Shown here: positions 1-64,000 of the stretch, in pieces | How positions within the stretch are numbered: position 1 is the stretch's first letter | Layout of the letters: each line of letters opens with the position of its first letter | IMG/VR virus record: IMGVR_UViG_3300027733_000034 | Span: 1-64,000 of that record | Length of the DNA stretch: 64,000 nt | Reading direction: 5' to 3' (one strand) | From: a virus | Position numbers and translations under genes: made by a program | The notes under the pieces: model-generated | Databases searched by the model: none | Told to the model about the DNA's origin: nothing | Seen by the model: the letters and a program-made list of their open reading frames with translations, nothing else

Positions 1-171
1 ATACTTTACTTCTTGTCTAGAATTACAACTTTCGCGTTTTTTAAGCTCGTCTTCAATATATTCAAGACCTATACGAATGGCTAGTTGTGCTGCATAGATG
101 TCATCTTTTAGCATTACCCATTGTTCTGGGATATATAAGCATTGGCTATAATTAGGGGTTTCTTCATTCAT
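1..171 (-). CDS. hypothetical protein (runs off the window end)
   Basis: ATG at 171-169, frame MNEETPNYSQ... open to base 1; follows the upstream gene closely. Confidence 0.5.
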   Translation of the reverse strand, partial: MNEETPNYSQCLYIPEQWVMLKDDIYAAQLAIRIGLEYIEDELKKRESCNSRQEVKY

Positions 172-180
172 AATATGAAT

Positions 181-417
181 CTACACGCTTTCCTGTGGAA
201 CGTCAAGCTTTAACTCTGTTCTTTTGATTTCTTCTTTTATAATTCTCCACTTTTTATCGTGTTGACTATACCATATACCTATTTCTTGAGCATGTTTTAA
301 TTCATTGTCAAAAATACGATTTTTATATTCTTCTGCTTTGAACCAGCTATCTGACCAATCAGACCATACTTCAACATAGTATCGAGTATATTCTTTGGTG
401 TTTATTTCTTTATTCAT
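181..417 (-). CDS. hypothetical phage protein
   Basis: 78-aa ORF in a tightly packed co-oriented run. Confidence 0.7.
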   Translation of the reverse strand: MNKEINTKEYTRYYVEVWSDWSDSWFKAEEYKNRIFDNELKHAQEIGIWYSQHDKKWRIIKEEIKRTELKLDVPQESV

Positions 418-949
418 GCATTCTCGCTAATTCATCTGCTAAAGAAGAGTAATAATCAACAGATTCTTTTAATTGTTCTATCTCTTTTCGTTGTTCGTCT
501 ATAATACGAGCATAATCTTTTAGTAGTTGATCTCTAGTCATATTTCTCTCTTCTGTCAAAGTATCAATTTCCTTTCTTTGCCCATCAATAAGTCGTGCAA
601 AGTCTTTCACTAAATCATTTATATTAATGTATTGCTCTTCGCCCATGTGTGGAGCAAAAGTTTCTTCTTGATCTACTCGATCACGTTTACCCAATCTTTC
701 GTCTAGTTTATCTCGTTCCATGTTTCTTCTTTCTTTCAAAGCTTCAATGCCTTCTGTTAGTTCTTCCATAAGATTCGGTTTAATTTCTTTATTCTCTTCT
801 TCAAGAACTAATACAGAGCGTTCACCTACTTTGAACCTATGTTCAATACCATTGTCATCCCAATGTATTATGCCAGTATAAGTACCAATCTCTGTATAAT
901 TACCAACATTATATGTTAATAAATATTTTTCACCTTTTTTGAGAAACAT
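410..949 (-). CDS. hypothetical protein with C-terminal coiled coil and an internal duplicated helix
   Basis: 179 aa; LVKDFARLIDGQRKEI / LLKDYARIIDEQRKEI repeat. Confidence 0.7.
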   Translation of the reverse strand: MFLKKGEKYLLTYNVGNYTEIGTYTGIIHWDDNGIEHRFKVGERSVLVLEEENKEIKPNLMEELTEGIEALKERRNMERDKLDERLGKRDRVDQEETFAPHMGEEQYININDLVKDFARLIDGQRKEIDTLTEERNMTRDQLLKDYARIIDEQRKEIEQLKESVDYYSSLADELARMHE

Positions 950-1154
950 AACAGTATTTTTCTACATGCGTTATCACAGACTCGTTGACTAGTATAACGT
1001 CGGCTGCGACGATAGAGTTGTCCTGCTTCAAGATCTGCTCAACCTTTTTCTCAGCTTCGTCTTGTTCGTTAAATTTAACTACTCTATGATGGTCGTCAGT
1101 ATAGTTCCATTTATCGTGACTATCATAGAAACTAATAATGTAATAATAATTCAT
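930..1154 (-). CDS. hypothetical protein
   Basis: start moved to ATG 1154 (MNYYYIISF), directly after the upstream stop. Confidence 0.6.
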   Translation of the reverse strand: MNYYYIISFYDSHDKWNYTDDHHRVVKFNEQDEAEKKVEQILKQDNSIVAADVILVNESVITHVEKYCYVSQKR

Positions 1155-1155
1155 A

Positions 1156-1539
1156 TTATTCTTCTGTGTAATGAGTCTCTGGAAGACCTTCGATATGACT
1201 AGGTAGATCAAGCATCCATGTCAAACGAAACTCTACACTAAAGCGATCTGAAATGTAATCAAGATTGCCTTTAACATGTTTAATGGATTTGTATCCGTAA
1301 GACTCTGCTCCAGACCTAGTATCTGGTTTATGTTCCCAACCGTATGCTTTATTGATCCTTTGCATCTGTAGATCAATATAATCTCGATACTTCTTAATCA
1401 CACCAGAATGAAGTTCAATACGTTTAATTGTTTCTTCAAGAGATCGCTCACTAACGCAATCTACAAAGATATGATTAGCTATGATACGATCCCATAGCTT
1501 AGATTTTCTCGCAAGCCGCTGCTTAGTTTTGTTCTTCAT
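1156..1539 (-). CDS. hypothetical protein
   Basis: 127-aa ORF, operon-like packing. Confidence 0.7.
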   Translation of the reverse strand: MKNKTKQRLARKSKLWDRIIANHIFVDCVSERSLEETIKRIELHSGVIKKYRDYIDLQMQRINKAYGWEHKPDTRSGAESYGYKSIKHVKGNLDYISDRFSVEFRLTWMLDLPSHIEGLPETHYTEE

Positions 1540-1542
1540 GAT

Positions 1543-1779
1543 TTAATATCTCAATTGTATCAATTTTTCAAAAGTTGTGTTTGTAATTATTACGATAAAA
1601 AATATAAGAACAACTGATACCCCTACCATAATTTGTAAAAAGAATCTATTAAAATCATCTTCTTTTCGAACATGTTCTAGAGATAATTGATACGCAAACC
1701 ATCCACCAAACATTCCAATCAATGCAGCAAGTGGGAATGTTATAAATGTGATTTGTTGTACTAGTGTCATATTAGTCAA
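1543..1779 (-). CDS. small membrane protein (2 TM)
   Basis: two hydrophobic segments. Confidence 0.65.
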   Translation of the reverse strand: MTNMTLVQQITFITFPLAALIGMFGGWFAYQLSLEHVRKEDDFNRFFLQIMVGVSVVLIFFIVIITNTTFEKLIQLRY

Positions 1780-1972
1780 TGTAAGCGTATTTCTCTACAA
1801 CCTCGTTGCTATGGAGGCAAATCATCTTATATGGATAAGAATCCTCTACATAACGACCCCAAGTATCTCTAATAACTCCATAAGGAGTCTCTACTACAAT
1901 CTTTCTGTTCCGATTCTCCTCTAAGAATAGACTATGGTCTTCGCTAATGAATCTCCAGTTAATATCGCTCAT
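1772..1972 (-). CDS. hypothetical protein
   Basis: 66-aa ORF overlapping its neighbour's start. Confidence 0.6.
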   Translation of the reverse strand: MSDINWRFISEDHSLFLEENRNRKIVVETPYGVIRDTWGRYVEDSYPYKMICLHSNEVVEKYAYID

Positions 1973-1973
1973 T

Positions 1974-2138
1974 TTATTTTTCTGTGATATATTTGAACAC
2001 GCTATAACCTAATTTGTCTGATGCGTAGTAGGCTACCCCAGCTTTGATAGCCTTTCTCTGCTCTATTGCGTGTTGGGTCCATGCACCTAAAAATACAAGC
2101 ATAACAGTTATTATAACCACTATAATTAATTCTTTCAT
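1974..2138 (-). CDS. small protein with N-terminal TM helix (not in the ORF track)
   Basis: MKELIIVVIITVMLVFLGAW...KYITEK*, 54 aa, fills the gap exactly. Confidence 0.6.
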   Translation of the reverse strand: MKELIIVVIITVMLVFLGAWTQHAIEQRKAIKAGVAYYASDKLGYSVFKYITEK

Positions 2139-2139
2139 T

Positions 2140-2355
2140 TTAATCAAACCTCTCTGTAATTTCTTTTGATTGTACGTATTTTGTTAAGATTACGAAATTA
2201 TCCAAATCATATTCTTTAGCAAATTCAAGAGCTTCTGCTTCTGATTTGAATGTTCTCCAAAAGGCTACTGGTTCTCCAGTTTGATACTTAGGAGTTTTTA
2301 GTTTGCCCTTCTCAGTTACTGTGCGAATGAAGTATTCTTTGTTCATATTATTCAT
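2140..2355 (-). CDS. hypothetical protein
   Basis: ORF in packed run. Confidence 0.6.
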   Translation of the reverse strand: MNNMNKEYFIRTVTEKGKLKTPKYQTGEPVAFWRTFKSEAEALEFAKEYDLDNFVILTKYVQSKEITERFD

Positions 2356-2587
2356 TTTCTAAAACTAGATGTAATGCTTTAAAAATTTCAGCAAAACCAC
2401 CCTCAACATTATCTCGCGCATCATTAATTTGTTTACAAGCATTATCATCAAGGTATGTATTACCACAGAGATTACAAGTTAAAATTTCAATATTAGTTGC
2501 AATCATTTTATTACCGCGCTTGGTTGTTGTTTCATAATCTCGAACAACATTTTTGTATACACCTTCGTCACACTCAAAACATTTCAT
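2348..2587 (-). CDS. YgiT/MqsA-like zinc-ribbon protein
   Basis: MKCFEC...CNLCG two CxxC pairs; start moved to MKCFEC. Confidence 0.6.
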   Translation of the reverse strand: MKCFECDEGVYKNVVRDYETTTKRGNKMIATNIEILTCNLCGNTYLDDNACKQINDARDNVEGGFAEIFKALHLVLENE

Positions 2588-2645
2588 ATTAATGTAGATT
2601 TGCGTTCTCTGCTGCTTCTCTTGTAAAGGTGTTCTCTGTTGAATT

Positions 2646-2837
2646 TCATACATCAAGTACTTTTGTTAATATGGTTAATTCCATCAAACGATATGTAGTG
2701 TTAAAATAATATTGACGTTTTTCTTTTAATGTTGCAATAGCCTCATCTTTTGAAAAAAATCCAGAAATATGTTCTCGCCACTCTCCACTGTTTTCATTAT
2801 AAAATTCAATTCTATATTCAGTATCAAATAATTTCAT
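2646..2837 (-). CDS. hypothetical protein
   Basis: 63-aa ORF. Confidence 0.6.
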   Translation of the reverse strand: MKLFDTEYRIEFYNENSGEWREHISGFFSKDEAIATLKEKRQYYFNTTYRLMELTILTKVLDV

Positions 2838-2849
2838 TGTGCTACAATA

Positions 2850-3095
2850 TTATTCGGTTTCCTCTGGAACGTCAACAAAATTATCAATCCCGCAAACTTC
2901 TTCTCCAGTGTCAATGTCTAGATTAACAATCTCTACTTGAATTCCTAATGCTGTTAACACTGCCAACCATCCGTTGTCATCACAAGGACTACGATGAACA
3001 AACTCTCCGTTCACGTAGTATTCATTACCAAATTCACTACAACACCCATCTCCACATTCGTAGGAGTATGGTTTAATGGATATCTTGTGTTTCAT
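2850..3095 (-). CDS. hypothetical protein with CGDGCC motif (paralog of 7007-7249)
   Basis: MKHKI...YECGDGCC shared with 7007-7249. Confidence 0.7.
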   Translation of the reverse strand: MKHKISIKPYSYECGDGCCSEFGNEYYVNGEFVHRSPCDDNGWLAVLTALGIQVEIVNLDIDTGEEVCGIDNFVDVPEETE

Positions 3096-3454
3096 ATTAA
3101 ATTCCAAGTCTTATTCTTATACCCAATGTCGTACTGACCCCAGAAACCAGATTCCTTAACATCTTTGTTAGTCTCTGTGTTCTTATATTCAAATAGATCT
3201 TCCTCTATCTTGCTGAACGGAGCATGTTTTCCAATAGTGATTACAGCCAAGTCATCTTCCTTATCAGTAGACTCCCACACCTGTACACCCCATGCATGTT
3301 TCATAGATGTTAGTGCAACCTTCTCTGCAAAGTGAGGAGCTGCTTTCTTGCTAATAAAGATAAAGTAATCATCTTTAAAAGCAACGGAAGGGGTATCATA
3401 ATCTTGAGATGTTATGAAAGCATATGATGGAATATCTTCAAACATATTATACAT
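3092..3454 (-). CDS. hypothetical protein
   Basis: 120-aa ORF. Confidence 0.65.
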   Translation of the reverse strand: MYNMFEDIPSYAFITSQDYDTPSVAFKDDYFIFISKKAAPHFAEKVALTSMKHAWGVQVWESTDKEDDLAVITIGKHAPFSKIEEDLFEYKNTETNKDVKESGFWGQYDIGYKNKTWNLI

Positions 3455-3458
3455 GAAG

Positions 3459-5246
3459 CTAAATTTTATTAAAAAAATGTTTAAAAGAACCTAAAACAAC
3501 TTTATTTTTGTAAAAAATTGAATCGTTTAATTCTTGAATTGGTTCTATTATTTCACATTCTTCTGATACATCCCACAGTTTTGATTTAAATTTAAACGGT
3601 ATTATTATTTTTTTAGCAGATTCTGCAGAGATACTACCACCGGTACTTTGTAACTTTGGTAAATTAAAATAAACTGTTGATCTAGAATAAATGCCGCCGC
3701 GAACGTTTTGTAATTTTGGTAAATCCAGACTAAGGTTTATGAACCCACAGTTGATATTACCGTTACATGTTTGCAACTGTGGCAAATATAAATTAGCAAC
3801 ACTTAAAACAAACAGTCCTTTGCATGTTCGTAACTGAGGCAATTCTATAATAGAAGCAAATGTAGAGTGAAAGGTTCCAACAATTTGTAACTGCGGAAAA
3901 CTTAATTTTTTAGCATCAACCGAACTAATGTTCTTACAAATTTGTAATTGGGGTGCACTTAGACTTGAAATTTGATCTGCGGTAATATTGCGACATTTTT
4001 GTAGTTGTGGTAAACTCAATTCTCCAATTGACTTGATTTTAATATTTCCGTTAATTTCTTTTAAATTATTTAAATTAGGAAAGAAATATTTACTAGTTGA
4101 AACAATGTCCCCATTACAAACCCCATCAATTATCTTGCTTAGTATTTCTTTCTCTTCCTTTTCAAACAACTCTTTATCTCGCTTTAAATATTTCTGATAC
4201 AATATAGGATCATTGTTACATATTTCAATATCAAATTTATCTTGCGGTTTTCTTAGTGTTAATTGTTGTTTTCTAACAATGAAAAATCTTTGTTTTTCTT
4301 TATCTGCCAATAATTCATAAATGTCTTCAGACATTTTAGGACCAACACTAATCCATTCATTTCTTAGATCATCATTCAAACTTTGAAACAAATCTAAAGG
4401 TATTAACATACCAAACTTCAATACATCAGCCCTTTCTTTGTACGAAAATTGTTTAAATTTTTTCAAAGATGGAGATTTTGCAAATTTTTTTAATTTGTCT
4501 TGATATATTCTTTCCGGGTCTGTTAGAGGTTTATTAACAAATAATGTTTCATATTTCGCCAACACCGGAAATTTTTTAATTATTTCATTCCATCCACCGT
4601 GTATCGTTTGAGTTCCATTATCTGCAAAAGTCCATTCCCAACCATCTGCAGTTTTATCTAGAACCATAATATGATGTTTATCTGATTGAGGCACTTTCTT
4701 GAAGAAAATAAAATAAAACGTGGAAGCCTTAGTAAGTCTATAAGTGCCATACATATTTCCTCCTCCGGACCTAGAGATACAAAATTTATAAGCTCCTCCG
4801 TAACGAACACATTTATGTTCGTCATCTCCTTTAAGAATTAAAACATTTTCATCGTCTGCCAAAACATTTTCTTTATCTTCTCCACTAATATCTAGGGGTT
4901 TTAAATTTTTGTTTCTGGATTGATATTGTGTTTTATCTCTTTTTTCATGCACCTCTTCGGTCCAATTTAAATAAGAGTTAAAATTTGTTAAAGGTTTATT
5001 TTGAAAGAATTTTTGATATGCTTTATAATCTTCTACTAAAGATCCTTGATCTGCATGTTGATCTTTAATCCAAGAATAAAGAATCGGAATATGTTCCGGC
5101 TTAAAAATTAACTTACCAGCTTCTTTTTGGAGAAAGAATTGGATGATATCTTGAGGAGCTTGAAGCTTGGTTAGTCCGGAAGAAATCATATCTTCCGCCG
5201 CACCTTCTAGGTAAAGTTGATACATTTTTAAATCGTCTGATAACAT
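3459..5246 (-). CDS. large phage protein with C-terminal leucine-rich (LPxLQ) repeats
   Basis: 595 aa; repeated LSLPQLQ/LSFPQLQ/LDLPKLQ units about 21-23 aa apart; TAAATA box 5 nt upstream of ATG. Confidence 0.8.
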   Translation of the reverse strand: MLSDDLKMYQLYLEGAAEDMISSGLTKLQAPQDIIQFFLQKEAGKLIFKPEHIPILYSWIKDQHADQGSLVEDYKAYQKFFQNKPLTNFNSYLNWTEEVHEKRDKTQYQSRNKNLKPLDISGEDKENVLADDENVLILKGDDEHKCVRYGGAYKFCISRSGGGNMYGTYRLTKASTFYFIFFKKVPQSDKHHIMVLDKTADGWEWTFADNGTQTIHGGWNEIIKKFPVLAKYETLFVNKPLTDPERIYQDKLKKFAKSPSLKKFKQFSYKERADVLKFGMLIPLDLFQSLNDDLRNEWISVGPKMSEDIYELLADKEKQRFFIVRKQQLTLRKPQDKFDIEICNNDPILYQKYLKRDKELFEKEEKEILSKIIDGVCNGDIVSTSKYFFPNLNNLKEINGNIKIKSIGELSLPQLQKCRNITADQISSLSAPQLQICKNISSVDAKKLSFPQLQIVGTFHSTFASIIELPQLRTCKGLFVLSVANLYLPQLQTCNGNINCGFINLSLDLPKLQNVRGGIYSRSTVYFNLPKLQSTGGSISAESAKKIIIPFKFKSKLWDVSEECEIIEPIQELNDSIFYKNKVVLGSFKHFFNKI

Positions 5247-5333
5247 GTATATATTTACATCATTTTATTCTAGAACAGTTCCGGGTTTTATATCCTATTA
5301 TCTAGATCTCTGAATTCTTCTAAGGGTGGCATA

Positions 5334-5567
5334 TTATACGTTGTAGTCTTTAAGTTCTTTCTTCTTTGTATCACTAGCAAATTCTGACAATAATTTTATC
5401 AATTCATTGAGTACTGTTTCAACAACTTCTTGATATTCTGTGCAGTCTGGATTATTCAAAAATTGTTCTTTTAAAACAATTTTAAGCTGTTTCTCTACAT
5501 CTTCTATACCATGAGCATATCCATATTGATAGGCTTCTTTTAGCATATCTTTGTGTTGTTCTTCCAT
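5334..5567 (-). CDS. hypothetical protein
   Basis: start moved to MEEQHK after the upstream stop. Confidence 0.6.
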   Translation of the reverse strand: MEEQHKDMLKEAYQYGYAHGIEDVEKQLKIVLKEQFLNNPDCTEYQEVVETVLNELIKLLSEFASDTKKKELKDYNV

Positions 5568-5568
5568 A

Positions 5569-5760
5569 TTATTCTGGTCTATCTCCAGTGTATTCTGCAT
5601 TTAATTTAATCTCATTTCTTGCTAAGGTATCCAGCAAGCCTAATGCTAGGTCTTTGATAACTTTTTCACCAAAACCTCCTGCTCGTTCAATTGCTTGTTC
5701 TAAAGCGATATAATTTTGATGATATATTAGATCTTTTTTTGATTCAAAGACGTAACTCAT
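5569..5760 (-). CDS. hypothetical protein
   Basis: start moved to MSYVFES after the upstream stop. Confidence 0.6.
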   Translation of the reverse strand: MSYVFESKKDLIYHQNYIALEQAIERAGGFGEKVIKDLALGLLDTLARNEIKLNAEYTGDRPE

Positions 5761-5761
5761 A

Positions 5762-6058
5762 TTATTTGTTTTTAAGATCTTCCATTGTTCTGATTGGAAT
5801 TCTTCCTTCAATAGCATGTTGCTCTTGAGTTGTCAGATCTTTATCATAGGTGAAGAAAGATAAAGCAAACTTCTTATCTGGAAATTCTTCTAGTCTAACA
5901 CCACACCAACTAGAAGCAAGCTCTACTTTGGAAACTGTGTATTCTTTGCCAACCTCCAAAAGCTCTTCTGCATCTTTAATAATGTTCTTAAACCAGAACA
6001 TATGAGTTCCTTTGTATGTTACTTTACTACCGACTTTGGGCCATTGTTTGTTGTTCAT
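5762..6058 (-). CDS. hypothetical protein (SH3-like appearance)
   Basis: KVGSKVTY...LEVGKEYTV pattern. Confidence 0.65.
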   Translation of the reverse strand: MNNKQWPKVGSKVTYKGTHMFWFKNIIKDAEELLEVGKEYTVSKVELASSWCGVRLEEFPDKKFALSFFTYDKDLTTQEQHAIEGRIPIRTMEDLKNK

Positions 6059-6154
6059 AAAATTATAGAAATAAAACTGCTAAAAATATCCACCATCCCG
6101 AGTAACCAAAATATAATATAAATGCAGCAAAAGCAAGAAAAGAACCGTATCTCA

Positions 6155-7003
6155 TTACATTTTATATACAAAGTTGCCTCTAAAGAAATGCTTTCCGGCT
6201 TGTTCGTAGATCATATACAATACCATATCTTTGGTTTTGCTTTGAACTTCAAGAAAGAGCTGCATTTCTGGCAAATTGTCAAATGATTGAACAATTGCTT
6301 CTATCAAATTGTTTCGGAATAATCCAACCGGGCCTATCATATATCCTTTAGCCATATTAATGATTTTTTCATCCAAAATAATATGGGTCTCTACTGGTTC
6401 TACGCACCAATATTTGTCTTCATTATTATCAAAAAATTCTTTTGCCTCATTATAAATTTTTGAGTAATAAGTCTTGGCTCGTTCTACGGATTGTAACCAT
6501 TCTTCTTTGGTGGAGTCTGGTTCCTGAATAGGTTTATATTTGTTGCCCTCTTTTATTTGTTCTTCTAATTTATTAAATTCTACTTTTATAAACTCAGAAA
6601 ATTCTGAAAGGTCTCCTTCTAGTTCTTCTGGTGCATACTGTTTTCTAGGAACTCCTGACAATTTTTTATAATAACCAGTAGTTTGTAGAGCTTGCCTAGC
6701 ACACATTTGTAAATAATGACAAGTGTCTACAAATTTTTTCTCGTCTTCTAAGCTAGGGGGTGTGTACGGAGAATCATATATTTTATTCAAAAGACTATAC
6801 AATATTTGAGAGTTTGATTCTATGTCTCCAATAGTTTTTAGTAATTCTTGTTTTTTATTTTGAGCTGATATATTCATAAGGTGTATTAAGCTGTGTTGAA
6901 GAAGTAATTCAGAATTATAATTTCCAGTTTTGTAAATGTCAAAGATTTCTTTTATTGTATGATGATTTTTAATATGGTCAAATTTTAAATTACAAATATT
7001 CAT
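6155..7003 (-). CDS. hypothetical protein
   Basis: 282-aa ORF. Confidence 0.75.
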   Translation of the reverse strand: MNICNLKFDHIKNHHTIKEIFDIYKTGNYNSELLLQHSLIHLMNISAQNKKQELLKTIGDIESNSQILYSLLNKIYDSPYTPPSLEDEKKFVDTCHYLQMCARQALQTTGYYKKLSGVPRKQYAPEELEGDLSEFSEFIKVEFNKLEEQIKEGNKYKPIQEPDSTKEEWLQSVERAKTYYSKIYNEAKEFFDNNEDKYWCVEPVETHIILDEKIINMAKGYMIGPVGLFRNNLIEAIVQSFDNLPEMQLFLEVQSKTKDMVLYMIYEQAGKHFFRGNFVYKM

Positions 7004-7006
7004 AAT

Positions 7007-7249
7007 TTATTCTGTTTCTTGATTTAGATCTTCATAACTTTGAATAGAAGCTACAGATTCTCCTTCCAGATCTAGTAACACCAATTCTACTTGAATTCCA
7101 AAATGTTTCAATATGTCTACAATAGCAGAGTCATTGTCCAGTCCTCTATAGACTTCTTGGTCTCCCACTTTCCATACAGTACCCCATTCAACACAACAAC
7201 CATCTCCACATTCATAACAATAATCTTGTTTAGTGATTTTGTGTTTCAT
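7007..7249 (-). CDS. hypothetical protein with CGDGCC motif (paralog of 2850-3095)
   Basis: MKHKI...YECGDGCC...GIQVE. Confidence 0.7.
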   Translation of the reverse strand: MKHKITKQDYCYECGDGCCVEWGTVWKVGDQEVYRGLDNDSAIVDILKHFGIQVELVLLDLEGESVASIQSYEDLNQETE

Positions 7250-7427
7250 AATTAAATTGAGGAACTTTTTCTAAGTGTTCCATAAGATCTTCCCATTTTT
7301 CTTTAATTAGATCTCTTTGTTTTGTTAGGAAAATTATTTGTTTTTCCAATTCTGCTATATGTTCATTCTTAGCAGCCAGTTCAGCTTCTAGGGCAGAACC
7401 AACCTGGGATAGGTATAATGTAGCCAT
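7230..7427 (-). CDS. small coiled-coil protein
   Basis: heptad-rich 65 aa. Confidence 0.6.
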   Translation of the reverse strand: MATLYLSQVGSALEAELAAKNEHIAELEKQIIFLTKQRDLIKEKWEDLMEHLEKVPQFNYETQNH

Positions 7428-7429
7428 GC

Positions 7430-7612
7430 TTAGGGTAGATCGTCTCCGTGGATGTCTACTGCTTCTTCTGGGTTTACTAGATCTTTAATCTCTGCCTGAA
7501 GACGTTTAATTTCATCATTGAAAGCTCCTACCACATGCTTCTTGCGTTTCTTGGTTTCTTCTAGTTCTGTACAGAGTTGAAATACTTTTGCTTGGTTATT
7601 AGTTGTTGTCAT
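7430..7612 (-). CDS. small coiled-coil protein
   Basis: 60-aa ORF. Confidence 0.6.
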   Translation of the reverse strand: MTTTNNQAKVFQLCTELEETKKRKKHVVGAFNDEIKRLQAEIKDLVNPEEAVDIHGDDLP

Positions 7613-7618
7613 ATTTTT

Positions 7619-8020
7619 TTATTGTAAATTTGTTTTTCTAAAAATCAATTCGTTTTCAAAAACATTTTTAATATGTTCTTCTATATGAAATTGGGTTTCT
7701 AGTATAGCTTCGATATGAGCTGTTTCTAAAGAAGACAATATCATTCTTTCCAGAGGTTGTTTACCATCCTTACCTCTTGTACCCCATCTAAATGTCTCTC
7801 GTATTCTCATATGGGAATCCTCTGTATAAACACAATCATCTATAGCCGGAGTAGCATTTACACTCCTGCGAATATAATCTGAGCCACCATCTACCATATA
7901 AACTTCTCCATTAGCATCTTTATAGCATACATAATCATGTCGATGCTTGGATTCTATTCTAGTACCGTCTGGAGTAATAATAGCATTGACCAAAAGACGT
8001 CTTTGATTTGAATTTTCCAT
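7619..8020 (-). CDS. conserved phage hypothetical protein
   Basis: TPDGT..S.HRHDY...MVDGG.DY.RR motif; sigma70-like promoter directly upstream. Confidence 0.75.
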   Translation of the reverse strand: MENSNQRRLLVNAIITPDGTRIESKHRHDYVCYKDANGEVYMVDGGSDYIRRSVNATPAIDDCVYTEDSHMRIRETFRWGTRGKDGKQPLERMILSSLETAHIEAILETQFHIEEHIKNVFENELIFRKTNLQ

Positions 8021-8026
8021 AAAATT

Positions 8027-8055
8027 ATAATATCTCTATTGTAGGGAAAGAGCAA
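8027..8055 (-). promoter_or_regulatory. sigma70-like promoter, leaderless
   Basis: TTGCTC-N17-TATTAT-N6-ATG(8020). Confidence 0.6.
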
Positions 8056-8068
8056 CTTGATTTTGTCT

Positions 8069-8884
8069 TTAAATATAACCAAATTGTTGTTGATATTTTT
8101 GAAAATTGTTATCTATCCAGAGACAAACATCTTTGCCTAAAATTTCTTCATAGTCTATTTTAACTGGAGAAATTTTACGTCTGATGGTGTGTAGATCAGG
8201 AGTCAATCCATAAACCGCATCATCTTCTTTAATAGATTGTTCCACATTATCAAAATCATGGCTAAAAGGAGGTAGACCTAAATAATTGTAAATTCTATTT
8301 AATTCTGTAAAAGGGTTGGTGGTTAGATCTTCTGCTCTAATATATAGAACACTTTGATCTATACTTTCTAAAAAACATTGTTCCATTCTTTCTAGGGCCA
8401 TACCAACTGGTACTGATTTAGACCATTCTACTACTCTCTTGGCTGTAGAGGTTCCAGTCATTTTACTATGGTTTTGAATAGATTGATGACTTTCTTGTCT
8501 CTTGCGATAAATCTTTTCCATAGAAGCCATGATACTTTTAAGATCTCTTACCATACATATCATTTTAGGTTTGTATGGCATAAAGGCTTCAAACCAACGA
8601 TAGTGGATGGTTCCTCCACGGGTCTTAATACATAAATGGGGTCTATTACTATAAGATTCTGAATATCCTTTTAAACCGCCCCAACAAAAACCTCTCCAAG
8701 CCCTAACAGCTAACTCTGTGTCAATGGCTTTAACTTCTGGAGTGTTGGTATAATTCATACGGGCTCCATACAAATATTCTAAAACCGGATCTGTAGGAGT
8801 TGCTGCTATGCTTGAGTTTTGGTTAAGAATACATTGCAATAATGTAGACATACTCCGAGGCATAGAAGAATTAAAAAAGATCAT
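8069..8884 (-). CDS. sulfotransferase family protein (P-loop PAPS-binding fold)
   Basis: N-terminal SSMPRSMSTLL (5'-PSB-like), MVRDLKSIMASM (3'-PB-like), RAEDLT..P. Confidence 0.8.
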   Translation of the reverse strand: MIFFNSSMPRSMSTLLQCILNQNSSIAATPTDPVLEYLYGARMNYTNTPEVKAIDTELAVRAWRGFCWGGLKGYSESYSNRPHLCIKTRGGTIHYRWFEAFMPYKPKMICMVRDLKSIMASMEKIYRKRQESHQSIQNHSKMTGTSTAKRVVEWSKSVPVGMALERMEQCFLESIDQSVLYIRAEDLTTNPFTELNRIYNYLGLPPFSHDFDNVEQSIKEDDAVYGLTPDLHTIRRKISPVKIDYEEILGKDVCLWIDNNFQKYQQQFGYI

Positions 8885-8963
8885 ATTATAATAATAACTC
8901 TTTGTTTAAAAAAATCTCTATCAAAACAATCATGTGGATAATCTTTTAGAATAAGTAAATAAT

Positions 8964-9464
8964 ATGGCTTCAAATTTAATACCGAAAGTAGAAGATGGTG
9001 TTAACCCTAATGTAGGGTATTGTAATTCTTGGTTAAGAGTGGTTAACAATGCTGGTAGACCCTTGTTTGCTCAGTCTACCTATTCTGTTAATGCAGAAGA
9101 TACAAATGACTTACTAACCGAGTTAATCAACGTAATTCGCCAGAAAGAAGACGATAATGGTTTTGATTTTGTAGATGACAATGCAGTTCATGAAGGAAAT
9201 TATCAAACCTTAAAAGTACTTTCTGCTTGTAAAATTTCTTCTGCTACTATTGATAATACCACGGTTGGTAATTTGACTGCTTATGAATTACCGGTCGGTT
9301 TTGAAATTAACGGTCAAATTTATAGTTTTTCTTTACAATATGGTGCAGTTTTGGCTTATAAAACCATCGAACCAGATCGTTATGAAAATAGTATGGTAGG
9401 AACAAATGGCAAATCTATCATAACTATTACTAAAGGTGAAGGAATAGTAACTAACCAAGGATAA
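8964..9464 (+). CDS. hypothetical late protein
   Basis: 166 aa; ATAAGTA box upstream. Confidence 0.7.
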   Translation: MASNLIPKVEDGVNPNVGYCNSWLRVVNNAGRPLFAQSTYSVNAEDTNDLLTELINVIRQKEDDNGFDFVDDNAVHEGNYQTLKVLSACKISSATIDNTTVGNLTAYELPVGFEINGQIYSFSLQYGAVLAYKTIEPDRYENSMVGTNGKSIITITKGEGIVTNQG

Positions 9465-9475
9465 ATATAACATAT

Positions 9476-10798
9476 ATGGCACTCAAGACCCAAACTTTTA
9501 ATGATTTTTGTGAAAATACTAATCCCCAAACCTGTGATTATTTGATAGGGATTTGTAATGATGGTTCAAATGAATTCAGAGTTCTTATCTCTGATGTAGG
9601 AGCTTACTCTTTAGACAATCAAAATTCTATAGCACCTATATGTGGTAATAATGATATTAACGGATCTAGCTGTTCTGTAATTGGTGGTGGGTGTGGTAAT
9701 ACTATTAATTCTGAAGAAGGTTCTACCATCTCTGGTGGTAGAAACAACACTTTACAATGTGGATGGGCTCCTGTAATTGGTGGTGGTCAGGGCAATTATG
9801 TGTGCGGCGGAAGTTCTACAATTGCCGGAGGAAAGTACAATTGTATAGGCTCTGGAGATTGTACTCATGGGGGTTCTATAGGAGGTGGTTCTTGTAATGA
9901 AATTTATTGCGGAGATGAAGCTACTATAGGTGGTGGACGTAATAATACTATTGATTATGCGGACTGTGCTACTATTGGTGGCGGTTATAGCAATTATATA
10001 GAAGGCGATTCTGGTACAATTTCAGGTGGATATAATAACAGTGTTAGTGGATATGCTTCTACAATTAGCGGCGGATATGATAATTGTTCTTGGAACGGAG
10101 CTTACAACACAGTTAGCGGTGGCTATAGCAATGAAATAACTTGGAACACAGATGGTGGAGTCATTGGTGGGGGGTCCAATAATAGCATTCATGCTTGTGG
10201 AGATTCTGGTACTATTGGTGGTGGTTATAGTAATGATATTTGTCGACATGCCATCGGTTCAACCATAGCCGGTGGATATAACAATGTAATTAATGCTTGT
10301 GCTTGCAATTCTTCCATCGGTGGCGGTTTAAATAATACAGTCGGAGCCAATTCTCACAGTTCTGTAATTGCTGGTGGATGTAGTAACGCTGTCAATGGTA
10401 ACTGTTCTAGTATCTTGGGTGGTGGAGAAAATACTGTAAATGGACACTATAATGTTCATATTATTGGATCTTGTATTACATCATGTAAAAATGATACTAC
10501 ATTTGTTAATAATTTGGTATCTTTCGGGAATGTAATAGCTAGTTCTGGATTTCCAGCCGGTGGACCTGGTAATGTTGGTTATGGATTTGATACTGGAGAT
10601 GGAGATACTGGTTTATTCAGTTTTAATCCAAATCTTTCTGGAAGCAATGATGGATGGGTATCTCTTGTTTCAAATGACCAAGAAGTTCTTCAAGCTGGAA
10701 ATGCTGGTGTGAATTACATTCGTATGAAATCACCAAACGGAACTGCTTATAACATAACTGTTACAAATTCTGGTTCTTTAACAGCCGTTAGAGCCTAA
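9476..10798 (+). CDS. Cys/Gly-rich repeat protein, probable beta-helix/beta-roll fibre or adhesin
   Basis: about 17 repeats of (S/G)TI(G/S/A)GGxxNxI with a period of 15-17 aa; C-terminal SPNGTAYNITVTNSGSL typical of fibre ends. Confidence 0.75.
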   Translation: MALKTQTFNDFCENTNPQTCDYLIGICNDGSNEFRVLISDVGAYSLDNQNSIAPICGNNDINGSSCSVIGGGCGNTINSEEGSTISGGRNNTLQCGWAPVIGGGQGNYVCGGSSTIAGGKYNCIGSGDCTHGGSIGGGSCNEIYCGDEATIGGGRNNTIDYADCATIGGGYSNYIEGDSGTISGGYNNSVSGYASTISGGYDNCSWNGAYNTVSGGYSNEITWNTDGGVIGGGSNNSIHACGDSGTIGGGYSNDICRHAIGSTIAGGYNNVINACACNSSIGGGLNNTVGANSHSSVIAGGCSNAVNGNCSSILGGGENTVNGHYNVHIIGSCITSCKNDTTFVNNLVSFGNVIASSGFPAGGPGNVGYGFDTGDGDTGLFSFNPNLSGSNDGWVSLVSNDQEVLQAGNAGVNYIRMKSPNGTAYNITVTNSGSLTAVRA

Positions 10799-10881
10799 AT
10801 ATCTATAAGGAATCGCCTCTTATGGGTGTAAGAGGATTACAACGAATCCGTAAATCCCCAACAAAATAAAAAAAAATACAT

Positions 10882-11115
10882 ATGGAAATAGTAACTCAAG
10901 TCAAACAAACCGTAACTCTTGATACAATAGAAGTAATTGCAGTAAGAGATCTTTTTGAAGAAAAGACAGTCATTGCTCGTATCAAAGGTCTTCCTCGTCC
11001 AGTAGTTCTCTGGAAGGGTGATGCTGAATATACAGCAGCTGGTGTTTGGACTAATGAAACAGTTGTTGCCCGTGCGACAACAGTTCTTAGTGCATCTGCT
11101 ATTAACTGGGCTTAA
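10882..11115 (+). CDS. small hypothetical protein
   Basis: 77-aa ORF followed by a terminator. Confidence 0.7.
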   Translation: MEIVTQVKQTVTLDTIEVIAVRDLFEEKTVIARIKGLPRPVVLWKGDAEYTAAGVWTNETVVARATTVLSASAINWA

Positions 11116-11135
11116 GCGTAGTTAATTAAAAATTT

Positions 11136-11170
11136 AATGGGATAGGGTTTAATTCCCTATCCCATTTTTT
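11136..11170. terminator. intrinsic terminator between convergent genes
   Basis: 12-bp stem AATGGGATAGGG/CCCTATCCCATT followed by a T-run. Confidence 0.8.
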
Positions 11171-11192
11171 ATGCTTTGATGTAATTTGTTAA

Positions 11193-14156
11193 TTAATTTA
11201 CGTAAGCAGCTTCATTTGAGAATATCAAAGCTTGAATCAGTGTTTCCCAAGGAGAGAATGCTACGCGTTCTACCAATTCTCCTTGGTTAACAATAGCTCT
11301 TTTAGGATCTTTGTTATTCATTTGTTGCTTAAATTTAGCTTCTGCTAATTTTTTACCTTGAGCTGTAATAGTTTCAGCTCCGGTTTTAACACTAGCTTGT
11401 TCTTTATTTTCTTTGATTAAGAAATCCAAAGCCATCTTTCTTTCTTTAGGAGTTGGATAACGCTGTAAAACAATTTTGAACACTGCTGTAATACCTTTAT
11501 CTGTATTTTTTTCTTTGACCACAGCGTCTACTAATTCCGGGCGTTGAGATATCTTTTGAACTACTTCTGCTACTAACGGACTATTCATTAGGAATAGAGC
11601 TTGTTGAGGCACTACTGTAGAGGCTCTGCGGGTATTGGGTTGATCTGGATTAGACATATCAAACTGCATCAATACATCTGGCATATCTAACCTGTCTATG
11701 TAAGCATAAGCAGTTCTTCTAAAAATGATTGGCTCTTCTGAAACATTGAAAGAAGGTCCCCCATACGGCTCTCTTTGCAATACTCTGCCCATGCTCAATA
11801 AAGAATCTCTATAAGCTTCAAAATCCAATCTTCTTACATTAGCTCTCCACAAAAGATTGTTGCCTGGATCTATTTTGCTATATTCTTTTAATGTATCTAC
11901 ACTAAAGGTATTGCTAGATTGTTGATATACTTTGGAAAGCATGATTGCTTTGTGCAAAGCCTTGACACTCCATGCTGGTTTCTGTGGACCGTAGTCTGTC
12001 ATAAACCAAGTTGCTAAGAAATCTAATAATTCTGGATGGGTTGGATTGCCAGCCGAATTACCTAAATCATCCGGTGTTTTAACCAAACCTTCACCAAAAT
12101 GATACATCCAAACCCTATTAACCAAAACTCGAGCTGTCAAAGGATTATCTTTGTTTGCAATGGCTTCTGCTAATTCTAGTCGACCACTTTCTTTTGAACT
12201 AAAAGGAGTTTTTTCTGGATTCAATATTTCTAAAAATCTTCTAGGTACCACAGTGACTTGTCCAGGTATAGGTGGATTGCCTCTTGGAAACAAAGGAGAG
12301 TCTGTGGGTTTGGCTGCATCTTCAACAGCCATGGCTCTAACTAGACCATTATTGGAGGTGAGTTTAAATTCATTAATTTGTTGAATAAAATTGGAAGCTC
12401 TTAATTTGTCTTGCATTTCAATAGACCATTTCTTGGCTTCTACTCTCATAGTTTCAAAATTAATGTTCTTAGCCAAATTCAAAGATGTTGGAAAAACAGC
12501 CATGTTGTAAGGATCCTTATCATCCGGATCAAAAGCGTTGTTGGTTATTTGAACAAACAAATTTGCTCGTTGAGATTCAAATTCTTGGAACAACTTGCCC
12601 ACTAATTCTGCGACAGCATGTATATCATCTGGCAAAGGTTGTGGTTGTTGTTTAAGAAAATTGATTACGATTGGGGAATATGTTTTTGTGTCTTGCAACA
12701 TCTTAGACAAGACGTCTTCTCTATTTTCTTTGGTGTGAACTAATTTGAAGAACGGTCCTAGAATTTTGCCGTTGGGATTAAATTGACGACCCACTGCACT
12801 CTCAATGTGCCTTGCTATTCTAGCATCCCATTTATTTTTAGTTTGAATCTCTGCAGCTAGCTTTTTACGATCTGCATTTGAATCTTTGCCCATTAAAATA
12901 ATATACTCAGCTATAGAAGAAGCGTTTTTGCCAAAGAAGTCTGCTTCTTCTCTTTGAATCTTGTAAAATGCTTCAACTGCTTTTTGTTCTAGTTCATTTA
13001 GTTTGGTTTGAAATTCTTGGAAACCTTCTTTTTTGCTAATTATTGGTCCTTCGGTTGGTTCTGTACAGCTAAGAAATACTCCCTTCAAAGCATAGTAGTC
13101 TGTAATGGTCAACGGATCAAATTTGTGATCATGGCAACGAATACAGGCTAGAGTCAAACCCAACATGCCTCTGCCTACAGCATCAATACGATCGTTTATT
13201 GTATCACTGACATTGTTGAATCGTTGACCAATGGTCATGAATCCCAGAGCTGCTAAATTAGAAACGTTGTTATCTGGAATTCTATCTGCAGCCAATTGAT
13301 TTTTTAAAAATGTATCATAAGGCATGTCTGTGTTGATAGCATCAAAAACCCAATTTCTATAGGTCCAAGCATATGGCAAACGGTAATCATCTAACCTTTG
13401 AAAAGTTGTGATGCCAGTGGTATCTGAATATCTTGCAGTATCCAACCAATGTCTTCCCCATCTTTCTCCATATCCTTTGTCTGCTAAAAGTCTATCAATT
13501 ACTTTTTCATAAGCTTTTGGAGATTCATCTTGAATAAATTGTTCAATTTCCTTTGGAGTCGGAGGCAAACCAATAAGATCAAAATAAGCTCTTCTTAGTA
13601 AAATTTCTTTACTTGCAAGAGGAGCAGGTATGATGCCTTTTTCTTCTAATTTAGAAAGAATAAAATAATCAAGCTTATTATAGCACCAAGATTCATTTTT
13701 AACTGTTGGCACCTTGGGAACCTGAGGTACTTTGAATGCCCAATGATCTCTTTTGTCTTTGAGTTCTCCAGAAGCTCTCGTATCATAAGCTCCTTGTTCA
13801 ATCCATTTAGTCAGCAAAGCTATTTGTTCATCAGAAAGCTTTTTCTTTTCAGGCATCCTAAGATCTCCATCCCAGTTGATAGCTTTGATAAATGTGCTTT
13901 CTTTAATATTATGAAAGTCGATTACCTTGCCATTTTCTCCTCCTTTGAGGAGGCTTTCATGAGAATCTAAGCTAAGGCCTGCTTTAGTTTTGCCTTTGGT
14001 AACAGAATGACAATCCATACATTGCTCTGTAAGCAGAGGCAATATCTCTTTGTCAAAAGTCTGTTGCTGTTCAGGAGTAGGATCTACTCTTCCAAAACTA
14101 GTTACGATGAGCAGTGAGCTCATCACCACACTCAACCCAACGTATGTTTTTCTCAT
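11193..14156 (-). CDS. PSD1 and planctomycete cytochrome c domain protein (PSCyt1 + DUF1549/PSCyt2 + DUF1553/PSD1)
   Basis: signal peptide; CMDCH heme motif; HWAF, LLRRAYFDLIGLPPT, GERWGRHWLDTARYSDT, CIRCHDHKFDP, SGRLELAEAI..NPLTARVLVNRVW..HFG, PTHPELLDFLA, PQQALFLMNS; ATG 14156 lies 1 nt after the DUF1501 stop. Confidence 0.93.
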   Translation of the reverse strand: MRKTYVGLSVVMSSLLIVTSFGRVDPTPEQQQTFDKEILPLLTEQCMDCHSVTKGKTKAGLSLDSHESLLKGGENGKVIDFHNIKESTFIKAINWDGDLRMPEKKKLSDEQIALLTKWIEQGAYDTRASGELKDKRDHWAFKVPQVPKVPTVKNESWCYNKLDYFILSKLEEKGIIPAPLASKEILLRRAYFDLIGLPPTPKEIEQFIQDESPKAYEKVIDRLLADKGYGERWGRHWLDTARYSDTTGITTFQRLDDYRLPYAWTYRNWVFDAINTDMPYDTFLKNQLAADRIPDNNVSNLAALGFMTIGQRFNNVSDTINDRIDAVGRGMLGLTLACIRCHDHKFDPLTITDYYALKGVFLSCTEPTEGPIISKKEGFQEFQTKLNELEQKAVEAFYKIQREEADFFGKNASSIAEYIILMGKDSNADRKKLAAEIQTKNKWDARIARHIESAVGRQFNPNGKILGPFFKLVHTKENREDVLSKMLQDTKTYSPIVINFLKQQPQPLPDDIHAVAELVGKLFQEFESQRANLFVQITNNAFDPDDKDPYNMAVFPTSLNLAKNINFETMRVEAKKWSIEMQDKLRASNFIQQINEFKLTSNNGLVRAMAVEDAAKPTDSPLFPRGNPPIPGQVTVVPRRFLEILNPEKTPFSSKESGRLELAEAIANKDNPLTARVLVNRVWMYHFGEGLVKTPDDLGNSAGNPTHPELLDFLATWFMTDYGPQKPAWSVKALHKAIMLSKVYQQSSNTFSVDTLKEYSKIDPGNNLLWRANVRRLDFEAYRDSLLSMGRVLQREPYGGPSFNVSEEPIIFRRTAYAYIDRLDMPDVLMQFDMSNPDQPNTRRASTVVPQQALFLMNSPLVAEVVQKISQRPELVDAVVKEKNTDKGITAVFKIVLQRYPTPKERKMALDFLIKENKEQASVKTGAETITAQGKKLAEAKFKQQMNNKDPKRAIVNQGELVERVAFSPWETLIQALIFSNEAAYVN

Positions 14157-14157
14157 A

Positions 14158-15525
14158 TTAAACAATTATATCTTTAATTACTTCACCAAAATTATCTGTC
14201 AATCTAAAATTACGACCATTGTAATTGTATGTCAATTTCTTATGATCAAATCCCATCAAGTGCAAAATAGTTGCATGCAAATCATGAATGGTAACAATAT
14301 CTTCAACTGCTTTAGCCCCTGTCTCATCTGTCTTACCGTATCTCATTCCACCTTTGACATTCCCTCCAGCCATCCAGATTGAGAATGCTTTGCCATTGTG
14401 ATCTCTACCAGGAGTACCTGCTCCGCCGCCAGCAGTTGCTGTGCGACCAAATTCTCCGCCCCATATTACCAAAGTAGAATCAAGTAGTCCGCGTTGTTTT
14501 AAGTCTGTAAGCAATCCAGCAATAGCTGTATCGTATTTTGCCGCGGTATTAGTCATATTGAGCTTAATGTTTTCATGATGGTCAAACCCTCCAACATTGA
14601 CCTGAACAAACCGCACTCCTCTTTCTACTAATCTACGAGCCACCATTAACTTGGCTCCGTCTTCTGTACGTCCATAAAGGTCTTTAATATTTTCTGGTTC
14701 TTTAGATACATCAAAAGCATCCGTAGCTTCTGTTTGCATTTTGAATGCAGTTTCAAATGCTTCAATACGAGATTCTAGTTGAATGTCTTTTTGAAGCTTT
14801 TCCATGTGCATGAAATTCATGCTACGAGAAAATTCAATTTGTCTGCGCTGTCTTTCTTGTGTAGAGAATTGACTGGTAAGGTTTGCTAATATCTCATCTG
14901 AACGCATTCCTTGACGATATTGAACATTGCAGCCTTGGAACATTCCGGGTAAGAAAGCACATTGTCTCCAATTTGGATTGCCATTCAAAGAAATGAATCC
15001 GGGCATGTTTTGATTTGCTGTACCAAGACCATATACCATCCAGCTACCAACACTAGGCTTGGGTAATTGAGAATCTCCGGTGTTCATCATCTTAGCAGCG
15101 AGATCGTGATCTGGAATAGGGGTTTGCATAGAGTTAATAATAGCTAACTCATCTGCATGGGATCCTACTTTACTCCATACTTCTGAAATGTTCAATCCAG
15201 ATTTGCCAAACTGAGGGAATTCAAACGGAGAAGCAAATAAGAATCCGCCGCTCTCGGCTTTCATTCCATCTTTGGCTTTTAATTCTGGTTTATAGTCAAA
15301 AGTATCAATATGGGAAGGTGCTCCACTAGCAAACAATTGAATGATTGCCTTAGCTTTTACAGGGAAGTGAGGATTCCTAGCAGCCAGAGGGGATGCAGCT
15401 TCTGCTGTATTTGCATTAATACCATAAAGAGCAGCTAGTGATAGACCACCCAGACCTGCTCCAAAGTCTGTGAGGAATTCTCTACGGTTGAGAGAGGAAT
15501 TGGGATGATTGCCGCAGTCGCTCAT
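14158..15525 (-). CDS. DUF1501 family protein (Tat-exported, sulfatase/alkaline-phosphatase-like)
   Basis: twin-Arg LNRREFL signal; GAPSHIDTFDYKP, ARRLVERGVRFVQV, DHH, GEFGRT, GRDH, HDLHATILHLMG, RLTD; start moved to ATG 15525. Confidence 0.93.
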   Translation of the reverse strand: MSDCGNHPNSSLNRREFLTDFGAGLGGLSLAALYGINANTAEAASPLAARNPHFPVKAKAIIQLFASGAPSHIDTFDYKPELKAKDGMKAESGGFLFASPFEFPQFGKSGLNISEVWSKVGSHADELAIINSMQTPIPDHDLAAKMMNTGDSQLPKPSVGSWMVYGLGTANQNMPGFISLNGNPNWRQCAFLPGMFQGCNVQYRQGMRSDEILANLTSQFSTQERQRRQIEFSRSMNFMHMEKLQKDIQLESRIEAFETAFKMQTEATDAFDVSKEPENIKDLYGRTEDGAKLMVARRLVERGVRFVQVNVGGFDHHENIKLNMTNTAAKYDTAIAGLLTDLKQRGLLDSTLVIWGGEFGRTATAGGGAGTPGRDHNGKAFSIWMAGGNVKGGMRYGKTDETGAKAVEDIVTIHDLHATILHLMGFDHKKLTYNYNGRNFRLTDNFGEVIKDIIV

Positions 15526-15530
15526 ATAAC

Positions 15531-15538
15531 TATTTATA
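15531..15538 (-). promoter_or_regulatory. T4-type late promoter TATAAATA for the DUF1501 operon
   Basis: TATAAATA-GTTAT-ATG. Confidence 0.65.
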
Positions 15539-15548
15539 CCTTTATAGT

Positions 15549-15584
15549 TCAAACGCCTTCAGAACCGAATCTGAAGGCGTTTGA
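15549..15584. terminator. perfect 15-bp inverted repeat (terminator/insulator hairpin)
   Basis: TCAAACGCCTTCAGA-accgaa-TCTGAAGGCGTTTGA. Confidence 0.7.
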
Positions 15585-15604
15585 GATTTGTTTTTATCTA
15601 ACTT

Positions 15605-15835
15605 TTAATACGAGGCTGTACAAGTAACCTTCAATAGATTACGATTACAAACCTTTGTAGAGAAAGACTTGGTCATAGATCGCTTGAAGCTATGTACGTC
15701 TCGTTGCTCTGAAGGACTGACATACATAAATTCTCCTGGCTGTAGAGCTCGCATAAGGAAAGCTACGGTGGGGTTAGAATTAGGACGTCCTGCTTTGTTG
15801 GAGTAGATGGCGTATTTTACGTTTTTGATGTTCAT
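15605..15835 (-). CDS. small basic protein, possibly DNA-binding
   Basis: 76 aa; TTGAAT-N17-TATATT promoter at 15866-15894. Confidence 0.65.
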   Translation of the reverse strand: MNIKNVKYAIYSNKAGRPNSNPTVAFLMRALQPGEFMYVSPSEQRDVHSFKRSMTKSFSTKVCNRNLLKVTCTASY

Positions 15836-15900
15836 ATATTGTTTGTTGTTTTACTGAATGATTTAAATATATTAGAAAATTGCTGGGAATTCAAGATTTT

Positions 15901-16701
15901 TTACAAAGATTCTTTTAAGGCTTGGACCAAAGAAAACATTTTTAGTTTAAATTGTCTCCAGCACCGATCGATGGTTTGATTGGCTTTAAGCTTGTCGGAC
16001 ATACTTGTAGGAGGTTTGCTAATACTTTTTAAGAAAAAAGTATTGTTTTTAAAAATATCATAAGCATAACGGGGTTGAGACATATCATGAACCCAGTTTA
16101 TGTCTACAAATTTTTCCCTAGGCATCGTTAATACTTCATCTAACAAATTAAGAATTTCTTGTTTGTCTCTTTTCTTTTTAAAATAAGAAACTATATTATG
16201 CCCCAATTCTCCTAATTGAGCTTCTAATTCTTTGGGTTCTGTATAATAATAAAACCAATCTTCTTCAGTTTCTCCAGATAATTTAGAGGCAGCTTCATCA
16301 TATTCCGGAGATTGTTTTTTATATTCTTGATTAGCATGTAAAATTTCATGTACCAAAGAAGATAATGCTAAATCTGGATTATCTATTATAAGATTTAAAC
16401 CAATTATAATGTAGGAAGATCTCTTATACATTTGATGCCAGGAAGCTCTGTCTGGAATGTCTTGAATCCAAACATCAATTCTTTTGCGTCCTAAATAAAA
16501 TTGTCCTAAAAGAAATTTCTTTTCTTTGTGTAGTCGGTCTTTAAGATCTTTTAAAGCCTCAGCTCGAGTAGCATTGGTCAATCTACCTCTTCCTTGAAGG
16601 TTTTGATCTCGAAAAGAAGTAATCCACTGTTTAATTTGTTTAGTAAACTTCTGTTTCGTAATATCATCTTCTACAGTAGAAAATTTAGACTCTGTAAGCA
16701 T
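15901..16701 (-). CDS. zincin-like (HExxH) metalloprotease-domain protein
   Basis: LVHEILHANQ followed by YY..PKELEA. Confidence 0.65.
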   Translation of the reverse strand: MLTESKFSTVEDDITKQKFTKQIKQWITSFRDQNLQGRGRLTNATRAEALKDLKDRLHKEKKFLLGQFYLGRKRIDVWIQDIPDRASWHQMYKRSSYIIIGLNLIIDNPDLALSSLVHEILHANQEYKKQSPEYDEAASKLSGETEEDWFYYYTEPKELEAQLGELGHNIVSYFKKKRDKQEILNLLDEVLTMPREKFVDINWVHDMSQPRYAYDIFKNNTFFLKSISKPPTSMSDKLKANQTIDRCWRQFKLKMFSLVQALKESL

Positions 16702-16712
16702 AAGAAATATAC

Positions 16713-17069
16713 TTAGGTCTTGTAAGGAAATTGAACTGGTGTCACTGTTACTTTAACTAAACCCCGATCCACAAACCCTAATTGTTTAGCTGCGAATTTA
16801 TTGACATCTATAATTCGCTTTTTAATATAAGGTCCTCGATCTTCTATAACCGCCACAATAGACTTATTGGTGTCTTTGACTGTAATTATTACTTTGGTTC
16901 CAATGGGTAAAGTTCGATGAGCAGCTGCTGGAATTTTACGGTTTAATCTTTTGCCGGTAGAAGAAATTTTATTTTCAAATCCGTACCAAGAGGCTAAACC
17001 AGTTTGAGAGTTGGCCTGGGCTGATTGTAATGAGAAAAGAGATACTAAGAATGTTAGAAAAATTTTCAT
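16713..17069 (-). CDS. rlpA: RlpA-like double-psi beta-barrel lytic transglycosylase
   Basis: signal peptide; GLASWYG, AAHRTLPIGT, DRGPY, RIIDV..AA..LG. Confidence 0.88.
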   Translation of the reverse strand: MKIFLTFLVSLFSLQSAQANSQTGLASWYGFENKISSTGKRLNRKIPAAAHRTLPIGTKVIITVKDTNKSIVAVIEDRGPYIKKRIIDVNKFAAKQLGFVDRGLVKVTVTPVQFPYKT

Positions 17070-17075
17070 TTTAGG

Positions 17076-17420
17076 TTATTTAGGAGGAAATCTGAGAGGT
17101 AGTTTGCCGTCATACATAAGAGGAGACAAGCAACCAGATGGTGTGTCAAATCTTTTAGGGTCCGATTGTAGATATTGTACATCTTCATTATAGCTAGAAT
17201 TATATTGAGTCCAAGCTGGTGGAGCAGGAGGAGGTGGTTGAGGAGATGTATTTTTAACTGAATTGGTATTGTTATTTACATTGTGAATATTAATTGGAGG
17301 CAGAGAGGTTATACCTTCTCGGTTTAATACGGAGATCTTTCCAGATCCAATAATACAACCTCCATTTAGGAAAGATCCGAGAAGGAGTAAAGAGACTGCT
17401 AGGTTTTTATTAATTTTCAT
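17076..17420 (-). CDS. putative lipoprotein, Pro-rich
   Basis: hydrophobic N-terminus ending NGGC; PQPPPPAPP tract. Confidence 0.6.
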   Translation of the reverse strand: MKINKNLAVSLLLLGSFLNGGCIIGSGKISVLNREGITSLPPINIHNVNNNTNSVKNTSPQPPPPAPPAWTQYNSSYNEDVQYLQSDPKRFDTPSGCLSPLMYDGKLPLRFPPK

Positions 17421-17462
17421 TATGAATAATGTTAGAGTGGATTGTAGGGAATTACAACTTTA

Positions 17463-17576
17463 TTAACTTCCTTGCGGAGAACTTAGATTCCATTCTTCGC
17501 TAGACATGAAAGCTTCGCGAGCTAGGAACTCTTCTTCTTCGGCGAGGACATCATCAAACGTTACAGGTTGCTTCAT
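17463..17576 (-). CDS. 37-aa acidic peptide (not in the ORF track)
   Basis: MKQPVTFDDVLAEEEEFLAREAF...; TATTCT -10 box 6 nt upstream of ATG. Confidence 0.5.
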   Translation of the reverse strand: MKQPVTFDDVLAEEEEFLAREAFMSSEEWNLSSPQGS

Positions 17577-17622
17577 GTTTAAAGAATAACAGTTTGATAA
17601 GAGGAACACACGACTTTAAGGC

Positions 17623-17656
17623 AAAAAAAGACCCAGACGTTAATCTGGGTCTTTTT
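17623..17656. terminator. bidirectional intrinsic terminator
   Basis: A7-GACCCAGA-cgttaa-TCTGGGTC-T5. Confidence 0.8.
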
Positions 17657-17692
17657 AAGATTCTGGGAAGAAATTATTAGTCTAATTTGGTG

Positions 17693-18097
17693 CTAATGCA
17701 TATCATCCTCTGTAGGACCATCCAGAAGAGGACCTACTAGTGATTCATCATAAAGATTGTTAATCATCTCTGTGGCTTCTTCGTATGAAATTTCTTGATG
17801 CCAAACTTTTTTAAGAATATCTGATACTTTTCGCTTTATAGGATCTCGTTCTTCTTGTTCTCCGAACTCTTCCTTCATCATCTTTTTGTTCTTGTGTTTG
17901 CATTTACAACCAGCTTTGGGTTTATCTGGATTGCATCCACATTTCGGACATTTAGTGTTTCCGTTACCTTTTTTACCTTTTTTACCTTCAGCTTTTAATT
18001 GAGCTGCAAGGAGCCAATCTGGCTTATGACCTTTAGAGGTCTCATTGACTACTAAAGTATAGGCTTCTTCTAATAAAATAGTGTCTTTAGTTCTCAT
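17693..18097 (-). CDS. hypothetical protein with KDxxLLEEAY N-terminal motif and Cys/Lys-rich segment
   Basis: start moved to MRTKDTILLEEAY; CPKCGC...CKC. Confidence 0.7.
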   Translation of the reverse strand: MRTKDTILLEEAYTLVVNETSKGHKPDWLLAAQLKAEGKKGKKGNGNTKCPKCGCNPDKPKAGCKCKHKNKKMMKEEFGEQEERDPIKRKVSDILKKVWHQEISYEEATEMINNLYDESLVGPLLDGPTEDDMH

Positions 18098-18101
18098 AAA
18101 A

Positions 18102-18281
18102 TTACATTTGTTCTCTGCGCCACCATTTTTGGAACTCTTCTCTAGCAATTCGTTGTTCTTCTGTTTCTGAAGGAGCAACTGGAGCTGGTTCTGGTGTTTT
18201 GATTAGAGTTTCTGCTTTAGTTACTTTTACAGGAACTTCAACTGGAACTTCAACTGGTGTGGAATCAATTTCTTCCGGCAT
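18102..18281 (-). CDS. 59-aa Pro/Glu-rich protein (not in the ORF track)
   Basis: MPEEIDSTPVEVPVEVPV...KWWRREQM*; GATAAATA box upstream. Confidence 0.6.
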   Translation of the reverse strand: MPEEIDSTPVEVPVEVPVKVTKAETLIKTPEPAPVAPSETEEQRIAREEFQKWWRREQM

Positions 18282-18310
18282 ATGATATATTTATCCAGAA
18301 AAGGTATATT

Positions 18311-18547
18311 TTATGTTTTTTCTAAAACCTCTTCTATAATATCTTCTTCTCCAAAGAAACCTTCTGCAGTGAATCCAAATGCGGTTTCCAATCCGGTGAA
18401 TCTATATATGATGCCCTTTGTTAAATCTGGTTCATCACTGTCTTCTTCTATATAACCAGTAAAACGACCCACTCCTTTATAGTCTGCTTCTCTGCAGGTT
18501 GGATCTGTGTAGTTAATTTTATACAATTTATCTTTAATTGGAATCAT
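18311..18547 (-). CDS. hypothetical protein
   Basis: 78-aa ORF. Confidence 0.6.
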   Translation of the reverse strand: MIPIKDKLYKINYTDPTCREADYKGVGRFTGYIEEDSDEPDLTKGIIYRFTGLETAFGFTAEGFFGEEDIIEEVLEKT

Positions 18548-18785
18548 AGTTTTGTAATTTTGTAGATTTTGATATGGTTTCTAAAAAACTAGAGACAGCT
18601 TTGTTTGCTGCCTTGTATTCATTTGAGTGGGGATTGACTAATACGGTGCCGTGGAGCCAATATATTTCGGTATCTTTGTTGTTATAATTTAACACGGTAA
18701 AAATGCCTTCTTTAATTTTAACTTTGAAGACTGTGGTACCTAATTTGGAATTGTCATAAAGACATTCAGTATAATATAAGCTCAT
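18534..18785 (-). CDS. hypothetical protein
   Basis: 83-aa ORF. Confidence 0.6.
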   Translation of the reverse strand: MSLYYTECLYDNSKLGTTVFKVKIKEGIFTVLNYNNKDTEIYWLHGTVLVNPHSNEYKAANKAVSSFLETISKSTKLQNYDSN

Positions 18786-18814
18786 AAAAAATGGTATTGT
18801 GGATTAGAAATTTT

Positions 18815-19552
18815 TTATTTTTTAATAATATCAAATTCCTTACATTCTTTTAATGTATATAAAAAAATAATGTTATTGTATAGAGATTTTAAAATTTCTA
18901 TTTTGTTTTGTTGAGTTTTTACAGCGTATGGGTTTTTTGGATCCAAATATAAATCATATGTAGGAAGATAAAAATCTGGAAAATATTTATGAGTTTGATT
19001 TTCTGAATCCACCCACTGAATAGGTAATGGTCTGATCCAAGAAATTTGAAGATAGTCTAATCTTTTTGCCAGTTCTAATTCCCAAGAAGAATCTAACATT
19101 ATTCCATTATACTCTATCATTCCTTTTTTTAATCTTCTGTGAGAAGAAGATAAAGCTTTTTCTCTTATAAGCTGTTTTGCTTTGTCTGTATGTTTTCTGC
19201 CGAGGAATGCGTTATGTAATACATGAGAATATTTTCCGTTTTTATGGGCTTCTTTAATTTTTTCTTTATGTTCTATAGTTAGAGGCTTTCCTTTGTTTTG
19301 TTTTGTAACTTCTAATATTCGTTTTGATAATTGATTTTTGTCTTCAATAGATCTTGGATTGTAGGAGCACCATCTGCTATGGTTTGCTCGTTGAGATGCA
19401 GATAGAGTTTCAAAGTTTAAATCGCAATATTTACAAGATGAGAGTTTTTGAAATGGCTTGTATGATCCGTTACAAGATGCAAAATGTCTATTAAAATTAG
19501 ACCTTTGATTTCTAAATTCATGATTACATTTAGAACAAATTATTTTTTTCAT
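18815..19552 (-). CDS. putative free-standing homing endonuclease (Zn fingers, NUMOD3-like segments, PD-(D/E)xK/TnsA-like C-terminus)
   Basis: CSKC..H..C, CKYC..H..C; GRKHTDKAK; DSSWE; YFPDFYLP..DLYLDPK; start moved to 19552 because the longer ORF runs through tRNA-Arg. Confidence 0.75.
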   Translation of the reverse strand: MKKIICSKCNHEFRNQRSNFNRHFASCNGSYKPFQKLSSCKYCDLNFETLSASQRANHSRWCSYNPRSIEDKNQLSKRILEVTKQNKGKPLTIEHKEKIKEAHKNGKYSHVLHNAFLGRKHTDKAKQLIREKALSSSHRRLKKGMIEYNGIMLDSSWELELAKRLDYLQISWIRPLPIQWVDSENQTHKYFPDFYLPTYDLYLDPKNPYAVKTQQNKIEILKSLYNNIIFLYTLKECKEFDIIKK

Positions 19553-19563
19553 ATTTTTTGAAA

Positions 19564-19638
19564 TGGTGTCGCTGACTGGATTCGAACCAGCAACCAATTT
19601 CTTAGAAGGAAATTGCTCTTCCATTGAGCTACAACGAC
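19564..19638 (-). tRNA. trnR: tRNA-Arg(TCT)
   Basis: cloverleaf; anticodon arm ATTTC-CT-TCT-AA-GAAAT; TTCGAAT; CCA. Confidence 0.95.
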
Positions 19639-19670
19639 ATAAACTACTTATCCTAAAATATTATAAAACA

Positions 19671-19700
19671 CTCTTGTCCTATCCATTAAACGATCGAGAC
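19671..19700 (-). pseudogene. tRNA 5'-half remnant (Arg-like)
   Basis: GTCTCGA TC GTTTAATGGATAGGAC A AGAG then the sequence breaks; has its own promoter at 19709-19737. Confidence 0.6.
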
Positions 19701-19708
19701 ATGTAAAG

Positions 19709-19737
19709 ATTATAGATTTCCAGAGAAGGGAAATCAA
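19709..19737 (-). promoter_or_regulatory. sigma70-like promoter
   Basis: TTGATT-N17-TATAAT. Confidence 0.7.
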
Positions 19738-19740
19738 TGA

Positions 19741-19900
19741 AAAAGATGTGTTTTCCTCGCGAGACTTGTCACATCATTCAACGATCGACTACCATACGGC
19801 AATCCAATAACGTCTAAGGCCAGTGTTTAAGAAAGAGCTGGAGATACAAACATAAACTGACCAAAACTTACTCCAGGTTGTCCGGCTATCTAGACCGGCA
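19741..19900 (-). ncRNA. unassigned structured RNA downstream of tRNA-Ser
   Basis: GC-richer non-coding stretch with several hairpins and crossing helices CTGGAG/CTCCAG and GGTCAGT/ACTGGCC. Confidence 0.45.
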
Positions 19901-19905
19901 CTAAG

Positions 19906-19998
19906 TGGCGGATAGAGTGGGAATTGAACCCACGGTGCCTTTAAGGAGCACGACAGTTTAGCAAACTGCTGTAGAAAACCGACATCTACGTCCCATCC
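19906..19998 (-). tRNA. trnS: tRNA-Ser(GCT)
   Basis: GCAGT-TT-GCT-AA-ACTGT, long variable arm, G73, CCA; A instead of U at position 8. Confidence 0.9.
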
Positions 19999-20003
19999 AA
20001 AAG

Positions 20004-20077
20004 TGGAGCGGGTAGAGGGAATCGAACCCTCCTCATTAGTTTGGAAGACTAAGGCATTACCACTATGCTATACCCGC
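20004..20077 (-). tRNA. trnG: tRNA-Gly(TCC)
   Basis: GCGGGTA/TACCCGC acceptor, U73, CCA, anticodon TCC. Confidence 0.95.
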
Positions 20078-20078
20078 G

Positions 20079-20120
20079 TGGTGTCCTTTATATGCACAGA
20101 TAAATCTGTACACTAGGGAC
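20079..20120 (-). ncRNA. 42-nt CCA-terminated hairpin (minihelix-like RNA or tRNA remnant)
   Basis: GTCCCTAGTGTACAGA-TTTA-TCTGTGCATATAAAGGAC-A-CCA. Confidence 0.45.
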
Positions 20121-20128
20121 ATTTAAAA

Positions 20129-20204
20129 TGGCACGCCGAGTAGGTACCGCCCCTACATAAGACGGTTTTGGAGACCGTTGCCTTGCTTGTCGAGCCATCG
20201 GCGC
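20129..20204 (-). tRNA. trnW: tRNA-Trp(CCA), non-canonical D/T loops (copy B)
   Basis: ACGGT-CT-CCA-AA-ACCGT; T-loop GGCGGTA; G73, CCA. Confidence 0.85.
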
Positions 20205-20258
20205 GTCTATACCCGCAATTTGTTGTTCAATCCTTTGGTCTTTGGATTTCATGTCTTT

Positions 20259-20720
20259 TTATTTATTTAAAGCATAAGTCTGACTAAAGATATCTTTTTT
20301 AATGACTCCGTAATCACCTGGACCATGCTTAACAATATAATCTTCTCCAGTCTTATATTCTAACTCTGCTCCCCAAGAAGTCTTTACTTTGCCGTCTGAA
20401 TCTGCTAGCTTAGCAAGCTTTACAATCTTCTTAGGAGAGGCAGAACCGTCTCCGTTGTCATCCTTCAACTCTTGAAACTTTTCTGGAGGCATAGAATACT
20501 TCTCTCCTTTTGGACCTGTCATAATATAGAACCCAGCTTTGTATTGCTGACGGCCTTCGAGTGTTTGAAGGGTTCCGTCTTGACTAGCTACCTCATAAGG
20601 TTCTATGGCTGGCTTTTTATAGGTCTGAAAAGAACCTTGTTGAAACCATTCATCTGTGATTTGTTCAATAATGATTCTTGTATAAGCTTCTTCTAGAAGT
20701 TGTTGGTCTTTGGTTTTCAT
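20259..20720 (-). CDS. PGDYG-family protein with KDxxLLEEAY leader
   Basis: TLEG...GEKY, GEDYIV.HGPGDYGVI..DIF..TY. Confidence 0.8.
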   Translation of the reverse strand: MKTKDQQLLEEAYTRIIIEQITDEWFQQGSFQTYKKPAIEPYEVASQDGTLQTLEGRQQYKAGFYIMTGPKGEKYSMPPEKFQELKDDNGDGSASPKKIVKLAKLADSDGKVKTSWGAELEYKTGEDYIVKHGPGDYGVIKKDIFSQTYALNK

Positions 20721-20750
20721 GTTATATGCTTGTTATATGCTTGTTAAGAT

Positions 20751-20826
20751 TGGCACGCCGAGTAGGTACCGCCCCTACATAAGACGGTTTTGGAGACCGT
20801 TGCCTTGCTTGTCGAGCCATCGGCGC
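20751..20826 (-). tRNA. trnW: tRNA-Trp(CCA), non-canonical D/T loops (copy A)
   Basis: identical to 20129-20204. Confidence 0.85.
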
Positions 20827-20835
20827 GTTTGAAAG

Positions 20836-20910
20836 TGGCTCCTGGAGTAGGGCTCGAACCTACAACATCCTCGTTAACAGCGAGGCGCTCTACCATTGAG
20901 CTATCCAGGA
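20836..20910 (-). tRNA. trnN: tRNA-Asn(GTT)
   Basis: canonical cloverleaf, CCTCG-CT-GTT-AA-CGAGG, G73, CCA. Confidence 0.96.
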
Positions 20911-20916
20911 ATGTTG

Positions 20917-21303
20917 TTATCTATTAAGATCGTATTCGTTCATTCTATCTTCTGGAGATTGTGGTAATTCACTTACATCCCGGAAGCCAGGGCCGTATAT
21001 TTGAAACCAACTTCTGTCTGAAGTACCACCATTGTCTAATTCTTTTCCGGTAATCACTTCTACAGCCGTAGCTGGATCATTATGAAATTCTCCTTCTACA
21101 TCAAATCCTAAAGCAAACTTGTCTGATTTTATTTGATTTGCTACGGCATTTTCAAAAGAGCTTCCTTTAAGAGTATACAAATCACCACCGTATTCATCTA
21201 TCTGAGCTACGTACCAAGTGTTGCTTGATTGTGGTTCTGGGTTTTCTTTTAATAGGACCTTTAAATAGGCTTCTTGTAATAACGCTTTGTCTTTAGAATT
21301 CAT
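20917..21303 (-). CDS. acidic hypothetical protein with KDxxLLQEAY leader
   Basis: MNSKDKALLQEAYLKVLLKE. Confidence 0.75.
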   Translation of the reverse strand: MNSKDKALLQEAYLKVLLKENPEPQSSNTWYVAQIDEYGGDLYTLKGSSFENAVANQIKSDKFALGFDVEGEFHNDPATAVEVITGKELDNGGTSDRSWFQIYGPGFRDVSELPQSPEDRMNEYDLNR

Positions 21304-21370
21304 GTTTATATTCTTAATTATATTAATATTATATTAAAAGGAAGCATTTGCACGAAAAAATGCAAATTAA

Positions 21371-21445
21371 TGGTCGTGACGGTGAGGATCGAACTCACGT
21401 GGACTAGTTCCCAAAACTAGTGCCTGTCCTCTAGGCTACGTCACG
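21371..21445 (-). tRNA. trnP: tRNA-Pro(TGG)
   Basis: C1-G72, CTAGT-TT-TGG-GA-ACTAG, CCA. Confidence 0.95.
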
Positions 21446-21451
21446 TTAAAA

Positions 21452-21526
21452 TGGAGCTCAGTATCGGAATCGAACCGATCAACAAGGGTTTTGCAGACCC
21501 TCCCTTAGCCAACTAGGTCACTGAGC
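21452..21526 (-). tRNA. trnC: tRNA-Cys(GCA)
   Basis: AGGGT-CT-GCA-AA-ACCCT, U73, CCA. Confidence 0.92.
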
Positions 21527-21529
21527 AAA

Positions 21530-21603
21530 TGGTTGTCTGGGAAGGTAACGCTCCTTCGTCTTTCGATTATCAGTCGAGAGCTCTACTTTTGAGCTACCAG
21601 ACA
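21530..21603 (-). tRNA. trnI: tRNA-Ile(GAT), non-canonical elbow
   Basis: CTCGA-CT-GAT-AA-TCGAA; D-loop AAAAGTA; T-loop AGCGTTA; CCA. Confidence 0.88.
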
Positions 21604-21606
21604 TTT

Positions 21607-21682
21607 TGGTCCCCTAGCTAGGATTTGAACCTAGATCGTCCGAATCACAATCGGAAACACTAAACCTTTGTGCTACTAAGGG
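21607..21682 (-). tRNA. trnH: tRNA-His(GTG) lacking encoded G-1, with A73
   Basis: TCCGA-TT-GTG-AT-TCGGA; acceptor CCCTTAG/CTAGGGG-A-CCA. Confidence 0.9.
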
Positions 21683-21692
21683 GATATGAAAT

Positions 21693-21769
21693 TGGCAACC
21701 CCAGTCGGATTCGCACCGAACATCTGTTGATTGAAAGTCAACTATCCTAACTAATTAGACGATGAGGTC
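21693..21769 (-). tRNA. trnE: tRNA-Glu(TTC), non-canonical elbow
   Basis: GTTGA-CT-TTC-AA-TCAAC; T-loop TGCGAAT; CCA. Confidence 0.9.
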
Positions 21770-21780
21770 ATTTATAAAAA

Positions 21781-21859
21781 TGGTGGAGCTTATCGGAATC
21801 GAACCGATCTGATATTCTCATTGCAAATGAGATGACCACACCAAGCAGTCCCAAACCCC
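21781..21859 (-). tRNA. trnA: tRNA-Ala(TGC)
   Basis: G3:U70 pair, TCTCA-TT-TGC-AA-TGAGA, A73, CCA. Confidence 0.93.
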
Positions 21860-21866
21860 AATAAAA

Positions 21867-21970
21867 TGGAGCCAACAGTCGGGATTGAACCGACGACCGG
21901 CGGTTTATAAGAACTGTCTCGGTTGGTGACAACTCTCAAAACCGCTGCTCTACCACTGAGCTATGTTGGC
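21867..21970 (-). tRNA. trnT: tRNA-Thr(TGT)-like gene with a 29-nt hairpin insertion (putative intron) in the anticodon
   Basis: perfect acceptor, D, anticodon and T stems plus CCA; 36-nt anticodon loop TTTG[AGAGTTGTCACCAACCGAGACAGTTCTTA]TAA. Confidence 0.8.
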
Positions 21971-21982
21971 GAATAATAAAAA

Positions 21983-22058
21983 TGGTGAGCCTGGTTGGAC
22001 TCGAACCAACGACCAACTGGTTAAAAGCCAATTGCTCTGCCAACTGAGCTACAGGCTC
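21983..22058 (-). tRNA. trnK: tRNA-Lys(TTT)
   Basis: canonical cloverleaf, CT-TTT-AA, CCA. Confidence 0.96.
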
Positions 22059-22064
22059 TTAAAA

Positions 22065-22152
22065 TGGTGGGTAGTGTGGGTAACGATCCCACAGAGCATT
22101 TACATGCGCCGGTTCTACAAACCGGACCGTCTCCTTAACGGTATAACTACCC
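22065..22152 (-). tRNA. trnY: tRNA-Tyr(GTA)
   Basis: CCGGT-TT-GTA-GA-ACCGG, long variable arm, T-loop ATCGTTA, CCA. Confidence 0.88.
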
Positions 22153-22174
22153 TTTATACAAACTTATATTAAAC

Positions 22175-22250
22175 TATCAAAGAACAAAATTGGTGTGAGA
22201 CTTGTATCTCCGCTGTTAATAATTATAACCGGAAATGTGAGGGAAGCCAA
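22175..22250 (-). promoter_or_regulatory. tRNA operon promoter with leader hairpin and boxA-like element
   Basis: TTGGCT-N17-TATAAT (22250-22222); TGTTCTTTGATA at 22186-22175. Confidence 0.6.
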
Positions 22251-22303
22251 CTTTTTTTGTTTTTAACAGTTCACAAACCAGATCCGCAACGGTAAATATT
22301 GTT

Positions 22304-23122
22304 ATGAAATCACGATCTGAGAGATGGAGTATCGGGGCTGGAAAATATAATGAAGAACAATTGAAACAAAGACAAGAAGATTATAACAAAAATCCTGATG
22401 AGTGTTTGTTCTGCAAAAACTCAATGCCATACATTGCTTTATATGAAAGAAACAAACGTAAATTCTGTAATAGATCTTGTGCAGCTAAACACAATAATCA
22501 AAATCGTCTACAATCTAATCTTACGCGCAAAACAAACTTTGTATATCAAAAAGGACTAACAAAAGAAGCATGTTGCATTATTTGTCAAGCAAACATTAAG
22601 ATAGGAAAAAACTATAGTGCAAAGAAGGCTAAATGTGTTGATTGTAAAATAACTAAAACAAAAATTATGATGTGTAAGTGTTGTTCTAAAGAATTTAATA
22701 CGTCTGCTATTCGTAAGTGTTGTTCTGTAGAATGTTCTAAACGTTTAAAACAAAGGGGAGGTAGTCTGGGTGGAAAAATATCAGCTTCAAAGATTGTTAA
22801 AAGATCTAGAGATGAAATAAAATTATATAGTTTCTGTAAAAATTATTTTAATTCTGTAAGACACAATGAAATTATCTCAGATGGTTGGGATGCAGATATC
22901 ATTATAGATGATTACAAATTGGCTATACTCTGGAATGGACCTTGGCATTACAAACAATTGTCACTAAAGAATCATTCTTTAGCTCAAGTACAAAACCGAG
23001 ATAAAATCAAAACAGATGTTCTAACATCAGCTGGATGGAAAGTTTTATTCTTTAATGATAATAAATATACTCCAGAAAAGGCATTTCAATTTATAAAAGA
23101 AAGTTGCAGGGGCGGGATTTGA
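22304..23122 (+). CDS. putative homing endonuclease (multiple Cys-rich Zn ribbons, C-terminal Vsr/DUF559-like PD-(D/E)xK domain)
   Basis: several CxxC and FCNRSC/CCSVEC motifs; WDADI...LAILWNGPWHY...RDKIK...GW; antisense to the tRNA array. Confidence 0.75.
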   Translation: MKSRSERWSIGAGKYNEEQLKQRQEDYNKNPDECLFCKNSMPYIALYERNKRKFCNRSCAAKHNNQNRLQSNLTRKTNFVYQKGLTKEACCIICQANIKIGKNYSAKKAKCVDCKITKTKIMMCKCCSKEFNTSAIRKCCSVECSKRLKQRGGSLGGKISASKIVKRSRDEIKLYSFCKNYFNSVRHNEIISDGWDADIIIDDYKLAILWNGPWHYKQLSLKNHSLAQVQNRDKIKTDVLTSAGWKVLFFNDNKYTPEKAFQFIKESCRGGI

Positions 23123-23194
23123 ACCACTTATGCGCGTTTTAGTAGCTTCTTGGTTATGAGCCAAGCTAGATCGACCAGACTTCTATACCCTGCT
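23104..23194 (-). tRNA. initiator-type tRNA-Met(CAT) with extra nucleotides in the variable/T region, no encoded CCA
   Basis: A1xA72 mismatch, CTTGG-CT-CAT-AA-CCAAG, TTCAAAT T-loop; 25 nt instead of about 10 between the anticodon stem and T-loop. Confidence 0.65.
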
Positions 23195-23288
23195 ATTAAG
23201 ATGTGAAAGAACTAACCGCCTTCCCACTTGACGACCCCGCGGTTGATGTAATAATTATACTACAGGGGTTAATGGGAAACCACCTTTT

Positions 23289-23882
23289 TTAAGAAAATTT
23301 TGGAGGAAGTGGTGTAGCTGGGGCTGAGGATGATGTTTTTAGATCTCCTGGAACACTCAAGGTTCTGCCTTTATAGGTGTTAGACAAATATCTAATCAAT
23401 TCTTTAGTCATACTCCAACCGGGTGGAATAACCTGATTATCCGGAAAGTTATTCAAAGTTTTTATCATGTAGAAAACAAAACTATCTTCTACATTATCTG
23501 CAACTATATCTGCTGCTTCATCATCTATATCTATTTTACTTAAGGCATTATTACCTCTAAGGTTGTCAGCTACTTTCATGAATTTTTTAAAAGTAGCCAA
23601 TATCGGTCCAGTAGGATCTAAATACCTTGCAGCTACAGCTTGAGCCATATCACCAGCAGTTTCTATAGCATCCAATGGATCAATTGAGTTCTGCCCTTGA
23701 CCAAAGACTGTTGATCCGACTCCAGCATTAAATGTAGTTTTGATTGCTCCCTTAACAGCAGAACCAACTAACTTTCCAGCCATTTTTTGATTTGCGGCTT
23801 TTTTAATAGCTTGTTTCAAATCTCCAAAGGTAATTGGAGCACTGGTTGCTTCTTTAAGATGAAGATACTGCTGGAAGGTCAT
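23289..23882 (-). CDS. hypothetical late protein, possibly a head internal protein
   Basis: MTFQQYLHLKEA N-terminus resembles T4 capsid-targeting peptides; ATAAGTA box upstream. Confidence 0.7.
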   Translation of the reverse strand: MTFQQYLHLKEATSAPITFGDLKQAIKKAANQKMAGKLVGSAVKGAIKTTFNAGVGSTVFGQGQNSIDPLDAIETAGDMAQAVAARYLDPTGPILATFKKFMKVADNLRGNNALSKIDIDDEAADIVADNVEDSFVFYMIKTLNNFPDNQVIPPGWSMTKELIRYLSNTYKGRTLSVPGDLKTSSSAPATPLPPKFS

Positions 23883-23914
23883 TTACTTACTTATAAGACA
23901 TAAGTAATAATACC

Positions 23915-24274
23915 ATGATAAGACATCTTAAAGCTCTCAAAGAATCTTTAGAAGGAAAGCCTCTTGCTGTGAGATCTTCTCATTGGTCTACTGTTAGAAA
24001 ACATCATCTTCAAAAACAACCTACCTGTGCGGCTTGTGGGGGTACACAAAAATTACAGGTTCATCACAAACAACCTTATCATTTGCATCCGGACTTAGAA
24101 CTAGAACCTACCAATCTTATTACTCTGTGTGAATATGGAGACATTGATTGTCATTTTAACATAGGTCATTATAGAGATTGGAAATCTTTTAATCCTAATG
24201 TGGAATTAGATGCTGCAGAAGAATTGTCTAGTCTCTCCCAGTGTCACACCACTTCTCAACCAGGTAAACCCTAA
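23915..24274 (+). CDS. HNH endonuclease family protein
   Basis: CAACG..LQVHHK.P....P.L.L..NLITLC....CH..GH. Confidence 0.8.
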   Translation: MIRHLKALKESLEGKPLAVRSSHWSTVRKHHLQKQPTCAACGGTQKLQVHHKQPYHLHPDLELEPTNLITLCEYGDIDCHFNIGHYRDWKSFNPNVELDAAEELSSLSQCHTTSQPGKP

Positions 24275-24432
24275 GGAATCCTTAATCAAGCTCAGAGAGG
24301 CCTTCAGCCTTCGGCAGGTGTCACTCCCCAATTGGGGGAAGTGTCTAGTCTCTCCTAGAGTCACACCACTTGTATCGCCCGGATATGTCCAGGCCGTTCT
24401 CCTCCGTGATAACCACAGAAGAGGCAGGTGTC
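24225..24432 (-). ncRNA. tandem pair of an unassigned structured RNA motif
   Basis: both units begin GACACCTGCC and end AAGTGGTGTGACnCTRGGAGAGACTAGACA (28/30 identical) with unrelated hairpin-rich interiors. Confidence 0.65.
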
Positions 24433-24437
24433 GCAAT

Positions 24438-24511
24438 CTCAGCAGGGTTTACGGTCTGCTACGTTCCAATTACAGACTTACCTAAATACCAGAGGGGTCG
24501 TGGTTACTGAG
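24438..24511 (-). ncRNA. structured RNA domain 3' of tRNA-Val
   Basis: closing stem CTCAGTA/TGCTGAG with internal hairpins ACCA/TGGT and GTCTGT/GCAGAC. Confidence 0.4.
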
Positions 24512-24516
24512 AAAAG

Positions 24517-24592
24517 TGGTGCTTGGGGTGGGACTCGAACCCACGATAATCTGCGTGTAAAGCAGGTACTTTAGCCACTAAGTTACCCAAGC
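24517..24592 (-). tRNA. trnV: tRNA-Val(TAC)
   Basis: TT-TAC-AC loop, perfect acceptor, CCA. Confidence 0.95.
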
Positions 24593-24606
24593 ATAAAAAG
24601 TAAAAA

Positions 24607-24677
24607 TAGGCCTGGGTGGAGTCGAACCACCACTACCTCTTTCAAAGAGAGGTGCACTGCCATTATGCAACAGGCCT
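24607..24677 (-). tRNA. trnQ: tRNA-Gln(TTG), no encoded CCA
   Basis: CCTCT-CT-TTG-AA-AGAGG; AGGCCTG/CAGGCCT acceptor. Confidence 0.88.
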
Positions 24678-24701
24678 GTGTTGCCATTATACCAATGGAC
24701 T
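24678..24701 (-). pseudogene. tRNA-Gln-like 5' fragment fused to the intact tRNA-Gln
   Basis: AGTCCAT TG GTATAATGGCAACAC directly abutting position 1 of tRNA-Gln. Confidence 0.5.
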
Positions 24702-24711
24702 ATAAAAAAAG

Positions 24712-24783
24712 TGGACCCGGTTGGATTCGAACCAACAACCCGGGTGTTATGAGCACCACGCTCTGCCCTTGAGCTACAGGTCC
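24712..24783 (-). tRNA. tRNA-CAT (Ile2/lysidine type or elongator Met), incomplete CCA
   Basis: GGACCTG/CGGGTCC acceptor, CT-CAT-AA loop. Confidence 0.88.
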
Positions 24784-24817
24784 ATTACTTACAAATTAAA
24801 ATATCAAAGATCAAAGA

Positions 24818-24894
24818 TGGTACTCCTAGCTGGATTCGAACCAGCACTACACAAATTTTAAGTTTGTTGACTCTGCCCGTTGGTCTATAGGAGC
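24818..24894 (-). tRNA. trnL: tRNA-Leu(TAA) with short variable loop
   Basis: ACAAA-CT-TAA-AA-TTTGT, 5-nt variable loop, A73, CCA. Confidence 0.92.
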
Positions 24895-24909
24895 GCTTTA
24901 AAAATTTAC

Positions 24910-25176
24910 TTACAATTCAAATACAGAATTACTATCTTCTGATTCATTGCAAAATTCTACAAACCGTTTAAAGTCTTCTACGGCATCCAGGACACATTCA
25001 AACTGGTCCCAATAACCAACACCGTCCTGGTGTTCGGCTTCGCAGATATATTCCGCCAAAAGGTCCTCTAGAGGTTCTCTCCAAGAAACTACGGATTGAG
25101 CTGCATCGATGAAGGAGTGCTTCAAAGGATGGCTGAGGGTGTGCATGTCGTGATGGTTTGGATTGATGTTCTTCAT
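24910..25176 (-). CDS. hypothetical acidic protein
   Basis: start moved to MKNINP, 7 nt after TTGAAC-N17-TATTAT. Confidence 0.65.
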   Translation of the reverse strand: MKNINPNHHDMHTLSHPLKHSFIDAAQSVVSWREPLEDLLAEYICEAEHQDGVGYWDQFECVLDAVEDFKRFVEFCNESEDSNSVFEL

Positions 25177-25220
25177 TGTGTTAATAATACAGTTTTTTAC
25201 TAGGAAGTTCAAGAGATTTC

Positions 25221-25457
25221 TTAGAGATTTTCAATTTCAGCCAACAATTCTTCGTCGGACTTTTTGCGATAGACTACATTGCCTTCTTCATTCAATTCCT
25301 TAGCAATGAAGCCTTCTGCTACCATATGTTCTAGATTGACCTGGACTCGCCATTGGATATAAGACTGATACTCTGCTTCAGAGAGGTTTTCAATTTCCTC
25401 ATCTGTAATACTGGCGTGACTACGATCTTTCCATTTGCTTAACGTGTTCTTAATCAT
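25221..25457 (-). CDS. hypothetical acidic protein
   Basis: start moved to MIKNTL, 6 nt after TTGAAG-N17-GATTAT. Confidence 0.65.
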   Translation of the reverse strand: MIKNTLSKWKDRSHASITDEEIENLSEAEYQSYIQWRVQVNLEHMVAEGFIAKELNEEGNVVYRKKSDEELLAEIENL

Positions 25458-25502
25458 GTTAATATAATCTTTGTTTTTAGTAGGAACTTCAAGAAAAAAT
25501 TT

Positions 25503-25603
25503 GTCTTCAGGTTGGATTCGAACCAACGGCGAGCGCTTTATCCCGGCATTTTGGCCCTTAACCATGAGGGAGCACTAGATCTACCAGCTGAGTTACTGAA
25601 GAC
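25503..25603 (-). ncRNA. tRNA-like RNA with a branched, expanded anticodon domain
   Basis: GTCTTCAG/CTGAAGAC acceptor, AGCTGGTA D-loop, GTTGG-TTCGAAT-CCAAC T arm; 33-nt insert within AGTGCT/AGCGCT; no CCA. Confidence 0.6.
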
Positions 25604-25615
25604 AAAAGTATAAAA

Positions 25616-25738
25616 TTATTTTTTAGGGGTTACTTCCTTAGGAGATTGGGATTCTTTTTTAGACCAATCAATATCATTCCAATTTTCATTGTACTTGGTT
25701 TTATTAACTGGTCGAGGTTTACTTCCTTTGCCAGCCAT
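25616..25738 (-). CDS. 40-aa conserved phage peptide (not in the ORF track)
   Basis: MAGKGSKPRPVNKTKYNENWNDIDW, a recurrent small phage ORF pattern. Confidence 0.55.
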   Translation of the reverse strand: MAGKGSKPRPVNKTKYNENWNDIDWSKKESQSPKEVTPKK

Positions 25739-25740
25739 AA

Positions 25741-25953
25741 TTAGACAATTTCAGAATTTAACCGAGAGACTTCTGTAAGGATAGCTCCTTCTAGCTCTGT
25801 AACTTCACCAATAACTTGTTGGCTACTCTCTGGATGATAATTAAAGACCCCGTAGGTATCTCTTACAATTTCACCAAGCACAGATCCGTTACGATTATCA
25901 TAGACATCAAAACGATTGGCATTTTTTACTTGGACGTGGATTAGTTTATTCAT
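25741..25953 (-). CDS. hypothetical protein
   Basis: 70-aa ORF. Confidence 0.6.
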   Translation of the reverse strand: MNKLIHVQVKNANRFDVYDNRNGSVLGEIVRDTYGVFNYHPESSQQVIGEVTELEGAILTEVSRLNSEIV

Positions 25954-26072
25954 ATTAACAATTAATTAGACGAATGATTAGGTTATGTATATATTTTAGG
26001 ATACTGACTTTTTTTGGTTCTGGGAGAATTGAAGAATAGATCGGTCGACCGTTGTCAAAACTGATGATGTAT

Positions 26073-26396
26073 TTAGAGGTGGTTTCCATGCTTAATAATA
26101 TCTAGATATCCGGATTTACGCAAGGCTTTATAGAAAGCTTTTTTATTATTTTGCTTCTTAATAAAACGAGCGGTGTCCGGACATTGATGGATTCCAATAG
26201 CCAAACAGGGACCTTCCTCAATAAGACCTCCCGGAACGTGTAATACACAAGTAGTAAAACCTCCGAAGGGAGACATTTTCTTAGATTGATCCATGCGCAT
26301 TTGGCCAAATGGAGGTTTAACATACCGCCGAACATGGCGAAAGGAAATTTGCCAGCCTTGTTTCTTTAATTTATTGTAGTCTAATGTACTGCTCAT
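26073..26396 (-). CDS. basic hypothetical protein
   Basis: 107 aa; GGFTTC...C...RF.K motif; leaderless promoter. Confidence 0.7.
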   Translation of the reverse strand: MSSTLDYNKLKKQGWQISFRHVRRYVKPPFGQMRMDQSKKMSPFGGFTTCVLHVPGGLIEEGPCLAIGIHQCPDTARFIKKQNNKKAFYKALRKSGYLDIIKHGNHL

Positions 26397-26435
26397 GTTT
26401 TAATAATGGATTAAATTAATGGGAACATCCAGAAA

Positions 26436-27056
26436 TTATGGATGGTGTAGGTTGTTAACATCTTTAGTGTCCATGATGGCTTCTACTTCCGCAAAACTTA
26501 GAGGCTTGCCATGGACATCCCAACCGCAATCTAGGATCTTATGAGTCTTGTTTTCTGGTCGAGAGATAGGCAGAGTGCCGTGAGAATGTCCGCAGAGGTG
26601 CATACCACCATCAGACATACCATCCCAGCTGTGAATGGGAAAATGAAAACAAACAAAAGTCTTTCTACCTTTTCTAAAGGTAAAATAATGATGCAAATAA
26701 CGCACCATAGTTCCTCGAATAGAACCAGCTATTTGATGAACAGAACCTCCATAGGATTTCTGAATAGGGTTGTTATGATTACCCCACAACATCCAAACAG
26801 CTTTAACCTTCAGCTGGAACATAATACTTTGATACTGTTCTAAAGAAGTATTAAGACAAAAGTCTCCTAGATGTAGAAGAATACCATTTTCTCCAACAGT
26901 TTCATTAATGATACGAATCATATCTTGATTCATCTCTTCTGGATTTTGATAACCTCTCTTTCCATAGAGAAATTCTTTATTATGCCCGAAGTGGGTATCT
27001 GAAGTAACATACAAATTATTGTATTCTTCTTCTGGCATTTTGTAAATTACTTGCAT
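26436..27056 (-). CDS. calcineurin-like metallophosphoesterase
   Basis: SDTHFGH, LGDF, GNHN, HFP, GHSH motifs. Confidence 0.9.
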   Translation of the reverse strand: MQVIYKMPEEEYNNLYVTSDTHFGHNKEFLYGKRGYQNPEEMNQDMIRIINETVGENGILLHLGDFCLNTSLEQYQSIMFQLKVKAVWMLWGNHNNPIQKSYGGSVHQIAGSIRGTMVRYLHHYFTFRKGRKTFVCFHFPIHSWDGMSDGGMHLCGHSHGTLPISRPENKTHKILDCGWDVHGKPLSFAEVEAIMDTKDVNNLHHP

Positions 27057-27068
27057 AAATAGTATTGT

Positions 27069-27338
27069 ATGAAATTTGATGCTCTAGTCAACACTCTTTT
27101 AGAAAAACATAACCAACCTTGTACAAAGGTGACTGGTCAACAACAGTCCTCGCGTAAAGACAAGAAATATATGAGATGTGCTAGAGTCAATGGTAAACTT
27201 AAACGGGTTCATTATGGGGATCCTAATATGAGAATTAAAAAGTCAAATCCAAAGAGAAGAAAGAGTTTCCGGGCAAGACATGGTTGTGCAGATGCTAAAC
27301 CCGGAACTCCAAAATATTTTTCTTGCAAGAATTGGTGA
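27069..27338 (+). CDS. small basic conserved T4-like phage protein
   Basis: VHYGDPNMRIKKSNPKRRKSFRARHGC...YFSCKNW; ATAAATA box upstream. Confidence 0.75.
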   Translation: MKFDALVNTLLEKHNQPCTKVTGQQQSSRKDKKYMRCARVNGKLKRVHYGDPNMRIKKSNPKRRKSFRARHGCADAKPGTPKYFSCKNW

Positions 27339-28422
27339 TATAAGTCTTCCACAGCTTGTGCGGATCTAATTCTTTTCCATCCAGGATGGAAAAACCAATC
27401 CAACTATAATCAGGAAACAACTCCAATATTTTTTGAGCTTTTCCTTTACGGTCTAAAGATATAAAATCTGGATTAATTAAATATACATTTATCTGCATTA
27501 TCTTATATGTAATCAATCTAATCTTATCATATAGCTCATCCATTAGAGGTTTCAAAGCAGTTACTAACTCCCAATCAAAATTGTCAGCTAGTTTCTTTTC
27601 AAAATCTTCTCTAACTGGTTGGCCATATTCCACAAACAGATCAAACAAATGATCGACAGTCTTGACTCCTGTAAATACTCGATGCAAGTACAAATATCGA
27701 GGAGTCTTGACTTTCTTTAAAATTTGTCCGTTGTTGGCATAGATAACAACTCCTTCTATAGAGGTTTCATCCTTAAGATACTCGGCTACATTTTGTAAAT
27801 TTAAAGTGTATCTTTCTGGACGTAACACGCCAAAAAATCTTGCTTGCTGATCTAAAGCATCTTGAGGAAGATAATAATACGGATCATGCTTACCCATAAA
27901 TGAATAAGAGTCGTGTCCTACAATACCAATAAGCCACAAAGTAGGTTCTTCAGATTCCCGAAGAACAATGCGATTAGTAGGAGTAGTCCATTCAAATAAA
28001 AGTGAAAACTTTTCAGAGTCTAACCAAAAATTATTAAAGGCATCAGGATACTTGGTTTTCAGCAATTCTATTTCATGTCCGTTTTCTAACTGAGATGCAT
28101 CTATAGTCCCACGGGTACGAACAATAAGCTCACCATTATGTCGAGACACAATTAAGAGACTTCCATCAAGTTTGCGGATAAATTCTAGGTCCGTATGGTC
28201 GTCTATAGGTTCAAATTCTGGTTGTTCTCCTAGATTTACAAACTTTTTAAAACCAGCAGACACGAGCTTTCTATCAGACTTACGCCAGATAGAAGAACGA
28301 AAGATTTTGTTTTCGTCTGTCCAAGTTACCCCCATGTCTTTAGGGGTAACCAAGATGCATTCATCTCCAGCTACTATACAATCTTTGATGTTAAAATTGG
28401 TTACATCAATTGGCTGAAACAT
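27295..28422 (-). CDS. ATP-dependent RNA ligase, T4 Rnl1-like
   Basis: GFKKFVNLGE, motif I KLDGSL, FE, motif IV EGVVI, motif V KKVK. Confidence 0.85.
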   Translation of the reverse strand: MFQPIDVTNFNIKDCIVAGDECILVTPKDMGVTWTDENKIFRSSIWRKSDRKLVSAGFKKFVNLGEQPEFEPIDDHTDLEFIRKLDGSLLIVSRHNGELIVRTRGTIDASQLENGHEIELLKTKYPDAFNNFWLDSEKFSLLFEWTTPTNRIVLRESEEPTLWLIGIVGHDSYSFMGKHDPYYYLPQDALDQQARFFGVLRPERYTLNLQNVAEYLKDETSIEGVVIYANNGQILKKVKTPRYLYLHRVFTGVKTVDHLFDLFVEYGQPVREDFEKKLADNFDWELVTALKPLMDELYDKIRLITYKIMQINVYLINPDFISLDRKGKAQKILELFPDYSWIGFSILDGKELDPHKLWKTYITNSCKKNILEFRV

Positions 28423-28714
28423 ATTCTAAATTATAAACTGAATTAAGAGTCTTGAAACCGGTATCAGTAACTTCTGTTACTACTGAAGAAGTAAAGATTC
28501 CTCCCATTTTTACTCCACAACGGACTTCTCTGTCTACCACAACTGGTTTACCTACCTCTGGTTCAGATATAAGATACCCTTCTAACCAGTAGTCTACTGG
28601 AATAGATACATTTCCATTACATTTACCCGCTTCGTAATTTTCAAAGTTGGGGGTAGGAAATTCTGGATTATCACAAACTGCTAGTTTGGTAATTTTTACA
28701 TACTTTCTTTTCAT
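28406..28714 (-). CDS. hypothetical protein
   Basis: PEVG...FTSSVV..V...FKTLNSVY; leaderless promoter. Confidence 0.7.
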   Translation of the reverse strand: MKRKYVKITKLAVCDNPEFPTPNFENYEAGKCNGNVSIPVDYWLEGYLISEPEVGKPVVVDREVRCGVKMGGIFTSSVVTEVTDTGFKTLNSVYNLEYVSAN

Positions 28715-28745
28715 GCTATCATAATAGCATTTGAAGAGGAGGAAA

Positions 28746-29105
28746 TCAACCTTCTATAATAGATAGTTTAGGTTTTTTGTGGACTCTTTTTTTACGGACT
28801 GGTTTCCTTTGAGCTGCTTTTTTAATAGCTTGAAATTGTTCCCATTGCCACCAAGACAACCAGAAAAATGTAAGAGACATACCTACATTCAATACTATCT
28901 CAGTTCTATTAGGAGTTGAAAGTGTTAGAACATTTAACAAGGCTCCACAAATAGTTACTGTTAATCCAAATTTAGCCAACCAAGCCTTTATCTTATTATC
29001 CCATATAGAGTTATCTGGATCTCCAAAAATATGTATTAATAAACCCAAGGCAGAAATTGCTATGGTACAATTAGATAAAATATTAATAAATGTATATGGG
29101 TTCAT
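28746..29105 (-). CDS. membrane protein (3 TM, basic C-tail), holin-associated
   Basis: three hydrophobic helices and a Lys/Arg-rich tail. Confidence 0.65.
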   Translation of the reverse strand: MNPYTFINILSNCTIAISALGLLIHIFGDPDNSIWDNKIKAWLAKFGLTVTICGALLNVLTLSTPNRTEIVLNVGMSLTFFWLSWWQWEQFQAIKKAAQRKPVRKKRVHKKPKLSIIEG

Positions 29106-29109
29106 GGAA

Positions 29110-29454
29110 TTATTTATGTTTCCTAATTCTTCTAATAGGAGTTGTTGGAGGTACTGGAACTACTTCATCTGGTAATATTTTATGACTAAAATATTCAATT
29201 CCTTTCAATCCTAAAAACCCTAATAAAAAAGCAATACCATAATGATAATGACTATCATCTAACTTAGTAATATTAATGATTATCGGAGTAATATAATTGG
29301 CACTAGCAGCTCCTCCTACTAAACTAGAGATGGTTCTAGTTAAATTCATAGCAGATCCCTTAGAAGTCAACAAAATAGCTCCAAAAAGGCCACTAACCAG
29401 TAAACCTATGTCTATCCCATATTTTTTAAAATCTATTTCAGAGGGTTCCATCAA
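29110..29454 (-). CDS. putative holin (3 TM)
   Basis: GLFGA..GGAASANYITP..IAFLLGFLG, basic C-terminus; TAAGTA late box. Confidence 0.6.
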   Translation of the reverse strand: MMEPSEIDFKKYGIDIGLLVSGLFGAILLTSKGSAMNLTRTISSLVGGAASANYITPIIINITKLDDSHYHYGIAFLLGFLGLKGIEYFSHKILPDEVVPVPPTTPIRRIRKHK

Positions 29455-29475
29455 TATACTTAGGAGAAAATTTGG

Positions 29476-29880
29476 CTATGAAAGATAAGTTGCCCATCTA
29501 TTTTTCATCACTTCAATAGTTTTTTCCGGAACATTATGAATGCTTCCGTAATTTCCATTCATCTGTCTAATATCTATTGGAACATTCAGCTTACTAGCCA
29601 AATCTGCATATGGTCTGAATTCTCTCTTGGTAGAAAATGTATTTGATACAATAACATTAAACTCTTGCTTCAAAGCTACTTCTGTCATAAACAGACACCA
29701 CTCATGAGCGTGTTTGAGAAGAGATGCATTGAATTTATATTCTCCGGTTATAGAATGCACAAAGAACATATCTGCTTCAAACCAACGAAAATTTTCTGGG
29801 TCTGTATTGAGGAGTCTTTGAGCTTCTGTAGATTTTCCAGAACCAGGTAATCCACGGATGATATAAAGAGTATTTTTCAT
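29476..29880 (-). CDS. P-loop kinase, polynucleotide-kinase-like (AAA_33)
   Basis: RGLPGSGKST, EADMFF, VSNTF, H.VP. Confidence 0.85.
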   Translation of the reverse strand: MKNTLYIIRGLPGSGKSTEAQRLLNTDPENFRWFEADMFFVHSITGEYKFNASLLKHAHEWCLFMTEVALKQEFNVIVSNTFSTKREFRPYADLASKLNVPIDIRQMNGNYGSIHNVPEKTIEVMKNRWATYLS

Positions 29881-29881
29881 T

Positions 29882-30913
29882 TTAATCTTTGAAATTTTGA
29901 TTAATAATTTTTACACTAAGCATTTTCTGTAATTTCTTACTATACATCAATTCATTATTTTGATTATAACCACGGAAGACAATGCCTTCTGCTGGTTTAT
30001 CATTAGGATACTTGATAGTATTGACCCAATTTTGCAATTCATCTATAGTTGAGAGGTTGAAATGTTTAAATAATTTAACAACTGGAACTCCTGGAATATT
30101 TGAATCAACTCCTAGACCATCGACCCAATTCAAAGGAAGAACTGGCTTCCGAGAAGGTACTTCAAACATGTTAAAGAGATATAAACTAACCTCTGGATAA
30201 CCAGCTGGATTACCTTGAATACCAGGTCCAGCAATTTCTCCTTGAATACAAAATCCAGGTTTAAGATTTTCTTGGATATTATATTTTCGAGCCATTTTCC
30301 AGTATACATTTTCGGTAGTATCTTTAAGCTCTAGATTACGAGAACAAACTCGAAAAGTACCATCCAATTCTTTAATATAAGTTGCAGAGGTTCCATCTAT
30401 TTTAAGAGTAGCTTCTACCCATTCAGCTTCTCCCAATTCATCTAATGCTTCTATGTTAGATTTAAGATTGTCTTCATCCGTTTTAGAAACCAAATGAGTG
30501 GGAAAGTCTCCTTTAACTTGTCCGGCTAGTTGAACTGGAATTGGTTTTTCATATTTGGTAATACCAAGCATACTAGCCAGAGAAACATCTTCAGAAGAAT
30601 CATCCATATGATCCCAGACTTCTTGAGCACTAACCAAAGTCTTAGGAAAGATGAGACCTTGAGAAATAGCTCCGCGAAGCTTGGCGGTCTTAACTCGGAT
30701 AGGTTTAGAAGGATCATTCTTATCCCAAAGAAATTTATTCCATTCTCTAGGAGTGAGGACGGTATCAATAGGAACAAAAATAATTTGATCACCTATTTTA
30801 TATTCATCTTTCTTGATAACACTTTGCCAACCCAGAACTCTAGCCAGTTCAATTTTATCGGCTCCTTCTATAGGAAGAATTTCTGAGATAATTTCTAGAG
30901 ATGCTAATTTCAT
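29882..30913 (-). CDS. RNA ligase, DRB0094/Rnl5 family
   Basis: N-terminal OB (LAS..I..PIEGADKIELA.V.GW), KIDGTS, CSRN, QGEIAGPGIQGN, EGIV, VKIIN. Confidence 0.9.
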   Translation of the reverse strand: MKLASLEIISEILPIEGADKIELARVLGWQSVIKKDEYKIGDQIIFVPIDTVLTPREWNKFLWDKNDPSKPIRVKTAKLRGAISQGLIFPKTLVSAQEVWDHMDDSSEDVSLASMLGITKYEKPIPVQLAGQVKGDFPTHLVSKTDEDNLKSNIEALDELGEAEWVEATLKIDGTSATYIKELDGTFRVCSRNLELKDTTENVYWKMARKYNIQENLKPGFCIQGEIAGPGIQGNPAGYPEVSLYLFNMFEVPSRKPVLPLNWVDGLGVDSNIPGVPVVKLFKHFNLSTIDELQNWVNTIKYPNDKPAEGIVFRGYNQNNELMYSKKLQKMLSVKIINQNFKD

Positions 30914-30919
30914 GTAATC

Positions 30920-30948
30920 ATATTATCTCGAGATTATCCGGAATACAA
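30920..30948 (-). promoter_or_regulatory. sigma70-like promoter, leaderless
   Basis: TTGTAT-N17-TAATAT-N6-ATG(30913). Confidence 0.65.
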
Positions 30949-30949
30949 C

Positions 30950-30982
30950 AAAAAACCCTCTGGATTTTGCCAGAGGGTTTTT
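30950..30982. terminator. intrinsic terminator
   Basis: A6-CCCTCTGG-attttg-CCAGAGGG-T5. Confidence 0.8.
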
Positions 30983-31006
30983 ATTCACTGCTTCTATAGG
31001 TTGAAA

Positions 31007-31369
31007 TTAAAATCCAGGAGCTTCTTCAGGAAACTCCTCTGGAGGCATGTCTTCTGTAGTTTCTTCTGAACCAGAAGACATGCGAGATTGGAGATTTCCA
31101 ACAGCGGTTTGCACAGCTTGCATTGCATTCATTAAACCTTGGAAATCTTCTCCTTCATGTCCTTGTTCAAAAGTTCCTAACAAAGGTTGAATGGTTTCTA
31201 AATGAGCTGCGGTAGCATTGAGGTCTTCTGTAATAGCTTTGATTAAAGTTTTTTCAATAGCTAAAGACTTTGCATTTTCTCCGGCTTGCTGGCTTTCTGT
31301 TCCGGCTGCTCTGGATTCAAATACTAATCCATAAGCTTTTTCTAAATTGATTGTATCAAGCGTGCGCAT
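31007..31369 (-). CDS. acidic helical protein with DxxxLExAY leader
   Basis: MRTLDTINLEKAYGLVFES; GATAAATA box upstream. Confidence 0.75.
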   Translation of the reverse strand: MRTLDTINLEKAYGLVFESRAAGTESQQAGENAKSLAIEKTLIKAITEDLNATAAHLETIQPLLGTFEQGHEGEDFQGLMNAMQAVQTAVGNLQSRMSSGSEETTEDMPPEEFPEEAPGF

Positions 31370-31511
31370 ATATGTTATATTTATCCATGTCTACTACTAA
31401 ACTGTATTAAACCTATAAGAACACTCAATTGTAATATTTCTAAAAAAAAGAACCAAAATAAAATAAGTTGAGGAATACCACAGTCTTCTGAATTAGGTTT
31501 TTCTGACATAT

Positions 31512-31823
31512 TTATTTTTTTTCTAAAGTTTCATTGTATTTTTTTAGGATTTCTTCATGATATTCTTCCGGAAAATTACTTAAAGCAATTTGAATAATTT
31601 TGCCACAAAATTCATTATAGGCCTTTTCTTTGTCTCTTTCTTTCTCTACATAATCTGGACATTGGTCTTGAGGAATCATTCCTTTTATTAAATCCAAAAC
31701 TGTATTTTGTTTTTGAGTAGAGGTATGTTGAGTTTGATCCACCTTTTGACGTGGGGTCTCTGCTTTGGAAAGTTGTTCTTTTAACAAATCTTCCATATTT
31801 GCTTTAAGGGCTTCGAAATCCAT
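31512..31823 (-). CDS. hypothetical protein
   Basis: 103 aa; TATAAT 6 nt upstream of ATG. Confidence 0.65.
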   Translation of the reverse strand: MDFEALKANMEDLLKEQLSKAETPRQKVDQTQHTSTQKQNTVLDLIKGMIPQDQCPDYVEKERDKEKAYNEFCGKIIQIALSNFPEEYHEEILKKYNETLEKK

Positions 31824-31905
31824 AAAAAAATTATAAAGGGTTAAATTAATTATTCAAGGAATTTTTTAATAGTGATTTTTTTTAATTTTCCAGGAGAATT
31901 TAAAT

Positions 31906-32088
31906 ATGATTGGAATTTTATATATCATTGCTTGTAATTTGTTATCTATAAGTGCGGTGTTTTGTGCAACCTATTTAGAAGACAACGGAAAAAATGGATT
32001 TTGGCCATTAATTATTTTAGCATTTCTCTCTTCTAGGTTACCTTACATGCCTATACATATAATTAAAGAAACAAAATCTGATGAATAA
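31906..32088 (+). CDS. small membrane protein
   Basis: two hydrophobic segments. Confidence 0.5.
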   Translation: MIGILYIIACNLLSISAVFCATYLEDNGKNGFWPLIILAFLSSRLPYMPIHIIKETKSDE

Positions 32089-32257
32089 ATTTAACTTAAT
32101 TATTAATACTATATCCACTATTTTGCAAACAGTTTTAATTGTGTTGAAACTAACTGGATATATTAATTGGTCTTGGGGTTGGGTATTGTTTCCTTTTTGG
32201 ATGCCAATTATTTTTATAATGATTTTTGGTATTTTTTTAAAATTATTTCTTAAATAA
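32081..32257 (+). CDS. small membrane protein, LKLxGxIxWSWxWV motif (not in the ORF track)
   Basis: ...VLKLTGYINWSWGWVLFPFW..., a widespread phage membrane peptide. Confidence 0.6.
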   Translation: MNKFNLIINTISTILQTVLIVLKLTGYINWSWGWVLFPFWMPIIFIMIFGIFLKLFLK

Positions 32258-32684
32258 CTTTATCATTTTTAAAAGATCTGACTAGTATAAATTTTTTAAG
32301 ATTTTCAGAAAACTCTAAGACATAAGTCTTAGAGTTTTTTCTTTCTACTATTGCGCCGGCTAATATACCCCCCTTAGCCAAAATAAATCCGAAACCAGCA
32401 TCCTCTACATTATTTATTTGACCGTAAATTTTAAAAATTCCTTCTCCTTCTTCCAGTTCTGTGATTTTTCCAGTATAATAAAATCCGTCTGGTCTATAAA
32501 TTTTTATAAGATCGCCGATAGTACATTTAATAATTTGAGAAGGTAAAACGATTCCATTAGTATCTGATAGATAATGTTCTACATCTAAACGAGGACCATA
32601 ATTAGGAGAAGGAGAGTTTTGAGGAGTAGAATTGTCTGAAATAATACTACTCAACATAAGGATTGTTATTGCTATAATTTTCAT
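32250..32684 (-). CDS. secreted hypothetical protein
   Basis: signal-peptide-like N-terminus. Confidence 0.65.
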   Translation of the reverse strand: MKIIAITILMLSSIISDNSTPQNSPSPNYGPRLDVEHYLSDTNGIVLPSQIIKCTIGDLIKIYRPDGFYYTGKITELEEGEGIFKIYGQINNVEDAGFGFILAKGGILAGAIVERKNSKTYVLEFSENLKKFILVRSFKNDKVI

Positions 32685-32887
32685 TTGTTTTTCTTCTTAT
32701 TGACTATTGGTGCACAAACCCATTCTCGGTTTAAGAATGAGATGGAAAATCTTTCTGTTTTGGATTCAAATCCCTCATCTTTTAAATACTGTTTAAGAAT
32801 TTTAACATGGGAACTATATTCGGGAGAAGAGTAGTAGTCGTGATCAAAAACACCCTTTTCATCAACTGGATCTATCCTAAAGCTCAT
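32681..32887 (-). CDS. hypothetical protein
   Basis: start moved to MSFRIDP; the longer start lies inside the terminator. Confidence 0.55.
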   Translation of the reverse strand: MSFRIDPVDEKGVFDHDYYSSPEYSSHVKILKQYLKDEGFESKTERFSISFLNREWVCAPIVNKKKNK

Positions 32888-32909
32888 AAGAATAATTATA
32901 TGTAAAAAC

Positions 32910-32937
32910 AAAAAAGCCCTCGTTGTGAGGGCTTTTT
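32910..32937. terminator. intrinsic terminator after hsp20
   Basis: A6-GCCCTC-gttgt-GAGGGC-T5. Confidence 0.8.
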
Positions 32938-32963
32938 AAAGTCTCTGGTGCTCAAGAAGTTGT

Positions 32964-33458
32964 TTAATCTACATCAATGATAATGTCTGAACTTGTGGGT
33001 TTGGTGATAGGAATGTATATCTTAAGTAAACCATCTTTAAATTTACTTCGGATGTGTTCCGTCTCTACTTCTTTAGCAATGCTAAACTCTAAAGTAGCGT
33101 TGCGATAACTGATTCCGGTGCGCAGATAGGTAACAAGATGATCTTCTGGTGGAATCTCATCTTGAGGATCTATTTTAATCACTAGTTTATTTTCTTTGAC
33201 CTGGATTTTAATATCTTCCTTAGTCAAACCTGCGAGGGCCACATGAACTTCATATTCGAAAGGAATATTGTCCTCTTTGGTTTTGTGAAGCAGGATGTCA
33301 TACGGATAGTGAACTCCCGGTGATTCAAAGGCCTTGTCCATGTCTTTGAAGAATGAATTAAACCAATTGTCGTTAAACAGTGCTGGTAATTGGTTGGGAC
33401 CATACACTGTGCCAATAAATGGCTTAGTATTATTTGTGGTAATAATTTTTGTTGTCAT
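32964..33458 (-). CDS. small heat shock protein (Hsp20/alpha-crystallin)
   Basis: YPYDI, VALAGL.KEDI.I, GISYR, F.DGLLKI.IP. Confidence 0.9.
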   Translation of the reverse strand: MTTKIITTNNTKPFIGTVYGPNQLPALFNDNWFNSFFKDMDKAFESPGVHYPYDILLHKTKEDNIPFEYEVHVALAGLTKEDIKIQVKENKLVIKIDPQDEIPPEDHLVTYLRTGISYRNATLEFSIAKEVETEHIRSKFKDGLLKIYIPITKPTSSDIIIDVD

Positions 33459-33464
33459 ATTAGT

Positions 33465-33483
33465 ACTCCTCTTTCGAGCAAGT
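33465..33483 (-). promoter_or_regulatory. SD-occluding hairpin (candidate RNA thermometer)
   Basis: ACTTGCTC-GAAA-GAGGAGT pairs over the GAGGAG SD. Confidence 0.5.
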
Positions 33484-33526
33484 GTTGTTTTAATTCTAGT
33501 CTCTTGAGCTCCAGAACTAATAATAA

Positions 33527-33730
33527 TTATCCTAGCAAGGTCAAAGAATTTAACAATTCTGCTAAAGCTACTTTAGATTCTTTTACAGTGATAGTATCAT
33601 CCGGATCTAAAGCTGGCCAAAAATCTTCAACTATTACATCCGGAAAATCTTCTAACGAAAGACTGGTTTGCTTTAAACATTCTTTTTCGGCTATACGTTT
33701 AAACTCCTGTAAGGAAATACAGACACTCAT
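33527..33730 (-). CDS. hypothetical protein
   Basis: 67-aa ORF. Confidence 0.6.
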   Translation of the reverse strand: MSVCISLQEFKRIAEKECLKQTSLSLEDFPDVIVEDFWPALDPDDTITVKESKVALAELLNSLTLLG

Positions 33731-33740
33731 ACAATTTATT

Positions 33741-34562
33741 TTAATTGGTTTTTTGTTTTTTAGGGAAAAGAGCTTTGAGGGTGGTTTCTAAATCAGAATC
33801 TCGGTACAGAAGAGCCTTATCAACTCCGGTCCATAATTCCTGATTGAACTTCAAATCATCCTGAACCCTAGTAATACCGGATCCGATACGATTACCTCCC
33901 TGGGTTAGATTCTCTTGAATTACATTAAAGGTGGTCCATAAATCTGTACCCGCATCTGCTTCTCGGCGTGGTGCTAGGATAGTAGAGGCATCTACTTTCT
34001 TGGGCTGGGACATCCGATAACGAAAACGAATGTAATAAGCATACCGAGCTAGATAGGTTCGTTCTTCTTCTGTTAACTGTCTTTCCTTCAACAGCTGGGT
34101 TTGATTTACAATAGTGTCATATTGACCAAAAGCTTTTTCCAAGACGGTGTTGATATCTTCTGTGATACTCTTACCACTAGAAAGACGGTGAAGAGTGGGT
34201 TGAACTGAGGTCATCATTCCAGTAGGAGCAACTAATCCATTAGAACAAATTAATCGGAAGAATCCAAGAACCGTAGAAAATCTCTTGGTTAGATTGTGGC
34301 TATTGACGATGTTTACCTGTGGAAATCCCTCAACTACAGATTTTTCTATTTGGCTTTTATGAACCAAGGCGATATTATGCATACCGTGTCTTGATCCAGT
34401 TCCTTTTACAGAACGGATTAACCAATCATTATCTAGAGCTGAATTCAAGATATTGAGGGTCGATATGAAGTTGTACTGTTTTGATGCTTTGGCTGCTGGT
34501 TCAGTTGCGGCAATGGAAGGACAACGTTCAATGGCTTGATTTAGTGTTAGTGTTTCAATCAT
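33741..34562 (-). CDS. DUF932/DUF945-family protein
   Basis: S..Y.FIST, NSH, GFFRLICSNGLV, LWTTFNVIQENLT.G. Confidence 0.85.
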   Translation of the reverse strand: MIETLTLNQAIERCPSIAATEPAAKASKQYNFISTLNILNSALDNDWLIRSVKGTGSRHGMHNIALVHKSQIEKSVVEGFPQVNIVNSHNLTKRFSTVLGFFRLICSNGLVAPTGMMTSVQPTLHRLSSGKSITEDINTVLEKAFGQYDTIVNQTQLLKERQLTEEERTYLARYAYYIRFRYRMSQPKKVDASTILAPRREADAGTDLWTTFNVIQENLTQGGNRIGSGITRVQDDLKFNQELWTGVDKALLYRDSDLETTLKALFPKKQKTN

Positions 34563-34568
34563 GTTTAA

Positions 34569-34597
34569 ATCTTAACATGACATAAGGGGAAACTCAA
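34569..34597 (-). promoter_or_regulatory. sigma70-like promoter, leaderless
   Basis: TTGAGT-N17-TAAGAT-N6-ATG(34562). Confidence 0.65.
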
Positions 34598-34604
34598 CTA
34601 GAAT

Positions 34605-34805
34605 CTAAGAGGGTGAGCCAAAAAAGACAGTCACTACCGCTTTAGAATCTGAACGGTGGTCTATACGATGGTCAATGTAACGCAATCCTCTGGCACCAAT
34701 GTCCTCTCTGATTCTGTGAAGTTGATTGGTTAATGATGTTTCTCTTTCAGCAAAGGTTGCATTGTCTGGAAGTTTGATGGATACCCGTACTTGTTCTGTT
34801 GTCAT
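34605..34805 (-). CDS. hypothetical protein
   Basis: 66-aa ORF. Confidence 0.55.
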   Translation of the reverse strand: MTTEQVRVSIKLPDNATFAERETSLTNQLHRIREDIGARGLRYIDHRIDHRSDSKAVVTVFFGSPS

Positions 34806-34817
34806 TACATTAAATAA

Positions 34818-35582
34818 TTATCCCCCAAAGCCAAAAGGACACCCTTTGGATTCTTTTTTATTGACATTGCCATAGGATTTTGGTTGTCTGAAGTGTCTTT
34901 GATATCTTTCAAAAAATTCTGATTGAGCTTTATTCCATATTTTTTTTAATGTAAATTCTTTATCCCAAGAATAAGAGGCTTTGAAATTTTCTCTCTTAAT
35001 AGGAATAGCTTGTATCATTGGGGTTTGCTTTGGAATCAAACCATTAAATCCTTTTTTCAAGAAAAATGGAAAATGTACAAATGCTGGAAATTTATCGGTA
35101 TCCACCAATCCAGATAGGCATCGAAACGGTAACTCCTCGTGATGTTGAGGATGTATAAATAGAGTAGACCATCCTGGAGGGGTTTTAATAATCCAGGGAT
35201 TTAAAAATTTAAAAGCGGTGGGATAGTAACCAAAAGGTACGGGATAAGAAGAATGTTGTTCAGTTTTCTGGACAGTTACTACAGATCCATATTCCCAAGA
35301 CCATTTAAAAGACAAATTTAATTCTCCAGCATTTTCCATCCATAGATCACAATAAAGAGGTATGTGATAACCAGCTCCCAAAGCATCAATTACTGGAAGA
35401 CATTTTTTAATGGTACTATTAGGATCCCCATACTGATCTACATCTGGAACATCGTGAATATATCTAGAGGTTTTAGCAAACCATTCTGGAGTCCGGAGTT
35501 TGGCTGGATAGGGTTTTTCTAGAATATCTGTCATAAATTCATTAGCAGCTATAAATTCAATCTCTACTTTTTTGAAAAACAT
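34818..35582 (-). CDS. DUF6065-like protein
   Basis: PEWF, TIKKC.PV.DA..GY.IP, KF.NPW.IKTPPGWS.LF, G.VDTD, TP.IQ.IP. Confidence 0.65.
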   Translation of the reverse strand: MFFKKVEIEFIAANEFMTDILEKPYPAKLRTPEWFAKTSRYIHDVPDVDQYGDPNSTIKKCLPVIDALGAGYHIPLYCDLWMENAGELNLSFKWSWEYGSVVTVQKTEQHSSYPVPFGYYPTAFKFLNPWIIKTPPGWSTLFIHPQHHEELPFRCLSGLVDTDKFPAFVHFPFFLKKGFNGLIPKQTPMIQAIPIKRENFKASYSWDKEFTLKKIWNKAQSEFFERYQRHFRQPKSYGNVNKKESKGCPFGFGG

Positions 35583-35635
35583 ATAAGTATCTTATATAAT
35601 CCCTTGTTTAAGGCATTTTTCAACTAAATTTAAAT

Positions 35636-35884
35636 ATGGCAGATTACATTGTTTATGTCTCAAGTTACCAAATGGGTGATCGAATAATAAGGGGAAATTT
35701 TCCAGTAACTTTATTAGATCAATTAGCCTGTCCTCAACCAGTGGATTTAACTGAATTACAATTAAAAAGGCATATATTGTCTGAAGAGCCAGATGTTGCT
35801 GTAACAAAAATACAAACTTATATTACTTCTTTATCCGGTGAAACCCTAACCACTATTAAATCAGATAATATTTCTAATATTTAA
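35636..35884 (+). CDS. hypothetical protein
   Basis: 82 aa, upstream of tail-type genes. Confidence 0.55.
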   Translation: MADYIVYVSSYQMGDRIIRGNFPVTLLDQLACPQPVDLTELQLKRHILSEEPDVAVTKIQTYITSLSGETLTTIKSDNISNI

Positions 35885-35900
35885 CCATAAATAATAATAT

Positions 35901-37493
35901 ATGTCTAAAACCTTTCAACAGTTCAGTACGGCAAACGCTACAGATAATCCTCTGAAGTCTACCGATTATTTGGTGGGTTATAGATCTGTTCCAGATAGTG
36001 GAGACCCCTACGAAATACAAGTCACAACTGCGGATCTGATGTCTCAAGCTGATAGGTTAATGCCTCTTAAAAATATAAGTGTTGATAAGATTTCTTATAA
36101 AGCTGATGGTGATAGTACTATCAGCAATTCTTTGGATAATAAGCTTAATGATATCAGAACCACGGCAGATTTTACTTCACCAGCTGCGGCTTGTAGATCT
36201 TGTAAAACTCAACGGCTTTTCATAAAAGGTAATTCAGGAACAATTAATCTTTATATTCCCGAAGACTTTTCAACTATTCAAGATGCTTTAATAGGAATGG
36301 CGGATTGGTATATTGAAAATGGAGCTTCTATAAATTTAAATGTAACTCAAAATTTTACATTTAGTGGTCCTATAGTTCTTAATCATCCTTATGGCAAAAA
36401 TATAAATATCATAGGAGCACCAACCGGTGGAGGAAGAATTACAATAAGTCCTCCAAATATTTCTTCTATTGAATATGATTTATTTTCTTGTTATGATGGA
36501 TATCAATTTGGTTTGATAGAAAATTTTTATATTCAGGGGGGGATTTTAACTCAATCTTATCAACGAACAGCTTTGAGACTTTATGGAGGTAGTTCTATAA
36601 TTTTAGGGACTAATAATATAATAGAGCAATGGTATTATGGAATATATTCAAGTAATGGATCTATAGTTAGACGCAAAACCACCCCAAATAATGCTTCTAC
36701 AATAGTTAGAGGTTGTTACGGGGTTGGTATATATGCTAGCTACGGAGGAATTATAGATATGCCTTATGCCGTGGCAATAGGTGGTGAAAATTGTGTGAAG
36801 GCAGATTACGGTGGTCAAATAAATTGTTCTTACGGCACTTTATCTGCAGCAACCTATAATGGTGCTGCAGCTTTTACTAATGCTCAAATTAAAGCTTCTG
36901 CCAGTACTTCTAGATCTAATGGAGGGTCTGGTTTTTATAGCAAAGATGGTGGAATTATAGAATGTTATGATATAATCCCTACGCTAACTGTCTCTGATTT
37001 GAATAATAGATACGGGTATGAAATGTTAAATGGTGGGGTTGTTTATGGTGGTCCAAATGTTGGCGGCTCTTCTAATGTTTTGGGAAAAATTAATACCTTT
37101 GTATCTACATTCTTTGCAACAGATATCGGAGCTACTGTGAATGCTAATAAAGGTTCTTTAACGGTAAGCACTTCTGATAATAGCTCTATTTATTTTAAAA
37201 CCAATACAACCAAAACCCAATTACAAATTGTAGACAATGCCTCTAATTCTTATCTTACTATTACAGGAGGTATAAGTTCTGGAGGATCTGCTGGTCCAGT
37301 GGTTGTTTCTGTATTAGGAGCTGATTCTGATTTACAAATCATACCCAAAGGAACTTCTAAATATATTCAATTAGGTAACAATGTTCAATACGGAGTCTTT
37401 ACATCTAGCCCAGACATTTCAGCCAACGGATATATTACCATAAAAGACTCTAGTGGTAAATCTACCAAAGTATTGGCTTATCAAGCTCCTTAA
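35901..37493 (+). CDS. tail fibre/spike-like protein with a right-handed beta-helix
   Basis: P.DFSTIQDA, repeated GIYA..GG.I beta-helix turns; CATAAATA box. Confidence 0.7.
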   Translation: MSKTFQQFSTANATDNPLKSTDYLVGYRSVPDSGDPYEIQVTTADLMSQADRLMPLKNISVDKISYKADGDSTISNSLDNKLNDIRTTADFTSPAAACRSCKTQRLFIKGNSGTINLYIPEDFSTIQDALIGMADWYIENGASINLNVTQNFTFSGPIVLNHPYGKNINIIGAPTGGGRITISPPNISSIEYDLFSCYDGYQFGLIENFYIQGGILTQSYQRTALRLYGGSSIILGTNNIIEQWYYGIYSSNGSIVRRKTTPNNASTIVRGCYGVGIYASYGGIIDMPYAVAIGGENCVKADYGGQINCSYGTLSAATYNGAAAFTNAQIKASASTSRSNGGSGFYSKDGGIIECYDIIPTLTVSDLNNRYGYEMLNGGVVYGGPNVGGSSNVLGKINTFVSTFFATDIGATVNANKGSLTVSTSDNSSIYFKTNTTKTQLQIVDNASNSYLTITGGISSGGSAGPVVVSVLGADSDLQIIPKGTSKYIQLGNNVQYGVFTSSPDISANGYITIKDSSGKSTKVLAYQAP

Positions 37494-37502
37494 TATTGTT
37501 GT

Positions 37503-40500
37503 ATGTCTTCTGTTCCACTAAATACTCAAACTCCATTGACTTATACTCAATGGATTAATTATCAAAATGCAACAATTCATGAAACAAATGAATTTTTGTA
37601 TGTTGAATATCTACAAACTTGGTACAAATCTCAAAAAAATACCAGAACAGAAAATCAAAAAACACTCAAAGAACAGTATGTACAATTACTCAAAGATTTA
37701 AATTTTTTGTTCAAGGAGACTACTTCAGATCCTTTTCTGAAAGATATAAATTATGATAATGAAGAAGAATTAATATTAGCAATTCCATTTTTTGCTAAAA
37801 AACTTAAAGAAATTGCTAATGTTTTAACCAACAAACGAGAAACGGTCAAAAGAGCTAAATCTAGATACAATTCTATTGGCTCCACAGAAGGCTTACAGTC
37901 TCTTTTATATGAATACATATTAAAAAGTTTTACTCAAAATCAAGGACACATTAGTCAAATTCCAGTATTGGCTGTACAAGCTAAATTTCCAGAATTAAGT
38001 GCTATTAAAAATGATTTTTTTGTAGAAATAGAAGAGTTGCATGAACCTCATTCTTATCATGATAAAAATAATTTACCTAGTTTAGATTCTTTATTGAAAG
38101 GAGAAGAATATCTAGATGATTATTTTCCGTTGATGAATGTTACGGATGAAATGGTCTATAATATTATTTCTAGCAAGATATTGCCTCGCGTGTCAGAAAC
38201 CACTTTATCTACTTTATTTAAAGATTATTTGACCAATGTTTTGCAATCTAATAATAGCAGTGATTTAACCTATCAAATTAATGCTGAAATAGCTGCAACA
38301 GAAAAATATTTGGGAGAAAAGGTTTATGGATTGACTGCTGTTAAAGTAGAAGATTATACTCAACCAGATTATATTTTAAATAATACTTTTACTGTCGGTA
38401 GTAATTGGTTTTTATGGCCCACTGGATATCAAACTTTGACTGAGAAGGTTTATAATAACTCTTATGTTCCGTTAAACATTCAACAATCCAATTTATTAGC
38501 TAGTGGAGCGACTGCTGGAACAGATTTGACTAATTCTGATATTATATTTACGGATAAAAATGGAGTGGTAGAAGGTGCTTGGTTACAAGGACCGTATACA
38601 GAACCAAGAAACGGTATAACAGATTTAACTATTAAATCTGGAGAAATAACTGAATTTTTATATCCTTATGTTGGATTTGAGTTGTCCCCTAAAAGTTTAA
38701 CATTTAAAACTCATTCTTTAACTGGAAGGGATGTTAAATTGTTTAAGACTTTAACCATATCTCAACAGTTAACTACTTTATCAGATTATTATACACAAAC
38801 CTTTCCATCAACTGCAAGTAGATCAATTTATCTAAATCAAACCAATCTTATTTCCCAAGGAGCCTATGCTAATGCATTTTCTGATGCAGCAGACAGCATA
38901 ACCCGCAATCCTCATTCTTACACTCTGCCCAATGTTTATAATGGAGAAATAGAAAAGGCATATCTTTATAAATTTGATCGCACCGATTTGCCTATAGTAA
39001 CTGGAAATCAAAATATTTTATGGCCAGTCACCACTTATAGTGCTGGCATAAATTTGCCGATTACATTAAATGAAGAAACTAGTTTGCCGGTAAGATTAAT
39101 AGACACCAATGCAACCTATGATTTTGATGGAGCTGTTGCTGGTTTGACTATAGATCAAGCTGATATTATTTATAAATTAGATTCTAATGGTGATTTTACT
39201 AAAGCCATAGAAGGCGCTTGGCTTCAATCTGCTTCTATAAATACTCTGATAAGAGAAAATATAAATATATACGGACCTTTATCTGCAGTGAATTGTGCCC
39301 ACTATATAGAAGGCCCTATTCAAGGGGCTTTATCTTTTAATTCTGCAGGTGGCACGCGAACCTCTTTTGTTTGGTGTGGTCCAGATACCCGAGCGGATTA
39401 TGTATTCAAATTTACAGAACATGCCTCGGGGTGTCCTTATGTCAAAACCTATCCACATGATTATTATGAAGACCAGGATTATATAAATCCAGATCCTCTT
39501 TATGATAAAAATCATTGGAATAAATGTACTTGTAAGGCAGTTTATTATTCTCCATTAGGTCATGCCGGACAAAATTTTGAAGACTATAATTCTTTAACAG
39601 ATTACGTGTATGCTGATCCGTTTAATTTAGGAGACAATTTTACATTAACCGGTTGGAGAGATACACATGGATTAGATTATAGAGAAAGTCCTCAATTTGC
39701 ATTCTTTCAATTATCTCCAAATAATAAAGGAGATAATGTGGTTGGGTTCGGAGAAGGAAATTGGAAAACTTCTGATAAAAAATTATCTAGTGTTGGAGAC
39801 CGTTTAATTCTTAAAACTGGAAGAAAATATGTTTACTGCAGATCCAACCTCAGAATAGGAGCTTCTCGAAATATACAAATTCCTTCTTTTGTATCAAAGT
39901 TTCCATATAGTACTTTAAAAAGTTCAGTGCCAGATGATAGCAATTATTATGATATAGTAATAGCTTGGGACATAAGTCGTTCCCAAACTTATAATTTTGA
40001 AAAAATAAAAAAAGCAGTTGCTGAATTAGTTAAAGAAGCCACTTTAACCAAATCTCGTAAAACTCAAATTTCTGTTGTTACTTTTGGAACAAAGGCTTCT
40101 TTTGTAAGTTATTTGACCACCGATTCTTATTCTCTTTCTTTAATGGTGGATGGAGTAAAACAATTTGATTTTCAAAAAGATTATACCACCAACATAAGTG
40201 GAGCTTTACAGTTATCTCGAATATTATTAACCGAACCGTTTCCTTCTTCTAATAATTCCTTAGGAACTATTGCTGGGGTGTGTAACAATCTAAATACTAC
40301 TATAGTTAATTATTTAGGATTGCTCAAAACAGTTAACAGTCCAAATCCAAAAGCTAATAAGAAAATAGTTTTAATTAGTGATGGTATTGAAACAGCTCCT
40401 ACAGTAAATACTTTGGCTTTGGCAGATTCTATCAAGAAAGCTGGTATAGAAATAATGACCGTTAGTCTTGGCGAATTATCTATTACGGGTTCAAAAATGG

Positions 40501-42296
40501 ATCAGATAGCTTCTAACAAATCAAATCATTTCAATCTCCATAAATATTTGGTTTCTGGAGATGGGGATTATGATTCTTTTGTTTCTTATGTATCTCATCG
40601 AGTAAATGGAGTAGTTCCATCAAGACCAACTTGGAAAAAAGCCATCAAAAATAGTACTGGGAATTGGATCGGTACAGAAATACCGTCAGATATGGTTTTG
40701 CGTCCCAATGATATTATAATATATCAACATCGCAGCACTATTGCGTATAATGATTTATATGATTTATCTACATTTGTTCAAGTTACTTCGCCATTTACCA
40801 TAAATGTAAAATTAGATGGTTGGAACTATACTACCAATTCTTTTTCTGTAACTAGTGTAGGTCCGGAAATGGGTGGCAAGCCTTTTTGGGCCATTGTTCC
40901 TACTGACACGGTTTCCATGGGTGGTGTGGTGCGTTTTATAAATGAATATGTACCTATACATCAGCCGGACATTTCTGGTATGGTTATTCATCATGCAGAC
41001 TATTTAACCTATACTAGGTCGCCGGTGCCAGTTAATGATTTAAGATGGATACAGCCTTTAAAAATGGATGAAAGTTTTGAAGGTAATACTTGGAATGAAA
41101 TAGTATTTGATAAAACTTTTTCTAATTTAAGAGATTTTCTTAAAACCAATATATATGATGTAATGGTAGATAATACTAAAATTCTTAGTAATTTATTGTT
41201 AGAAAGTTTTTCTCAATATAAACCAGCAAGATATCATTATATTGCTAGAAATGCTTTAACCTATTCTGAAAAATTGTATTTAAGAAACAAATGTAGCAAC
41301 AGTTACACCTCTCTTGTTTCTGGATTGGTTATGGAACCATTAAATCCTCATCAAAATTTAACCAATCGATATTACCCAACTATAGCTAATGTTTCTTTTC
41401 CTTCTTTAGCAGTTACAGAAAAACAAACAGGTGGATATTTATTGCCGGAATTTTTAGGAGTTTCTAGTTATAGGGGTAGGGGATTTGAATATGAAATAGA
41501 TACAAATGTTTTAAGTAAAATAGATGCTTTGAGTGCTGAGCGATTATTTTTAGATACTCAAAAATATGGTTCTAGAAACAGAGGTTTAACAGAAGAAGAT
41601 CAACTATCTCCAATTACTCTCAAACATACAGATAACAGTTGGATAATGGAACCATACAGCTCTGGTGGTAAGGCTGGTGTATTAATTAATACAAAAGAAA
41701 ATCAAAAATTTACACCTTATCAAACCTCTTATGAAACCCTAGGATATAATAAACACGGACTGTCCCGTCAGGATGATGATTTTGAATTTTGGAATTATGA
41801 CCAACCAGAACCTAGATGGGATCAGCAAAATGTAGACACTAGTTATCGTAATGAAATTAATGACGGAGTTTATCAGAAGCGAGTGGGCGCTCTATTAACC
41901 AATAGAGGGGCCTTGGTACAATGGCGTACGGATATTTTTGGATATGATTACGGTCTTTATAAACACACCGAATCTCTTAATTATGAAGATATGGTGTATG
42001 TTCACAAAGACCCACCTGGAATCACTAGTTTTACTTCAAATATAAGCTCTAGTTTACTTGATCTGTTAACCGATACTTTACTAACATTTAGTGTAACTGT
42101 TAGTGGATATGCTCCATATTCTTATCAGTGGTATAAAGATGATGTGGTTATTCCAAAAGGAACATTGCCTACCTTTACCATATATAAAACCTCTATCCCA
42201 GATACTGGGTATTATTATTGTAAGATATCCAATATAGCTGGATATACCGTAACTCCTACTAAAACTATTATTGTAAGAAGCAAGAGAGGATTTTAA
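37503..42296 (+). CDS. large structural protein with a vWA (MIDAS) domain and C-terminal Ig-like domain
   Basis: DIVIAWDISRSQ (DxSxS), TNISGAL, IVLISDG; YQWYKD...DTGYYYC.ISN. Confidence 0.8.
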   Translation: MSSVPLNTQTPLTYTQWINYQNATIHETNEFLYVEYLQTWYKSQKNTRTENQKTLKEQYVQLLKDLNFLFKETTSDPFLKDINYDNEEELILAIPFFAKKLKEIANVLTNKRETVKRAKSRYNSIGSTEGLQSLLYEYILKSFTQNQGHISQIPVLAVQAKFPELSAIKNDFFVEIEELHEPHSYHDKNNLPSLDSLLKGEEYLDDYFPLMNVTDEMVYNIISSKILPRVSETTLSTLFKDYLTNVLQSNNSSDLTYQINAEIAATEKYLGEKVYGLTAVKVEDYTQPDYILNNTFTVGSNWFLWPTGYQTLTEKVYNNSYVPLNIQQSNLLASGATAGTDLTNSDIIFTDKNGVVEGAWLQGPYTEPRNGITDLTIKSGEITEFLYPYVGFELSPKSLTFKTHSLTGRDVKLFKTLTISQQLTTLSDYYTQTFPSTASRSIYLNQTNLISQGAYANAFSDAADSITRNPHSYTLPNVYNGEIEKAYLYKFDRTDLPIVTGNQNILWPVTTYSAGINLPITLNEETSLPVRLIDTNATYDFDGAVAGLTIDQADIIYKLDSNGDFTKAIEGAWLQSASINTLIRENINIYGPLSAVNCAHYIEGPIQGALSFNSAGGTRTSFVWCGPDTRADYVFKFTEHASGCPYVKTYPHDYYEDQDYINPDPLYDKNHWNKCTCKAVYYSPLGHAGQNFEDYNSLTDYVYADPFNLGDNFTLTGWRDTHGLDYRESPQFAFFQLSPNNKGDNVVGFGEGNWKTSDKKLSSVGDRLILKTGRKYVYCRSNLRIGASRNIQIPSFVSKFPYSTLKSSVPDDSNYYDIVIAWDISRSQTYNFEKIKKAVAELVKEATLTKSRKTQISVVTFGTKASFVSYLTTDSYSLSLMVDGVKQFDFQKDYTTNISGALQLSRILLTEPFPSSNNSLGTIAGVCNNLNTTIVNYLGLLKTVNSPNPKANKKIVLISDGIETAPTVNTLALADSIKKAGIEIMTVSLGELSITGSKMDQIASNKSNHFNLHKYLVSGDGDYDSFVSYVSHRVNGVVPSRPTWKKAIKNSTGNWIGTEIPSDMVLRPNDIIIYQHRSTIAYNDLYDLSTFVQVTSPFTINVKLDGWNYTTNSFSVTSVGPEMGGKPFWAIVPTDTVSMGGVVRFINEYVPIHQPDISGMVIHHADYLTYTRSPVPVNDLRWIQPLKMDESFEGNTWNEIVFDKTFSNLRDFLKTNIYDVMVDNTKILSNLLLESFSQYKPARYHYIARNALTYSEKLYLRNKCSNSYTSLVSGLVMEPLNPHQNLTNRYYPTIANVSFPSLAVTEKQTGGYLLPEFLGVSSYRGRGFEYEIDTNVLSKIDALSAERLFLDTQKYGSRNRGLTEEDQLSPITLKHTDNSWIMEPYSSGGKAGVLINTKENQKFTPYQTSYETLGYNKHGLSRQDDDFEFWNYDQPEPRWDQQNVDTSYRNEINDGVYQKRVGALLTNRGALVQWRTDIFGYDYGLYKHTESLNYEDMVYVHKDPPGITSFTSNISSSLLDLLTDTLLTFSVTVSGYAPYSYQWYKDDVVIPKGTLPTFTIYKTSIPDTGYYYCKISNIAGYTVTPTKTIIVRSKRGF

Positions 42297-42764
42297 TTAT
42301 TTGCCAAAAGAAACCATATCTAACAAGTAATTAGATTTATTGATTCTAGACAAAATGTCTTCTTTGGTGTTATTTAAACCAGAAGAGACATTGATGATAT
42401 ATGTAGAAAATTCTTGAGAATTGAGAATAGAAACTAGAGTAGTAACTGTCTGGTAATAATTTTTCATTAAAGAATCCGTATTCTTGTAATTATCAATTTC
42501 TAAATTAATTTTTTCAGGGTCAAAACTTGGAAAAAGTTGCGTATCATTTTTACTAGTGCCTATAATTTCTTCTTGGAGTTTATCAAAAAGACCATCCAAG
42601 TCTTCGTATAAATCCCCCAAGATCTCATGTACGTTAAAGTTGGTGGAATACCAATGAACCATATGAATAGAAGTGAGTACTCTGGATAGTAGTAAACCAA
42701 AAAATCTAGAAGAATCTAGATTGTCTGTTTCTTGCATTTTAATAATTGTGATGTTTGCGTTCAT
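42297..42764 (-). CDS. ferritin/Dps-like four-helix protein (DUF5856-like)
   Basis: HMVHW....HE.LG.LY..L...D...E..IG ... L.N..ED.L...N...YLL. Confidence 0.7.
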   Translation of the reverse strand: MNANITIIKMQETDNLDSSRFFGLLLSRVLTSIHMVHWYSTNFNVHEILGDLYEDLDGLFDKLQEEIIGTSKNDTQLFPSFDPEKINLEIDNYKNTDSLMKNYYQTVTTLVSILNSQEFSTYIINVSSGLNNTKEDILSRINKSNYLLDMVSFGK

Positions 42765-43213
42765 GAATTTCTAAGTTTAAAGACTTGATTTCTGATGATG
42801 ATGTTATCTATTTTATCATCATTAGAGGTTAGTAAAAAATAATTTTCTGGTACATCAATTGGGCTGGCGGCTGTAGTTCGAGCCATTGTATCTAATTGAG
42901 AGGTTGAATCTATATATCCATATATCAATTGATTGCCTTGTTTAACATTGGTTATATAACCACAAGCTTCTAATTCTGTTACCAAACTAGCAATCATAGA
43001 CTCTTCATTTTTAAAATAAAATTTCCATACTTTAAATGGAAATAGTATATTCAAAGCTTCTGCTCGTTTACTGCAAGTTGTACACGGAGCGTCTTTGCCT
43101 GTAATAAGTTTAGTTAACCAACCTAAGAAATTAGAATGTAAAATAGAAGCAATAACATCACCGAGACCATTACTATATTTTAACTGTAACCGAGGATCTT
43201 TAGTTGGATTCAT
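42761..43213 (-). CDS. hypothetical protein with CxxCxxR motif
   Basis: GLGDVIA...CTTCSKRAEALN; start moved to MNPTKD. Confidence 0.65.
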   Translation of the reverse strand: MNPTKDPRLQLKYSNGLGDVIASILHSNFLGWLTKLITGKDAPCTTCSKRAEALNILFPFKVWKFYFKNEESMIASLVTELEACGYITNVKQGNQLIYGYIDSTSQLDTMARTTAASPIDVPENYFLLTSNDDKIDNIIIRNQVFKLRNS

Positions 43214-43595
43214 GTTGTTTTTTAAAAGAAGAATAATATTTAAGTCGCTGGGTTCTGTTATCAATAGCATCTATTATTTGTTCTGCCATATCTAAAAATT
43301 CAGAATCTGCTTCTGGATTGTCTTTAGTTGTCTTATAAAGTTGTCTCACTATGAGATGTAGTTGTTTGGATAACGGATATCTTTGATTAAGCTTTTCAAA
43401 AATTAAAATTTCATTAGCCTCGTTGGGATTATCTGATAAGTTAGGAACCATTTTGCCATTATTGAAATCTCCTTCCCAATACCATTCCGTCAACTTTAAG
43501 TGATCTGGTATTTCTATTTTTAATATATTAGCTTGGGGTGGGGCATCTGGACTATATCCTATAAAGGTACCTTCTCTGTTAAACAATACATACAT
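43200..43595 (-). CDS. hypothetical protein (possible tail assembly chaperone)
   Basis: 131 aa, directly after the adhesin genes. Confidence 0.6.
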   Translation of the reverse strand: MYVLFNREGTFIGYSPDAPPQANILKIEIPDHLKLTEWYWEGDFNNGKMVPNLSDNPNEANEILIFEKLNQRYPLSKQLHLIVRQLYKTTKDNPEADSEFLDMAEQIIDAIDNRTQRLKYYSSFKKQHESN

Positions 43596-43603
43596 ATGAA
43601 GTA

Positions 43604-44986
43604 TTATGACTCATTTCCTAACAAATGTCCACGAACTGCAAAGTAAACATTGGAGAGACCTATTAAGAAAAAACCAGCACTGCCACCAACTGCAGATTTA
43701 CTATTTTGACCTGGCTTACCAATTTCACCACCAGCTCCTCCAATAGCATCATTAAAATTATCTGAGTCTAATCCTACTCCACCCAGACCACCTTTATTTT
43801 CTGAGGCAATAGATCCGTCCCTGACTACTATTCCCTTACTTTTCAAAAGAGCATTAGTGCCTCTATAACCACCAGCTCCAGGAGCAAATCCGGCACCTCC
43901 ACCACCTCCACCACCAGTAGAGGTACTGCCGTTTAAACCACCGTTGCCGCCACCGCCGCCGCCTCCTCCTCCGAGTATGCTACCATGATTTTCTATAATG
44001 GTTGGTACGAAAGCAGCTATGGCAGTTCCCCCACGCCCTCCTGGCTTGCCGATTTTACCTTTACCAGAATCTCCATCAAAACTATCCCCACCTGCTCCTC
44101 CTTCTCCACCATGACCTCCTATGAGACCATAATTAAAAAGTACTACTGAATCTCCTTCTTCTAAATTAGACAAAGTCATCGCCGCAATTCTTGAATTTGA
44201 AGAAGTAATACGGACTCCAGGTGAAACTGTTACTATAATGTCGGTGTGTCCTGATATATAACCAGGCAGTTTATCTGTATAATCTACTATATTAAAATCA
44301 ATAACATCTTTAGTGATGTTTAGAGTTGCAGATGTTCTACCGGTGGTCGTATTAAGAGTAGGACCTATTAAATTAACAAAATCCCATTTACCAGCTCCGG
44401 CCATAAATGTTACAATCTTGCCAAATTTAAAATACACATCGGCTCTAGAAATAGATGCAGTCACATACCGGTTCATATAGGATATGTCCGCTGAGGATAA
44501 TTTCGTAGTTATTAAATCATTTGGTCTGCTTTGATTGGTTGCTGTACTGTATAAAAACATACAGACATTAATTTTTGTAAGTTCTGGATAATTAATTGCT
44601 GGAAAATTTGCATCTACATAGGTTTGTGCTAAAGATGTTATTTGTTCTATAGTAGACTTATAATTTGGATTGGAGATGGTTTTGCCATCTGTAGAATCTA
44701 TATTTACTTCATAAACTACGGAAAATTCTTTGGTTTGCCAAATAGAACTTAATAAAGAAACTGCGGTATAGGCATTGTTATATCTTTGCAGATCACCAAG
44801 AGAAGATAGTAAATGTAAACGAGAAGTGAAAGAATCTAAAAATTTTGTAGCACTATCACTAGAGAAAAATTTTGTATCCAGATTACATATTTCTGCTTCT
44901 AATTTTAAAGCATTGTAATTATGCTTACCTGCGTCGTTACCAACACAATCGTCTGGAAACATTTCAAATGTAAAATTTCGATTCAT
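43604..44986 (-). CDS. tail adhesin with a T-even gp38-like polyglycine domain
   Basis: VSPGV.I.S..NYG.IGG.GG.GG...GG.A...I.N.G.I.GGGGGGGG; start moved to MNRNFTF. Confidence 0.7.
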   Translation of the reverse strand: MNRNFTFEMFPDDCVGNDAGKHNYNALKLEAEICNLDTKFFSSDSATKFLDSFTSRLHLLSSLGDLQRYNNAYTAVSLLSSIWQTKEFSVVYEVNIDSTDGKTISNPNYKSTIEQITSLAQTYVDANFPAINYPELTKINVCMFLYSTATNQSRPNDLITTKLSSADISYMNRYVTASISRADVYFKFGKIVTFMAGAGKWDFVNLIGPTLNTTTGRTSATLNITKDVIDFNIVDYTDKLPGYISGHTDIIVTVSPGVRITSSNSRIAAMTLSNLEEGDSVVLFNYGLIGGHGGEGGAGGDSFDGDSGKGKIGKPGGRGGTAIAAFVPTIIENHGSILGGGGGGGGGNGGLNGSTSTGGGGGGGAGFAPGAGGYRGTNALLKSKGIVVRDGSIASENKGGLGGVGLDSDNFNDAIGGAGGEIGKPGQNSKSAVGGSAGFFLIGLSNVYFAVRGHLLGNES

Positions 44987-44994
44987 AAATTTAT

Positions 44995-46650
44995 TTAAAT
45001 GGCTGGTCCTCGAACATCCCCTATATTTGACCAAGACACATACGAATTGCCTACAATATAATAACCAGCATTGCCAGGAGATTTTTTATCAAAATTTACA
45101 AGACTAGACGCAGAAGAACCATTCAATCCAAGATTGCCGCCAGCTCCTCCTAATGTATATAATGAACCAGAATCAGAAGATGAACCCCCAGATAAAAGTG
45201 TTCCGTTTTTGCCAGGTACTACATAAACTTTAGTTGTGCCAGAACTTCCTCCTGCTCCTGGGAGACTTCCAGCACCACCACTACCGGCAGCAGATGGATG
45301 AATCGCCTGAAAGCCGACAACCATAAAATCACCAATAGAACCACCACCACCACCACCACCGCTAATAACTCCAACATTTTTAATTGAAACATTAGAATTG
45401 ATTTGTAAAGCATCTCCTCCGTTTTCAGCCTCATTAGAAACTCCGGCTCCAACACCACCAGCTCCGACTATATAACCATAATTATTAATTGTAATTTTAC
45501 TGGAAAATGGTAAACTTTCCACAGTAAATGCTGGCTTGTTTGTAGAAGAAGAACCTACAATCACTCCTTCTTTGATATTAATAGTTACAATTGGTGTTAA
45601 TTTTTGATCCCAACCCTTATCTATTAATGCCTGTTTTGTGCTAAAATTATAAGTGTTAGATGTTATGTCTATAACAAAATTTGCAGTGGTGGGTGGTGGC
45701 GGAGTGTCCACTATTGGAGGTGTGTGTATTACTGGAGAGACTGTTTGTGGTGTAGTAATTTGATTGCCAACCACACTATCAAAAACCCAAGCACAATTAG
45801 ACACCTTAAATCTTAGAGAATTTAAAGCCGTATTTTCTCTACGATTGGTGTAGTCAATATACAGTTTCATTTGTATCCTACCCTCTCCCTGTAAAGCGCT
45901 CGCAGTTATGACAGAAGCTGGAGTTTGTTTGGCAATCATTTCTCCGGTCCAAGGTGGTCCTTCTTTTTCTTCATAATAAACGGCTCCATCTACAGAAAGT
46001 GTTTCGGGGTCACTTATGTTTTCATAAGGAAAATCAAATTGACAATATACCGTTTTGGTTTGAGGACATTTTAATATGAGACCATTGCAATTCAAATCTC
46101 CATTAGAACAATAACCGATGCCAGAACCATATGTAGCACACTGAGCATAAGCTATAGCCGTACCAGTCCTGCAAGTAGTGGGATCTGTTTTTGAAATCTG
46201 TTTGGATATTATTTCTTCTGTAAAAGAAAAGTTGGTAATAATGGCTTCTTGATTTTCTGCATATAGAGGTATGGTGGATGTTGGGTTGGTTACGGGAAAA
46301 TGGTTATTAAGCCAGTTTCCGATTTCTTCAACTACTGCAGCTGGCTTGCTCGTTTTAGAATTGTAAATACCGGGATAAAAAATGGTTAAAGGTTTTAACC
46401 ATTTAGCACTATTAGTTTCTACGGTAGAAGCAAAGGAAATCCATGTAGCAGAATTTTGTTTTGCTAAAGTCAAAGCATTATCCCAACCATCTTGATTGTA
46501 TAAAAATAAATCAAACAAAGGTTGCCACAAACTTTCTGCACTGAGTTTTATGTTATAAACCCATTTATCCAAATTAGCATAGTTCTGATTCATTAGTTGT
46601 AATGAATCTCCTATGAAATCTGTTTTTGATACTGGTAAAGTAGTTGGCAT
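44995..46650 (-). CDS. tail adhesin with a Cys-rich insert and gp38-like polyglycine domain
   Basis: same gp38-like pattern; N-terminal domain shared with its neighbours. Confidence 0.7.
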   Translation of the reverse strand: MPTTLPVSKTDFIGDSLQLMNQNYANLDKWVYNIKLSAESLWQPLFDLFLYNQDGWDNALTLAKQNSATWISFASTVETNSAKWLKPLTIFYPGIYNSKTSKPAAVVEEIGNWLNNHFPVTNPTSTIPLYAENQEAIITNFSFTEEIISKQISKTDPTTCRTGTAIAYAQCATYGSGIGYCSNGDLNCNGLILKCPQTKTVYCQFDFPYENISDPETLSVDGAVYYEEKEGPPWTGEMIAKQTPASVITASALQGEGRIQMKLYIDYTNRRENTALNSLRFKVSNCAWVFDSVVGNQITTPQTVSPVIHTPPIVDTPPPPTTANFVIDITSNTYNFSTKQALIDKGWDQKLTPIVTINIKEGVIVGSSSTNKPAFTVESLPFSSKITINNYGYIVGAGGVGAGVSNEAENGGDALQINSNVSIKNVGVISGGGGGGGSIGDFMVVGFQAIHPSAAGSGGAGSLPGAGGSSGTTKVYVVPGKNGTLLSGGSSSDSGSLYTLGGAGGNLGLNGSSASSLVNFDKKSPGNAGYYIVGNSYVSWSNIGDVRGPAI

Positions 46651-46651
46651 A

Positions 46652-47437
46652 TTAAGTTATAAGGTTCCAAGAATTATTTATATTTTTATATCTTTGTCTT
46701 ACAATACGAGCTGTGGTGGAATCTGCTCCAGTCAAGGAATAAGAAATAGATAATGTTTTGGCACCAGAAGAAGGGCAAGGAGCTGACACGGCTAACGCTG
46801 GTGTAGTATAGGTACAATGGTCATATGCATTATCACAAGGACCCCAACCAGCATTACCGCCGTGATGATTACAACCCCGAGAATGGGGGTTACTGCAACT
46901 CGAACAATTAATGGTAGCACCTCCACCAGTTGGAGTACAGGGTTCTTCTAATTTTCTCGCAAAGGTATAAGAAAAATTATAATCTTTAAAAAGATTTACA
47001 TACACAGAAACTGTTTGACCTTCTGTATAATTAGAAGAAATAAAGTTAGCATTTAACCAATTAGGAATACTTAGGTTAATATAATTAGAATTAGTATACC
47101 AATCATCAAAACTAATAACAGTTGGAAATACTAGACTAAATTCCATACTCCAATTAGAACTTAATTGTTTAACTGTATTATGAGCGGTATTCCATCGTTC
47201 ACCGAAATTTTTTAAATTAGACGTAACACTTAACCAAGCCGCACTATTAGATGAAAATAAAGAATACAAGGCATTCCAGTTTGTCGCTTTTTCTTCTAAA
47301 GAAGATAAACTATAAGAAAGGGCTTCTACATTGTAATTAATGACGTCTACAGATTTATCTAAACACAAATCTTCATCTATCAAATGAATGATAGAACAAT
47401 CATAATTTAATTTTTCTGGTAAAGAAGCTAAAATCAT
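46652..47437 (-). CDS. structural protein, paralog of the adhesin N-terminal domain, Cys-rich
   Basis: W..L..LF..NS..W...TV..LS..W...F...FP shared with 44995-46650. Confidence 0.65.
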   Translation of the reverse strand: MILASLPEKLNYDCSIIHLIDEDLCLDKSVDVINYNVEALSYSLSSLEEKATNWNALYSLFSSNSAAWLSVTSNLKNFGERWNTAHNTVKQLSSNWSMEFSLVFPTVISFDDWYTNSNYINLSIPNWLNANFISSNYTEGQTVSVYVNLFKDYNFSYTFARKLEEPCTPTGGGATINCSSCSNPHSRGCNHHGGNAGWGPCDNAYDHCTYTTPALAVSAPCPSSGAKTLSISYSLTGADSTTARIVRQRYKNINNSWNLIT

Positions 47438-47438
47438 A

Positions 47439-50400
47439 TTATATCCAATTTATTTTATATAAAGACATATGGGCCGGTGATATTTTATAAACACTTTGTT
47501 TTATTGCACTTTCTAGATATTTTTTTGTTTTTTCATCTCCATTAAAGTTGTGTATGTTTATATTATAATATTTACTTTTACTCCCTGGAAGTTGCATTTT
47601 AAACCAATGTTCTATTTCTTCCACATAATGTCTATTACCACTAGGCATGTTCCATACCAAATCATGATGAGAGTCAGAAAATTTAAAACAAAGATAAAGT
47701 TGTTCTATGTCTCCATATTCTAGGGATTTGTTATAAATTCTTAAATCCGCCACTTTACCTATAAATTTATAAGCATCTTGTACCAATACCACATCATTTA
47801 AAGTACTATTTTTAACAGAGTCGGCTCCTAATAATAAAGAAGATCTATAGGTAAAATATAAATGTTTATTATCTGGTATAATTTTAGAATCTATTAAAAC
47901 AGCATCTAAATAAAAATTTGCTTTATGATTTTCAGTATCAAAATTTAAAACAAAATGATGCCATCCTGGTTTTAATATTGTAGTGTCACAGGTAAGTGTC
48001 AAGTCTTCTAAAGACGTTCCAGACGGGTAACCTATTTTAAGTTTCCAAGACAATGATTTGTTAAATTTGTAAAATTTACGCAAAAATTGAAATCCGGAAA
48101 AGTCTCCACTGGCACAAAATACTGGAGAAAAATTATTTAAATTGTCTAATGTGGATAAATCTGTTCTGGCTATCAAATCCCCACTCATATCCATCATATA
48201 CAATTCTTTGTCTCGGGCGTCTATGATTACAGCTAGGTCTTGGAATGAAAATTTTGTACAGCCTTTAATAGGGGTTTTGACAAAATTAATATATCTAAAA
48301 GTCTCTGTGGTTCTGATACAAATATCTTCTTCTACATTAGCCCTTTTGCCTATGCGAGTGGTTCTAATTATACCAAAATCATCAATTCTAGATATACTAT
48401 CTTGATCATGAAGTACCCATACATTATTAGAAGAATCACAAGTTATTTGTTGAACTGGTCCAAATGTAGCAAACATGGTTGGGGTGCCATGAGTATCAGT
48501 TAAAGGGTTGTATGCAGTTTTATAAACATTGTTACCCAAAGACTGCCAAATATTACCTTTATTATCTATTGTAGAACAATTTCCGTAAATTTCTAAAACC
48601 TGCAATAGTTTTGTTCGGGTATTTGCTGTTTTATATTTAAAAATTTCTATGCGTCTTGTATTTTTGTTTTTCAAATAAACATTGTCTATAAAAACTCCAT
48701 CTGAAGAAATTTTAGTAATTTGTTGTTTTGAATTTTGATACAAATATAATACTCCAGTGTCATCCACTTCTATTTGGGTTATTCCATAAGTTCCTGTATA
48801 GGTTTTAATTAAAATGTTGTCTACATCATATTTGTAACCAATAGCGTTGTTTGTATCAAAAATCCAATAGCTAAAATCAAATAACCTAATTGTTATAAAA
48901 TTAGTAGAAGAAATCGGAGCAGTTCGTGTAGTTGGTAAATTGGATATATTGGTAATTTTGTTTTGATAATTTAAACTAAAGATCTGGCCACCGGCTCGAT
49001 CTACCATAGTAAACAATGGAGCTGTCATAGCACTGTTGTTTATTAATCCATATCCACTATTATAATAATTTCCAAAAATTTGACTTCCTTGAATGTCATT
49101 CCAATCTTCCACATTTACCCACAAAGAAGTAGTAAAGTGTCTGGTTTCTAAAAGATTAGTTCTGGCTGGAAAGACTGCATGAGTGGTTCCATCCAATTCC
49201 CAATAATCTGAATTTTGAAGATCTAATCTATTGGTATGCACTATGCCATTATGATTATAAACTGAAGAATCCATTAAAGGAGATTGGCTCCAATCTGTTA
49301 TTTCTAAAACCTTAGATCCTAAAGAAGAATTTTTAGCACCGTCTAGATATGGTATATAGGATAAATTAGTTTCTGGACCGACATGAAAATATTTATAAAA
49401 TGCTCCGGGTTCCATATACAAGGTTGATGGAACATCATATACATAATTTTGATTAGGGTCTAGACGATCATTATATAACATGACCTGAGCAGACAAAGCT
49501 TGATCAAATGTATAATAAGCTGAATTATAAAATCTATCTAACCAAACCTTATCTCCAGCATTAGAGCCAGATAACCAAGCTCCTAACCAAGTATTAGAAT
49601 TAATTGAAATACTGGGAGGTTGTGGTAGACCTACGATGGTATCTTTATAATCTATTTGTCTGGCATATATTCTATCAGAAACAAAGGGATGGTGTCCAGC
49701 AACTGCTCCATCTTCTATTAATCCAACATTTTGAATAGGAGTTCTTTCAGCAGTTGGTGTATAACTAAATGGAGTTTCTTTATCTTTTATAAAAACTCTT
49801 TCTACTCCAAAAGCCTGATATCCGAGATGAACCTTATCCAATCCACCGTCTTGATTAGTACCCGTAAAGATAGATTCATACACTCTTTGAATACCGGAGA
49901 AACCTCCTACATAGTCAGAATGCATGCTATAATTGTATTCTGGAGTTTGATAGTTTTTTAACCCGTGGATATTTAACTCATAAACTGCGCGTCCGTCTTT
50001 TAACTTTGGATATTCGAAGGCATACTGGCCTAGATAATTTTGCAAGAAAGGACTAACATTTGTTATTGGATCCGGAGTTATTTCTCCTCTGTAATCTAAT
50101 TTGCTAGTAGTATATTTAGTGATATGAGAATTTGAAACTTCTCGATCTTCTATTGGTCTGTGTTTATAAGAAATAAATTTTAAAAATCCAGAAGTCGGAA
50201 GAGGTCTACCTGGATAACCAGCGTCCACAAACCAAGGAAATATTTTAAATATTTTAGAAGTAGTTGTTGAATCTAAACCAACAAAATATCGAAAACTAGT
50301 ATTTGGTACAAATAAACAAATACCATCTTCACTTAAAATGTAAGCGAATTTTTGAGTAATACTTTCTGGAAATTTTCTAGGAGCAAATCGTAATACCGAA

Positions 50401-50984
50401 GAACCTGTACTAGAAATGGTAGAGGTGTCCCAGGTTAATAAAAACCTATGAGGAGATTTGCTATTGGCTTTATTAAAAGAAGGAGTTTCTACCATTACCA
50501 AATCTTTATCTGCGATTGGATCTATTGTTTCCTCATCTCTTACAAATATAAATTTTAACGTATCATTAGCAGAAATATTGACCGGGTAACCAACTGTGTT
50601 GGGTGCTGCTCTTGTGGTTTGCTGTAAATAACTAGCAGCAACTCCAGAAGAGGTATTAGTGGTTTGAATACCAACTACATTATCATACGGATAAGAGGTT
50701 GTGGCTACTGGAGTCTCTATAACTCTAAGAGGTTCCTCTATTGCCGGATGTTGATGTACTTCAAAGGCAGAAGTGGAATTAATTAAATTGCTTAAAATTA
50801 ATCCAGTTTTTCTATTAAAAGAGGTGTCTTTAAAATTCTTAAAAAGAGGAGACAATCCCAACTTCATTCCGCCTCTAAAACTTAAATCTGTTTGTTTTAC
50901 AGTAAACTGTCCACCGGCTACATCAAAATGTATAGGTTGCCAGGTTATTTGATTTAAATCTGGAAAATTAATAGAAGCAGCCAT
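47439..50984 (-). CDS. large structural protein with LamG/ConA-like and beta-propeller regions
   Basis: FTTSLWV, GWHHFVL.FD....FYLD, F.GK.ADLRIYNKSL; TATAAATA box upstream. Confidence 0.75.
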   Translation of the reverse strand: MAASINFPDLNQITWQPIHFDVAGGQFTVKQTDLSFRGGMKLGLSPLFKNFKDTSFNRKTGLILSNLINSTSAFEVHQHPAIEEPLRVIETPVATTSYPYDNVVGIQTTNTSSGVAASYLQQTTRAAPNTVGYPVNISANDTLKFIFVRDEETIDPIADKDLVMVETPSFNKANSKSPHRFLLTWDTSTISSTGSSVLRFAPRKFPESITQKFAYILSEDGICLFVPNTSFRYFVGLDSTTTSKIFKIFPWFVDAGYPGRPLPTSGFLKFISYKHRPIEDREVSNSHITKYTTSKLDYRGEITPDPITNVSPFLQNYLGQYAFEYPKLKDGRAVYELNIHGLKNYQTPEYNYSMHSDYVGGFSGIQRVYESIFTGTNQDGGLDKVHLGYQAFGVERVFIKDKETPFSYTPTAERTPIQNVGLIEDGAVAGHHPFVSDRIYARQIDYKDTIVGLPQPPSISINSNTWLGAWLSGSNAGDKVWLDRFYNSAYYTFDQALSAQVMLYNDRLDPNQNYVYDVPSTLYMEPGAFYKYFHVGPETNLSYIPYLDGAKNSSLGSKVLEITDWSQSPLMDSSVYNHNGIVHTNRLDLQNSDYWELDGTTHAVFPARTNLLETRHFTTSLWVNVEDWNDIQGSQIFGNYYNSGYGLINNSAMTAPLFTMVDRAGGQIFSLNYQNKITNISNLPTTRTAPISSTNFITIRLFDFSYWIFDTNNAIGYKYDVDNILIKTYTGTYGITQIEVDDTGVLYLYQNSKQQITKISSDGVFIDNVYLKNKNTRRIEIFKYKTANTRTKLLQVLEIYGNCSTIDNKGNIWQSLGNNVYKTAYNPLTDTHGTPTMFATFGPVQQITCDSSNNVWVLHDQDSISRIDDFGIIRTTRIGKRANVEEDICIRTTETFRYINFVKTPIKGCTKFSFQDLAVIIDARDKELYMMDMSGDLIARTDLSTLDNLNNFSPVFCASGDFSGFQFLRKFYKFNKSLSWKLKIGYPSGTSLEDLTLTCDTTILKPGWHHFVLNFDTENHKANFYLDAVLIDSKIIPDNKHLYFTYRSSLLLGADSVKNSTLNDVVLVQDAYKFIGKVADLRIYNKSLEYGDIEQLYLCFKFSDSHHDLVWNMPSGNRHYVEEIEHWFKMQLPGSKSKYYNINIHNFNGDEKTKKYLESAIKQSVYKISPAHMSLYKINWI

Positions 50985-51018
50985 TAATATATTTATAACA
51001 ATTATTAAAAAACCAATT

Positions 51019-51396
51019 CTAATTTTTATAGTTCTCTGATTTTAAATCAGAAACACTATAATTTTCAAATTCTAATCTAAAAAATAAGTCATTTAATATT
51101 TTTTCATCAGAACAAATTGCTAGAATTTCTTTATACTTGTTTAAACTTTTATAAGCCAAATCTACAATAAATTCATTTGTAGAGAAAACTGCTACAATGT
51201 CTTTTATATTAAATGTTAATTTTTTTTGAGTAATAAAATCTAATAGAGTTAAAGTTCCATCCGGGCCCTCTAATGGATCTGTATCATCTAAAAGCATAGT
51301 TACATATTTTAAATGATAGATTTCTTCAGAAATTTTTAAAGTTATTCTAACAATTTTAAGAGGATTTGATAAATTTTCTAATAATAATTCCAACAT
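51019..51396 (-). CDS. hypothetical protein
   Basis: 125-aa ORF. Confidence 0.55.
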   Translation of the reverse strand: MLELLLENLSNPLKIVRITLKISEEIYHLKYVTMLLDDTDPLEGPDGTLTLLDFITQKKLTFNIKDIVAVFSTNEFIVDLAYKSLNKYKEILAICSDEKILNDLFFRLEFENYSVSDLKSENYKN

Positions 51397-51440
51397 AAAT
51401 TTATTTATTCTTATTGTAAAAATTAATAGATCGAATTAAA

Positions 51441-52385
51441 TTAATCGCAACATATATTTGCACTTGCACTATATTCTACGACCGAACAATCGGTAAATAC
51501 ATTGTCATAATAACATCCTCCAGAGCCGTTTGTTAATATTGAATCTGGGTGGTAGTCACAAACAACTCGGTCACAAACCGAACAATATTCATAAGCTCCA
51601 ATGCTGGGTGCTAGATATAATACAGTACCAGCTCCATAAAAATAACTTACACCATAAGTACCACCAAATCCATTTGTTGTTGTATCCGTAGATCCGGTAG
51701 CATATCCATAACAATTTCCGTATCCAACAGAAGATACTACCACACCATTAGTTTGAGGAATGCTGTTTAAATCTGCTGTTGAATTCATGGTGTAAGAGCT
51801 TCCTACAGTGGTTCCATTACGAGTAATTGTATTGGAAACATTTAAACCAACAGTTACAGAAAATTTAAAACATTTGTTATATGTTTTATCTATCACTAAA
51901 ATTTCATAAGAAGTGCCAGAATCTAAACCAGCCAATGTTATATTAGTATTTGCAGCCACATCTTGTTGCAAATAACCTGTATTACTAGTTGTATGTTTTC
52001 TAACCTGATAATTGTTACTAGTTCCAGAAAGTTTAAAAATAATGCTACCGTTATTACTTCCCCCAGAACCAGTTTCTGGTGTTGACTGGACTATGGTTAA
52101 AGTAATATTGTAATTTGAAGAACCGTAAAAATTACTCAACGTTATAGTACCAGAAGTAGGTATAGCACTATTATCTGAAGAATTGGGAACACGTTCTTTA
52201 ACTATTAAATCATTGTTTTGCCCAACTAGTCCTCTATAATATTGAGATAAACCAACAAACTCAACACCGTTATAGTATGGGTAGCCGGAGTCGGCATCTA
52301 CTCCGGCTAAAACATTAATAATGGGAATACCATATTCATTCCTAATATCACTCATTTTAATAGTTCCAGAACTAGGTAAAGCCAT
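51441..52385 (-). CDS. tail fibre tip/adhesin-associated protein
   Basis: MALPSSG.I..SDI..E.G...LS.YY...IPTSGTI.LS.FYG N-terminus, typical of genes following S74 fibres; Cys-rich C-terminus. Confidence 0.7.
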   Translation of the reverse strand: MALPSSGTIKMSDIRNEYGIPIINVLAGVDADSGYPYYNGVEFVGLSQYYRGLVGQNNDLIVKERVPNSSDNSAIPTSGTITLSNFYGSSNYNITLTIVQSTPETGSGGSNNGSIIFKLSGTSNNYQVRKHTTSNTGYLQQDVAANTNITLAGLDSGTSYEILVIDKTYNKCFKFSVTVGLNVSNTITRNGTTVGSSYTMNSTADLNSIPQTNGVVVSSVGYGNCYGYATGSTDTTTNGFGGTYGVSYFYGAGTVLYLAPSIGAYEYCSVCDRVVCDYHPDSILTNGSGGCYYDNVFTDCSVVEYSASANICCD

Positions 52386-52390
52386 AAAAA

Positions 52391-53806
52391 TTATTTAGAT
52401 TTTAATATTTCTATTTCTGTCTTTAATTCTTTTATAGCTTGAATTAATAATGGGACTATTTTTTCATATTTAACAGCTTTGTAACCAGTCTCTCTGTTCA
52501 TTACAACACTAGGAAGTACCTTTTCAATTTCCTGAGCAACGACTCCTACATCATGGCCACTATACACCTCTTGAAGCTCTGTATCCCAATCATATTCTAT
52601 TCCTCTGATGGTTGAAATTTTTTCCAAAGCATCTGAAATTTCTATAATATTTTTCTTCAATCGTATATCAGAACTATAATATGCTACAACATCTCCAGTA
52701 GCATATAAAGTTCCTTGGACCGTAGTGTCTCCTCCTATATTTCCGTAGAACGTGCCGCTTAAAGCAGATGCATAAACTAGAGCGTTGTTGATGACTGTTG
52801 ATCCGATTAACTTATAAAGATATATTGTACCAGCATAAACTACAGCAGTCTGTTTAGTTCCATCTGAAGACATTGCTACGCCTCTCCAATCTCTGACTGG
52901 ATCGTTAGTGGGTGTCCAATTATTTCCGGAATCACTAGAAGTGTATATTTGCCCACTCGATACATCGTACATAGATACAGCAGTTTGTTTAATACCATCA
53001 GAAGACATTGCAACTGCTATCCATTTTTTGTTAGAAACTTTAGGTGTCCAAGTATTTCCAGAATCAGTAGAAACGTATATTTGTCCTCCATTTTCTACTG
53101 CGGTTTGTTTAGTACCATCTGAAGACATTGCAACTGCATTCCAATTTCTGTTAGAATCTTTAGCAACCCAATTATTTCCAAAATCAGTAGAAACGTATAT
53201 TCGACCTCCTGCACTTTCTACTGCGGTTTGTTTAGCACCATCTGAAGACATTGCAACTGCTATCCAATTTCTGTTAGAATCTTTAGCAACCCAATTATTT
53301 CCAGAATCTGTAGAAACGTATATTCGACCTCCCATTACTACAGCGGTTTGTTTTGTACCGTCTGAAGACATTGCTACACCTCTCCACCATCTAACAGAAT
53401 CTTTAGGAATCCAAGTATTTCCAGAATCTGTAGAAACGTATATTCGGCTTGTACTAGTTACTGCGGTTTGTTTTATACCGTCTGAAGACATTGCTACACT
53501 AGACCAAGCTCTCTGAGAATCTTTAGTAGTCCAAGTATTACCAGAATCTGTAGAAATGCATAGTAGACCATCACTAGGGACAGCTGTTTGTTTTGTACCG
53601 TCTGAAGACATTGCAACACTAAACCAAAGTGCGTTAAAAGGTTGGGTAGGAGCTTTGGTGCTAAAATCTGAATCCAATATATTTATAGAAGATGCATACA
53701 AAGTCGGAGCAGAAACACTAGAAGTAAAAGTAGCAATAGCCGGAAGACTGGCGCTGGAACGAACTCCGTTTGTTTCCACTAAAACTCCATTAAAATATTT
53801 GTTCAT
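52391..53806 (-). CDS. tail fibre protein: BNR/Asp-box beta-propeller plus C-terminal peptidase S74 intramolecular chaperone
   Basis: 7 repeats W..VAMSSDG.KQTAV...IYVSTDSGN.W; SDIRLKKNI...GVVAQE...Y.KIVPLLI.AIKEL. Confidence 0.85.
   Translation of the reverse strand: MNKYFNGVLVETNGVRSSASLPAIATFTSSVSAPTLYASSINILDSDFSTKAPTQPFNALWFSVAMSSDGTKQTAVPSDGLLCISTDSGNTWTTKDSQRAWSSVAMSSDGIKQTAVTSTSRIYVSTDSGNTWIPKDSVRWWRGVAMSSDGTKQTAVVMGGRIYVSTDSGNNWVAKDSNRNWIAVAMSSDGAKQTAVESAGGRIYVSTDFGNNWVAKDSNRNWNAVAMSSDGTKQTAVENGGQIYVSTDSGNTWTPKVSNKKWIAVAMSSDGIKQTAVSMYDVSSGQIYTSSDSGNNWTPTNDPVRDWRGVAMSSDGTKQTAVVYAGTIYLYKLIGSTVINNALVYASALSGTFYGNIGGDTTVQGTLYATGDVVAYYSSDIRLKKNIIEISDALEKISTIRGIEYDWDTELQEVYSGHDVGVVAQEIEKVLPSVVMNRETGYKAVKYEKIVPLLIQAIKELKTEIEILKSK
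52840..53630. repeat. about 117-bp tandem coding repeats (propeller blades)
   Basis: recurrent TCTGAAGACATTGC and CCAGAATCTGTAGAAACGTATATT units at about 117-120 bp spacing. Confidence 0.85.
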
Positions 53807-53811
53807 AATTT

Positions 53812-54120
53812 TTAAAATCTAATTTGTTTATGTTCTGTACCAACTCGACAATTAATAATTCCTCTTCCAGAAGGAAGTTCTACATCTGCTGCAATTAATT
53901 CTGCTCCTTCTATTTTATGTTTATCATAAATTTCTTGAGCAGTTGCTACATCTTCAGAAGTTGCTTGAATTATTAATTGTTGAAAAAATTCTTCAATTTT
54001 TAATTTATCTTCTTCAGTTTGGGTGTCTGGTGATTTTTCTATAATTTTTAGCAAATTTACAGATGGTGATAGAGATCTACGTTCCGACCAAGTTGTTCCG
54101 GTTAAATTTAATTGTTTCAT
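53812..54120 (-). CDS. hypothetical protein
   Basis: 102-aa ORF; ATAAATA box upstream. Confidence 0.65.
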   Translation of the reverse strand: MKQLNLTGTTWSERRSLSPSVNLLKIIEKSPDTQTEEDKLKIEEFFQQLIIQATSEDVATAQEIYDKHKIEGAELIAADVELPSGRGIINCRVGTEHKQIRF

Positions 54121-54149
54121 ATTATCAATATTTATTAAAATATAAAGTA

Positions 54150-57100
54150 TTAACCAGCTCCTTCTATAATGTTATAGAAACCATCGACACAATTGATTTG
54201 TATTCCACCAGATCCAAGAGTTGGAAAATTTCCGGGGTTTGTTCTGCAATTTATAAATTTACCCGCAATGCTGGAACCAAACCAACCGAAGGCAAAACTA
54301 CCATTAGCTGTACAATTTGAAAATATACCAGTAATAGTAGTAGAACCGGCGGAAGCATTACCACCAAATGCATAATTGCCGGTGGCGGTGCAGTTGGTAA
54401 ATGTACCGGATACATTACTAGCACCACCGCCAAATGAATAACCTCCTGTAGCGATACAGTTAGAGAATATACCACTAGCAATACCAGCAGTTCCACCACC
54501 AAATGCATTTGTTCCGGTGGCCGTACAATTAGTAAATATACCACTGGCAGAACCTCCTCCACCACCGAATGCATTATTACCGGTTACAATACAATTAGTA
54601 AAAGTACCACTAGCAACTCCATTACCACCAAATGAATATGATCCATTTGCTGTACAATTAGTATATGTTCCTGGATAGGTTCCAAACCATTGCATATCTT
54701 GAGCAAATATTATGCTATCCATTTTGGAGGAGAGTGTATTGGACGGGCCTGGTACATAAGAAGTAATACCACTTAAAGTAACCGCTTTTGTTAAACAATT
54801 ATTAAGAGTGTTAGAACAGCTTAATGTAACCGAGGCAGATGAATTAATTATAACATGAGAAGGATCTCCGGTTACTCCAATTACATCCACAAATTCAGTA
54901 GTTAAATTAAGGACATTTGCTCCTAAATTATAGGTTCCTGGATAAATTAAAAGAACTGCTCTGTTGGAGGTAGATTTATCTAAACCATTAGGAGTCAAGG
55001 CTGTTGCCGCTGCATATTTAGTTAGTAAATTATCTCCTGGAATCGCTGCTATGTAAGAAGATGCGGATAACGGTAATTTGGTACTTAAATCTATCCCAGT
55101 TAATTTGCTTCCGTCTCCGTAATGAGTACCACTTAACATAGGAGCACTTACGGAAGTAGTGATTGTAAGATTTCCTTGCAAAACAGAATCTGTATAAGAT
55201 GCATATAAGTATCCCACATTGACGTATGTATCTCCACTACCTGGTTCGTCTATGTTTGTAGCTAGTGTTATAACTTTGCTATCAGAAGATATAGCAGCTG
55301 CTACGTAATTTGAAGCAGAATCTGCTAGAACCCATGTAGTGCCCCAATCTGTTGATTTATATAACTGTCCTAAACCAGATAAAACTATTTGAATACGTCC
55401 ATCAGACGACATTTTTGCTTTTATAAATGCAGTTGTAGAAAAATAATTATTTAATGTCCAGTTAGATCCATAGTTATTTGATGTGTATATCCCAGCAGCT
55501 GTAACAGCCGTTTGATATTTACCGTCAGCAGACATTGCTATGTCATAATAATTTTGAGAAATCCCGTAAGGATTCCAATTTGTTCCATAATCTGTAGAAA
55601 TATATATTTGACTTCCGTATGCCACAGCCGTTTGATATTTGCCGTTTGAAGACATTGCTATACCCCGATAGTCTAATGTAGGTCCAGTTGTAGTAAATGT
55701 AGTTGCTCCAAAGTTTAATGATGTATATATACGTCCACCAGAATTTTCTACTACAGTCTGATATTTTCCATCAGAAGACATTGCAACTGCTTTATGTGTG
55801 CGAACTGGTCCTCTGTTCGCACTCCAGGTTATTCCATAATCATAAGATACAGATATTTTACCATCAGCAGAACATGCAATTTGATATTTACCGTCTGTAG
55901 ACATTGCCACATCTCTCCATACACTATATGCTCCATAATTCACGCTCCATGTCACACCATAATCTGTGGATCTGTATATATAATATGCCAAAATCCCGTT
56001 TCCACCAGCTACAGCTGTTTGATATTTTCCGTCAGAAGACATTGCGACTCCTTTATAGGGAGGTTTCCACGCAACTCCTCTTTGAACAAAATTAGTTCCA
56101 ATAGAACCATCCATCAAATATAATTGCTGCTCTTTAATACCTGTTCTGCCAAAATAAGCACCTCCTTCATTTTGCCCCAGGAGCATATTACTAGTTGAAA
56201 AAGTACCAGCTTGAGCACTTAAAGAGGTAGCAGAAACAAAAGTGTTGATAGTTAAACCCGTATTAAAAGTCAAGTTGCTTCCATCTCCATAATGTGTACC
56301 ACTTAAAGCCGGTGCAGAAACAGATGTATTAAATGTACCAATATTACCACTTAAAGCCGGAGCAGAAACTGCTGTAACAAAGGAAGCTATCAAAGTACTA
56401 GGTTTATAAAGACCGGTTAAATTACTTCCATCCCCATAGAGGGAAGAAGCTGTAATATTACCATTACTACTGATATCTCCGTTTACCGTTAACTTGGTCC
56501 CCGGAGTAACTGTCCCAATTCCTACATTTCCAGTAGAGTCTGCTATAAACATTCTAGAAGCATTAAAAGTAAAAAATTCTAAACCATTATCTACAACATT
56601 TTTGGCTATTCTAGTATTTCCGTTTATAAAAGAAACACTAGAATTTGATGTTAGGTTGTTGAAGAAAGAACCACCATTGACTTCTAATTTATAACTCGGA
56701 GCAGATGTACCAATTCCAACATTGCCACTGCTCAAAACTGTCATTAATTCAGATGAAGTTACACCATTAAAAATACGCAATCTACTGTTATCAGCATTAG
56801 CAACATCACTATAAACATCTAAAATAAAAGAAGTTGCATTATCTGAAGGTCTTGCAAAATTAAGTTGTCCACCTTCTTGAGCAGCGGTGCTCTTAAGAGT
56901 TAGGTCTATAGAAGTTATTGTACCAGAGGCACTAAGATTTCCTTTTATGGTTGAACTTCCCGAAGTTACATTTCCAAGAGCCGTTAAACTATTAAAGGTT
57001 GCAGAACCAGAAGCACTTATATTTCCAGTTACAGTGGTAGAACCTGTTATAGAAACAGAATTAGTTATAGAAGCGCTGGTAGATGTTAAAGTATTAAATA

Positions 57101-58442
57101 TGGCTGAATTGTTAGTACTAAGATTACCAAATAAGGTCAATCCAGAGTTTGCTGTCAAGGGTTTAGCTAAAGAAATACCATTAGCATTGAATCTAGCAGA
57201 TTCTACTCCAGCAGAAGAATTTATAATAACAACATTTGGTGTGGAAGGATGAGAACCACCATAAAGAGCAATATTACCACCATTAACATCTGTATCACTA
57301 ACACCAAGCCCGCCCCAAAGAGACCAGGCACCTGTGTCTGCATTACCTCTTATATTTCCTACACCAGCTATAACTTTGTTATTGAGATCTAATTTGCTTC
57401 TAACTAGAGAACCGCCAATAGCCACAGAACCAGGAGTAGTTATATTTCCACTGCCCAAAGTTAGGTCTCCAGCAGAAATTACTAAACTTCCAGTACCGAG
57501 ATGAAGATAATTAGAAACTACTCCACCAGTTAAGTTTAATTTAGTAGAATCTTTTATGTTACTCAAGAAAGTACCGTCTCCATAGTGAGTACCACTTAAA
57601 GCTGGAGAAGATACATAAGAACTAAAGGTAGCTGCAGATGATAAAAGAGAGTTGTTGACAGTACCGGTGGTTAATTGAGAAGCATTTAAAGAATTTAAAT
57701 TACTACCATTTCCGGCTATAGAAGGAGCAGATACAGAAGAATAAAAAGTGCCAGTAGTACCAAAGAAGCCATTAGTAGCACTAACTTCTCCAACAACTGT
57801 CAGAGTTTTGTTTGGAGAAGAAGTGTTAATGCCTATGTAAGGAACTTGAGTACTGGAATTATAACCTCCAATATGCAAAACTTCCTTACCTTGATCTATG
57901 TCATAAAAAGAAGCAATATCTGCATTATTATTACCTCCTATCCACAAAGCCACTCCGCCTCCAGTATTGACTACACTCAGAGCACTGGTTGTGGTAAATG
58001 TTGTATTAACAAAAGTAGAATTTCCAGTTGCAGATATATTACCAAAAACAGTTAGATTACCATTATTGATGGTTACATTTCCGTTAAGATTTCCTCCACC
58101 AGAAGATCTTAATACCCCAGTAAGATTACTACCGTCACCATAAAAAGTTCCAGACATTGCCGGAGCAGAAACCGAGGCAGAGAATGTTGCAGCACTGGGT
58201 GCGGTGTAAATATTAGAAAGTCTACTACCATCACCGTATAAATACCTGCCACTTAAAACTGGAGCAGATACAAATCCCAAAGAACTTAAATTGTTGACAT
58301 AACTAGTGTTGTCCAATGTGGTAGAGATACCCGTGCCTATAACATAGGAATTGACATTAGATACAACATTATTCAAACCCACGATAGAACCTCCACCGGA
58401 AGTAGGTTCAAACATGGTAATAGGCACTCTAGTAAGACTCAT
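54150..58442 (-). CDS. long tail fibre protein (fibre repeats, BNR propeller, C-terminal beta-helix)
   Basis: GNVGIGT and SAPALSG..YGDGS.L repeats; AMSSDGKYQTAV blades; SG.F.NC.A.G..AFG repeats. Confidence 0.82.
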   Translation of the reverse strand: MSLTRVPITMFEPTSGGGSIVGLNNVVSNVNSYVIGTGISTTLDNTSYVNNLSSLGFVSAPVLSGRYLYGDGSRLSNIYTAPSAATFSASVSAPAMSGTFYGDGSNLTGVLRSSGGGNLNGNVTINNGNLTVFGNISATGNSTFVNTTFTTTSALSVVNTGGGVALWIGGNNNADIASFYDIDQGKEVLHIGGYNSSTQVPYIGINTSSPNKTLTVVGEVSATNGFFGTTGTFYSSVSAPSIAGNGSNLNSLNASQLTTGTVNNSLLSSAATFSSYVSSPALSGTHYGDGTFLSNIKDSTKLNLTGGVVSNYLHLGTGSLVISAGDLTLGSGNITTPGSVAIGGSLVRSKLDLNNKVIAGVGNIRGNADTGAWSLWGGLGVSDTDVNGGNIALYGGSHPSTPNVVIINSSAGVESARFNANGISLAKPLTANSGLTLFGNLSTNNSAIFNTLTSTSASITNSVSITGSTTVTGNISASGSATFNSLTALGNVTSGSSTIKGNLSASGTITSIDLTLKSTAAQEGGQLNFARPSDNATSFILDVYSDVANADNSRLRIFNGVTSSELMTVLSSGNVGIGTSAPSYKLEVNGGSFFNNLTSNSSVSFINGNTRIAKNVVDNGLEFFTFNASRMFIADSTGNVGIGTVTPGTKLTVNGDISSNGNITASSLYGDGSNLTGLYKPSTLIASFVTAVSAPALSGNIGTFNTSVSAPALSGTHYGDGSNLTFNTGLTINTFVSATSLSAQAGTFSTSNMLLGQNEGGAYFGRTGIKEQQLYLMDGSIGTNFVQRGVAWKPPYKGVAMSSDGKYQTAVAGGNGILAYYIYRSTDYGVTWSVNYGAYSVWRDVAMSTDGKYQIACSADGKISVSYDYGITWSANRGPVRTHKAVAMSSDGKYQTVVENSGGRIYTSLNFGATTFTTTGPTLDYRGIAMSSNGKYQTAVAYGSQIYISTDYGTNWNPYGISQNYYDIAMSADGKYQTAVTAAGIYTSNNYGSNWTLNNYFSTTAFIKAKMSSDGRIQIVLSGLGQLYKSTDWGTTWVLADSASNYVAAAISSDSKVITLATNIDEPGSGDTYVNVGYLYASYTDSVLQGNLTITTSVSAPMLSGTHYGDGSKLTGIDLSTKLPLSASSYIAAIPGDNLLTKYAAATALTPNGLDKSTSNRAVLLIYPGTYNLGANVLNLTTEFVDVIGVTGDPSHVIINSSASVTLSCSNTLNNCLTKAVTLSGITSYVPGPSNTLSSKMDSIIFAQDMQWFGTYPGTYTNCTANGSYSFGGNGVASGTFTNCIVTGNNAFGGGGGSASGIFTNCTATGTNAFGGGTAGIASGIFSNCIATGGYSFGGGASNVSGTFTNCTATGNYAFGGNASAGSTTITGIFSNCTANGSFAFGWFGSSIAGKFINCRTNPGNFPTLGSGGIQINCVDGFYNIIEGAG

Positions 58443-58496
58443 ATGTAATATTTATCTTTAAAATTGAGTAATTAAATTTTTAAAGATATTTAACAC

Positions 58497-59108
58497 TTAT
58501 TTTTTATAGCCATACAATTCAAATATAGGTTTTTCTGTATTATATATGAGTTCTTTGGCTTCTTCTGATATTCCTCGTTTATAATCTTGTTTATTACTCC
58601 ATTGAGTTAAAGATTCATTAGTGTCAGATTGTTGTACTAATTCCCAATATCTGGAAGTTTCAAATACTTCACCAGCATTTGACAACGCTGTGTAAAGGTC
58701 TTCAAATAGGTTTTCTGTTTTACCCACAAAGTGCATTTTAACGTCACTAGCGTAGCTCTGATCTGTACCTGTATACCTTGATACAAGCTTTGAGTACAGC
58801 CCCAGCCAAAATGGGCCGTAATCTTTTAACCATGATTCAAAGTCAGGAGACTCTCGCTCCATAGAGCTAAATCTTGTGTTTTTGCTCCACTCATAGAATG
58901 AAGGCCACCAAGTATAAGGATGCCTAACAAAACAAAAATTATATGTATCTTTGCTGTCGATCATCTGATGTAAAAACAGATGTCCGTCTTGTGGACTATT
59001 ATACCGATGCTTTGGTAACGTTAGATGAAACAGAAATGCCTGCAGAAAAGTACCAGCACATTTAGGAATATGTATAAAGCTAGACTTAGGAAGTAGTAAG
59101 TTGCTCAT
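58497..59108 (-). CDS. sulfotransferase family 2 domain protein
   Basis: FIHIPKCAGT, FCFVRHPY....SFY, FVGK.ENL..D. Confidence 0.8.
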   Translation of the reverse strand: MSNLLLPKSSFIHIPKCAGTFLQAFLFHLTLPKHRYNSPQDGHLFLHQMIDSKDTYNFCFVRHPYTWWPSFYEWSKNTRFSSMERESPDFESWLKDYGPFWLGLYSKLVSRYTGTDQSYASDVKMHFVGKTENLFEDLYTALSNAGEVFETSRYWELVQQSDTNESLTQWSNKQDYKRGISEEAKELIYNTEKPIFELYGYKK

Positions 59109-59184
59109 TATTTTAACAAACCTTTAATTTTAGAAGCAAACATTTCTCTGTCATAGTTTTCAAATTTTTTCATATTATACCTAG

Positions 59185-60399
59185 TTATATAATCTCATAC
59201 TGATTATTGTTTTGATAATCTTGTAGGAAAAGTTCAATATGTTTAAGTTTAGTTTTGGCGTCTAATGGAGGTGCTATAAAGTGTATAAGACAAGTGTTTT
59301 CTGTAATATTATAGACCGTAACATTTGTAGTATTTATAATACTCATATGATTTTGTAATATAGTGTCATCTGTTATATATGATTTGCAGAAATAATAACA
59401 CATAAAAGATTGCTCAAAAAAGTATTCACCGGTCCATCTTTCCATAAACCAGCAAACATTATTAAAATGGGCTCTCATGCGATCTGAGTTTCTAAATAGG
59501 AATTGACCAGCATTAAAGGGCATTTGTTTTGCCATTTGCATTTCATTTACATGAGATTGGTCTAGAAATTCAAAACCATGATGAAAGGTTTTGTGATGCC
59601 AAAAAGCTAAATTTGAGTTTCTTGCAGTGTATAAAGTGTCGTGGTTGATATTTTGATTTAGAATTGTGTTTATATCTCCAAGACATATTACGTCACAGTC
59701 TAGAAACAACACCTTATCATATTCTTCAATATTCTCATACTCAAACACCCTAACTTTGTTTTGAGAGGCCACTACACCATCAAAAGGAGTTTCTGTTATG
59801 TAAAACTTAGGAGTTATCTTTTTTACAAACGACTGCTTGAGAATCAATTCTTTGGTGTTTTTATCAGTTATTAGCAACAAATCAAAGTTAGCTTTACTAT
59901 AATTGAGTATTGATTCTATAGATTTGTTCAATAACTCAACATAACCTGTATTGAAATAAATAGTGTAATATACTAGATTTTTTGTACCCTTGCTGTCTAT
60001 GGGCTGCATAGTGGCTTCTATAATTTTTAAATCAATTTCTGACAAACACTTTAATCTTCCTTCGTTTGTGTCTTCATAAAAATCAGATACTTTATATCTG
60101 ACACAAGACTGAACCGCTGCAGCCGTTTTTGACCTGTATATAGCGCCAGTTTTGTTGGTGAACTTGAAAATTTCTGTGGTTTTATTTTTATAAATTATTC
60201 GGTATTGAATCTTTGCACAATTTTCAAAAACATTATTATGCAGGTCTACAAAATCAACTGCAGCTATATGTTGTAGAGTTATATCAGAGCCAACAAATGC
60301 CGAAGTGTTGCCTTCTGCATCTACTGTTGCAGTTTCTAGAAACACGGTTTCTAATATATCAACATTTAATTTTAATTTTTCAGGTATTGATATTTTCAT
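59185..60399 (-). CDS. glycosyltransferase family 8-like protein
   Basis: YDKVLFLDCD (DxD), FNAGQF, EQSFM, IHF. Confidence 0.78.
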   Translation of the reverse strand: MKISIPEKLKLNVDILETVFLETATVDAEGNTSAFVGSDITLQHIAAVDFVDLHNNVFENCAKIQYRIIYKNKTTEIFKFTNKTGAIYRSKTAAAVQSCVRYKVSDFYEDTNEGRLKCLSEIDLKIIEATMQPIDSKGTKNLVYYTIYFNTGYVELLNKSIESILNYSKANFDLLLITDKNTKELILKQSFVKKITPKFYITETPFDGVVASQNKVRVFEYENIEEYDKVLFLDCDVICLGDINTILNQNINHDTLYTARNSNLAFWHHKTFHHGFEFLDQSHVNEMQMAKQMPFNAGQFLFRNSDRMRAHFNNVCWFMERWTGEYFFEQSFMCYYFCKSYITDDTILQNHMSIINTTNVTVYNITENTCLIHFIAPPLDAKTKLKHIELFLQDYQNNNQYEII

Positions 60400-60411
60400 T
60401 AATTTTATTTA

Positions 60412-62553
60412 TTAATCTGTGTAGCCGTCACAAACAGCTGACCCATTAATTACGCCACTACCGTTTACTAACCATTTTGTGTTACTATTAGTCGGTAAAA
60501 ATGACCCTTCAGTATAAGCATTATTCAGGTTGGTATTGGTATACAATTCTACTCCAATTGCTAACATAGAGGAAGGGGTATATACGGCTTTGGTTGTAGA
60601 ATCATTACAACGTAAACTTCCATCCCACTGATACACTATAGTAACAACACCGGAGCCATTAGTGGTGATATGACGTATTTGGGGAGCATTTCCTTGTGTA
60701 AAATATGTATTGTTAACTGTTTCGTTAGCATTTTGATATGCGTAGAGAATGCTACCATCTACTAGTGTTGCATCATCAGACCAATATGCATCATGTTGAT
60801 ATGGGTGGTTGATGGCTGTTATAGTAACAGAGCCGGATCCGTTTGTACTTGTTGCAAATCCACTAATTTCTTCAAAACCCACATTATTAGCGGTCTCGTT
60901 GGTGTGTTGTCCGGTGTAAAGAATACTACCATTTACTAATGTTGGATCATCAGACCAATATGCATCATGTTGATATGGGTGATTGCTTGGTACTGTAGGT
61001 GCTGCCGTGGCGCCAAAGTTTAACAACAATTGAGTGCCCGTTACAAGTGTGGGTAATGATGTCGGAACTGAGAAGTTGCTTGTATAGACCGCTGTACCAA
61101 GCACCAAACGAACACCAACTAAACGACCAGATAATACTTCTGCAGTATGATGCTTTGCGGTACCAATATAGATATCAGAAAAATCCAATTCGTCTGTGGA
61201 TGCAACACTAGCTATAGAGATGCTATTGACATACACACTAAACGTGCCTGAAGATCTAACCAACGCTATATGATTCCAAACATTTTGATTCAAATAACTG
61301 TTGTCGCCGCTTAGAACAATATTATTGTGTATATACAGATTATCCCACGTGCCATTACTACTAACTCTTAATAGTATACCGTTTATATAATCTCCTAGTG
61401 AAGTAATGGCTCTATATGTTTCATTTGCTCCTGGTTTAACAAATGTTTCAAATGTAAAGTCACCAGATACAGTGCTTAAGGTTGCGTCAGTTAAGTTTAA
61501 ATATCCGCCAGAGAAATCTGCAGCTTTAACTCCATTGCCTTCATCATGCTGAGTTACAGAACCATGAGGAGATACAATGTGTCTATAAATTGAGGAATCT
61601 AATAACCAATCAGTATTGATGCCGTTAACAAAATGCAGTTCTCCAAAGGATGTAGAATATCCATTAGGTGAACTGTAACCATCATATTGTAATGTAAATA
61701 TGGTATAACTAAGAGAACCAGTATATGGAGTACCTTCTGTATAAAATTTACCGTCTCCGTGTATTGTATAACTATATGGCGTAATATTGTAACTTCCGTC
61801 TATTGTAGAGTCTAAAAAGACATCATTCAACACTGGAGCAGTTGTAGCACCAAAATTTGATAATAATACAGTTCCGTTAATGGCAGTTGGTAGAGTTGTC
61901 GGGACTGAAAAGTCACTAGTATATAAAGCAGACCCGATAACTTTACGAAAACCTGTAATATACCCAGAACGACAATCATAATATGGAGCGTTTGCACCCA
62001 AGACATAAGCTTGTAAGGTACTTGTAAAACTCACACCAGTGGTTCCAATCTTAGACCCGTCTATGAATAAAGACAACTGTCCAGAGGCATAAACAACTGC
62101 TATGTGATGCCAATTAGTGTCTCCCATGGGTATAACAGAAGTCAATAATGGAGAGTGAAAGAAAAATCCAACACCCACTTTTATGGTAGAATCATAGTTT
62201 CTAATCACATGCAATCCTTGATATTCTAAAGAAAATCCCGGATTCAATGGTGTAGCATATTTTTGATGAAAAAATGTATATCCATAATTAAAGGTGTCAA
62301 AGGCTGCGCCACATTTTACAAAAAATTCTATAGTAAAATTATCTGAACCGAGTACTTCTTGTGTTACATAATCTAATCTACCAGTCTGTATATTGGCGGC
62401 TTTGACACCATTTCCTTCTATATATTGAGTCACAGATCCGTTGAGTGTTACTTTGTGGTGTAAAGTTGATGTGTCTCTATACCAAAGTAAATTTTTATTA
62501 CCAAATCCACCAGCTTTACTGGATCCAGCTGCAGATGTACACATTAATGGCAT
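60412..62553 (-). CDS. LamG/ConA-like lectin domain protein (two domains)
   Basis: DNFTIEFFVK..WHHIAVV..LFIDG and DFTFETFVK..WNHIALVR..VYVN; duplicated HPYQHDAYWSDD. Confidence 0.8.
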   Translation of the reverse strand: MPLMCTSAAGSSKAGGFGNKNLLWYRDTSTLHHKVTLNGSVTQYIEGNGVKAANIQTGRLDYVTQEVLGSDNFTIEFFVKCGAAFDTFNYGYTFFHQKYATPLNPGFSLEYQGLHVIRNYDSTIKVGVGFFFHSPLLTSVIPMGDTNWHHIAVVYASGQLSLFIDGSKIGTTGVSFTSTLQAYVLGANAPYYDCRSGYITGFRKVIGSALYTSDFSVPTTLPTAINGTVLLSNFGATTAPVLNDVFLDSTIDGSYNITPYSYTIHGDGKFYTEGTPYTGSLSYTIFTLQYDGYSSPNGYSTSFGELHFVNGINTDWLLDSSIYRHIVSPHGSVTQHDEGNGVKAADFSGGYLNLTDATLSTVSGDFTFETFVKPGANETYRAITSLGDYINGILLRVSSNGTWDNLYIHNNIVLSGDNSYLNQNVWNHIALVRSSGTFSVYVNSISIASVASTDELDFSDIYIGTAKHHTAEVLSGRLVGVRLVLGTAVYTSNFSVPTSLPTLVTGTQLLLNFGATAAPTVPSNHPYQHDAYWSDDPTLVNGSILYTGQHTNETANNVGFEEISGFATSTNGSGSVTITAINHPYQHDAYWSDDATLVDGSILYAYQNANETVNNTYFTQGNAPQIRHITTNGSGVVTIVYQWDGSLRCNDSTTKAVYTPSSMLAIGVELYTNTNLNNAYTEGSFLPTNSNTKWLVNGSGVINGSAVCDGYTD

Positions 62554-62556
62554 ATA

Positions 62557-63102
62557 TTAAAAAGATATATTATAATTAGGAGAAGAAAATTGGGTCTGAG
62601 AAGCAAATATTTTAAAAACATTATTAGCAGTTTTAATTATTTGATACAAATATACATCAGAAGAATCTATATTACCAAAAGATGGAGGAGATTGTTGCCA
62701 AAATATTTGATTAGTGTTTATACTGTCTATAGATACGGCAGAACAATATCGAGCTATAGTTCCTTGTGGTGCCATGTGCTCTATGGTAAATGAATCTCCA
62801 GTTGATAGTAGAGAATTTAAAGAAGTGCTAACATTACCCCTAATATTTAATTTCCAATTTCCACTAGCGGAAACACTATGCATCAATATGCCTTGATTAA
62901 TAGCATCAAAATTAATAGTTCCACTAGGAACTGTGTTGCTAATAGTAATTTGTTCTCTTAAAGACTTAATTGTTGCTAAGGTTGGTACTGTAATATTTGT
63001 TATACTACTTCCATCTCCGTAATAACTTTGAGCAGAAAGGTTACTTGTTACCGTAACCGTATTATTGAAAATTTGAGGCTGAGAATGAATTTGTATGCTC
63101 AT
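62557..63102 (-). CDS. conserved phage tail-associated protein
   Basis: A.GNW.LN.RG, D.Y.Y.IIKTA...F...ASQTQF. Confidence 0.7.
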   Translation of the reverse strand: MSIQIHSQPQIFNNTVTVTSNLSAQSYYGDGSSITNITVPTLATIKSLREQITISNTVPSGTINFDAINQGILMHSVSASGNWKLNIRGNVSTSLNSLLSTGDSFTIEHMAPQGTIARYCSAVSIDSINTNQIFWQQSPPSFGNIDSSDVYLYQIIKTANNVFKIFASQTQFSSPNYNISF

Positions 63103-63113
63103 ATATAATATTA

Positions 63114-64000
63114 TTAACCTTCCCAGAGACGGATATATTTTTGGGCTCCATTAATTACTAAAGATATAAAGTCTCCTGTAGCAGTCATGGGTGTAGTTTT
63201 GGAAACTATATTTACAATATTTAAATTGCTGTTATAATTAGCAAATTTAAAATAATATACTCCAATACTAGCATTAAGAGGAGGAGTTGATGTAAAATTT
63301 AAAGAGCCACTATTTGCAACAGTTATAGTATAGTCTATTCCAGGTCTTTGAACCACACCCCCCAAAGATACCAGGTAATTGGTTGCAGAGGTACCACTAT
63401 AAGAAGAGCTAACACTAAATTGGTAAGCGGATCCATTGCCAACAAAACTTAAAAAGTCCGGAGAAGGTATTCCAAACGAACCATACAAATATTCATACAC
63501 CACAACACTTCCATCTAAACCTCCTATTTGAGGAGGAGGTGTGGTGAATTGAATAGTTCTGCCATTTGTATTGTTGATTGTAAAGTCTGTACCAGGTTTT
63601 TGTATAATACCATTTACAAACACAAAATAACGAGTGTTTTCTAGATTATAGGTACTGGCCAACATACTAAGATTGAAGGAAGAAACCACTCCATTACTAG
63701 AAAATATTTGGATATTGGGTCTTAAAGAATAATTTTCACTATAGTTATAAGCAAATATATCAACCTTTGAACTCAATGGAACTGTAGAGGTTGTTACCAA
63801 ACCATATACTTGATCTATTGTATAATTAACTGTTGGTTTTTGATGAATACCATCTATAAAAACGATATAATCATTGGCATATGTTCCTACAAAGGCATTT
63901 CCTGGAAGAGCAAAAGTTGTGGTGGAATTGTTAGAAACTGTATATGTAATAAAACTAGGTGCTTTATATGGATATAGAGTTGTAGAAAATCCTTGATCTA
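63114..64000 (-). CDS. structural protein with repeated V..GI.Q.P..DYTI modules (baseplate/tail), start outside the window
   Basis: frame stays open from 63800 to the window edge; three VFxxGIxQKP..DY/FTI modules. Confidence 0.75.
   Translation of the reverse strand, partial: DQGFSTTLYPYKAPSFITYTVSNNSTTTFALPGNAFVGTYANDYIVFIDGIHQKPTVNYTIDQVYGLVTTSTVPLSSKVDIFAYNYSENYSLRPNIQIFSSNGVVSSFNLSMLASTYNLENTRYFVFVNGIIQKPGTDFTINNTNGRTIQFTTPPPQIGGLDGSVVVYEYLYGSFGIPSPDFLSFVGNGSAYQFSVSSSYSGTSATNYLVSLGGVVQRPGIDYTITVANSGSLNFTSTPPLNASIGVYYFKFANYNSNLNIVNIVSKTTPMTATGDFISLVINGAQKYIRLWEG

Follow-up and report, generated by a model that had tools for sequence, protein, structure and literature searches.

Modules that combine a DUF1501 gene with a gene for a PSCyt1/PSCyt2/PSD1 protein occur in Planctomycetes and Verrucomicrobia, as described in two studies (Kamneva et al. 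2012, PMC3542564; He et al. 2017, PMC5615132). A pair with the same Pfam architecture and gene adjacency is present in the window analysed here, i.e. the whole stretch of 64,000 nucleotides from IMG/VR record IMGVR_UViG_3300027733_000034, and the bacterial modules likewise consist of a twin-arginine DUF1501 protein and a partner with signal peptide and CxxCH motifs. However, the bacterial genes are separated by about 45–60 nt as compared to 1 nt in the phage, and they exist as 26–78 paralogues (DUF1501 matches per MAG, five MAGs tested) as compared to a single phage copy. Moreover, the pair studied here resides in a phage genome, has a GC content of about 37% and lies behind a T4-type late box, and related phages have mostly lost the cytochrome partner.

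T4-like phages are known to carry auxiliary metabolic genes; in cyanomyoviruses, for example, these serve photosynthesis or the response to phosphate stress. The pair resembles these genes in being host-derived, in its location in a T4-like variable region behind a putative phage promoter, in being under purifying selection and in having drifted to phage composition. It differs in specifying two predicted exported proteins that would need Tat, Sec and haem attachment of the host, in its donor from the PVC group and in having no family match in PHROGs v4 or GenBank phages. We favour, with a probability of roughly 60%, the explanation that a host-derived two-gene module is carried by the phage as an auxiliary gene cassette. 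Such a captured module suggests what a large, uncultured freshwater phage infects, and the phage pair represents a simple system for studying an exported module of unknown function.

The gene pair and its phage genome

The record is a 131.5 kb fragment of a T4-like phage, listed in IMG/VR as a virus at 61% completeness. The genomic context is truly that of a phage, comprising a gp23 capsid protein (PF07068, 2.7e-90), a homologue of the gp55-type late sigma factor (phrog_234, 1.2e-27) that adjoins an SbcD-like gene, tail-fibre and baseplate genes, RNA ligases and 17 tRNAs. Both genes of the pair are intact and 1 nt apart, as an earlier note on this DNA had stated; they are located on the minus strand, and their junction reads TAA-T-ATG (Table 1). 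All four expected Pfam domains were matched: DUF1501 (PF07394, E 2.7e-130, profile positions 1–390 of 390) in the first protein, and PSCyt1 (PF07635, 5.8e-10), PSCyt2 (PF07583, 1.8e-70) and PSD1 (PF07587, 1.6e-70) in the second, the latter three all above cut-offs. The Tat signal LNRREFL, the Sec-type signal on the PSCyt1/PSCyt2/PSD1 protein and both haem-binding motifs were also found as described. Of the twin arginines, R15 occurs in all of 68 DUF1501 homologues and R14 in at least 90% of them. All of the 17 aligned PSCyt sequences retain C46, C49 and H50 of the first CxxCH motif as well as C338, R340, C341, H342, D343 and H344 at the second; M101, invariant in the same alignment, is a candidate axial ligand.

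Table 1. Positions of the operon and its elements within the window
Feature	Position	Strand	Remarks
DUF1501 gene	14158-15525	minus	ATG 15525, TAA stop 14158-14160; 455 aa plus stop; intact
PSCyt1/PSCyt2/PSD1 gene	11193-14156	minus	ATG 14156, stop 11193-11195; 987 aa plus stop; intact
TATAAATA box	15531-15538	minus	5 nt before the DUF1501 ATG; candidate gp55-type late promoter
Upstream hairpin	15548-15585		separates the operon from the upstream 76-aa ORF
Downstream terminator-like hairpin	11136-11166		between the convergent PSCyt gene and a plus-strand 77-aa gene
Twin-arginine codons (R14 R15) of the Tat signal	15481-15486	minus	DUF1501 gene, LNRREFL
First haem-binding motif, C46-M-D-C49-H50, PSCyt1 domain	14007-14021	minus	residue conservation
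Second CxxCH, C338-I-R-C341-H342, then D343-H344; end of PSCyt2	13131-13145	minus	residue conservation

Origin, selection and spread of the pair

The closest cellular DUF1501 proteins are encoded in Chthoniobacteraceae/Chthoniobacterales assemblies (57–62% identity, GC 55–65%, order DUF1501-then-PSCyt), and for the pair overall the Chthoniobacteraceae homologues are 54–62% identical and share this gene order. The GC content of the phage genes is ~20 points below that of the cellular copies. In the DUF1501 tree, all 11 phage rows fall into one clade (SH-aLRT 100), whose sister group (100) consists of four Chthoniobacteraceae/Spartobacteria copies. The three phage rows of the PSCyt tree likewise form one clade (100/100), sister (100/100) to L017, L018 and L022, the last of which is flanked by ordinary bacterial genes. 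The trees were midpoint- or outgroup-rooted, and the direction of transfer from host to phage was deduced from nesting. As both proteins are nested in Chthoniobacteraceae homologues with the same gene order, the phylogenies show the pair to have been taken as one unit from Chthoniobacteraceae (Verrucomicrobiota), a donor lineage within the PVC group to which the earlier note had pointed. A PVC host is suggested by gene phylogeny by itself; the proposed hosts have a much higher GC content than the phage (0.336).

The pair is under strong purifying selection (dN/dS 0.02–0.04). Comparison of the window with the T4-like carrier L005 yielded 156 synonymous and 16 non-synonymous differences in the DUF1501 gene (dN/dS 0.017), and 375 and 101, respectively, in the PSCyt gene (dN/dS 0.036).

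The earlier note did not know these genes from phages. Indeed, neither PHROGs v4 nor 50,697 GenBank phage records contain a matching family, and a phage-borne DUF1501 pair was not found in the searched literature. In IMG/VR, however, 70 DUF1501 loci were detected in at least five separate viral groups, so that the module is not rare among uncultured phages, and the DUF1501 clade extends to phages that are not T4-like. Most of the related phages are devoid of the cytochrome partner: PSCyt is missing from eight of the 11 phage rows of the DUF1501 tree and also from two phage genomes that are 94–100% complete. This widespread loss implies that the phages can do without PSCyt or obtain it from the host.

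One could object that host DNA was misassembled into a phage, or that the pair is a recent, decaying neutral pickup, and the operon is indeed slightly richer in GC (0.36–0.39) than the genome on average (0.336). These values lie within the range of 0.275–0.435 covered by the bins of the window, in agreement with the AT-rich composition noted before for the operon and its neighbours. Run X2, which belongs to another study, has contigs that tile positions 10400–16400 with zero differences; in run X3 of a third study, contigs of a relative with ~93% identity span both operon ends; and a further IMG/VR contig carries the pair among phage genes at 97% and 92% identity. As the same junctions recur in assemblies from two other studies, the record is no chimera. 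In addition, at least 28 IMG/VR loci hold copies with an identity of 62% or higher, and at least 120 clusters (90% level) are 73–97% identical, some of them on contigs of up to about 250 kb. These independent assemblies and clusters, together with the GC gap to cellular copies, the intact frames and the low dN/dS ratios, contradict an artefact or passenger, which we consider barely credible.

The late-promoter question

Late promoters of T4 carry TATAAATA, which is read by gp55. A perfect copy of this box precedes the DUF1501 gene at the distance reported earlier (Table 1), and the gp55 homologue and the concentration of the core motif before structural genes are further features shared with the T4 system. 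However, the exact box occurs in the window no more often than expected by chance (12 copies versus 10.98; 39 of 100 shuffles reach 12). Its TAAATA core ends 5–8 nt before the ATG of 20 out of 155 genes; these 20 are mostly structural, and eight of them belong to the tail-fibre and baseplate block. At other offsets (10 to 57 nt) the core never precedes more than two genes, none of 495 internal ATGs has it at 5–8 nt, and it is absent before the six early-type genes checked, i.e. those for gp55, polymerase, helicase, sulfotransferase and two RNA ligases. The box also precedes the first cassette gene in the T4-like carriers L004, L005, L007 and L008, and it is absent in L006 and L012, which lack gp55. 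Thus, of the wiring as a late gene proposed earlier, the exact box occurs at chance level, but late expression of the operon is plausible because a gp55 homologue is present and the core recurs at a fixed distance from start codons.

Unlike in T4, only 5–8 nt lie between the end of the box and the ATG, too few to accommodate a ribosome-binding site, and transcription from the box would yield an RNA with hardly any leader. This spacing, combined with a Shine-Dalgarno-like motif in only nine of the 155 genes, suggests that the late mRNAs are leaderless or nearly so. Given the same scarcity of Shine-Dalgarno-like motifs, the TAAATA core could also represent a translation-start signal instead of a promoter. 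Contigs from RNA libraries cover DUF1501 at 90–95% likeness, possibly through DNA carry-over.

Strong hairpins had also been claimed to bound the operon on both sides, and their stability bears this out: the upstream (16 pairs, −25.9 kcal/mol, z −8.7) and downstream structures (12 pairs, −19.8 kcal/mol, z −6.4) were each equalled by none of 200 shuffles. The downstream hairpin has T-runs on both strands and is usable in both directions, but the upstream hairpin is terminator-like on the plus strand, which carries its sole T-run, and is followed by none on the gene (minus) strand.

Fold, export and possible function

According to the AF2 model (pLDDT 86.5), the DUF1501 protein adopts the fold of the alkaline-phosphatase superfamily, with NPP and PafA at least as close as sulfatases. 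Superposition by VIA-align gave Z scores of 19.8–20.2 for NPP enzymes (rmsd 3.1–3.3 Å, 242–247 residues), 19.9 for PafA (280 residues) and about 18 for sulfatases; Foldseek matched sulfatases and LtaS with E about 5e-6. None of the solved structures had a significant sequence match, identity being only 9–14%. The core fold is common to NPP, PafA and S1 formylglycine sulfatases, but DUF1501 differs by an invariant residue set of its own (D74, T75, D77, H140, D315, H317, E358, R361, R374 and H376 in 68 of 68 sequences; the set also includes S71) and by absence of the formylglycine motif [CS]x[PA]xR. In the profile alignment, its GGEFGR segment is opposite the 'DHG' segment of sulfatases and LtaS. 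The former designation as a sulfatase fold is thus to be corrected to the alkaline-phosphatase superfamily.

In NPP and PafA, the nucleophile is a threonine. Phosphate-stress genes, e.g. pstS and phoA, are found in T4-like cyanophages, and the phosphatases PhoD and PhoX leave the cytoplasm through Tat. The pair may accordingly serve phosphorus scavenging, a narrower version of the cassette explanation, in which a periplasmic phosphodiesterase or phosphatase would free phosphate from organic esters to feed synthesis of a roughly 200 kb genome in P-poor lake water. The top structural matches (NPP phosphodiesterases and PafA alkaline phosphatases, Z about 20), the invariant D74-T75-x-D77, the missing formylglycine motif and the labelling of the sequence-bearing runs as freshwater metagenomes are in line with this possibility. 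We regard it as tentative, as the Z scores of sulfatases are lower by only about 2 units, a late-expressed enzyme has little time for pay-off and the part of the haem partner in phosphate release is left unexplained. Moreover, the connection drawn by He et al. (2017, PMC5615132) is between PSCyt genes and sulfatase neighbourhoods and the use of carbohydrates rather than phosphorus.

The model of the PSCyt protein is mostly helical and of moderate confidence (pLDDT 71), and it has no fold match in the PDB (best Foldseek E 0.12). Co-folding with DUF1501 weakly supports a physical pairing: runs share at least 50% of contacts at a partner pLDDT of at least 78, and the complex score is 0.41 as compared to 0.00 for the best control, in a range (0.60 or under) that accounts for seven of 80 solved complexes and for both mismatched pairs passing the mark. 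Overall, this mark is passed by 58 of the 80 solved complexes and two of 110 mismatched pairs.

In the cassette explanation, an ancestor of widespread large, low-GC freshwater phages would have captured the DUF1501-then-PSCyt pair as a unit from a Chthoniobacteraceae genome, which harbours dozens of such pairs. In a T4-like phage, the pair would have drifted to phage base composition and the spacer would have been reduced to 1 nt, a distance at which the two genes may be translationally coupled. The TATAAATA box would be read late in infection by the phage's own gp55-type sigma factor, yielding a near-leaderless mRNA. DUF1501 would be exported through the host Tat system and the cytochrome through Sec, with haem from the host cytochrome c maturation system, which would make the periplasm of the infected cell, and not the virion, the site of action of both products. 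DUF1501 may be a metal-dependent hydrolase or transferase with an NPP/PafA-like core and the invariant D-T-x-D; we would guess that its substrate is a phosphate (or sulphate) ester, which it cleaves, and that the haem protein serves it as a docking or redox partner. The phage may benefit through nutrient release, possibly of phosphate, for large genomes, or through alteration of an envelope component.

A virion-associated enzyme, e.g. an accessory to a tail depolymerase, was also considered in view of the late-looking promoter and of fibre-like genes near the pair, including a 440-aa glycine-rich ORF (9476–10798) with a TAAATA box of its own. Haem attachment to cytochrome c takes place in the periplasm. 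The Tat and Sec signals conserved in the phage copies would route both proteins away from the cytoplasm, where virions assemble, and neither protein matches a PHROG structural family, which makes the virion role suggested earlier a poor fit and highly improbable.

Alternatively, in line with the envelope remodelling or superinfection exclusion suggested in the earlier note, the exported pair may modify a surface polymer of the infected cell that bears phosphate or sulphate groups and thereby block superinfection or keep progeny off debris. This appears rather unlikely, as the 26–78 such genes per donor bacterium point more to nutrition than to surface structure, and as He et al. predicted periplasmic or cytoplasmic over outer-membrane or extracellular products (PMC5615132). 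It would nevertheless agree with the export signals kept on both proteins, with the putative late promoter and with the movement of the cassette among unrelated phage lineages, which host-interaction genes often undergo. Genes for a sulfotransferase (8069–8884; Pfam match 1.6e-10) and an exported DPBB/RlpA-like protein (16713–17069) are also located nearby.

The operon and its place in the phage genome

The operon consists of two intact, adjacent minus-strand genes encoding a DUF1501 protein and a PSCyt1/PSCyt2/PSD1 protein (hereafter PSCyt), whose junction reads TAA-T-ATG and thus leaves a spacer of 1 base (see table). DUF1501 matches PF07394 over profile positions 1-390 of 390 (E 2.7e-130, 435.5 bits vs. 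a cut-off of 27), and its partner carries the PSCyt1, PSCyt2 and PSD1 domains in this order (40.1, 237.5 and 237.8 bits vs. cut-offs of 22, 29.8 and 28.5, respectively). All four families suspected in an earlier note made from the bare sequence, that is PF07394, PF07635, PF07583 and PF07587, thus score above their Pfam cut-offs. The N-terminus of DUF1501 contains the twin-arginine sequence LNRREFL; in an alignment of 68 homologues, R15 is invariant (68/68) and R14 is present in at least 90%. PSCyt has a hydrophobic signal and two CxxCH motifs, CMDCH and CIRCH, both invariant in 17/17 aligned sequences. Gene layout, Tat-type signal, Sec-type signal and CxxCH motifs are accordingly all present as the note had described them. 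The strong hairpins it reported on both sides of the operon were likewise recovered, with stabilities well beyond those of shuffled sequences (z -8.7 upstream, -6.4 downstream). The downstream one is terminator-like in both directions and lies between convergent genes, but the upstream one has a T-run solely on the strand opposite the operon.

Features of the operon and its surroundings, and of loci in related phages
Feature	Sequence	Position	Strand	Remarks
DUF1501 gene	window	14158-15525	minus	ATG at 15525, stop 14158-14160; intact ORF
PSCyt1/PSCyt2/PSD1 gene	window	11193-14156	minus	starts 14156, ends 11193; intact ORF
DUF1501 residues 1-7	window	15505-15525	minus	M-x-D-C-G-N-H
Segment replaced in related strain (run X3)	window	14080-14153
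Sulfotransferase gene	window	8069-8884	minus	Sulfotransfer_3, E 1.6e-10
Glycine-rich repeat ORF	window	9476-10798	plus	440 aa; no Pfam match
DPBB/RlpA-like gene	window	16713-17069	minus	PF03330, E 3.9e-18; PHROG 'lipoprotein precursor'
17-tRNA array	window	19564-24894	minus
RNA ligase gene	window	27295-28422	minus	phrog_562
RNA ligase gene	window	29882-30913	minus	phrog_968
gp55-type late sigma factor gene	phage record G000	109931-110569		phrog_234, E 1.2e-27
423-aa DUF1501 paralogue	locus L006	8727-9998		own RR signal
423-aa DUF1501 paralogue	locus L008	8728-9999		own RR signal
Papain-family cysteine protease gene	locus L006	5249-6283		PF00112, E 1e-12
Papain-family cysteine protease gene	locus L012	7542-8594		PF00112, E 1.7e-13

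The IMG/VR virus record comprises 131,532 bases, of which the window covers the first 64 kb, with a CheckV completeness of 61%. Among its products are a major capsid protein of T4 type (PF07068, E 2.7e-90), the gp55-type sigma factor (its gene adjoins an SbcD-like one), a helicase, a family B DNA polymerase, tail-fibre and baseplate proteins, two RNA ligases and 17 tRNAs. In 50,697 GenBank phage records, no capsid protein exceeds 35% identity to this one, T4-like cyanophages being nearest. Capsid, sigma factor, tail genes and the phage genes flanking the operon bear out the claim that the pair belongs to a phage. Contigs assembled from a sequencing run of another study (X2) tile positions 10400-16400 with zero differences, and contigs from a run of a third study (X3), which represent a ~93%-identical relative, span both operon ends. 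Moreover, the pair recurs on a second IMG/VR contig (protein identity 97% and 92%), surrounded by phage genes in a different order. Thus, the operon is a genuine part of the phage genome and no assembly artefact; contig continuity, a concern of the earlier note, holds, as the junctions are reproduced in assemblies from two further studies.

Several features of these sequences deserve mention in their own right. Ahead of the twin arginines, the stretch M-x-D-C-G-N-H is invariant in 6 aligned phage copies of DUF1501, and at this place cellular relatives show different Cys/His-rich stretches. Between the DUF1501 stop and the PSCyt start, the related strain in run X3 has 506 different letters replacing 72, which could be an insertion or an alternative PSCyt N-terminus. 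The tRNA array fits a low-GC phage whose codon use is unlike that of a high-GC host, and the RNA ligase genes lie beside it, as they do in T4; in a related contig (L005) the cassette directly adjoins an RNA ligase homologue. The DPBB/RlpA-like protein is small and exported, and its gene lies two genes upstream of the operon. The glycine-rich ORF has a fibre-like look, with GGATAAATA 8 nt before its ATG. As a clue to the host, the sulfotransferase gene proved uninformative, since the clusters closest to it in the ESM Atlas are 94-100% viral.

Candidate signals for late expression

The box that had been reported 5 nt ahead of the first ATG is there, as an exact TATAAATA. In the window, this 8-mer occurs 12 times vs. 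10.98 expected, that is at chance frequency. Its core TAAATA stands out by position: it ends 5-8 nt ahead of the start codon ATG in 20/155 predicted genes of the record, eight of which lie in the tail-fibre and baseplate block. No offset of 10 to 57 nt is represented by more than two genes, and none of 495 internal in-frame ATGs has the core at 5-8 nt. GTAAATA lies 18 nt upstream of the capsid gene, and no late-type box precedes the six early-type genes checked. In front of the first cassette gene, the box is present in T4-like carriers and absent in two carriers without gp55. Owing to this positional enrichment and the presence of a gp55 homologue in the genome, a late promoter would be the natural reading of the box. 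Late wiring of the operon, as proposed earlier, is therewith likely, even though the exact 8-mer is no more frequent than by chance.

Alternatively, TAAATA could be a translation signal rather than a promoter. Shine-Dalgarno-like motifs precede only 9 of the 155 genes, and there is no space for one between box and ATG. If the box is a late promoter, the near-absence of Shine-Dalgarno motifs together with the 5-8 nt spacing suggests that the late transcripts are leaderless or nearly so, which points to an unusual mode of late gene expression. Contigs from an RNA library (X4) cover positions 14153-15505 and 15604-15841 at 90-95% likeness, and PSCyt is covered by short pieces only. RNA libraries can contain DNA and contigs cannot show RNA ends, and for DUF1501 the X4 contigs give at most a hint of RNA. 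A further run (X5) yielded no contig matching the window, which does not prove absence.

Predicted folds and proposed function of the module

Searches by sequence for relatives of solved structure yielded no significant hit for the single DUF1501 sequence (best E 0.33) and no match for PSCyt. The DUF1501 profile reached E 0.051 with LtaS at best, a match that served only to align the GGEFGR segment. The predicted DUF1501 model is confident (pLDDT 86.5) and was placed by Foldseek among sulfatases and LtaS (E about 5e-6 [4.6e-6], probability 1.00). VIA-align put NPP phosphodiesterases and PafA phosphatases on top (Z 19.8-20.2) and sulfatases at about 18, the rows being nearly tied. By these model comparisons, DUF1501 is predicted to adopt the alkaline-phosphatase-superfamily fold. 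Ten residues are invariant in 68/68 sequences, including D74-T75-x-D77, H140, D315-x-H317, E358 and H376. Comparison with NPP/PafA phosphoesterases gave a fold match at Z about 20; T75 and the Asp/His residues invariant in the alignment are candidates for a two-metal site with a threonine nucleophile. The formylglycine motif [CS]-x-[PA]-x-R does not occur in the DUF1501 protein of the window; in the alignment it is nowhere conserved and appears at scattered positions in 10/68 sequences. DUF1501 lacks the motif that is converted to formylglycine in S1 sulfatases. The label of a sulfatase fold given earlier accordingly needs correction, as NPP/PafA enzymes rank narrowly first and the sulfatase hallmark is missing. 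We read DUF1501 as probably a metal-dependent esterase or transferase, its active site being a variant peculiar to the family.

The PSCyt model, for the most part helical, is of moderate confidence (pLDDT 71), and Foldseek found no PDB match at E ≤ 0.001 (best 0.12). Together with M101, which is invariant too, the motif C46-x-x-C49-H50 resembles the site of a class I cytochrome c and would be a putative haem-binding site; C338-x-x-C341-H342-D-H is invariant as well. Prediction of a complex between DUF1501 and the two conserved PSCyt domains gave a score of 0.41 vs. 0.00 for the best control, with PSCyt split in two chains, unlike the tool's calibration, and weakly suggests that the two proteins may bind each other. 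The export signals of both proteins are conserved in the phage copies, by which both should act in the periplasm. This argues against a role in the virion, contrary to one idea of the earlier note. For the module as a whole, our preferred explanation is nutrient release by a periplasmic enzyme that cleaves esters. Remodelling of the envelope is the rival explanation.

Origin, selection and spread among phages

Few gene families are as expanded in Planctomycetes and Verrucomicrobia as the DUF1501/PSCyt pairs, whose function two papers describe as unknown (PMC3542564, PMC5615132). A search of one genome per prokaryote species with a phage-centred query returned at least 595 relatives, of which the best 80 were used. 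Among these best 80 of at least 595, all but one are labelled Verrucomicrobiota or Planctomycetota, and the closest DUF1501 copies come from Chthoniobacteraceae/Chthoniobacterales assemblies (57-62% identity, GC 55-65%). The closest loci of this set have the order DUF1501-then-PSCyt as in the phage, with full-length PSCyt 42-57% identical; the more distant ones mostly have the reverse order. In a DUF1501 tree of 91 rows, built by a quick method and omitting three loci that duplicate others (L011, L013 and L014) as well as ORFs below 400 aa, all 11 phage rows form a single clade (support 100). The clade has four Chthoniobacteraceae/Spartobacteria copies as its sister group (100) and is nested among further Chthoniobacteraceae copies. 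A PSCyt tree of 17 rows, obtained by a careful search, gave the same picture (100/100). One cellular sister locus is flanked by ordinary bacterial genes. The intergenic spacer measures about 45-60 nt in cellular loci vs. 1-4 nt in phage, and GC of the phage pair is ~20 points below that of cellular copies. From the nested trees, the shared gene order and the bacterial flanks, we conclude that the pair was taken up as a single unit from a Chthoniobacteraceae-like genome, its GC content having dropped and its spacer shrunk since. The link to the PVC group made in the earlier note is thereby upheld, as both trees place the donor lineage there.

On account of the gene trees, we hypothesize that this uncultured phage group infects Chthoniobacteraceae. 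A marine siphovirus, introduced in the title of its report as the first lytic phage of Verrucomicrobia (PMC4642752), is the only isolate found in the literature searched. Five assemblies tested contain 26-78 DUF1501 matches each; by keeping one selected copy, the phage singles out one tractable member from 26-78 paralogues per host genome. Indeed, comparison of the window with the 97%-identical relative revealed 156 synonymous and 16 non-synonymous changes in DUF1501 (dN/dS 0.017) and 375 and 101, respectively, in PSCyt (dN/dS 0.036). Thus, the pair is under strong selection in phage genomes. Nested within cellular homologues, flanked by phage genes and held by selection, it has the features of host-derived auxiliary genes.

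In first scans of IMG/VR, the pair was found on two contigs besides the window and DUF1501 alone on eight. No PSD1 domain occurs anywhere in two DUF1501-carrying genomes that are 94-100% complete. In a large protein database, DUF1501 proteins of 454 aa and 73-97% identity make up at least 120 clusters (90% identity level), and some of them are encoded on contigs of 220-250 kb. For PSCyt, ~30 clusters (982-996 aa, 56-63% identity) precede the first cellular ones. In the DUF1501 tree, the earliest phage branches are those with the pair, and later loss of the PSCyt partner within the phage clade is the simplest explanation. The two-gene module envisaged earlier is therefore intact and selected here, but the partner is dispensable and absent from most related phages. 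The enzyme is thereby singled out as the core component, since most of these relatives have retained DUF1501 without PSCyt.

When IMG/VR was scanned more widely, using a diverse alignment, 70 DUF1501 loci of 30-97% identity were retrieved, with GC of 30-45% in all but one and many with PSCyt-like neighbours in either order. The module is absent from PHROGs v4 and from the 50,697 GenBank phage records, and no description of it in phages was found in the literature searched. It is nevertheless common in uncultured phages, and the rarity assumed by the earlier note gives way to 70 loci in at least five viral groups. No DUF1800-type partner lies next to solo or paralogous DUF1501 genes, and PSCyt has no weak DUF1800 match at E up to 10. 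A FastTree of 126 rows requires at least 5-6 changes of the viral label, for which reason we read the module as having probably been captured several times. The count (at least 5) is rough: long-branch joins are flagged in the output, and with cellular rows limited to the best 80 of at least 595 matches to a phage-centred query, viral groups B to E may lack their closest cellular kin in the tree.

Two near-complete carriers (G002 and G006; 184-190 kb, GC about 0.44) have no gp23, T4-type polymerase or gp55, and their DUF1501 falls within the main phage clade despite the non-T4 genomes. A tandem cassette, in which a 423-aa DUF1501 paralogue precedes the main copy, is common to G002 and the T4-like G005, whose capsid is 82% identical to that of the window; the paralogues of the two are 71% identical. 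Three carriers of another viral group, rated 100% complete at 152-171 kb, likewise lack gp23. The same DUF1501 clade in T4-like and non-T4-like phages, and at least five viral groups, point to an accessory gene pool shared among PVC phages. To the reading that the module is a recurrent mobile cassette, captured repeatedly and exchanged by unrelated large low-GC phages infecting Verrucomicrobia and Planctomycetes, we assign a probability of roughly one in three (0.35). If it is true, the module would meet a general need or confer an advantage in infecting PVC bacteria, e.g. periplasmic release of phosphate or another nutrient, or disarming of an envelope feature. T4-like carriers would express it from almost leaderless late mRNAs, and freshwater Chthoniobacterales would have their first recognised T4-like phages in the group A contigs with DUF1501 (up to about 240 kb). 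Host-derived auxiliary phage genes are known; here, a hallmark PVC module would be captured repeatedly and pass from phage to phage.

The DUF1501 of L121, a 149.8-kb IMG/VR contig (locus GC 0.42), groups in the FastTree with the four cellular Chthoniobacteraceae sister copies and not with the main phage clade, which may reflect a separate capture or transfer back into the host lineage. The 423-aa paralogue lies directly upstream of the main copy, to which it is 28-29% identical. In both non-T4-like carriers (L006 and L012), the papain-family gene is located close upstream of the cassette.

Follow-up and report, generated by a model that had tools for sequence, protein, structure and literature searches.

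According to the textbook account, introns in the tRNA genes of bacteria and their phages are self-splicing group I elements, hundreds of nucleotides in length, and the splicing of tRNAs by proteins, namely a splicing endonuclease together with an RtcB or Trl1-type ligase, is the preserve of archaea and eukaryotes. The bulge-helix-bulge consists of two 3-nt bulges, with a 4-bp helix between them, at the splice sites. To our knowledge, a route in which a hairpin is cut out of a tRNA and the ends rejoined has not yet been shown in bacteria or their viruses, and our search of the literature turned up no phage tRNA with a short hairpin intron and no case of splicing by RNase III plus a ligase; the word ‘intron’ has no mention in PMC6409571. 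Lak megaphages, however, possess tRNAs with introns described as ‘enigmatic’, including one in Thr(TGT) that does not vary between cohorts and that some genomes lack; the authors describe introns in phage tRNAs as previously unreported (Devoto et al. 2019, PMC6784885).

The DNA analysed here (‘the window’, the whole stretch of 64,000 nucleotides) is the first 64 kb of a 131,532-bp viral record, G000, with a CheckV completeness estimate of 61%. The record represents a T4-like myovirus, encoding a gp23-type head protein, portal, gp43-type polymerase, UvsX, and T4-type fibre and baseplate proteins. Its host is probably bacterial, because the DUF1501 gene of the phage is nearest to genes from Verrucomicrobiota and Planctomycetota MAGs (41–54% identity; one match, at 78%, lies at the end of a MAG contig). 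Within a packed tRNA array, with tRNA-Lys 12 nt before it and tRNA-Ala 7 nt after it, lies an interrupted tRNA-Thr(UGU) gene of 104 nt (21867–21970, minus strand), with its CCA encoded. All 18 matches to the Rfam tRNA family (RF00005) in the 131,532-bp record fell inside the window and just one of them was a Thr candidate; as far as this 61% complete record extends, the phage has no Thr gene but the interrupted one, as the original prediction had held. Among Thr codons in the 92 ORFs of at least 150 aa, 34% were ACA and 39% ACT, a codon usage that a UGU tRNA would serve well. The same array also contains a conserved tRNA-shaped gene with an enlarged anticodon region (25503–25602), homologs of which were present in the relatives G001 and L113. 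Features are listed in Table 1.

Table 1. Positions in the window of the interrupted tRNA gene, its parts, and nearby genes considered in the analysis.
Feature	Position	Strand	Basis
Whole interrupted tRNA-Thr(UGU) gene, CCA encoded	21867..21970	-	RF00005 58.6 bits; predicted cloverleaf, MFE −41.1 kcal/mol
5′ exon, RNA nt 1–34: acceptor 5′ strand, D arm, anticodon-stem 5′ strand, loop UUUG (canonical 32–35)	21937..21970	-	G001 alignment, Acj9 BLAST
29-nt insertion, RNA nt 35–63: predicted 9-bp hairpin, two adjacent G-U pairs, 9-nt loop ACCAACCGA	21908..21936	-	Ortholog boundaries, BLAST, predicted pairing
3′ exon, RNA nt 64–104: loop UAA (canonical 36–38), anticodon-stem 3′ strand, variable loop, T arm, acceptor 3′ strand, U73, CCA	21867..21907	-	28-mer match, BLAST
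Endonuclease-like ORF in tRNA array	18815-19624
Endonuclease-like ORF in tRNA array	22304-23122
Endonuclease-like ORF in tRNA array	23915-24274
Calcineurin-type metallophosphoesterase, 206 aa, possible 3′-end healer	26436..27056	-	Pfam Metallophos 2.7e-5
Rnl1-family RNA ligase, 375 aa, candidate sealing enzyme	27295..28422	-	Pfam RNA_lig_T4_1, E 1.4e-14
P-loop kinase, 134 aa, polynucleotide-kinase-like, possible end healer	29476..29880	-	Pfam AAA_33 3.4e-11; PHROG polynucleotide kinase 1.7e-10
Second RNA ligase, 343 aa, N-terminal OB + nucleotidyltransferase	29882..30913	-	Pfam PHA02142 OB-fold 4.8e-22; RNA_ligase 1.2e-15

The interrupted gene matched RF00005 at 21870–21970 (minus strand) over model positions 1–71 of 71, scoring 58.6 bits against a cut-off of 29 (E-values of 9.7e-13 and 4.8e-11 in two scans), and the alignment placed 32 nt where the model has three loop positions. 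Reading of the sequence bore out the four perfect stems, the CCA and the 36 nt between the strands of the anticodon stem that had been described earlier, as well as an acceptor that, as read from the DNA, starts with G-C and C-G pairs; G1-C72 and C2-G71 are identity elements for ThrRS in E. coli. ARAGORN at default settings reported 17 tRNA genes and missed the interrupted Thr gene. With introns allowed, it called a 29-nt intron and labelled the gene Ser(tga), because its cut lies one base further 3′.

The insert was placed by reference to the uninterrupted tRNA-Thr(UGU) gene of G001, the nearest complete relative, with which the exons in the window were identical at 72/75 positions. Pairing was kept in all three differences, which comprised an acceptor A-U versus G-U and a compensatory C-G versus U-A in the anticodon stem. 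Only one split of the 36-nt loop, assigning four loop bases to the 5′ side and three to the 3′ side, restores the 7-nt loop of the ortholog, and the insert is therefore positioned at 21908–21936, between G35 and U36. In BLAST searches the exons matched tRNA-Thr genes annotated in cultured T4-like phages: the 5′ exon that of Acinetobacter phage Acj9 (query 1–34, 94%), in an alignment ending exactly at the insert boundary, and the 3′ exon those of the cyanophages S-RSM4 and S-RIM8 (query 61–104, 84%). An identical 28-mer of the 3′ exon was present in four intronless viral contigs, and the same anticodon stem was found in 14 viral contigs, accompanied by TGT in 10, CGT in 2, CCA in 1 and TCT in 1. 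The Thr(UGU) identity and the 29-nt hairpin at 35|36, both proposed from the outset, are borne out by the uninterrupted orthologs, and on sequence comparison may be regarded as confirmed.

The 104-nt RNA was predicted to fold as a cloverleaf (MFE −41.1 kcal/mol, z −5.35, with 0/200 shuffles as stable), the anticodon arm of which forms an 18-bp rod with the 9-nt loop ACCAACCGA at its tip. All 18 rod pairs had a probability of at least 0.83. U36 was the sole bulged base, in MFE and centroid structures alike, and this continuous helix with its single 1-nt bulge upholds the earlier statement that a bulge-helix-bulge is absent. The two final bases of the insert were predicted to pair with U34 and G35, which would bury the anticodon. 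The rod was more stable in the tRNA sense (−18.7 kcal/mol) than in the antisense (−14.6 kcal/mol), because its mismatches are G-U pairs in the sense strand. An Rfam cmscan of 21850–21990, with E-values up to 1, returned no group I or other intron family and no family but tRNA, CRISPR-repeat families likewise being without a match. A group I intron was accordingly rejected as a candidate, the insert being only 29 nt in length and matching no Rfam intron family.

Relatives were sought via the major head protein, by which 597 were found and the best 80 taken. Each of the four complete relatives (G001–G004) had one uninterrupted tRNA-Thr(tgt) gene of 71–75 nt, Thr(UGU) thus being present in 4/4, and no intron was flagged among their 69 tRNA genes. 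Three contigs (L110–L112) shared an identical 3′ half and TGT, uninterrupted, together with a third anticodon stem that was again complementary. No tRNA-Thr was found in ten partial related records (some of which were without any tRNA) or in G005; searching by the Rnl1 protein alone found no viral relatives, and cultured phages were less than 30% identical. Lack of the insert in relatives, which had been put forward as a mark of a one-off pseudogene, was thus observed in seven records of more distant relatives (G001–G004 and L110–L112), but the insert was carried by a further contig, L113, and by contigs of three sequencing runs, X2, X3 and X5.

In metagenome contig L113, which is independent of G000, the gene was identical at 104/104 nt. 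Contigs of X2, X3 and X5, which are runs of two studies other than the likely source, covered the insert without gaps (0 differences over 21752–22700, 2 differences over 21856–21970 and 0 differences over 21878–21970, respectively), and the allele recurs in different studies, in runs whose labels give 2017 and 2022. Recurrence of the same 104 nt in L113 and in these runs indicates that the gene is not an assembly artefact. No joint skipping 21908–21936 was detected in the contigs of X2–X5, which can show presence of the insert and not its absence. L113 and G000 were 90–96% identical in shared stretches, with the tRNA array rearranged: L113 has a tRNA-Ser/Sec-like gene upstream of Thr, where the window has Lys, and its Ala, Lys, Gln and Leu tRNA genes are non-orthologous to those of the window. 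At the 5′ end of its rnl1 a 354-aa endonuclease-like ORF, LAGLIDADG-like by eye, is inserted, and no second Thr gene was found within 12.5 kb.

By BLAST the insert was single-copy in the G000 genome, and 2.17 Mb of loci yielded insert-like sequence in L113 alone, beyond G000 itself. A 20-mer from the insert had 0 matches in viral contigs and 0 in 185,579 GTDB genomes, and a pattern for any 10–40-nt insert at the same site likewise had 0 matches in viral contigs. Nothing in these searches points to a repeated element, to a source in the host or to derivation from a CRISPR repeat. The original prediction had proposed a search of related phages for insertions at this site with covarying hairpins. 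L113 supplied the same-site insert, but every copy seen is identical, and so offers no covariation by which selection of the hairpin as a structure might be shown.

The 16 ORFs shared by G000 and L113 differed at 328/7036 (4.7%) of all sites and at 130/890 (14.6%) of four-fold degenerate sites, the latter count being approximate in that the first two codon bases were unchecked in L113; at four-fold sites, the two ORFs nearest the gene differed at 7/46 and 17/86, and the per-gene range was from 1/26 to 18/46. At the four-fold rate, the 29-nt insert would remain free of changes with a probability of about 0.010 and the 104 nt with one of about 7e-8; at the all-site rate, the corresponding values are 0.25 and 0.007. 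Both flanks of the gene differed between G000 and L113 while the 104 nt did not, and a tRNA-like element in the same array was only 82% identical. Neutral divergence of ~15% alongside zero changes argues against a decaying pseudogene, unless there has been recent gene exchange. The array is mosaic, with 3/14 shared tRNAs 100% identical between G000 and L113, and this mosaicism, together with the variability of divergence, means that recent exchange of a single cassette could explain the identity without selection. The allele nevertheless appears stable and conserved beyond neutral expectation, unless the gene was recently exchanged, and is unlikely to be a pseudogene.

The best reading of the locus, to which we would give a little less than an even chance, is that the RNA loses the hairpin and that putative splicing rejoins the tRNA halves. 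A working tRNA-Thr(UGU) gene would have gained the 29-nt hairpin between G35 and U36 in one freshwater T4-like phage lineage; its transcript would fold as a cloverleaf, with the anticodon hidden in an arm extended to an 18-bp rod; a protein endonuclease would then cut out the hairpin, and the halves, kept together by the tRNA body, would be rejoined to give the 7-nt loop of the orthologs. A more specific version, in which a host RNase III (or other double-strand RNA nuclease) excises the hairpin and a phage Rnl1-type ligase reseals the tRNA, in a putative two-enzyme, protein-only form of splicing, is possible but somewhat unlikely to be right in its particulars.

The most likely cutter on this account would be a double-strand-specific host enzyme of RNase III type, proposed because the stagger of the junctions gives a 2-nt 3′ overhang and because the ends would fit sealing by Rnl1. 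RNase III leaves 3′-OH and 5′-phosphate ends, which an ATP-dependent Rnl1-type ligase seals, and a 2-nt 3′ overhang is the RNase III signature. As modelled, with the 18-bp rod as substrate and junctions defined by the orthologs, the insert excised as nt 35–63 would bear just such an overhang. This 2-nt stagger hangs on two extra base pairs, which on our estimate would arise by chance in roughly one case in seven, and a bulged rod of 18 bp would be among the shorter substrates of RNase III. The Rnl1-type ligase would seal 3′-OH/5′-phosphate ends directly; were the ends instead a cyclic phosphate and a 5′-OH, they could first be healed by the kinase and phosphoesterase encoded nearby. The RNA-repair kit of the phage would in this way double as a splicing machine, and the tRNA would be made only where the kit is active.

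Two genes answered to the RNA ligases that had been predicted nearby, at 5.3 and 7.9 kb from the Thr gene; a kinase and a phosphoesterase accompany them, all four lying within 9 kb of it. T4 anticodon-loop repair employs the same enzyme classes as this cassette. The insert-free relative G001 also has all four repair genes, at 46–61% identity (61% for the Rnl1 ortholog), so the cassette is not specific to the insert. A splicing endonuclease, which the original prediction had proposed to seek elsewhere in the genome, failed to appear: the 131.5-kb record, 61% complete, contains no match to PF01974 (tRNA_int_endo), nor any to Ribonucleas_3_3, Ribonuclease_3 or RtcB. With no such nuclease gene in 131.5 kb, the cutter would be a host enzyme or be encoded in the remaining 39%.

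A 102-aa ORF (28406–28714) overlaps the start of rnl1. G000 and L113 have it and G001–G005 do not; the former two are close relatives, and its presence therefore counts as one event. It belongs to no PHROG family, and its 11 homologs are all unnamed and without precomputed Pfam domains. Its AlphaFold model is all-beta (pLDDT 86.4), for which Foldseek against the PDB gave nothing at E ≤ 0.001; the best VIA-align score was Z 5.3, to Sm-like proteins, which is below the stated background of the tool.

Enlarged anticodon arms were also surveyed in viral contigs, where the stem closed an enlarged loop in 9 among the 114 matches listed. Among these listed matches, L140, L151, L192 and L210 appeared by eye to have canonical 37|38-type introns, as in viruses of eukaryotes (the name of the L151 contig marks a giant-virus MAG), L136 and L169 were of rod type, like the interrupted Thr gene, and L233 was not tRNA-like. 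The survey gives a hint that enlarged-anticodon tRNA genes may recur in viral contigs. Intron calls made by ARAGORN (10–60 nt, 127 loci) were dropped, being mostly misparsed long-arm tRNAs.

The main rival to splicing, although itself unlikely, is that the RNA stays unspliced and non-decoding, and persists as a stable hairpin RNA framed by a tRNA. Its processing and stability would then be owed to the tRNA body, and the rod, or the 9-nt loop of the rod, might, for example, occupy a host tRNA-targeting nuclease or some other RNA-binding protein. The decoy of the original prediction, an unspliced RNA that hides its anticodon from host anticodon nucleases, gained no specific support. Conservation across the 104 nt, loop included, fits such a role just as well as it fits splicing, and the predicted full pairing of the anticodon speaks for it, as do the tRNA-shaped genes with enlarged anticodon regions elsewhere (25503–25602, and the rod-type L136 and L169). 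It is harder to reconcile with the fact that exact removal of the insert restores the ortholog loop, the four 5′ and three 3′ loop bases being unchanged, and it would leave the phage without a Thr tRNA, yet 4/4 complete relatives have one. Moreover, an RNA of this kind has no known target or partner; the 20-mer of the insert is without a match in viral contigs or in the 185,579 genomes, and no CRISPR-repeat or other Rfam family was matched.

Distinctly less probable is a young pseudogene, the copy in L113 having arrived by recent recombination between co-circulating phages and not been maintained by selection. The absence of the insert from seven related records speaks for this, as does the mosaic array, with its several non-orthologous replacements, its homing-endonuclease-like genes and its 3/14 shared tRNAs that are also 100% identical; nor does the insert offer any variation that might show selection. 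Against it, both flanks differ between G000 and L113 around an identical 104 nt, local neutral divergence is 15–20%, and the allele is found in 2017- and 2022-labelled runs of different studies. Stems, conserved loop bases and CCA are all undamaged, in what is the sole Thr gene found in G000 and in L113.

An effect at the level of DNA, which we consider quite improbable, would make the insert either the footprint of a small palindromic mobile element or the means by which an intronless tRNA-Thr lost a homing-endonuclease site; effects on the RNA would then be secondary, and splicing would be compatible with it. The three endonuclease-like ORFs in the array, the LAGLIDADG-like (by eye) 354-aa ORF at the 5′ end of rnl1 in L113, and the travelling of tRNA genes as cassettes among these phages provide a setting for such events. 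Against a mobile element, the insert is single-copy, 2.17 Mb of loci gave L113 alone, viral contigs and GTDB genomes contain no match to it, and there is no target-site duplication; the G-U pairs, besides, favour the RNA sense strand. The nearest endonuclease-like ORF, 22304–23122, is absent from the insert-bearing L113, and was on that ground rejected as a necessary partner of the insert. Lastly, an archaeal/eukaryal-type intron cut by a bulge-helix-bulge endonuclease is close to excluded: although shortness, location in the anticodon loop and pairing with the anticodon all point that way, the insert sits at 35|36 rather than 37|38, in a continuous helix with one 1-nt bulge in place of 3-nt bulges 4 bp apart, in a 131.5-kb record with no tRNA_int_endo match, from a T4-like phage whose DUF1501 gene is closest to those of Planctomycetota and Verrucomicrobiota, i.e. 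of bacteria.

The consequences differ between the two leading readings. A 29-nt hairpin cannot self-splice, so that if the tRNA is still used, an endonuclease plus ligase route must exist in a bacterial cell. Were splicing true, phage RNA ligases, seen only as enzymes that repair the damage of anticodon nucleases, would gain a second role, and the unexplained introns of Lak megaphages would gain a candidate mechanism. Were the RNA unspliced, the locus would represent a natural tRNA-framed hairpin RNA maintained by selection, of a kind that is little explored.

Compared with known systems, the locus shares features with several. Like group I tRNA introns, the insert interrupts the anticodon loop of a bacterial-type tRNA, but its 29 nt cannot form a group I core. 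Like the protein-spliced introns of archaea and eukaryotes, it is a short insertion within the anticodon loop that base-pairs to the anticodon, and joining would need a ligase, with or without healing by kinase and phosphoesterase; unlike them, it has no bulge-helix-bulge, is at position 35|36, is accompanied by no endonuclease gene in the record and belongs to a bacterial-type virus. The predicted rod resembles the stems at which RNase III processes precursors of phage RNA and rRNA in its length of about two helical turns and in the 2-nt staggered cuts, with 3′-OH/5′-phosphate ends, that it would receive, although here it is of 18 bp with a 1-nt bulge and is set inside a tRNA; we know of no RNase III products that are religated. 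The repair of PrrC damage in T4, in which Pnkp heals and Rnl1 seals, involves the same enzyme classes as are encoded here and rejoins halves in the anticodon loop, but T4 mends damage inflicted by its host and removes no nucleotides, whereas here the same chemistry would complete the removal of an insert. The introns of Lak megaphages (PMC6784885) are similar in being non-group-I insertions in phage tRNAs, Thr(TGT) among them, that are identical where present, missing in some relatives and unexplained in mechanism. They are dissimilar in that the Lak Thr intron is long enough for a tRNA prediction, the host is Prevotella and the genomes are of about 540 kb; the insertion described here is a plain 29-nt hairpin inside the anticodon of a tRNA gene in a T4-like lake phage.

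Enlargement of the anticodon region was seen in a tRNA-like gene of the window that has perfect acceptor and T arms, and that carries ~35 nt where a 17-nt anticodon arm is expected, from which no anticodon could be read. The gene overlaps the start of an ORF at 25221–25565, and it is kept in G001, one of the complete relatives with an uninterrupted tRNA-Thr, and, at 82% identity, in L113, the diverged phage contig that has the identical 104-nt interrupted Thr gene. Two rod-type genes lie on other viral contigs, with an extra hairpin of 21 nt in the anticodon arm of one (L136) and, in that of the other (L169), a 15-bp hairpin capped by UUCG; no split of the loop in the latter gave U33. Coordinates of these and the other features are listed in the table.

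Features of the window and of related loci
Feature	Sequence	Position	Strand	Remark
tRNA-like gene, enlarged anticodon region	window	25503–25602	-	25.2 bits
Homolog of the preceding	G001	95433–95532
Homolog of the same gene	L113	11736–11833
Rod-type tRNA gene	L136	171–263		anticodon arm a long rod
Rod-type tRNA gene	L169	5491–5596	-	anticodon arm a long rod
tRNA with long extra arm	window	23103–23195	-	ARAGORN: Met(cat)
tRNA with long extra arm	L099	7927–8017
tRNA with long extra arm	L101	9810–9899
tRNA with long extra arm	L105	15477–15567
tRNA with long extra arm	L108	2588–2682
tRNA-Trp(CCA)-like, copy 1	window	20132–20204	-	Rfam 31.6 bits
tRNA-Trp(CCA)-like, copy 2	window	20754–20826	-	Rfam 31.6 bits
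Endonuclease-like ORF, tRNA array	window	22304–23122	+	weak HNH or NUMOD3/endonuclease PHROG matches
Endonuclease-like ORF, tRNA array	window	18815–19624	-	as above
Endonuclease-like ORF, tRNA array	window	23915–24274	+	as above
102-aa ORF	window	28406–28714	-	overlaps rnl1 (Rnl1-family RNA ligase gene) start by 17 nt
Putative DUF1501 gene and 990-aa neighbour, phage-borne	window	11193–15552	-

Other tRNA genes were unusual in different ways. Those with a long extra arm, from the window and four other loci, were 90–95 nt in length, and ARAGORN labelled this tRNA Met(cat) in the window, as against Ile(tat) in 4/4 complete relatives. In L113, the gene that immediately precedes the interrupted Thr gene on its upstream side (10875–10965) was called tRNA-Ser(tga) by ARAGORN; Rfam assigned tRNA-Sec at 47.4 bits, barely above the family cut-off of 47. 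The tRNA-Trp(CCA)-like gene is itself odd; its two copies have the T-loop GGCGGTA, and ARAGORN reported neither when run on the window. An ORF (20259–20720) sits between these two near-identical copies.

The first-listed endonuclease-like ORF (22304–23122) had no counterpart in L113 or G001. In the region 4023–5300, L113 carries a 354-aa ORF, LAGLIDADG-like as judged by eye, inserted on the opposite strand at the 5′ end of its Rnl1 ligase gene; what remains of that gene is an N-terminal remnant of 63 aa and a ligase whose N-terminus differs. The 102-aa ORF at the rnl1 start in the window is present in the phage itself and in L113, and absent from all five relatives compared (G001–G005); its predicted structure is confident and all-beta (pLDDT 86.4), and structure matches to the model were Sm-like only, all below threshold.

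Beside the putative DUF1501 gene, the 990-aa neighbour appears, on inspection by eye, to encode a planctomycete-type cytochrome c protein (DUF1549/DUF1553). Because the nearest genomic relatives of the DUF1501 protein are from MAGs of Akkermansiaceae, Gemmata, Opitutales and Pirellulaceae, there are hints that the host of the phage may belong to the Verrucomicrobiota or Planctomycetota.

What the first reader, a model, noticed from the sequence alone, without database searches (positions are those of the whole stretch)
24225..24432. Tandem pair of an unrecognised structured ncRNA motif inside the tRNA array
Seen on the minus strand: two units (24432-24342 and 24322-24225) both start GACACCTGCC and end AAGTGGTGTGAC(T/A)CT(A/G)GGAGAGACTAGACA. 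ACACC pairs with GGTGT to close each unit, and a CTRG-GAGAGA-CTAG hairpin follows. The interiors differ in sequence but are hairpin-rich (TCTTCTGTG/CACGGAGGA, GCCTGGA/TCCGGGC; GCC-GAA-GGC, AAGG/CCTT). A CCCC/GGGG hairpin separates the units. Conserved ends with variable structured interiors in a GC-rich island is the signature of a functional RNA family (ribozyme, protein sponge or antitoxin-like RNA). I cannot assign it to a family.
Basis: partly seen in the sequence, partly recalled or inferred. Interest (0 to 1): 0.7.

Follow-up and report, generated by a model that had tools for sequence, protein, structure and literature searches.

The report
Widespread mobile-element RNA handle, tandem pair
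The two repeats are real small structured RNAs built on a nearly invariant 45-base "handle" that also occurs in many other phages, plasmids and bacterial islands, matches no catalogued RNA family, and has no known function.

Summary
On the minus strand, 24432-24342 and 24322-24225 share the stated ends (0 chance matches expected for the 3' motif). The whole 131.5-kb virus record has only these two copies.

They belong to a large family. A 24-base pattern found 32 IMG/VR loci. An 18-base pattern found 122 places in bacterial contigs, and 71 of them also carry the 5' partner and the hairpin. The family also occurs in Salinibacter virus M31CR41-3, Marinobacter phage PS3 and two plasmids.

The common core is a "handle". 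It has helix P1 (5 bp, a bulged U, then G·U and C-G) ending in a 3-nt loop where 0 to about 70 nt of folded cargo is inserted. A GAC linker follows, then hairpin P4 with an invariant GAGAGA loop. Both helices covary.

Rfam 15 has no match. I found no conserved partner gene, and Pfam found no Ro60 domain in 6 phage records.

Best reading (about 0.4): modular small RNAs released from tRNA-array transcripts, whose handle docks a conserved, probably host, factor. Main rival (about 0.25): an undescribed self-cleaving or processing module. The function is untested.

The parts
24342..24434 (-). Unit 1, a class A member: handle plus two cargo hairpins. The conserved GC prefix is at 24434-24433.
   Evidence: R1 covariance model, 41.4 bits, E 5.1e-10. 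MFE -37 kcal/mol, z -3.59. Aligned with 15 relatives.
24424..24431 (-). Unit 1, P1 5' strand: ACACC 24431-24427, bulged U 24426, GC 24425-24424.
   Evidence: Pairs counted. G8·U and C9-G are each kept in 16 of 16 class A members.
24399..24423 (-). Unit 1, cargo hairpin P2.
   Evidence: RNAfold. All 6 homologous pairs have changes on one or both sides in the class A alignment; 5 of them have changes on both sides.
24377..24394 (-). Unit 1, cargo hairpin P3.
   Evidence: RNAfold and class A covariation. A metatranscriptome contig carries C to U at 24381 on this strand, which turns a G-C pair into G·U.
24360..24369 (-). Unit 1: GU 24369-24368, P1 3' strand GGUGU 24367-24363, and GAC linker 24362-24360.
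24344..24359 (-). Unit 1, hairpin P4: stem UCUAG/CUAGA with loop GAGAGA at 24354-24349.
   Evidence: The loop is invariant in 48 of 48 phage units, which were found with a pattern that fixed it.
24326..24337 (-). Spacer hairpin CCCCAAUUGGGG between the two units.
   Evidence: The same element lies between units in 13 places, including the window, with CCTCC/GGAGA covariation.
24225..24324 (-). Unit 2, a divergent class B member. P1 5' strand 24321-24317, P1 3' strand 24250-24246, GAC 24245-24243, P4 24241-24228 with GAGAGA at 24237-24232.
   Evidence: R1, 37.7 bits, E 5.5e-09. Aligned with 16 class B relatives. Its own MFE is not significant.
24433..24516 (-). 84-nt conserved element E, lying between the tRNA-Val 3' end and unit 1. 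It is probably part of the same transcript and the same composite.
   Evidence: Present in 14 distinct places, always directly upstream of a class A unit. Its outer stem (CUCAG/CUGAG, UUGGG/CCCAA, UCGAG/CUCGA, CUUAG/CUAAG) and an inner 5-bp stem covary by my inspection. No Rfam hit.
23915..24274 (+). HNH endonuclease ORF on the opposite strand. Its last 50 nt overlap the 3' part of unit 2. It is context, not part of the RNA.
   Evidence: ORF list. PHROG HNH families, best E 4.3e-10. Pfam HNH, 20.6 bits, just under the 21.4 cut-off.

Best explanation
The two units are tandem members of a widespread, uncatalogued family of small structured RNAs carried by mobile genetic elements. Every member has the same roughly 45-nt handle. 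Its parts are: (G)C-G, then helix P1 (ACACC/GGUGU, a bulged U, then G·U and C-G) capped by a C-N-A triloop, then a GAC linker, then hairpin P4 showing an invariant GAGAGA loop. The triloop is an insertion point. It is empty in most bacterial copies. In this phage it carries two different folded cargo domains (classes A and B).

Shown here: the fold, its covariation, its strand, its distribution, and its presence in contigs from RNA libraries.

Inferred: in this phage, element E, unit 1, the spacer hairpin and unit 2 are transcribed with the minus-strand tRNA array. They are cut out as stable small RNAs by the nucleases that mature the flanking tRNAs, in the way T4 species 1 and 2 RNAs are.

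Also inferred: the handle is a docking site for one conserved factor. That factor is probably a host factor, because no element-encoded gene travels with the handle. The cargo would then supply a second activity (decoy, sponge or tether), as in Y RNA-type RNAs that combine a handle with a cargo. The factor and the benefit to the element are unknown.

My odds: real conserved RNA family, about 0.95. This docking mechanism, about 0.4.
For: Family and fold:
- 32 of 32 IMG/VR loci found by the pattern carry units, and 29 of them carry two or more in tandem.
- 69 units, 48 of them distinct, were extracted.
- P1 and P4 are 98.9% paired with 72 compensated cells, and 0 of 500 shuffles reached the score.
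- Class A has 12 of 23 pairs compensated and class B 9 of 20.
- P4 covaries in 47 bacterial and phage minimal units.
- In PS3 the P4 closing pair is flipped while GAGAGA is kept.

RNA rather than duplex DNA:
- The P4 pair 98/107 is G·U in 24 of 48 units.
- Units lie on the tRNA strand in 17 of 17 tRNA-bearing loci.

Processing context:
- The last unit ends 5-19 nt before a tRNA or tmRNA in 10 loci.
- Element E starts a few nt after a tRNA CCA end.
- Contigs from two metatranscriptome runs cover 23932-24580 and 24247-24545.

Handle rather than plain scaffold helix:
- P1 base identities are nearly fixed across phyla; only 2 of 5 pairs vary.
- A bulged U and a G·U are kept in 44 of 47 and 16 of 16 members.
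- The insertion site points away from the core.
- Cargo classes are themselves conserved and covary.

Stand-alone gene: in Marinobacter phage PS3 the handle follows GGA hairpins and precedes a strong terminator.

No travelling partner:
- No protein cluster was shared beyond close relatives among 759 neighbouring ORFs of the bacterial loci.
- The same held for 593 neighbouring ORFs of the phage loci.

Precedent: earlier reports of this scan describe phage arrays of handle-plus-cargo RNAs built on a different handle.
Against: No binding partner is identified and nothing shows binding.

Maturation is not shown. Only contigs could be laid, and they show no RNA ends and no strand. DNA carry-over in the RNA libraries cannot be excluded.

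In the window, the next tRNA downstream of unit 2 is over 1 kb away, so release by RNase P is not evident here.

The apparent invariance of GGUGUGAC and GGAGAGAC is inflated, because my searches fixed these letters. The covariance model built from those hits inherits the bias.

About 29 conserved positions in 45 nt also fit a ribozyme or an aptamer.

Many copies lie in 5' leaders or just after stop codons. That also fits a cis-acting role.

Unit 2 alone does not fold better than shuffled sequence.
Confidence: 0.4

Rival explanations
1. The handle is an undescribed small self-cleaving ribozyme, or an obligatory nuclease-recognition module. It would punctuate polycistronic transcripts of mobile elements by defining the ends of tRNAs, cargo RNAs and mRNAs.
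For: The core is small (41-48 nt) and has about 29 conserved positions. Its spread is sporadic and element-borne: 4 of 151 Pseudomonadota genomes, counting the centre genome, and 1-4 copies in 5 genomes. Units occur in tandem. The handle tolerates large inserts in a loop. It lies between tRNAs, between ORFs and at operon ends. The conserved unpaired (G)C-G 5' of P1 could hold a cleavage site. Precedent: HDV-like theta ribozymes sit next to phage tRNAs (PMC10879173, passages read).
Against: No known ribozyme family matches in Rfam 15. The minimal unit has no room for a double pseudoknot, and I saw no Watson-Crick pseudoknot partner for the conserved loops. Helix P1 is conserved in sequence and not only in pairing, which is unusual for a ribozyme helix. 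PS3 carries the handle inside what looks like a promoter-to-terminator small RNA gene. No cleavage data exist.
Confidence: 0.25
2. The handle is a cis-acting regulatory element, such as a ligand-sensing aptamer, a translation or ribosome-loading element that uses the GGAG of the P4 loop, or a processive anti-termination signal for long untranslated or foreign operons.
For: In 4 cases the start codon lies 12-17 nt after GGAGAGAC with no other Shine-Dalgarno-like sequence between them (L009, L010, L029, L089). Many copies are in 5' leaders. Tandem copies are known for some riboswitches (recalled, not tested). Untranslated tRNA arrays would benefit from anti-termination (inference).
Against: Downstream genes are unrelated and start-codon distances run from 12 to 83 nt. 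Many units are followed by tRNAs or tmRNA rather than ORFs. Insertion of 10-70 nt into the P1 loop argues against a compact ligand pocket there. In PS3 the P4 closing pair is C-G, so GGAG is lost, and a terminator follows directly.
Confidence: 0.12
3. It is a described RNA that is absent from Rfam 15 and that I failed to recognise.
For: A motif this common could already be in print.
Against: There is no Rfam match in five searches that covered units. No paper held two of the four motif strings in a relevant context. Earlier reports of this scan held no look-alike outside this window.
Confidence: 0.1
4. It is a DNA-level site: a protein operator or palindrome, a recombination or packaging site, or a single-stranded DNA origin.
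For: P1 and the spacer hairpin are palindrome-like. Copies lie near integrases, primases and terminase genes. Symmetric changes in both half-sites could mimic covariation.
Against: G·U pairs would be C·A mismatches on the other strand (24 of 48 at one P4 pair). The strand is fixed relative to tRNAs in 17 of 17 loci. Inserts between the P1 halves vary from 0 to about 70 nt and are themselves folded. The region is covered by contigs of RNA libraries. Single-stranded DNA folding is not excluded by the G·T pairs.
Confidence: 0.04

Closest known systems
T4 species 1 and species 2 RNAs (rnaC, rnaD)
   Same: They are small stable RNAs of unknown function, encoded in tandem on the tRNA strand inside a phage tRNA cluster, next to a homing endonuclease gene (annotation of NC_000866).
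   Different: There is no sequence or model similarity: R1 with filters off gave no hit on the rnaC/rnaD strand better than E 6. rnaC carries a tRNA-like T arm, and the present units do not.
Y RNAs (YrlA/YrlB) with Ro60/Rsr, and the phage handle-plus-cargo arrays reported earlier in this scan
   Same: The architecture is modular: a conserved end-closing handle plus a variable folded module. They occur as tandem arrays in phages, often next to tRNA genes (PMC4201824, passages and section 6 read).
   Different: The handle differs. YrlA has GNCGAAN0-1G, and the earlier scan families have a hairpin plus ACAGCAA or ACAAU. Here it is ACACC/GGUGU, GAC and a GAGAGA hairpin. There is no Rfam YrlA hit. 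I saw no T or D arm mimic. Pfam found no TROVE gene in 6 phage records.
HDV-like theta ribozymes of gut phages
   Same: They are small conserved RNAs placed next to phage tRNA genes and are thought to help process tRNA transcripts (PMC10879173, passages read).
   Different: Theta ribozymes lie within 5 nt of the tRNA at their cleavage site and have the HDV fold with a catalytic C in J4/2. Here the last unit ends 5-19 nt upstream of the next tRNA or tmRNA 5' end in 10 loci. Only 8 nt separate the P1 strands in minimal units. The paper's descriptor is in a supplementary figure that I could not see.
HK022 put RNAs
   Same: They are two-hairpin RNAs of mobile elements that act without an element-encoded protein, on a conserved host machine, RNA polymerase (PMC9378689, passages read).
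   Different: put RNAs are about 70 nt with two long stems, and only ten sequences are known, all from lambdoid phages. They sit downstream of early promoters. I could not compare the sequences because the alignment is in a supplement.

Membership tests
Any Rfam 15 family (4227 models, including hammerhead, twister, twister-sister, pistol, hatchet, HDV, YrlA, GOLLD, ROOL, c4) | Score at or above the family's gathering threshold. | tested here: not met
   Whole window: only tRNA hits. Window 23900-24700 at E up to 10: the only hit overlapping the units is a Leptospira sRNA model at 16.9 bits against a 112-bit threshold. Eight bacterial loci: only one tRNA. PS3 region: 0 hits. L157 unit: one snoRNA model at 12.6 bits.
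HDV-like / theta ribozymes | Nested double pseudoknot (P1, P1.1, P2, P3, P4) with a catalytic C in J4/2. | tested here: not met
   Minimal units have 8-9 nt between the two P1 strands, too few to hold P2 and P3. The first P1 position would be G opposite G. There is no Rfam HDV hit. This rests on my inspection of the architecture.
HDV-like / theta ribozymes | Cleavage site within about 5 nt of the tRNA. | tested here: not met
   The last unit ends 5-19 nt before the next tRNA or tmRNA start in 10 loci. Unit 5' ends lie 7 to over 80 nt after tRNA ends.
YrlA-type Y RNA | GNCGAAN0-1G motif near the 5' end and tRNA-like T and D arms (PMC4201824, section 6). | tested here: not met
   By inspection, units 1 and 2 have no such motif and no T-arm sequence. 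No RF02553 hit.
YrlA-type Y RNA | Encoded next to a Ro60/TROVE gene. | tested here: inconclusive
   Pfam TROVE gave 0 of 1 (own record) and 0 of 5 other phage records. The records are 53-76% complete. Earlier scan reports say that phage Ro60-like proteins can be too diverged for Pfam.
TIGR arrays (Tas guide RNAs) | 36-nt units of two alternating 8-12-nt repeats with 9-nt spacers, next to a Nop-domain gene (PMC12045711, passages read). | tested here: not met
   Units are 41-101 nt with folded, covarying interiors. I did not search for a Nop-domain gene.
CsrA/Rsm sponge RNAs | GGA in the loops of several short hairpins (recalled). | tested here: inconclusive
   The P4 loop region reads GGAGAGAC in most units. 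In PS3 the closing pair is C-G, so GGA is lost while GAGAGA is kept. The Marinobacter copies do carry extra AGGA and CGGA hairpins upstream of the handle. The family also occurs in cyanobacterial contigs.
T4 rnaC/rnaD | Sequence similarity to the T4 RNAs. No family model exists. | tested here: not met
   R1 with filters off on T4 69500-74500 gave one hit at 9.7 bits on the other strand, inside the tRNA-Ser gene, and nothing on rnaC or rnaD.
Integron attC sites | R''/L''...L'/R' core sites with GTTRRRY (recalled, from no call). | not tested
   I considered this because of cassette-like spacing in L076, L101 and L157. By eye the ends are not of the attC type. I did not search for an integron integrase.

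The most novel reading that the evidence does not exclude
The handle is the core of a new class of catalytic or ribonucleoprotein RNA shared by phages, plasmids and genomic islands across bacterial phyla. One version is a previously unseen small self-cleaving ribozyme. The other is a universal docking module through which mobile elements couple interchangeable cargo RNAs (tRNA-anticodon-like decoys, GGA sponges, the class A and B domains) to one conserved host machine.
Probability: 0.3. Interest if true: 0.9.

Novelty: new variant of a known kind. Interest (0 to 1): 0.68.

Why it matters
If the reading holds, mobile elements from freshwater jumbo phages to marine plasmids share one compact RNA module. 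About 29 of its roughly 45 positions are fixed across phyla. Conservation of that degree is usually seen only in ribozymes, riboswitches or binding sites for universal machines. Identifying its partner or its chemistry would explain part of the unexplained RNA content of phage tRNA arrays. It could also add a new tool: a 45-nt scaffold that tolerates large inserts. It can be tested directly, because cultured systems carry it: Salinibacter virus M31CR41-3, Marinobacter phage PS3, and plasmids of Sedimenticola and Microbulbifer.

Tried and rejected
Phage BLAST with the 371-nt region found nothing. E. coli genomes have no match to a minimal unit.

Phage-RNA-polymerase promoter reading. I recalled a loose likeness of the 3' motif to T7/SP6-type promoters. 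I dropped it because the stem flanking GAGAGA covaries and contains G·U pairs.

CRISPR-like reading, with conserved ends as repeats and interiors as spacers. I dropped it because the P1 variants (ACACA with UGUGU, ACGCC with GGCGU) pair within a unit, not across units.

TIGR arrays, attC sites, CsrA sponges, HDV/theta, hatchet and Y RNA: see the membership tests. For hatchet I saw only two abstracts, which describe four helices, plus the negative Rfam result.

DUF3310 small protein as a partner. It lies near units in 7 phage loci, but Pfam found it in 0 of 5 other unit-bearing records. That search matched nothing in its control genomes either, so the negative is weak.

RNA ligase as a partner. 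It is syntenic in only 5 related loci.

Self-fold of unit 2: not significant.

RNA-library contigs cover the units but give no ends, no strand and no expression level. Stretches of the laid region that lack RNA cover are not evidence of anything.

A recalled likeness of P1 to part of 16S rRNA helix 44 covers only a 4-5-bp helix. I treat it as chance.

The literature searches found no description of this motif. These include the theta ribozyme descriptor, the put alignment and the YrlA models, and they may bear on those comparisons.

Full report
**What is there.** The window is the first 64 kb of a 131.5-kb IMG/VR virus record estimated to be 61% complete. Its minus strand carries a tRNA array from about 19.5 to 24.9 kb, with 17 ARAGORN calls and 16 Rfam tRNA hits. 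Downstream of tRNA-Val (24592-24517), reading the minus strand, lie four features:
- an 84-nt stretch (24516-24433);
- unit 1 (24432-24342);
- a CCCCAAUUGGGG hairpin (24337-24326);
- unit 2 (24322-24225).

Both units begin GACACCTGCC. Both end with the 26-nt motif GGTGTGAC(T/A)CT(A/G)GGAGAGACTAGACA. That motif occurs twice in the window and never in 100 shuffles, even at up to 3 mismatches. The whole virus record holds no further copy by pattern or by covariance model. G+C is 0.51-0.535 here, against about 0.31-0.43 in the neighbouring ORF stretches. An HNH endonuclease ORF on the plus strand (23915-24274) runs 50 nt into unit 2.

**The units have many relatives.** An exact 24-base pattern from the 3' motif found 32 IMG/VR loci. 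A looser expression found 75 3'-motif sites in those loci plus the own record. Of the 32 loci, 29 held two to four sites in tandem. For 69 of the 75 sites an exact 5' complement of the P1 strand preceded by G lay upstream. The other six either were cut by a contig end or had a mismatch or a diverged 5' strand. The 69 units reduce to 48 distinct sequences of 41-101 nt.

By my arithmetic about 70 chance matches are expected for equal base frequencies. However, 71 of the 122 also have GACACC within 120 nt upstream and at least 4 pairs around GGAGAGAC. The contig titles name the following:
- Marinobacter, Microbulbifer, Sedimenticola and other Gammaproteobacteria;
- Acidobacteriota, Planctomycetota and Gemmatimonadota;
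- cyanobacteria;
- Xenorhabdus, which carries a diverged 5' strand.

BLAST added Salinibacter virus M31CR41-3, Marinobacter phage PS3 and plasmids of Sedimenticola, Microbulbifer and others. A covariance model (R1, built from 47 minimal units) scores the two window units at 41.4 and 37.7 bits and nothing else in the window above 7.4 bits. It found 81 matches in 35 loci. It also found 1-4 copies in each of five bacterial genomes and matches in 4 of 151 sampled Pseudomonadota genomes, counting the centre genome. The spread is therefore wide but sporadic, as expected for something carried by mobile elements.

**Anatomy.** The shortest members are 41-48 nt. They show that the conserved ends are one compact core and the interiors are inserts. 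The core has these parts:
- a conserved (G)C-G;
- P1, which is ACACC paired with GGUGU;
- a bulged U;
- two further pairs, G·U and C-G (44 and 42 of 47 minimal units; 16 of 16 class A units);
- a C-N-A triloop;
- a GAC linker plus 0-3 nt;
- P4, a stem of 3-6 pairs closed by G-C around GAGAGA.

On the 48 phage units, P1 and P4 are 98.9% paired and 6 of 10 pairs show changes on both sides. Sliding the partners drops pairing to 20-46%, and 0 of 500 shuffles reach the score. P1 varies as ACACA/UGUGU (9 units) and ACGCC/GGCGU (6 units). P4 shows up to five pair types per position. I required exact P1 complementarity when extracting units, so the P1 figure is partly built in. P4 was not constrained. 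The letters GGUGUGAC and GGAGAGAC were fixed by my search patterns, so their apparent invariance is overstated. Variants seen by chance include GUCGAGAC and GGCGAGAC before P4. PS3 has a C-G closing pair with GAGAGA kept.

**Cargo.** Unit 1 belongs to a class of 16 aligned members in which the triloop is replaced by two hairpins. Twelve of its 23 consensus pairs show compensated changes. Unit 2 is a divergent member of a class of 17. There the first insert hairpin is NNNNGGC-UCCAU-GCCNNNN and covaries (7 C-G against 7 U-A at its base). Unit 2 forms 5 of those 7 pairs.

In 14 distinct places the class A unit is preceded directly by the 84-nt element E. E itself begins a few nt after a tRNA CCA end, and its outer and inner stems covary by my inspection. 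In 13 places, including the window, the CCCCAAUUGGGG hairpin separates a class A unit from the next unit. The window therefore holds a conserved composite: E, then A, then the hairpin, then B.

**Context.** Units lie on the tRNA strand in 17 of 17 loci that have tRNAs. The last unit of an array ends 5-19 nt before a tRNA or tmRNA in 10 loci, including the cultured Salinibacter virus (5 nt before tRNA-Asp). In the window and four other loci the next tRNA is more than 240 nt away.

In G+C-rich small phages without tRNAs, arrays lie in intergenic spacers: after a major head gene in L029, and before a terminase-portal block in L008. In PS3 the handle follows GGA-loop hairpins and precedes a strong terminator. 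A promoter-like TTGATC-16-TAAACT lies upstream by my reading, near the integrase. Marinobacter chromosomes hold similar loci, one of them about 250 nt after a tRNA.

Other copies lie in these places:
- 51 nt after trbI of a conjugative plasmid;
- in the early region of a 43.5-kb plasmid that carries a replicative helicase;
- before P4-type primase or replication genes;
- three times within 12 kb of a Pseudomonadales genome, among an AAA_13/AAA_21 ATPase, an IS3 transposase and a DUF4268 protein.

No protein family recurs beside the motif beyond close relatives.

**Expression.** Contigs of two lake metatranscriptome runs cover 23932-24580 and 24247-24545 at 99% identity or more. They cannot show strand, ends or level, and DNA carry-over is possible. 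One of them carries a change that turns a G-C pair of unit 1's P3 into G·U.

**What it is not.** No Rfam 15 family matches in five searches that covered units. T4 rnaC and rnaD share the context but not the model. The HDV/theta fold cannot be accommodated, and the position relative to tRNAs differs (membership tests; PMC10879173, passages). YrlA features and a Pfam-detectable Ro60 gene are absent (PMC4201824, section 6). The handle-plus-cargo arrays described earlier in this scan use a different handle. TIGR units are 36 nt with 9-nt spacers (PMC12045711, passages).

**How it most likely works.** The shown facts are a strand-specific, covarying, compact core with a permissive insertion site. 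It is carried by unrelated mobile elements, often co-oriented with and abutting tRNA genes, and no partner gene travels with it.

From these facts I infer that the units are small RNAs released from tRNA-array or operon transcripts. I further infer that the handle is recognised by one conserved factor and the inserts supply variable functions (about 0.4).

The main rival is that the core is itself catalytic or is a nuclease punctuation mark (about 0.25). The degree of conservation, the tandem copies and the element-borne, sporadic spread fit that rival equally well. The sequence-conserved P1 helix, the conserved cargo classes and the PS3 small-RNA-like gene lean towards docking. A cis-regulatory role (0.12), a known RNA that I missed (0.1) and a DNA-level site (0.04) remain possible.

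**Novelty and score.** As a sequence family it is uncatalogued in Rfam 15, and I did not find it in six literature searches. As a kind of thing, a modular small RNA in phage tRNA arrays, it has precedents. I therefore rate it a new variant of a known kind, with a 0.3 chance that it is a new ribozyme or ribonucleoprotein class. Interest: 0.68.

Noticed in passing
window 24433-24516 (-): An 84-nt conserved element lies between tRNA-Val and unit 1. It occurs in 14 distinct places, always in the order tRNA CCA end, element, class A unit. Its outer stem and an inner 5-bp stem covary. One loop reads like a tRNA-Tyr-type anticodon loop in several relatives; that likeness is recalled and not tested. 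No Rfam hit.
   Followed up: partly
window 21870-21970 (-): Rfam calls a 101-nt tRNA here (58.6 bits) that ARAGORN does not report. It carries an insert of about 30 nt just 5' of an anticodon loop reading CUUAUAA. This may be an intron or a built-in handle like those described in earlier reports of this scan.
   Followed up: no
window 23103-23195 (-) and 22304-23122 (+): ARAGORN calls a 93-nt tRNA-Met with the anticodon at position 38. Rfam does not report it at gathering score. It overlaps the end of a 272-aa plus-strand ORF that has a weak HNH PHROG hit (E 3e-05).
   Followed up: no
window 29882-30913 (-): RNA ligase with an N-terminal PHA02142 OB-fold domain (Pfam E 4.8e-22 and 1.2e-15). 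It is syntenic with the RNA composite in four related loci (L012, L016, L019, L034).
   Followed up: partly
L155 2900-3090 (Marinobacter phage PS3, MF959999.1 about 8370-8560): An unannotated small-RNA-like gene near the integrase. It has promoter-like hexamers, AGGA-loop hairpins, the handle with a flipped P4 closing pair, and then a strong terminator. Similar loci occur in several Marinobacter chromosomes.
   Followed up: partly
L157 (G002:C1:2471000-2490900): Three handle copies within 12 kb of a Pseudomonadales genome, one of them degenerate. They are interleaved with an AAA_13/AAA_21 ATPase, an IS3 transposase and a DUF4268/NucS-like protein. The region looks like a defence or cassette island.
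   Followed up: partly
L025 1122-1547; L034 2877-3269: Phage-encoded tmRNA genes start 19 and 10 nt after the last handle unit.
   Followed up: no
L156 2364-2531 (MF580962.1 6220-6387): A CDS annotated as a hypothetical protein in Salinibacter virus M31CR41-3 overlaps the handle unit that precedes tRNA-Asp. It is probably not a gene.
   Followed up: no
L074 (contig of a Bacteriovoracaceae MAG): This contig carries the full phage-type composite (element E, class A unit, spacer hairpin, class B unit, minimal unit). It is probably phage DNA binned with the MAG.
   Followed up: no
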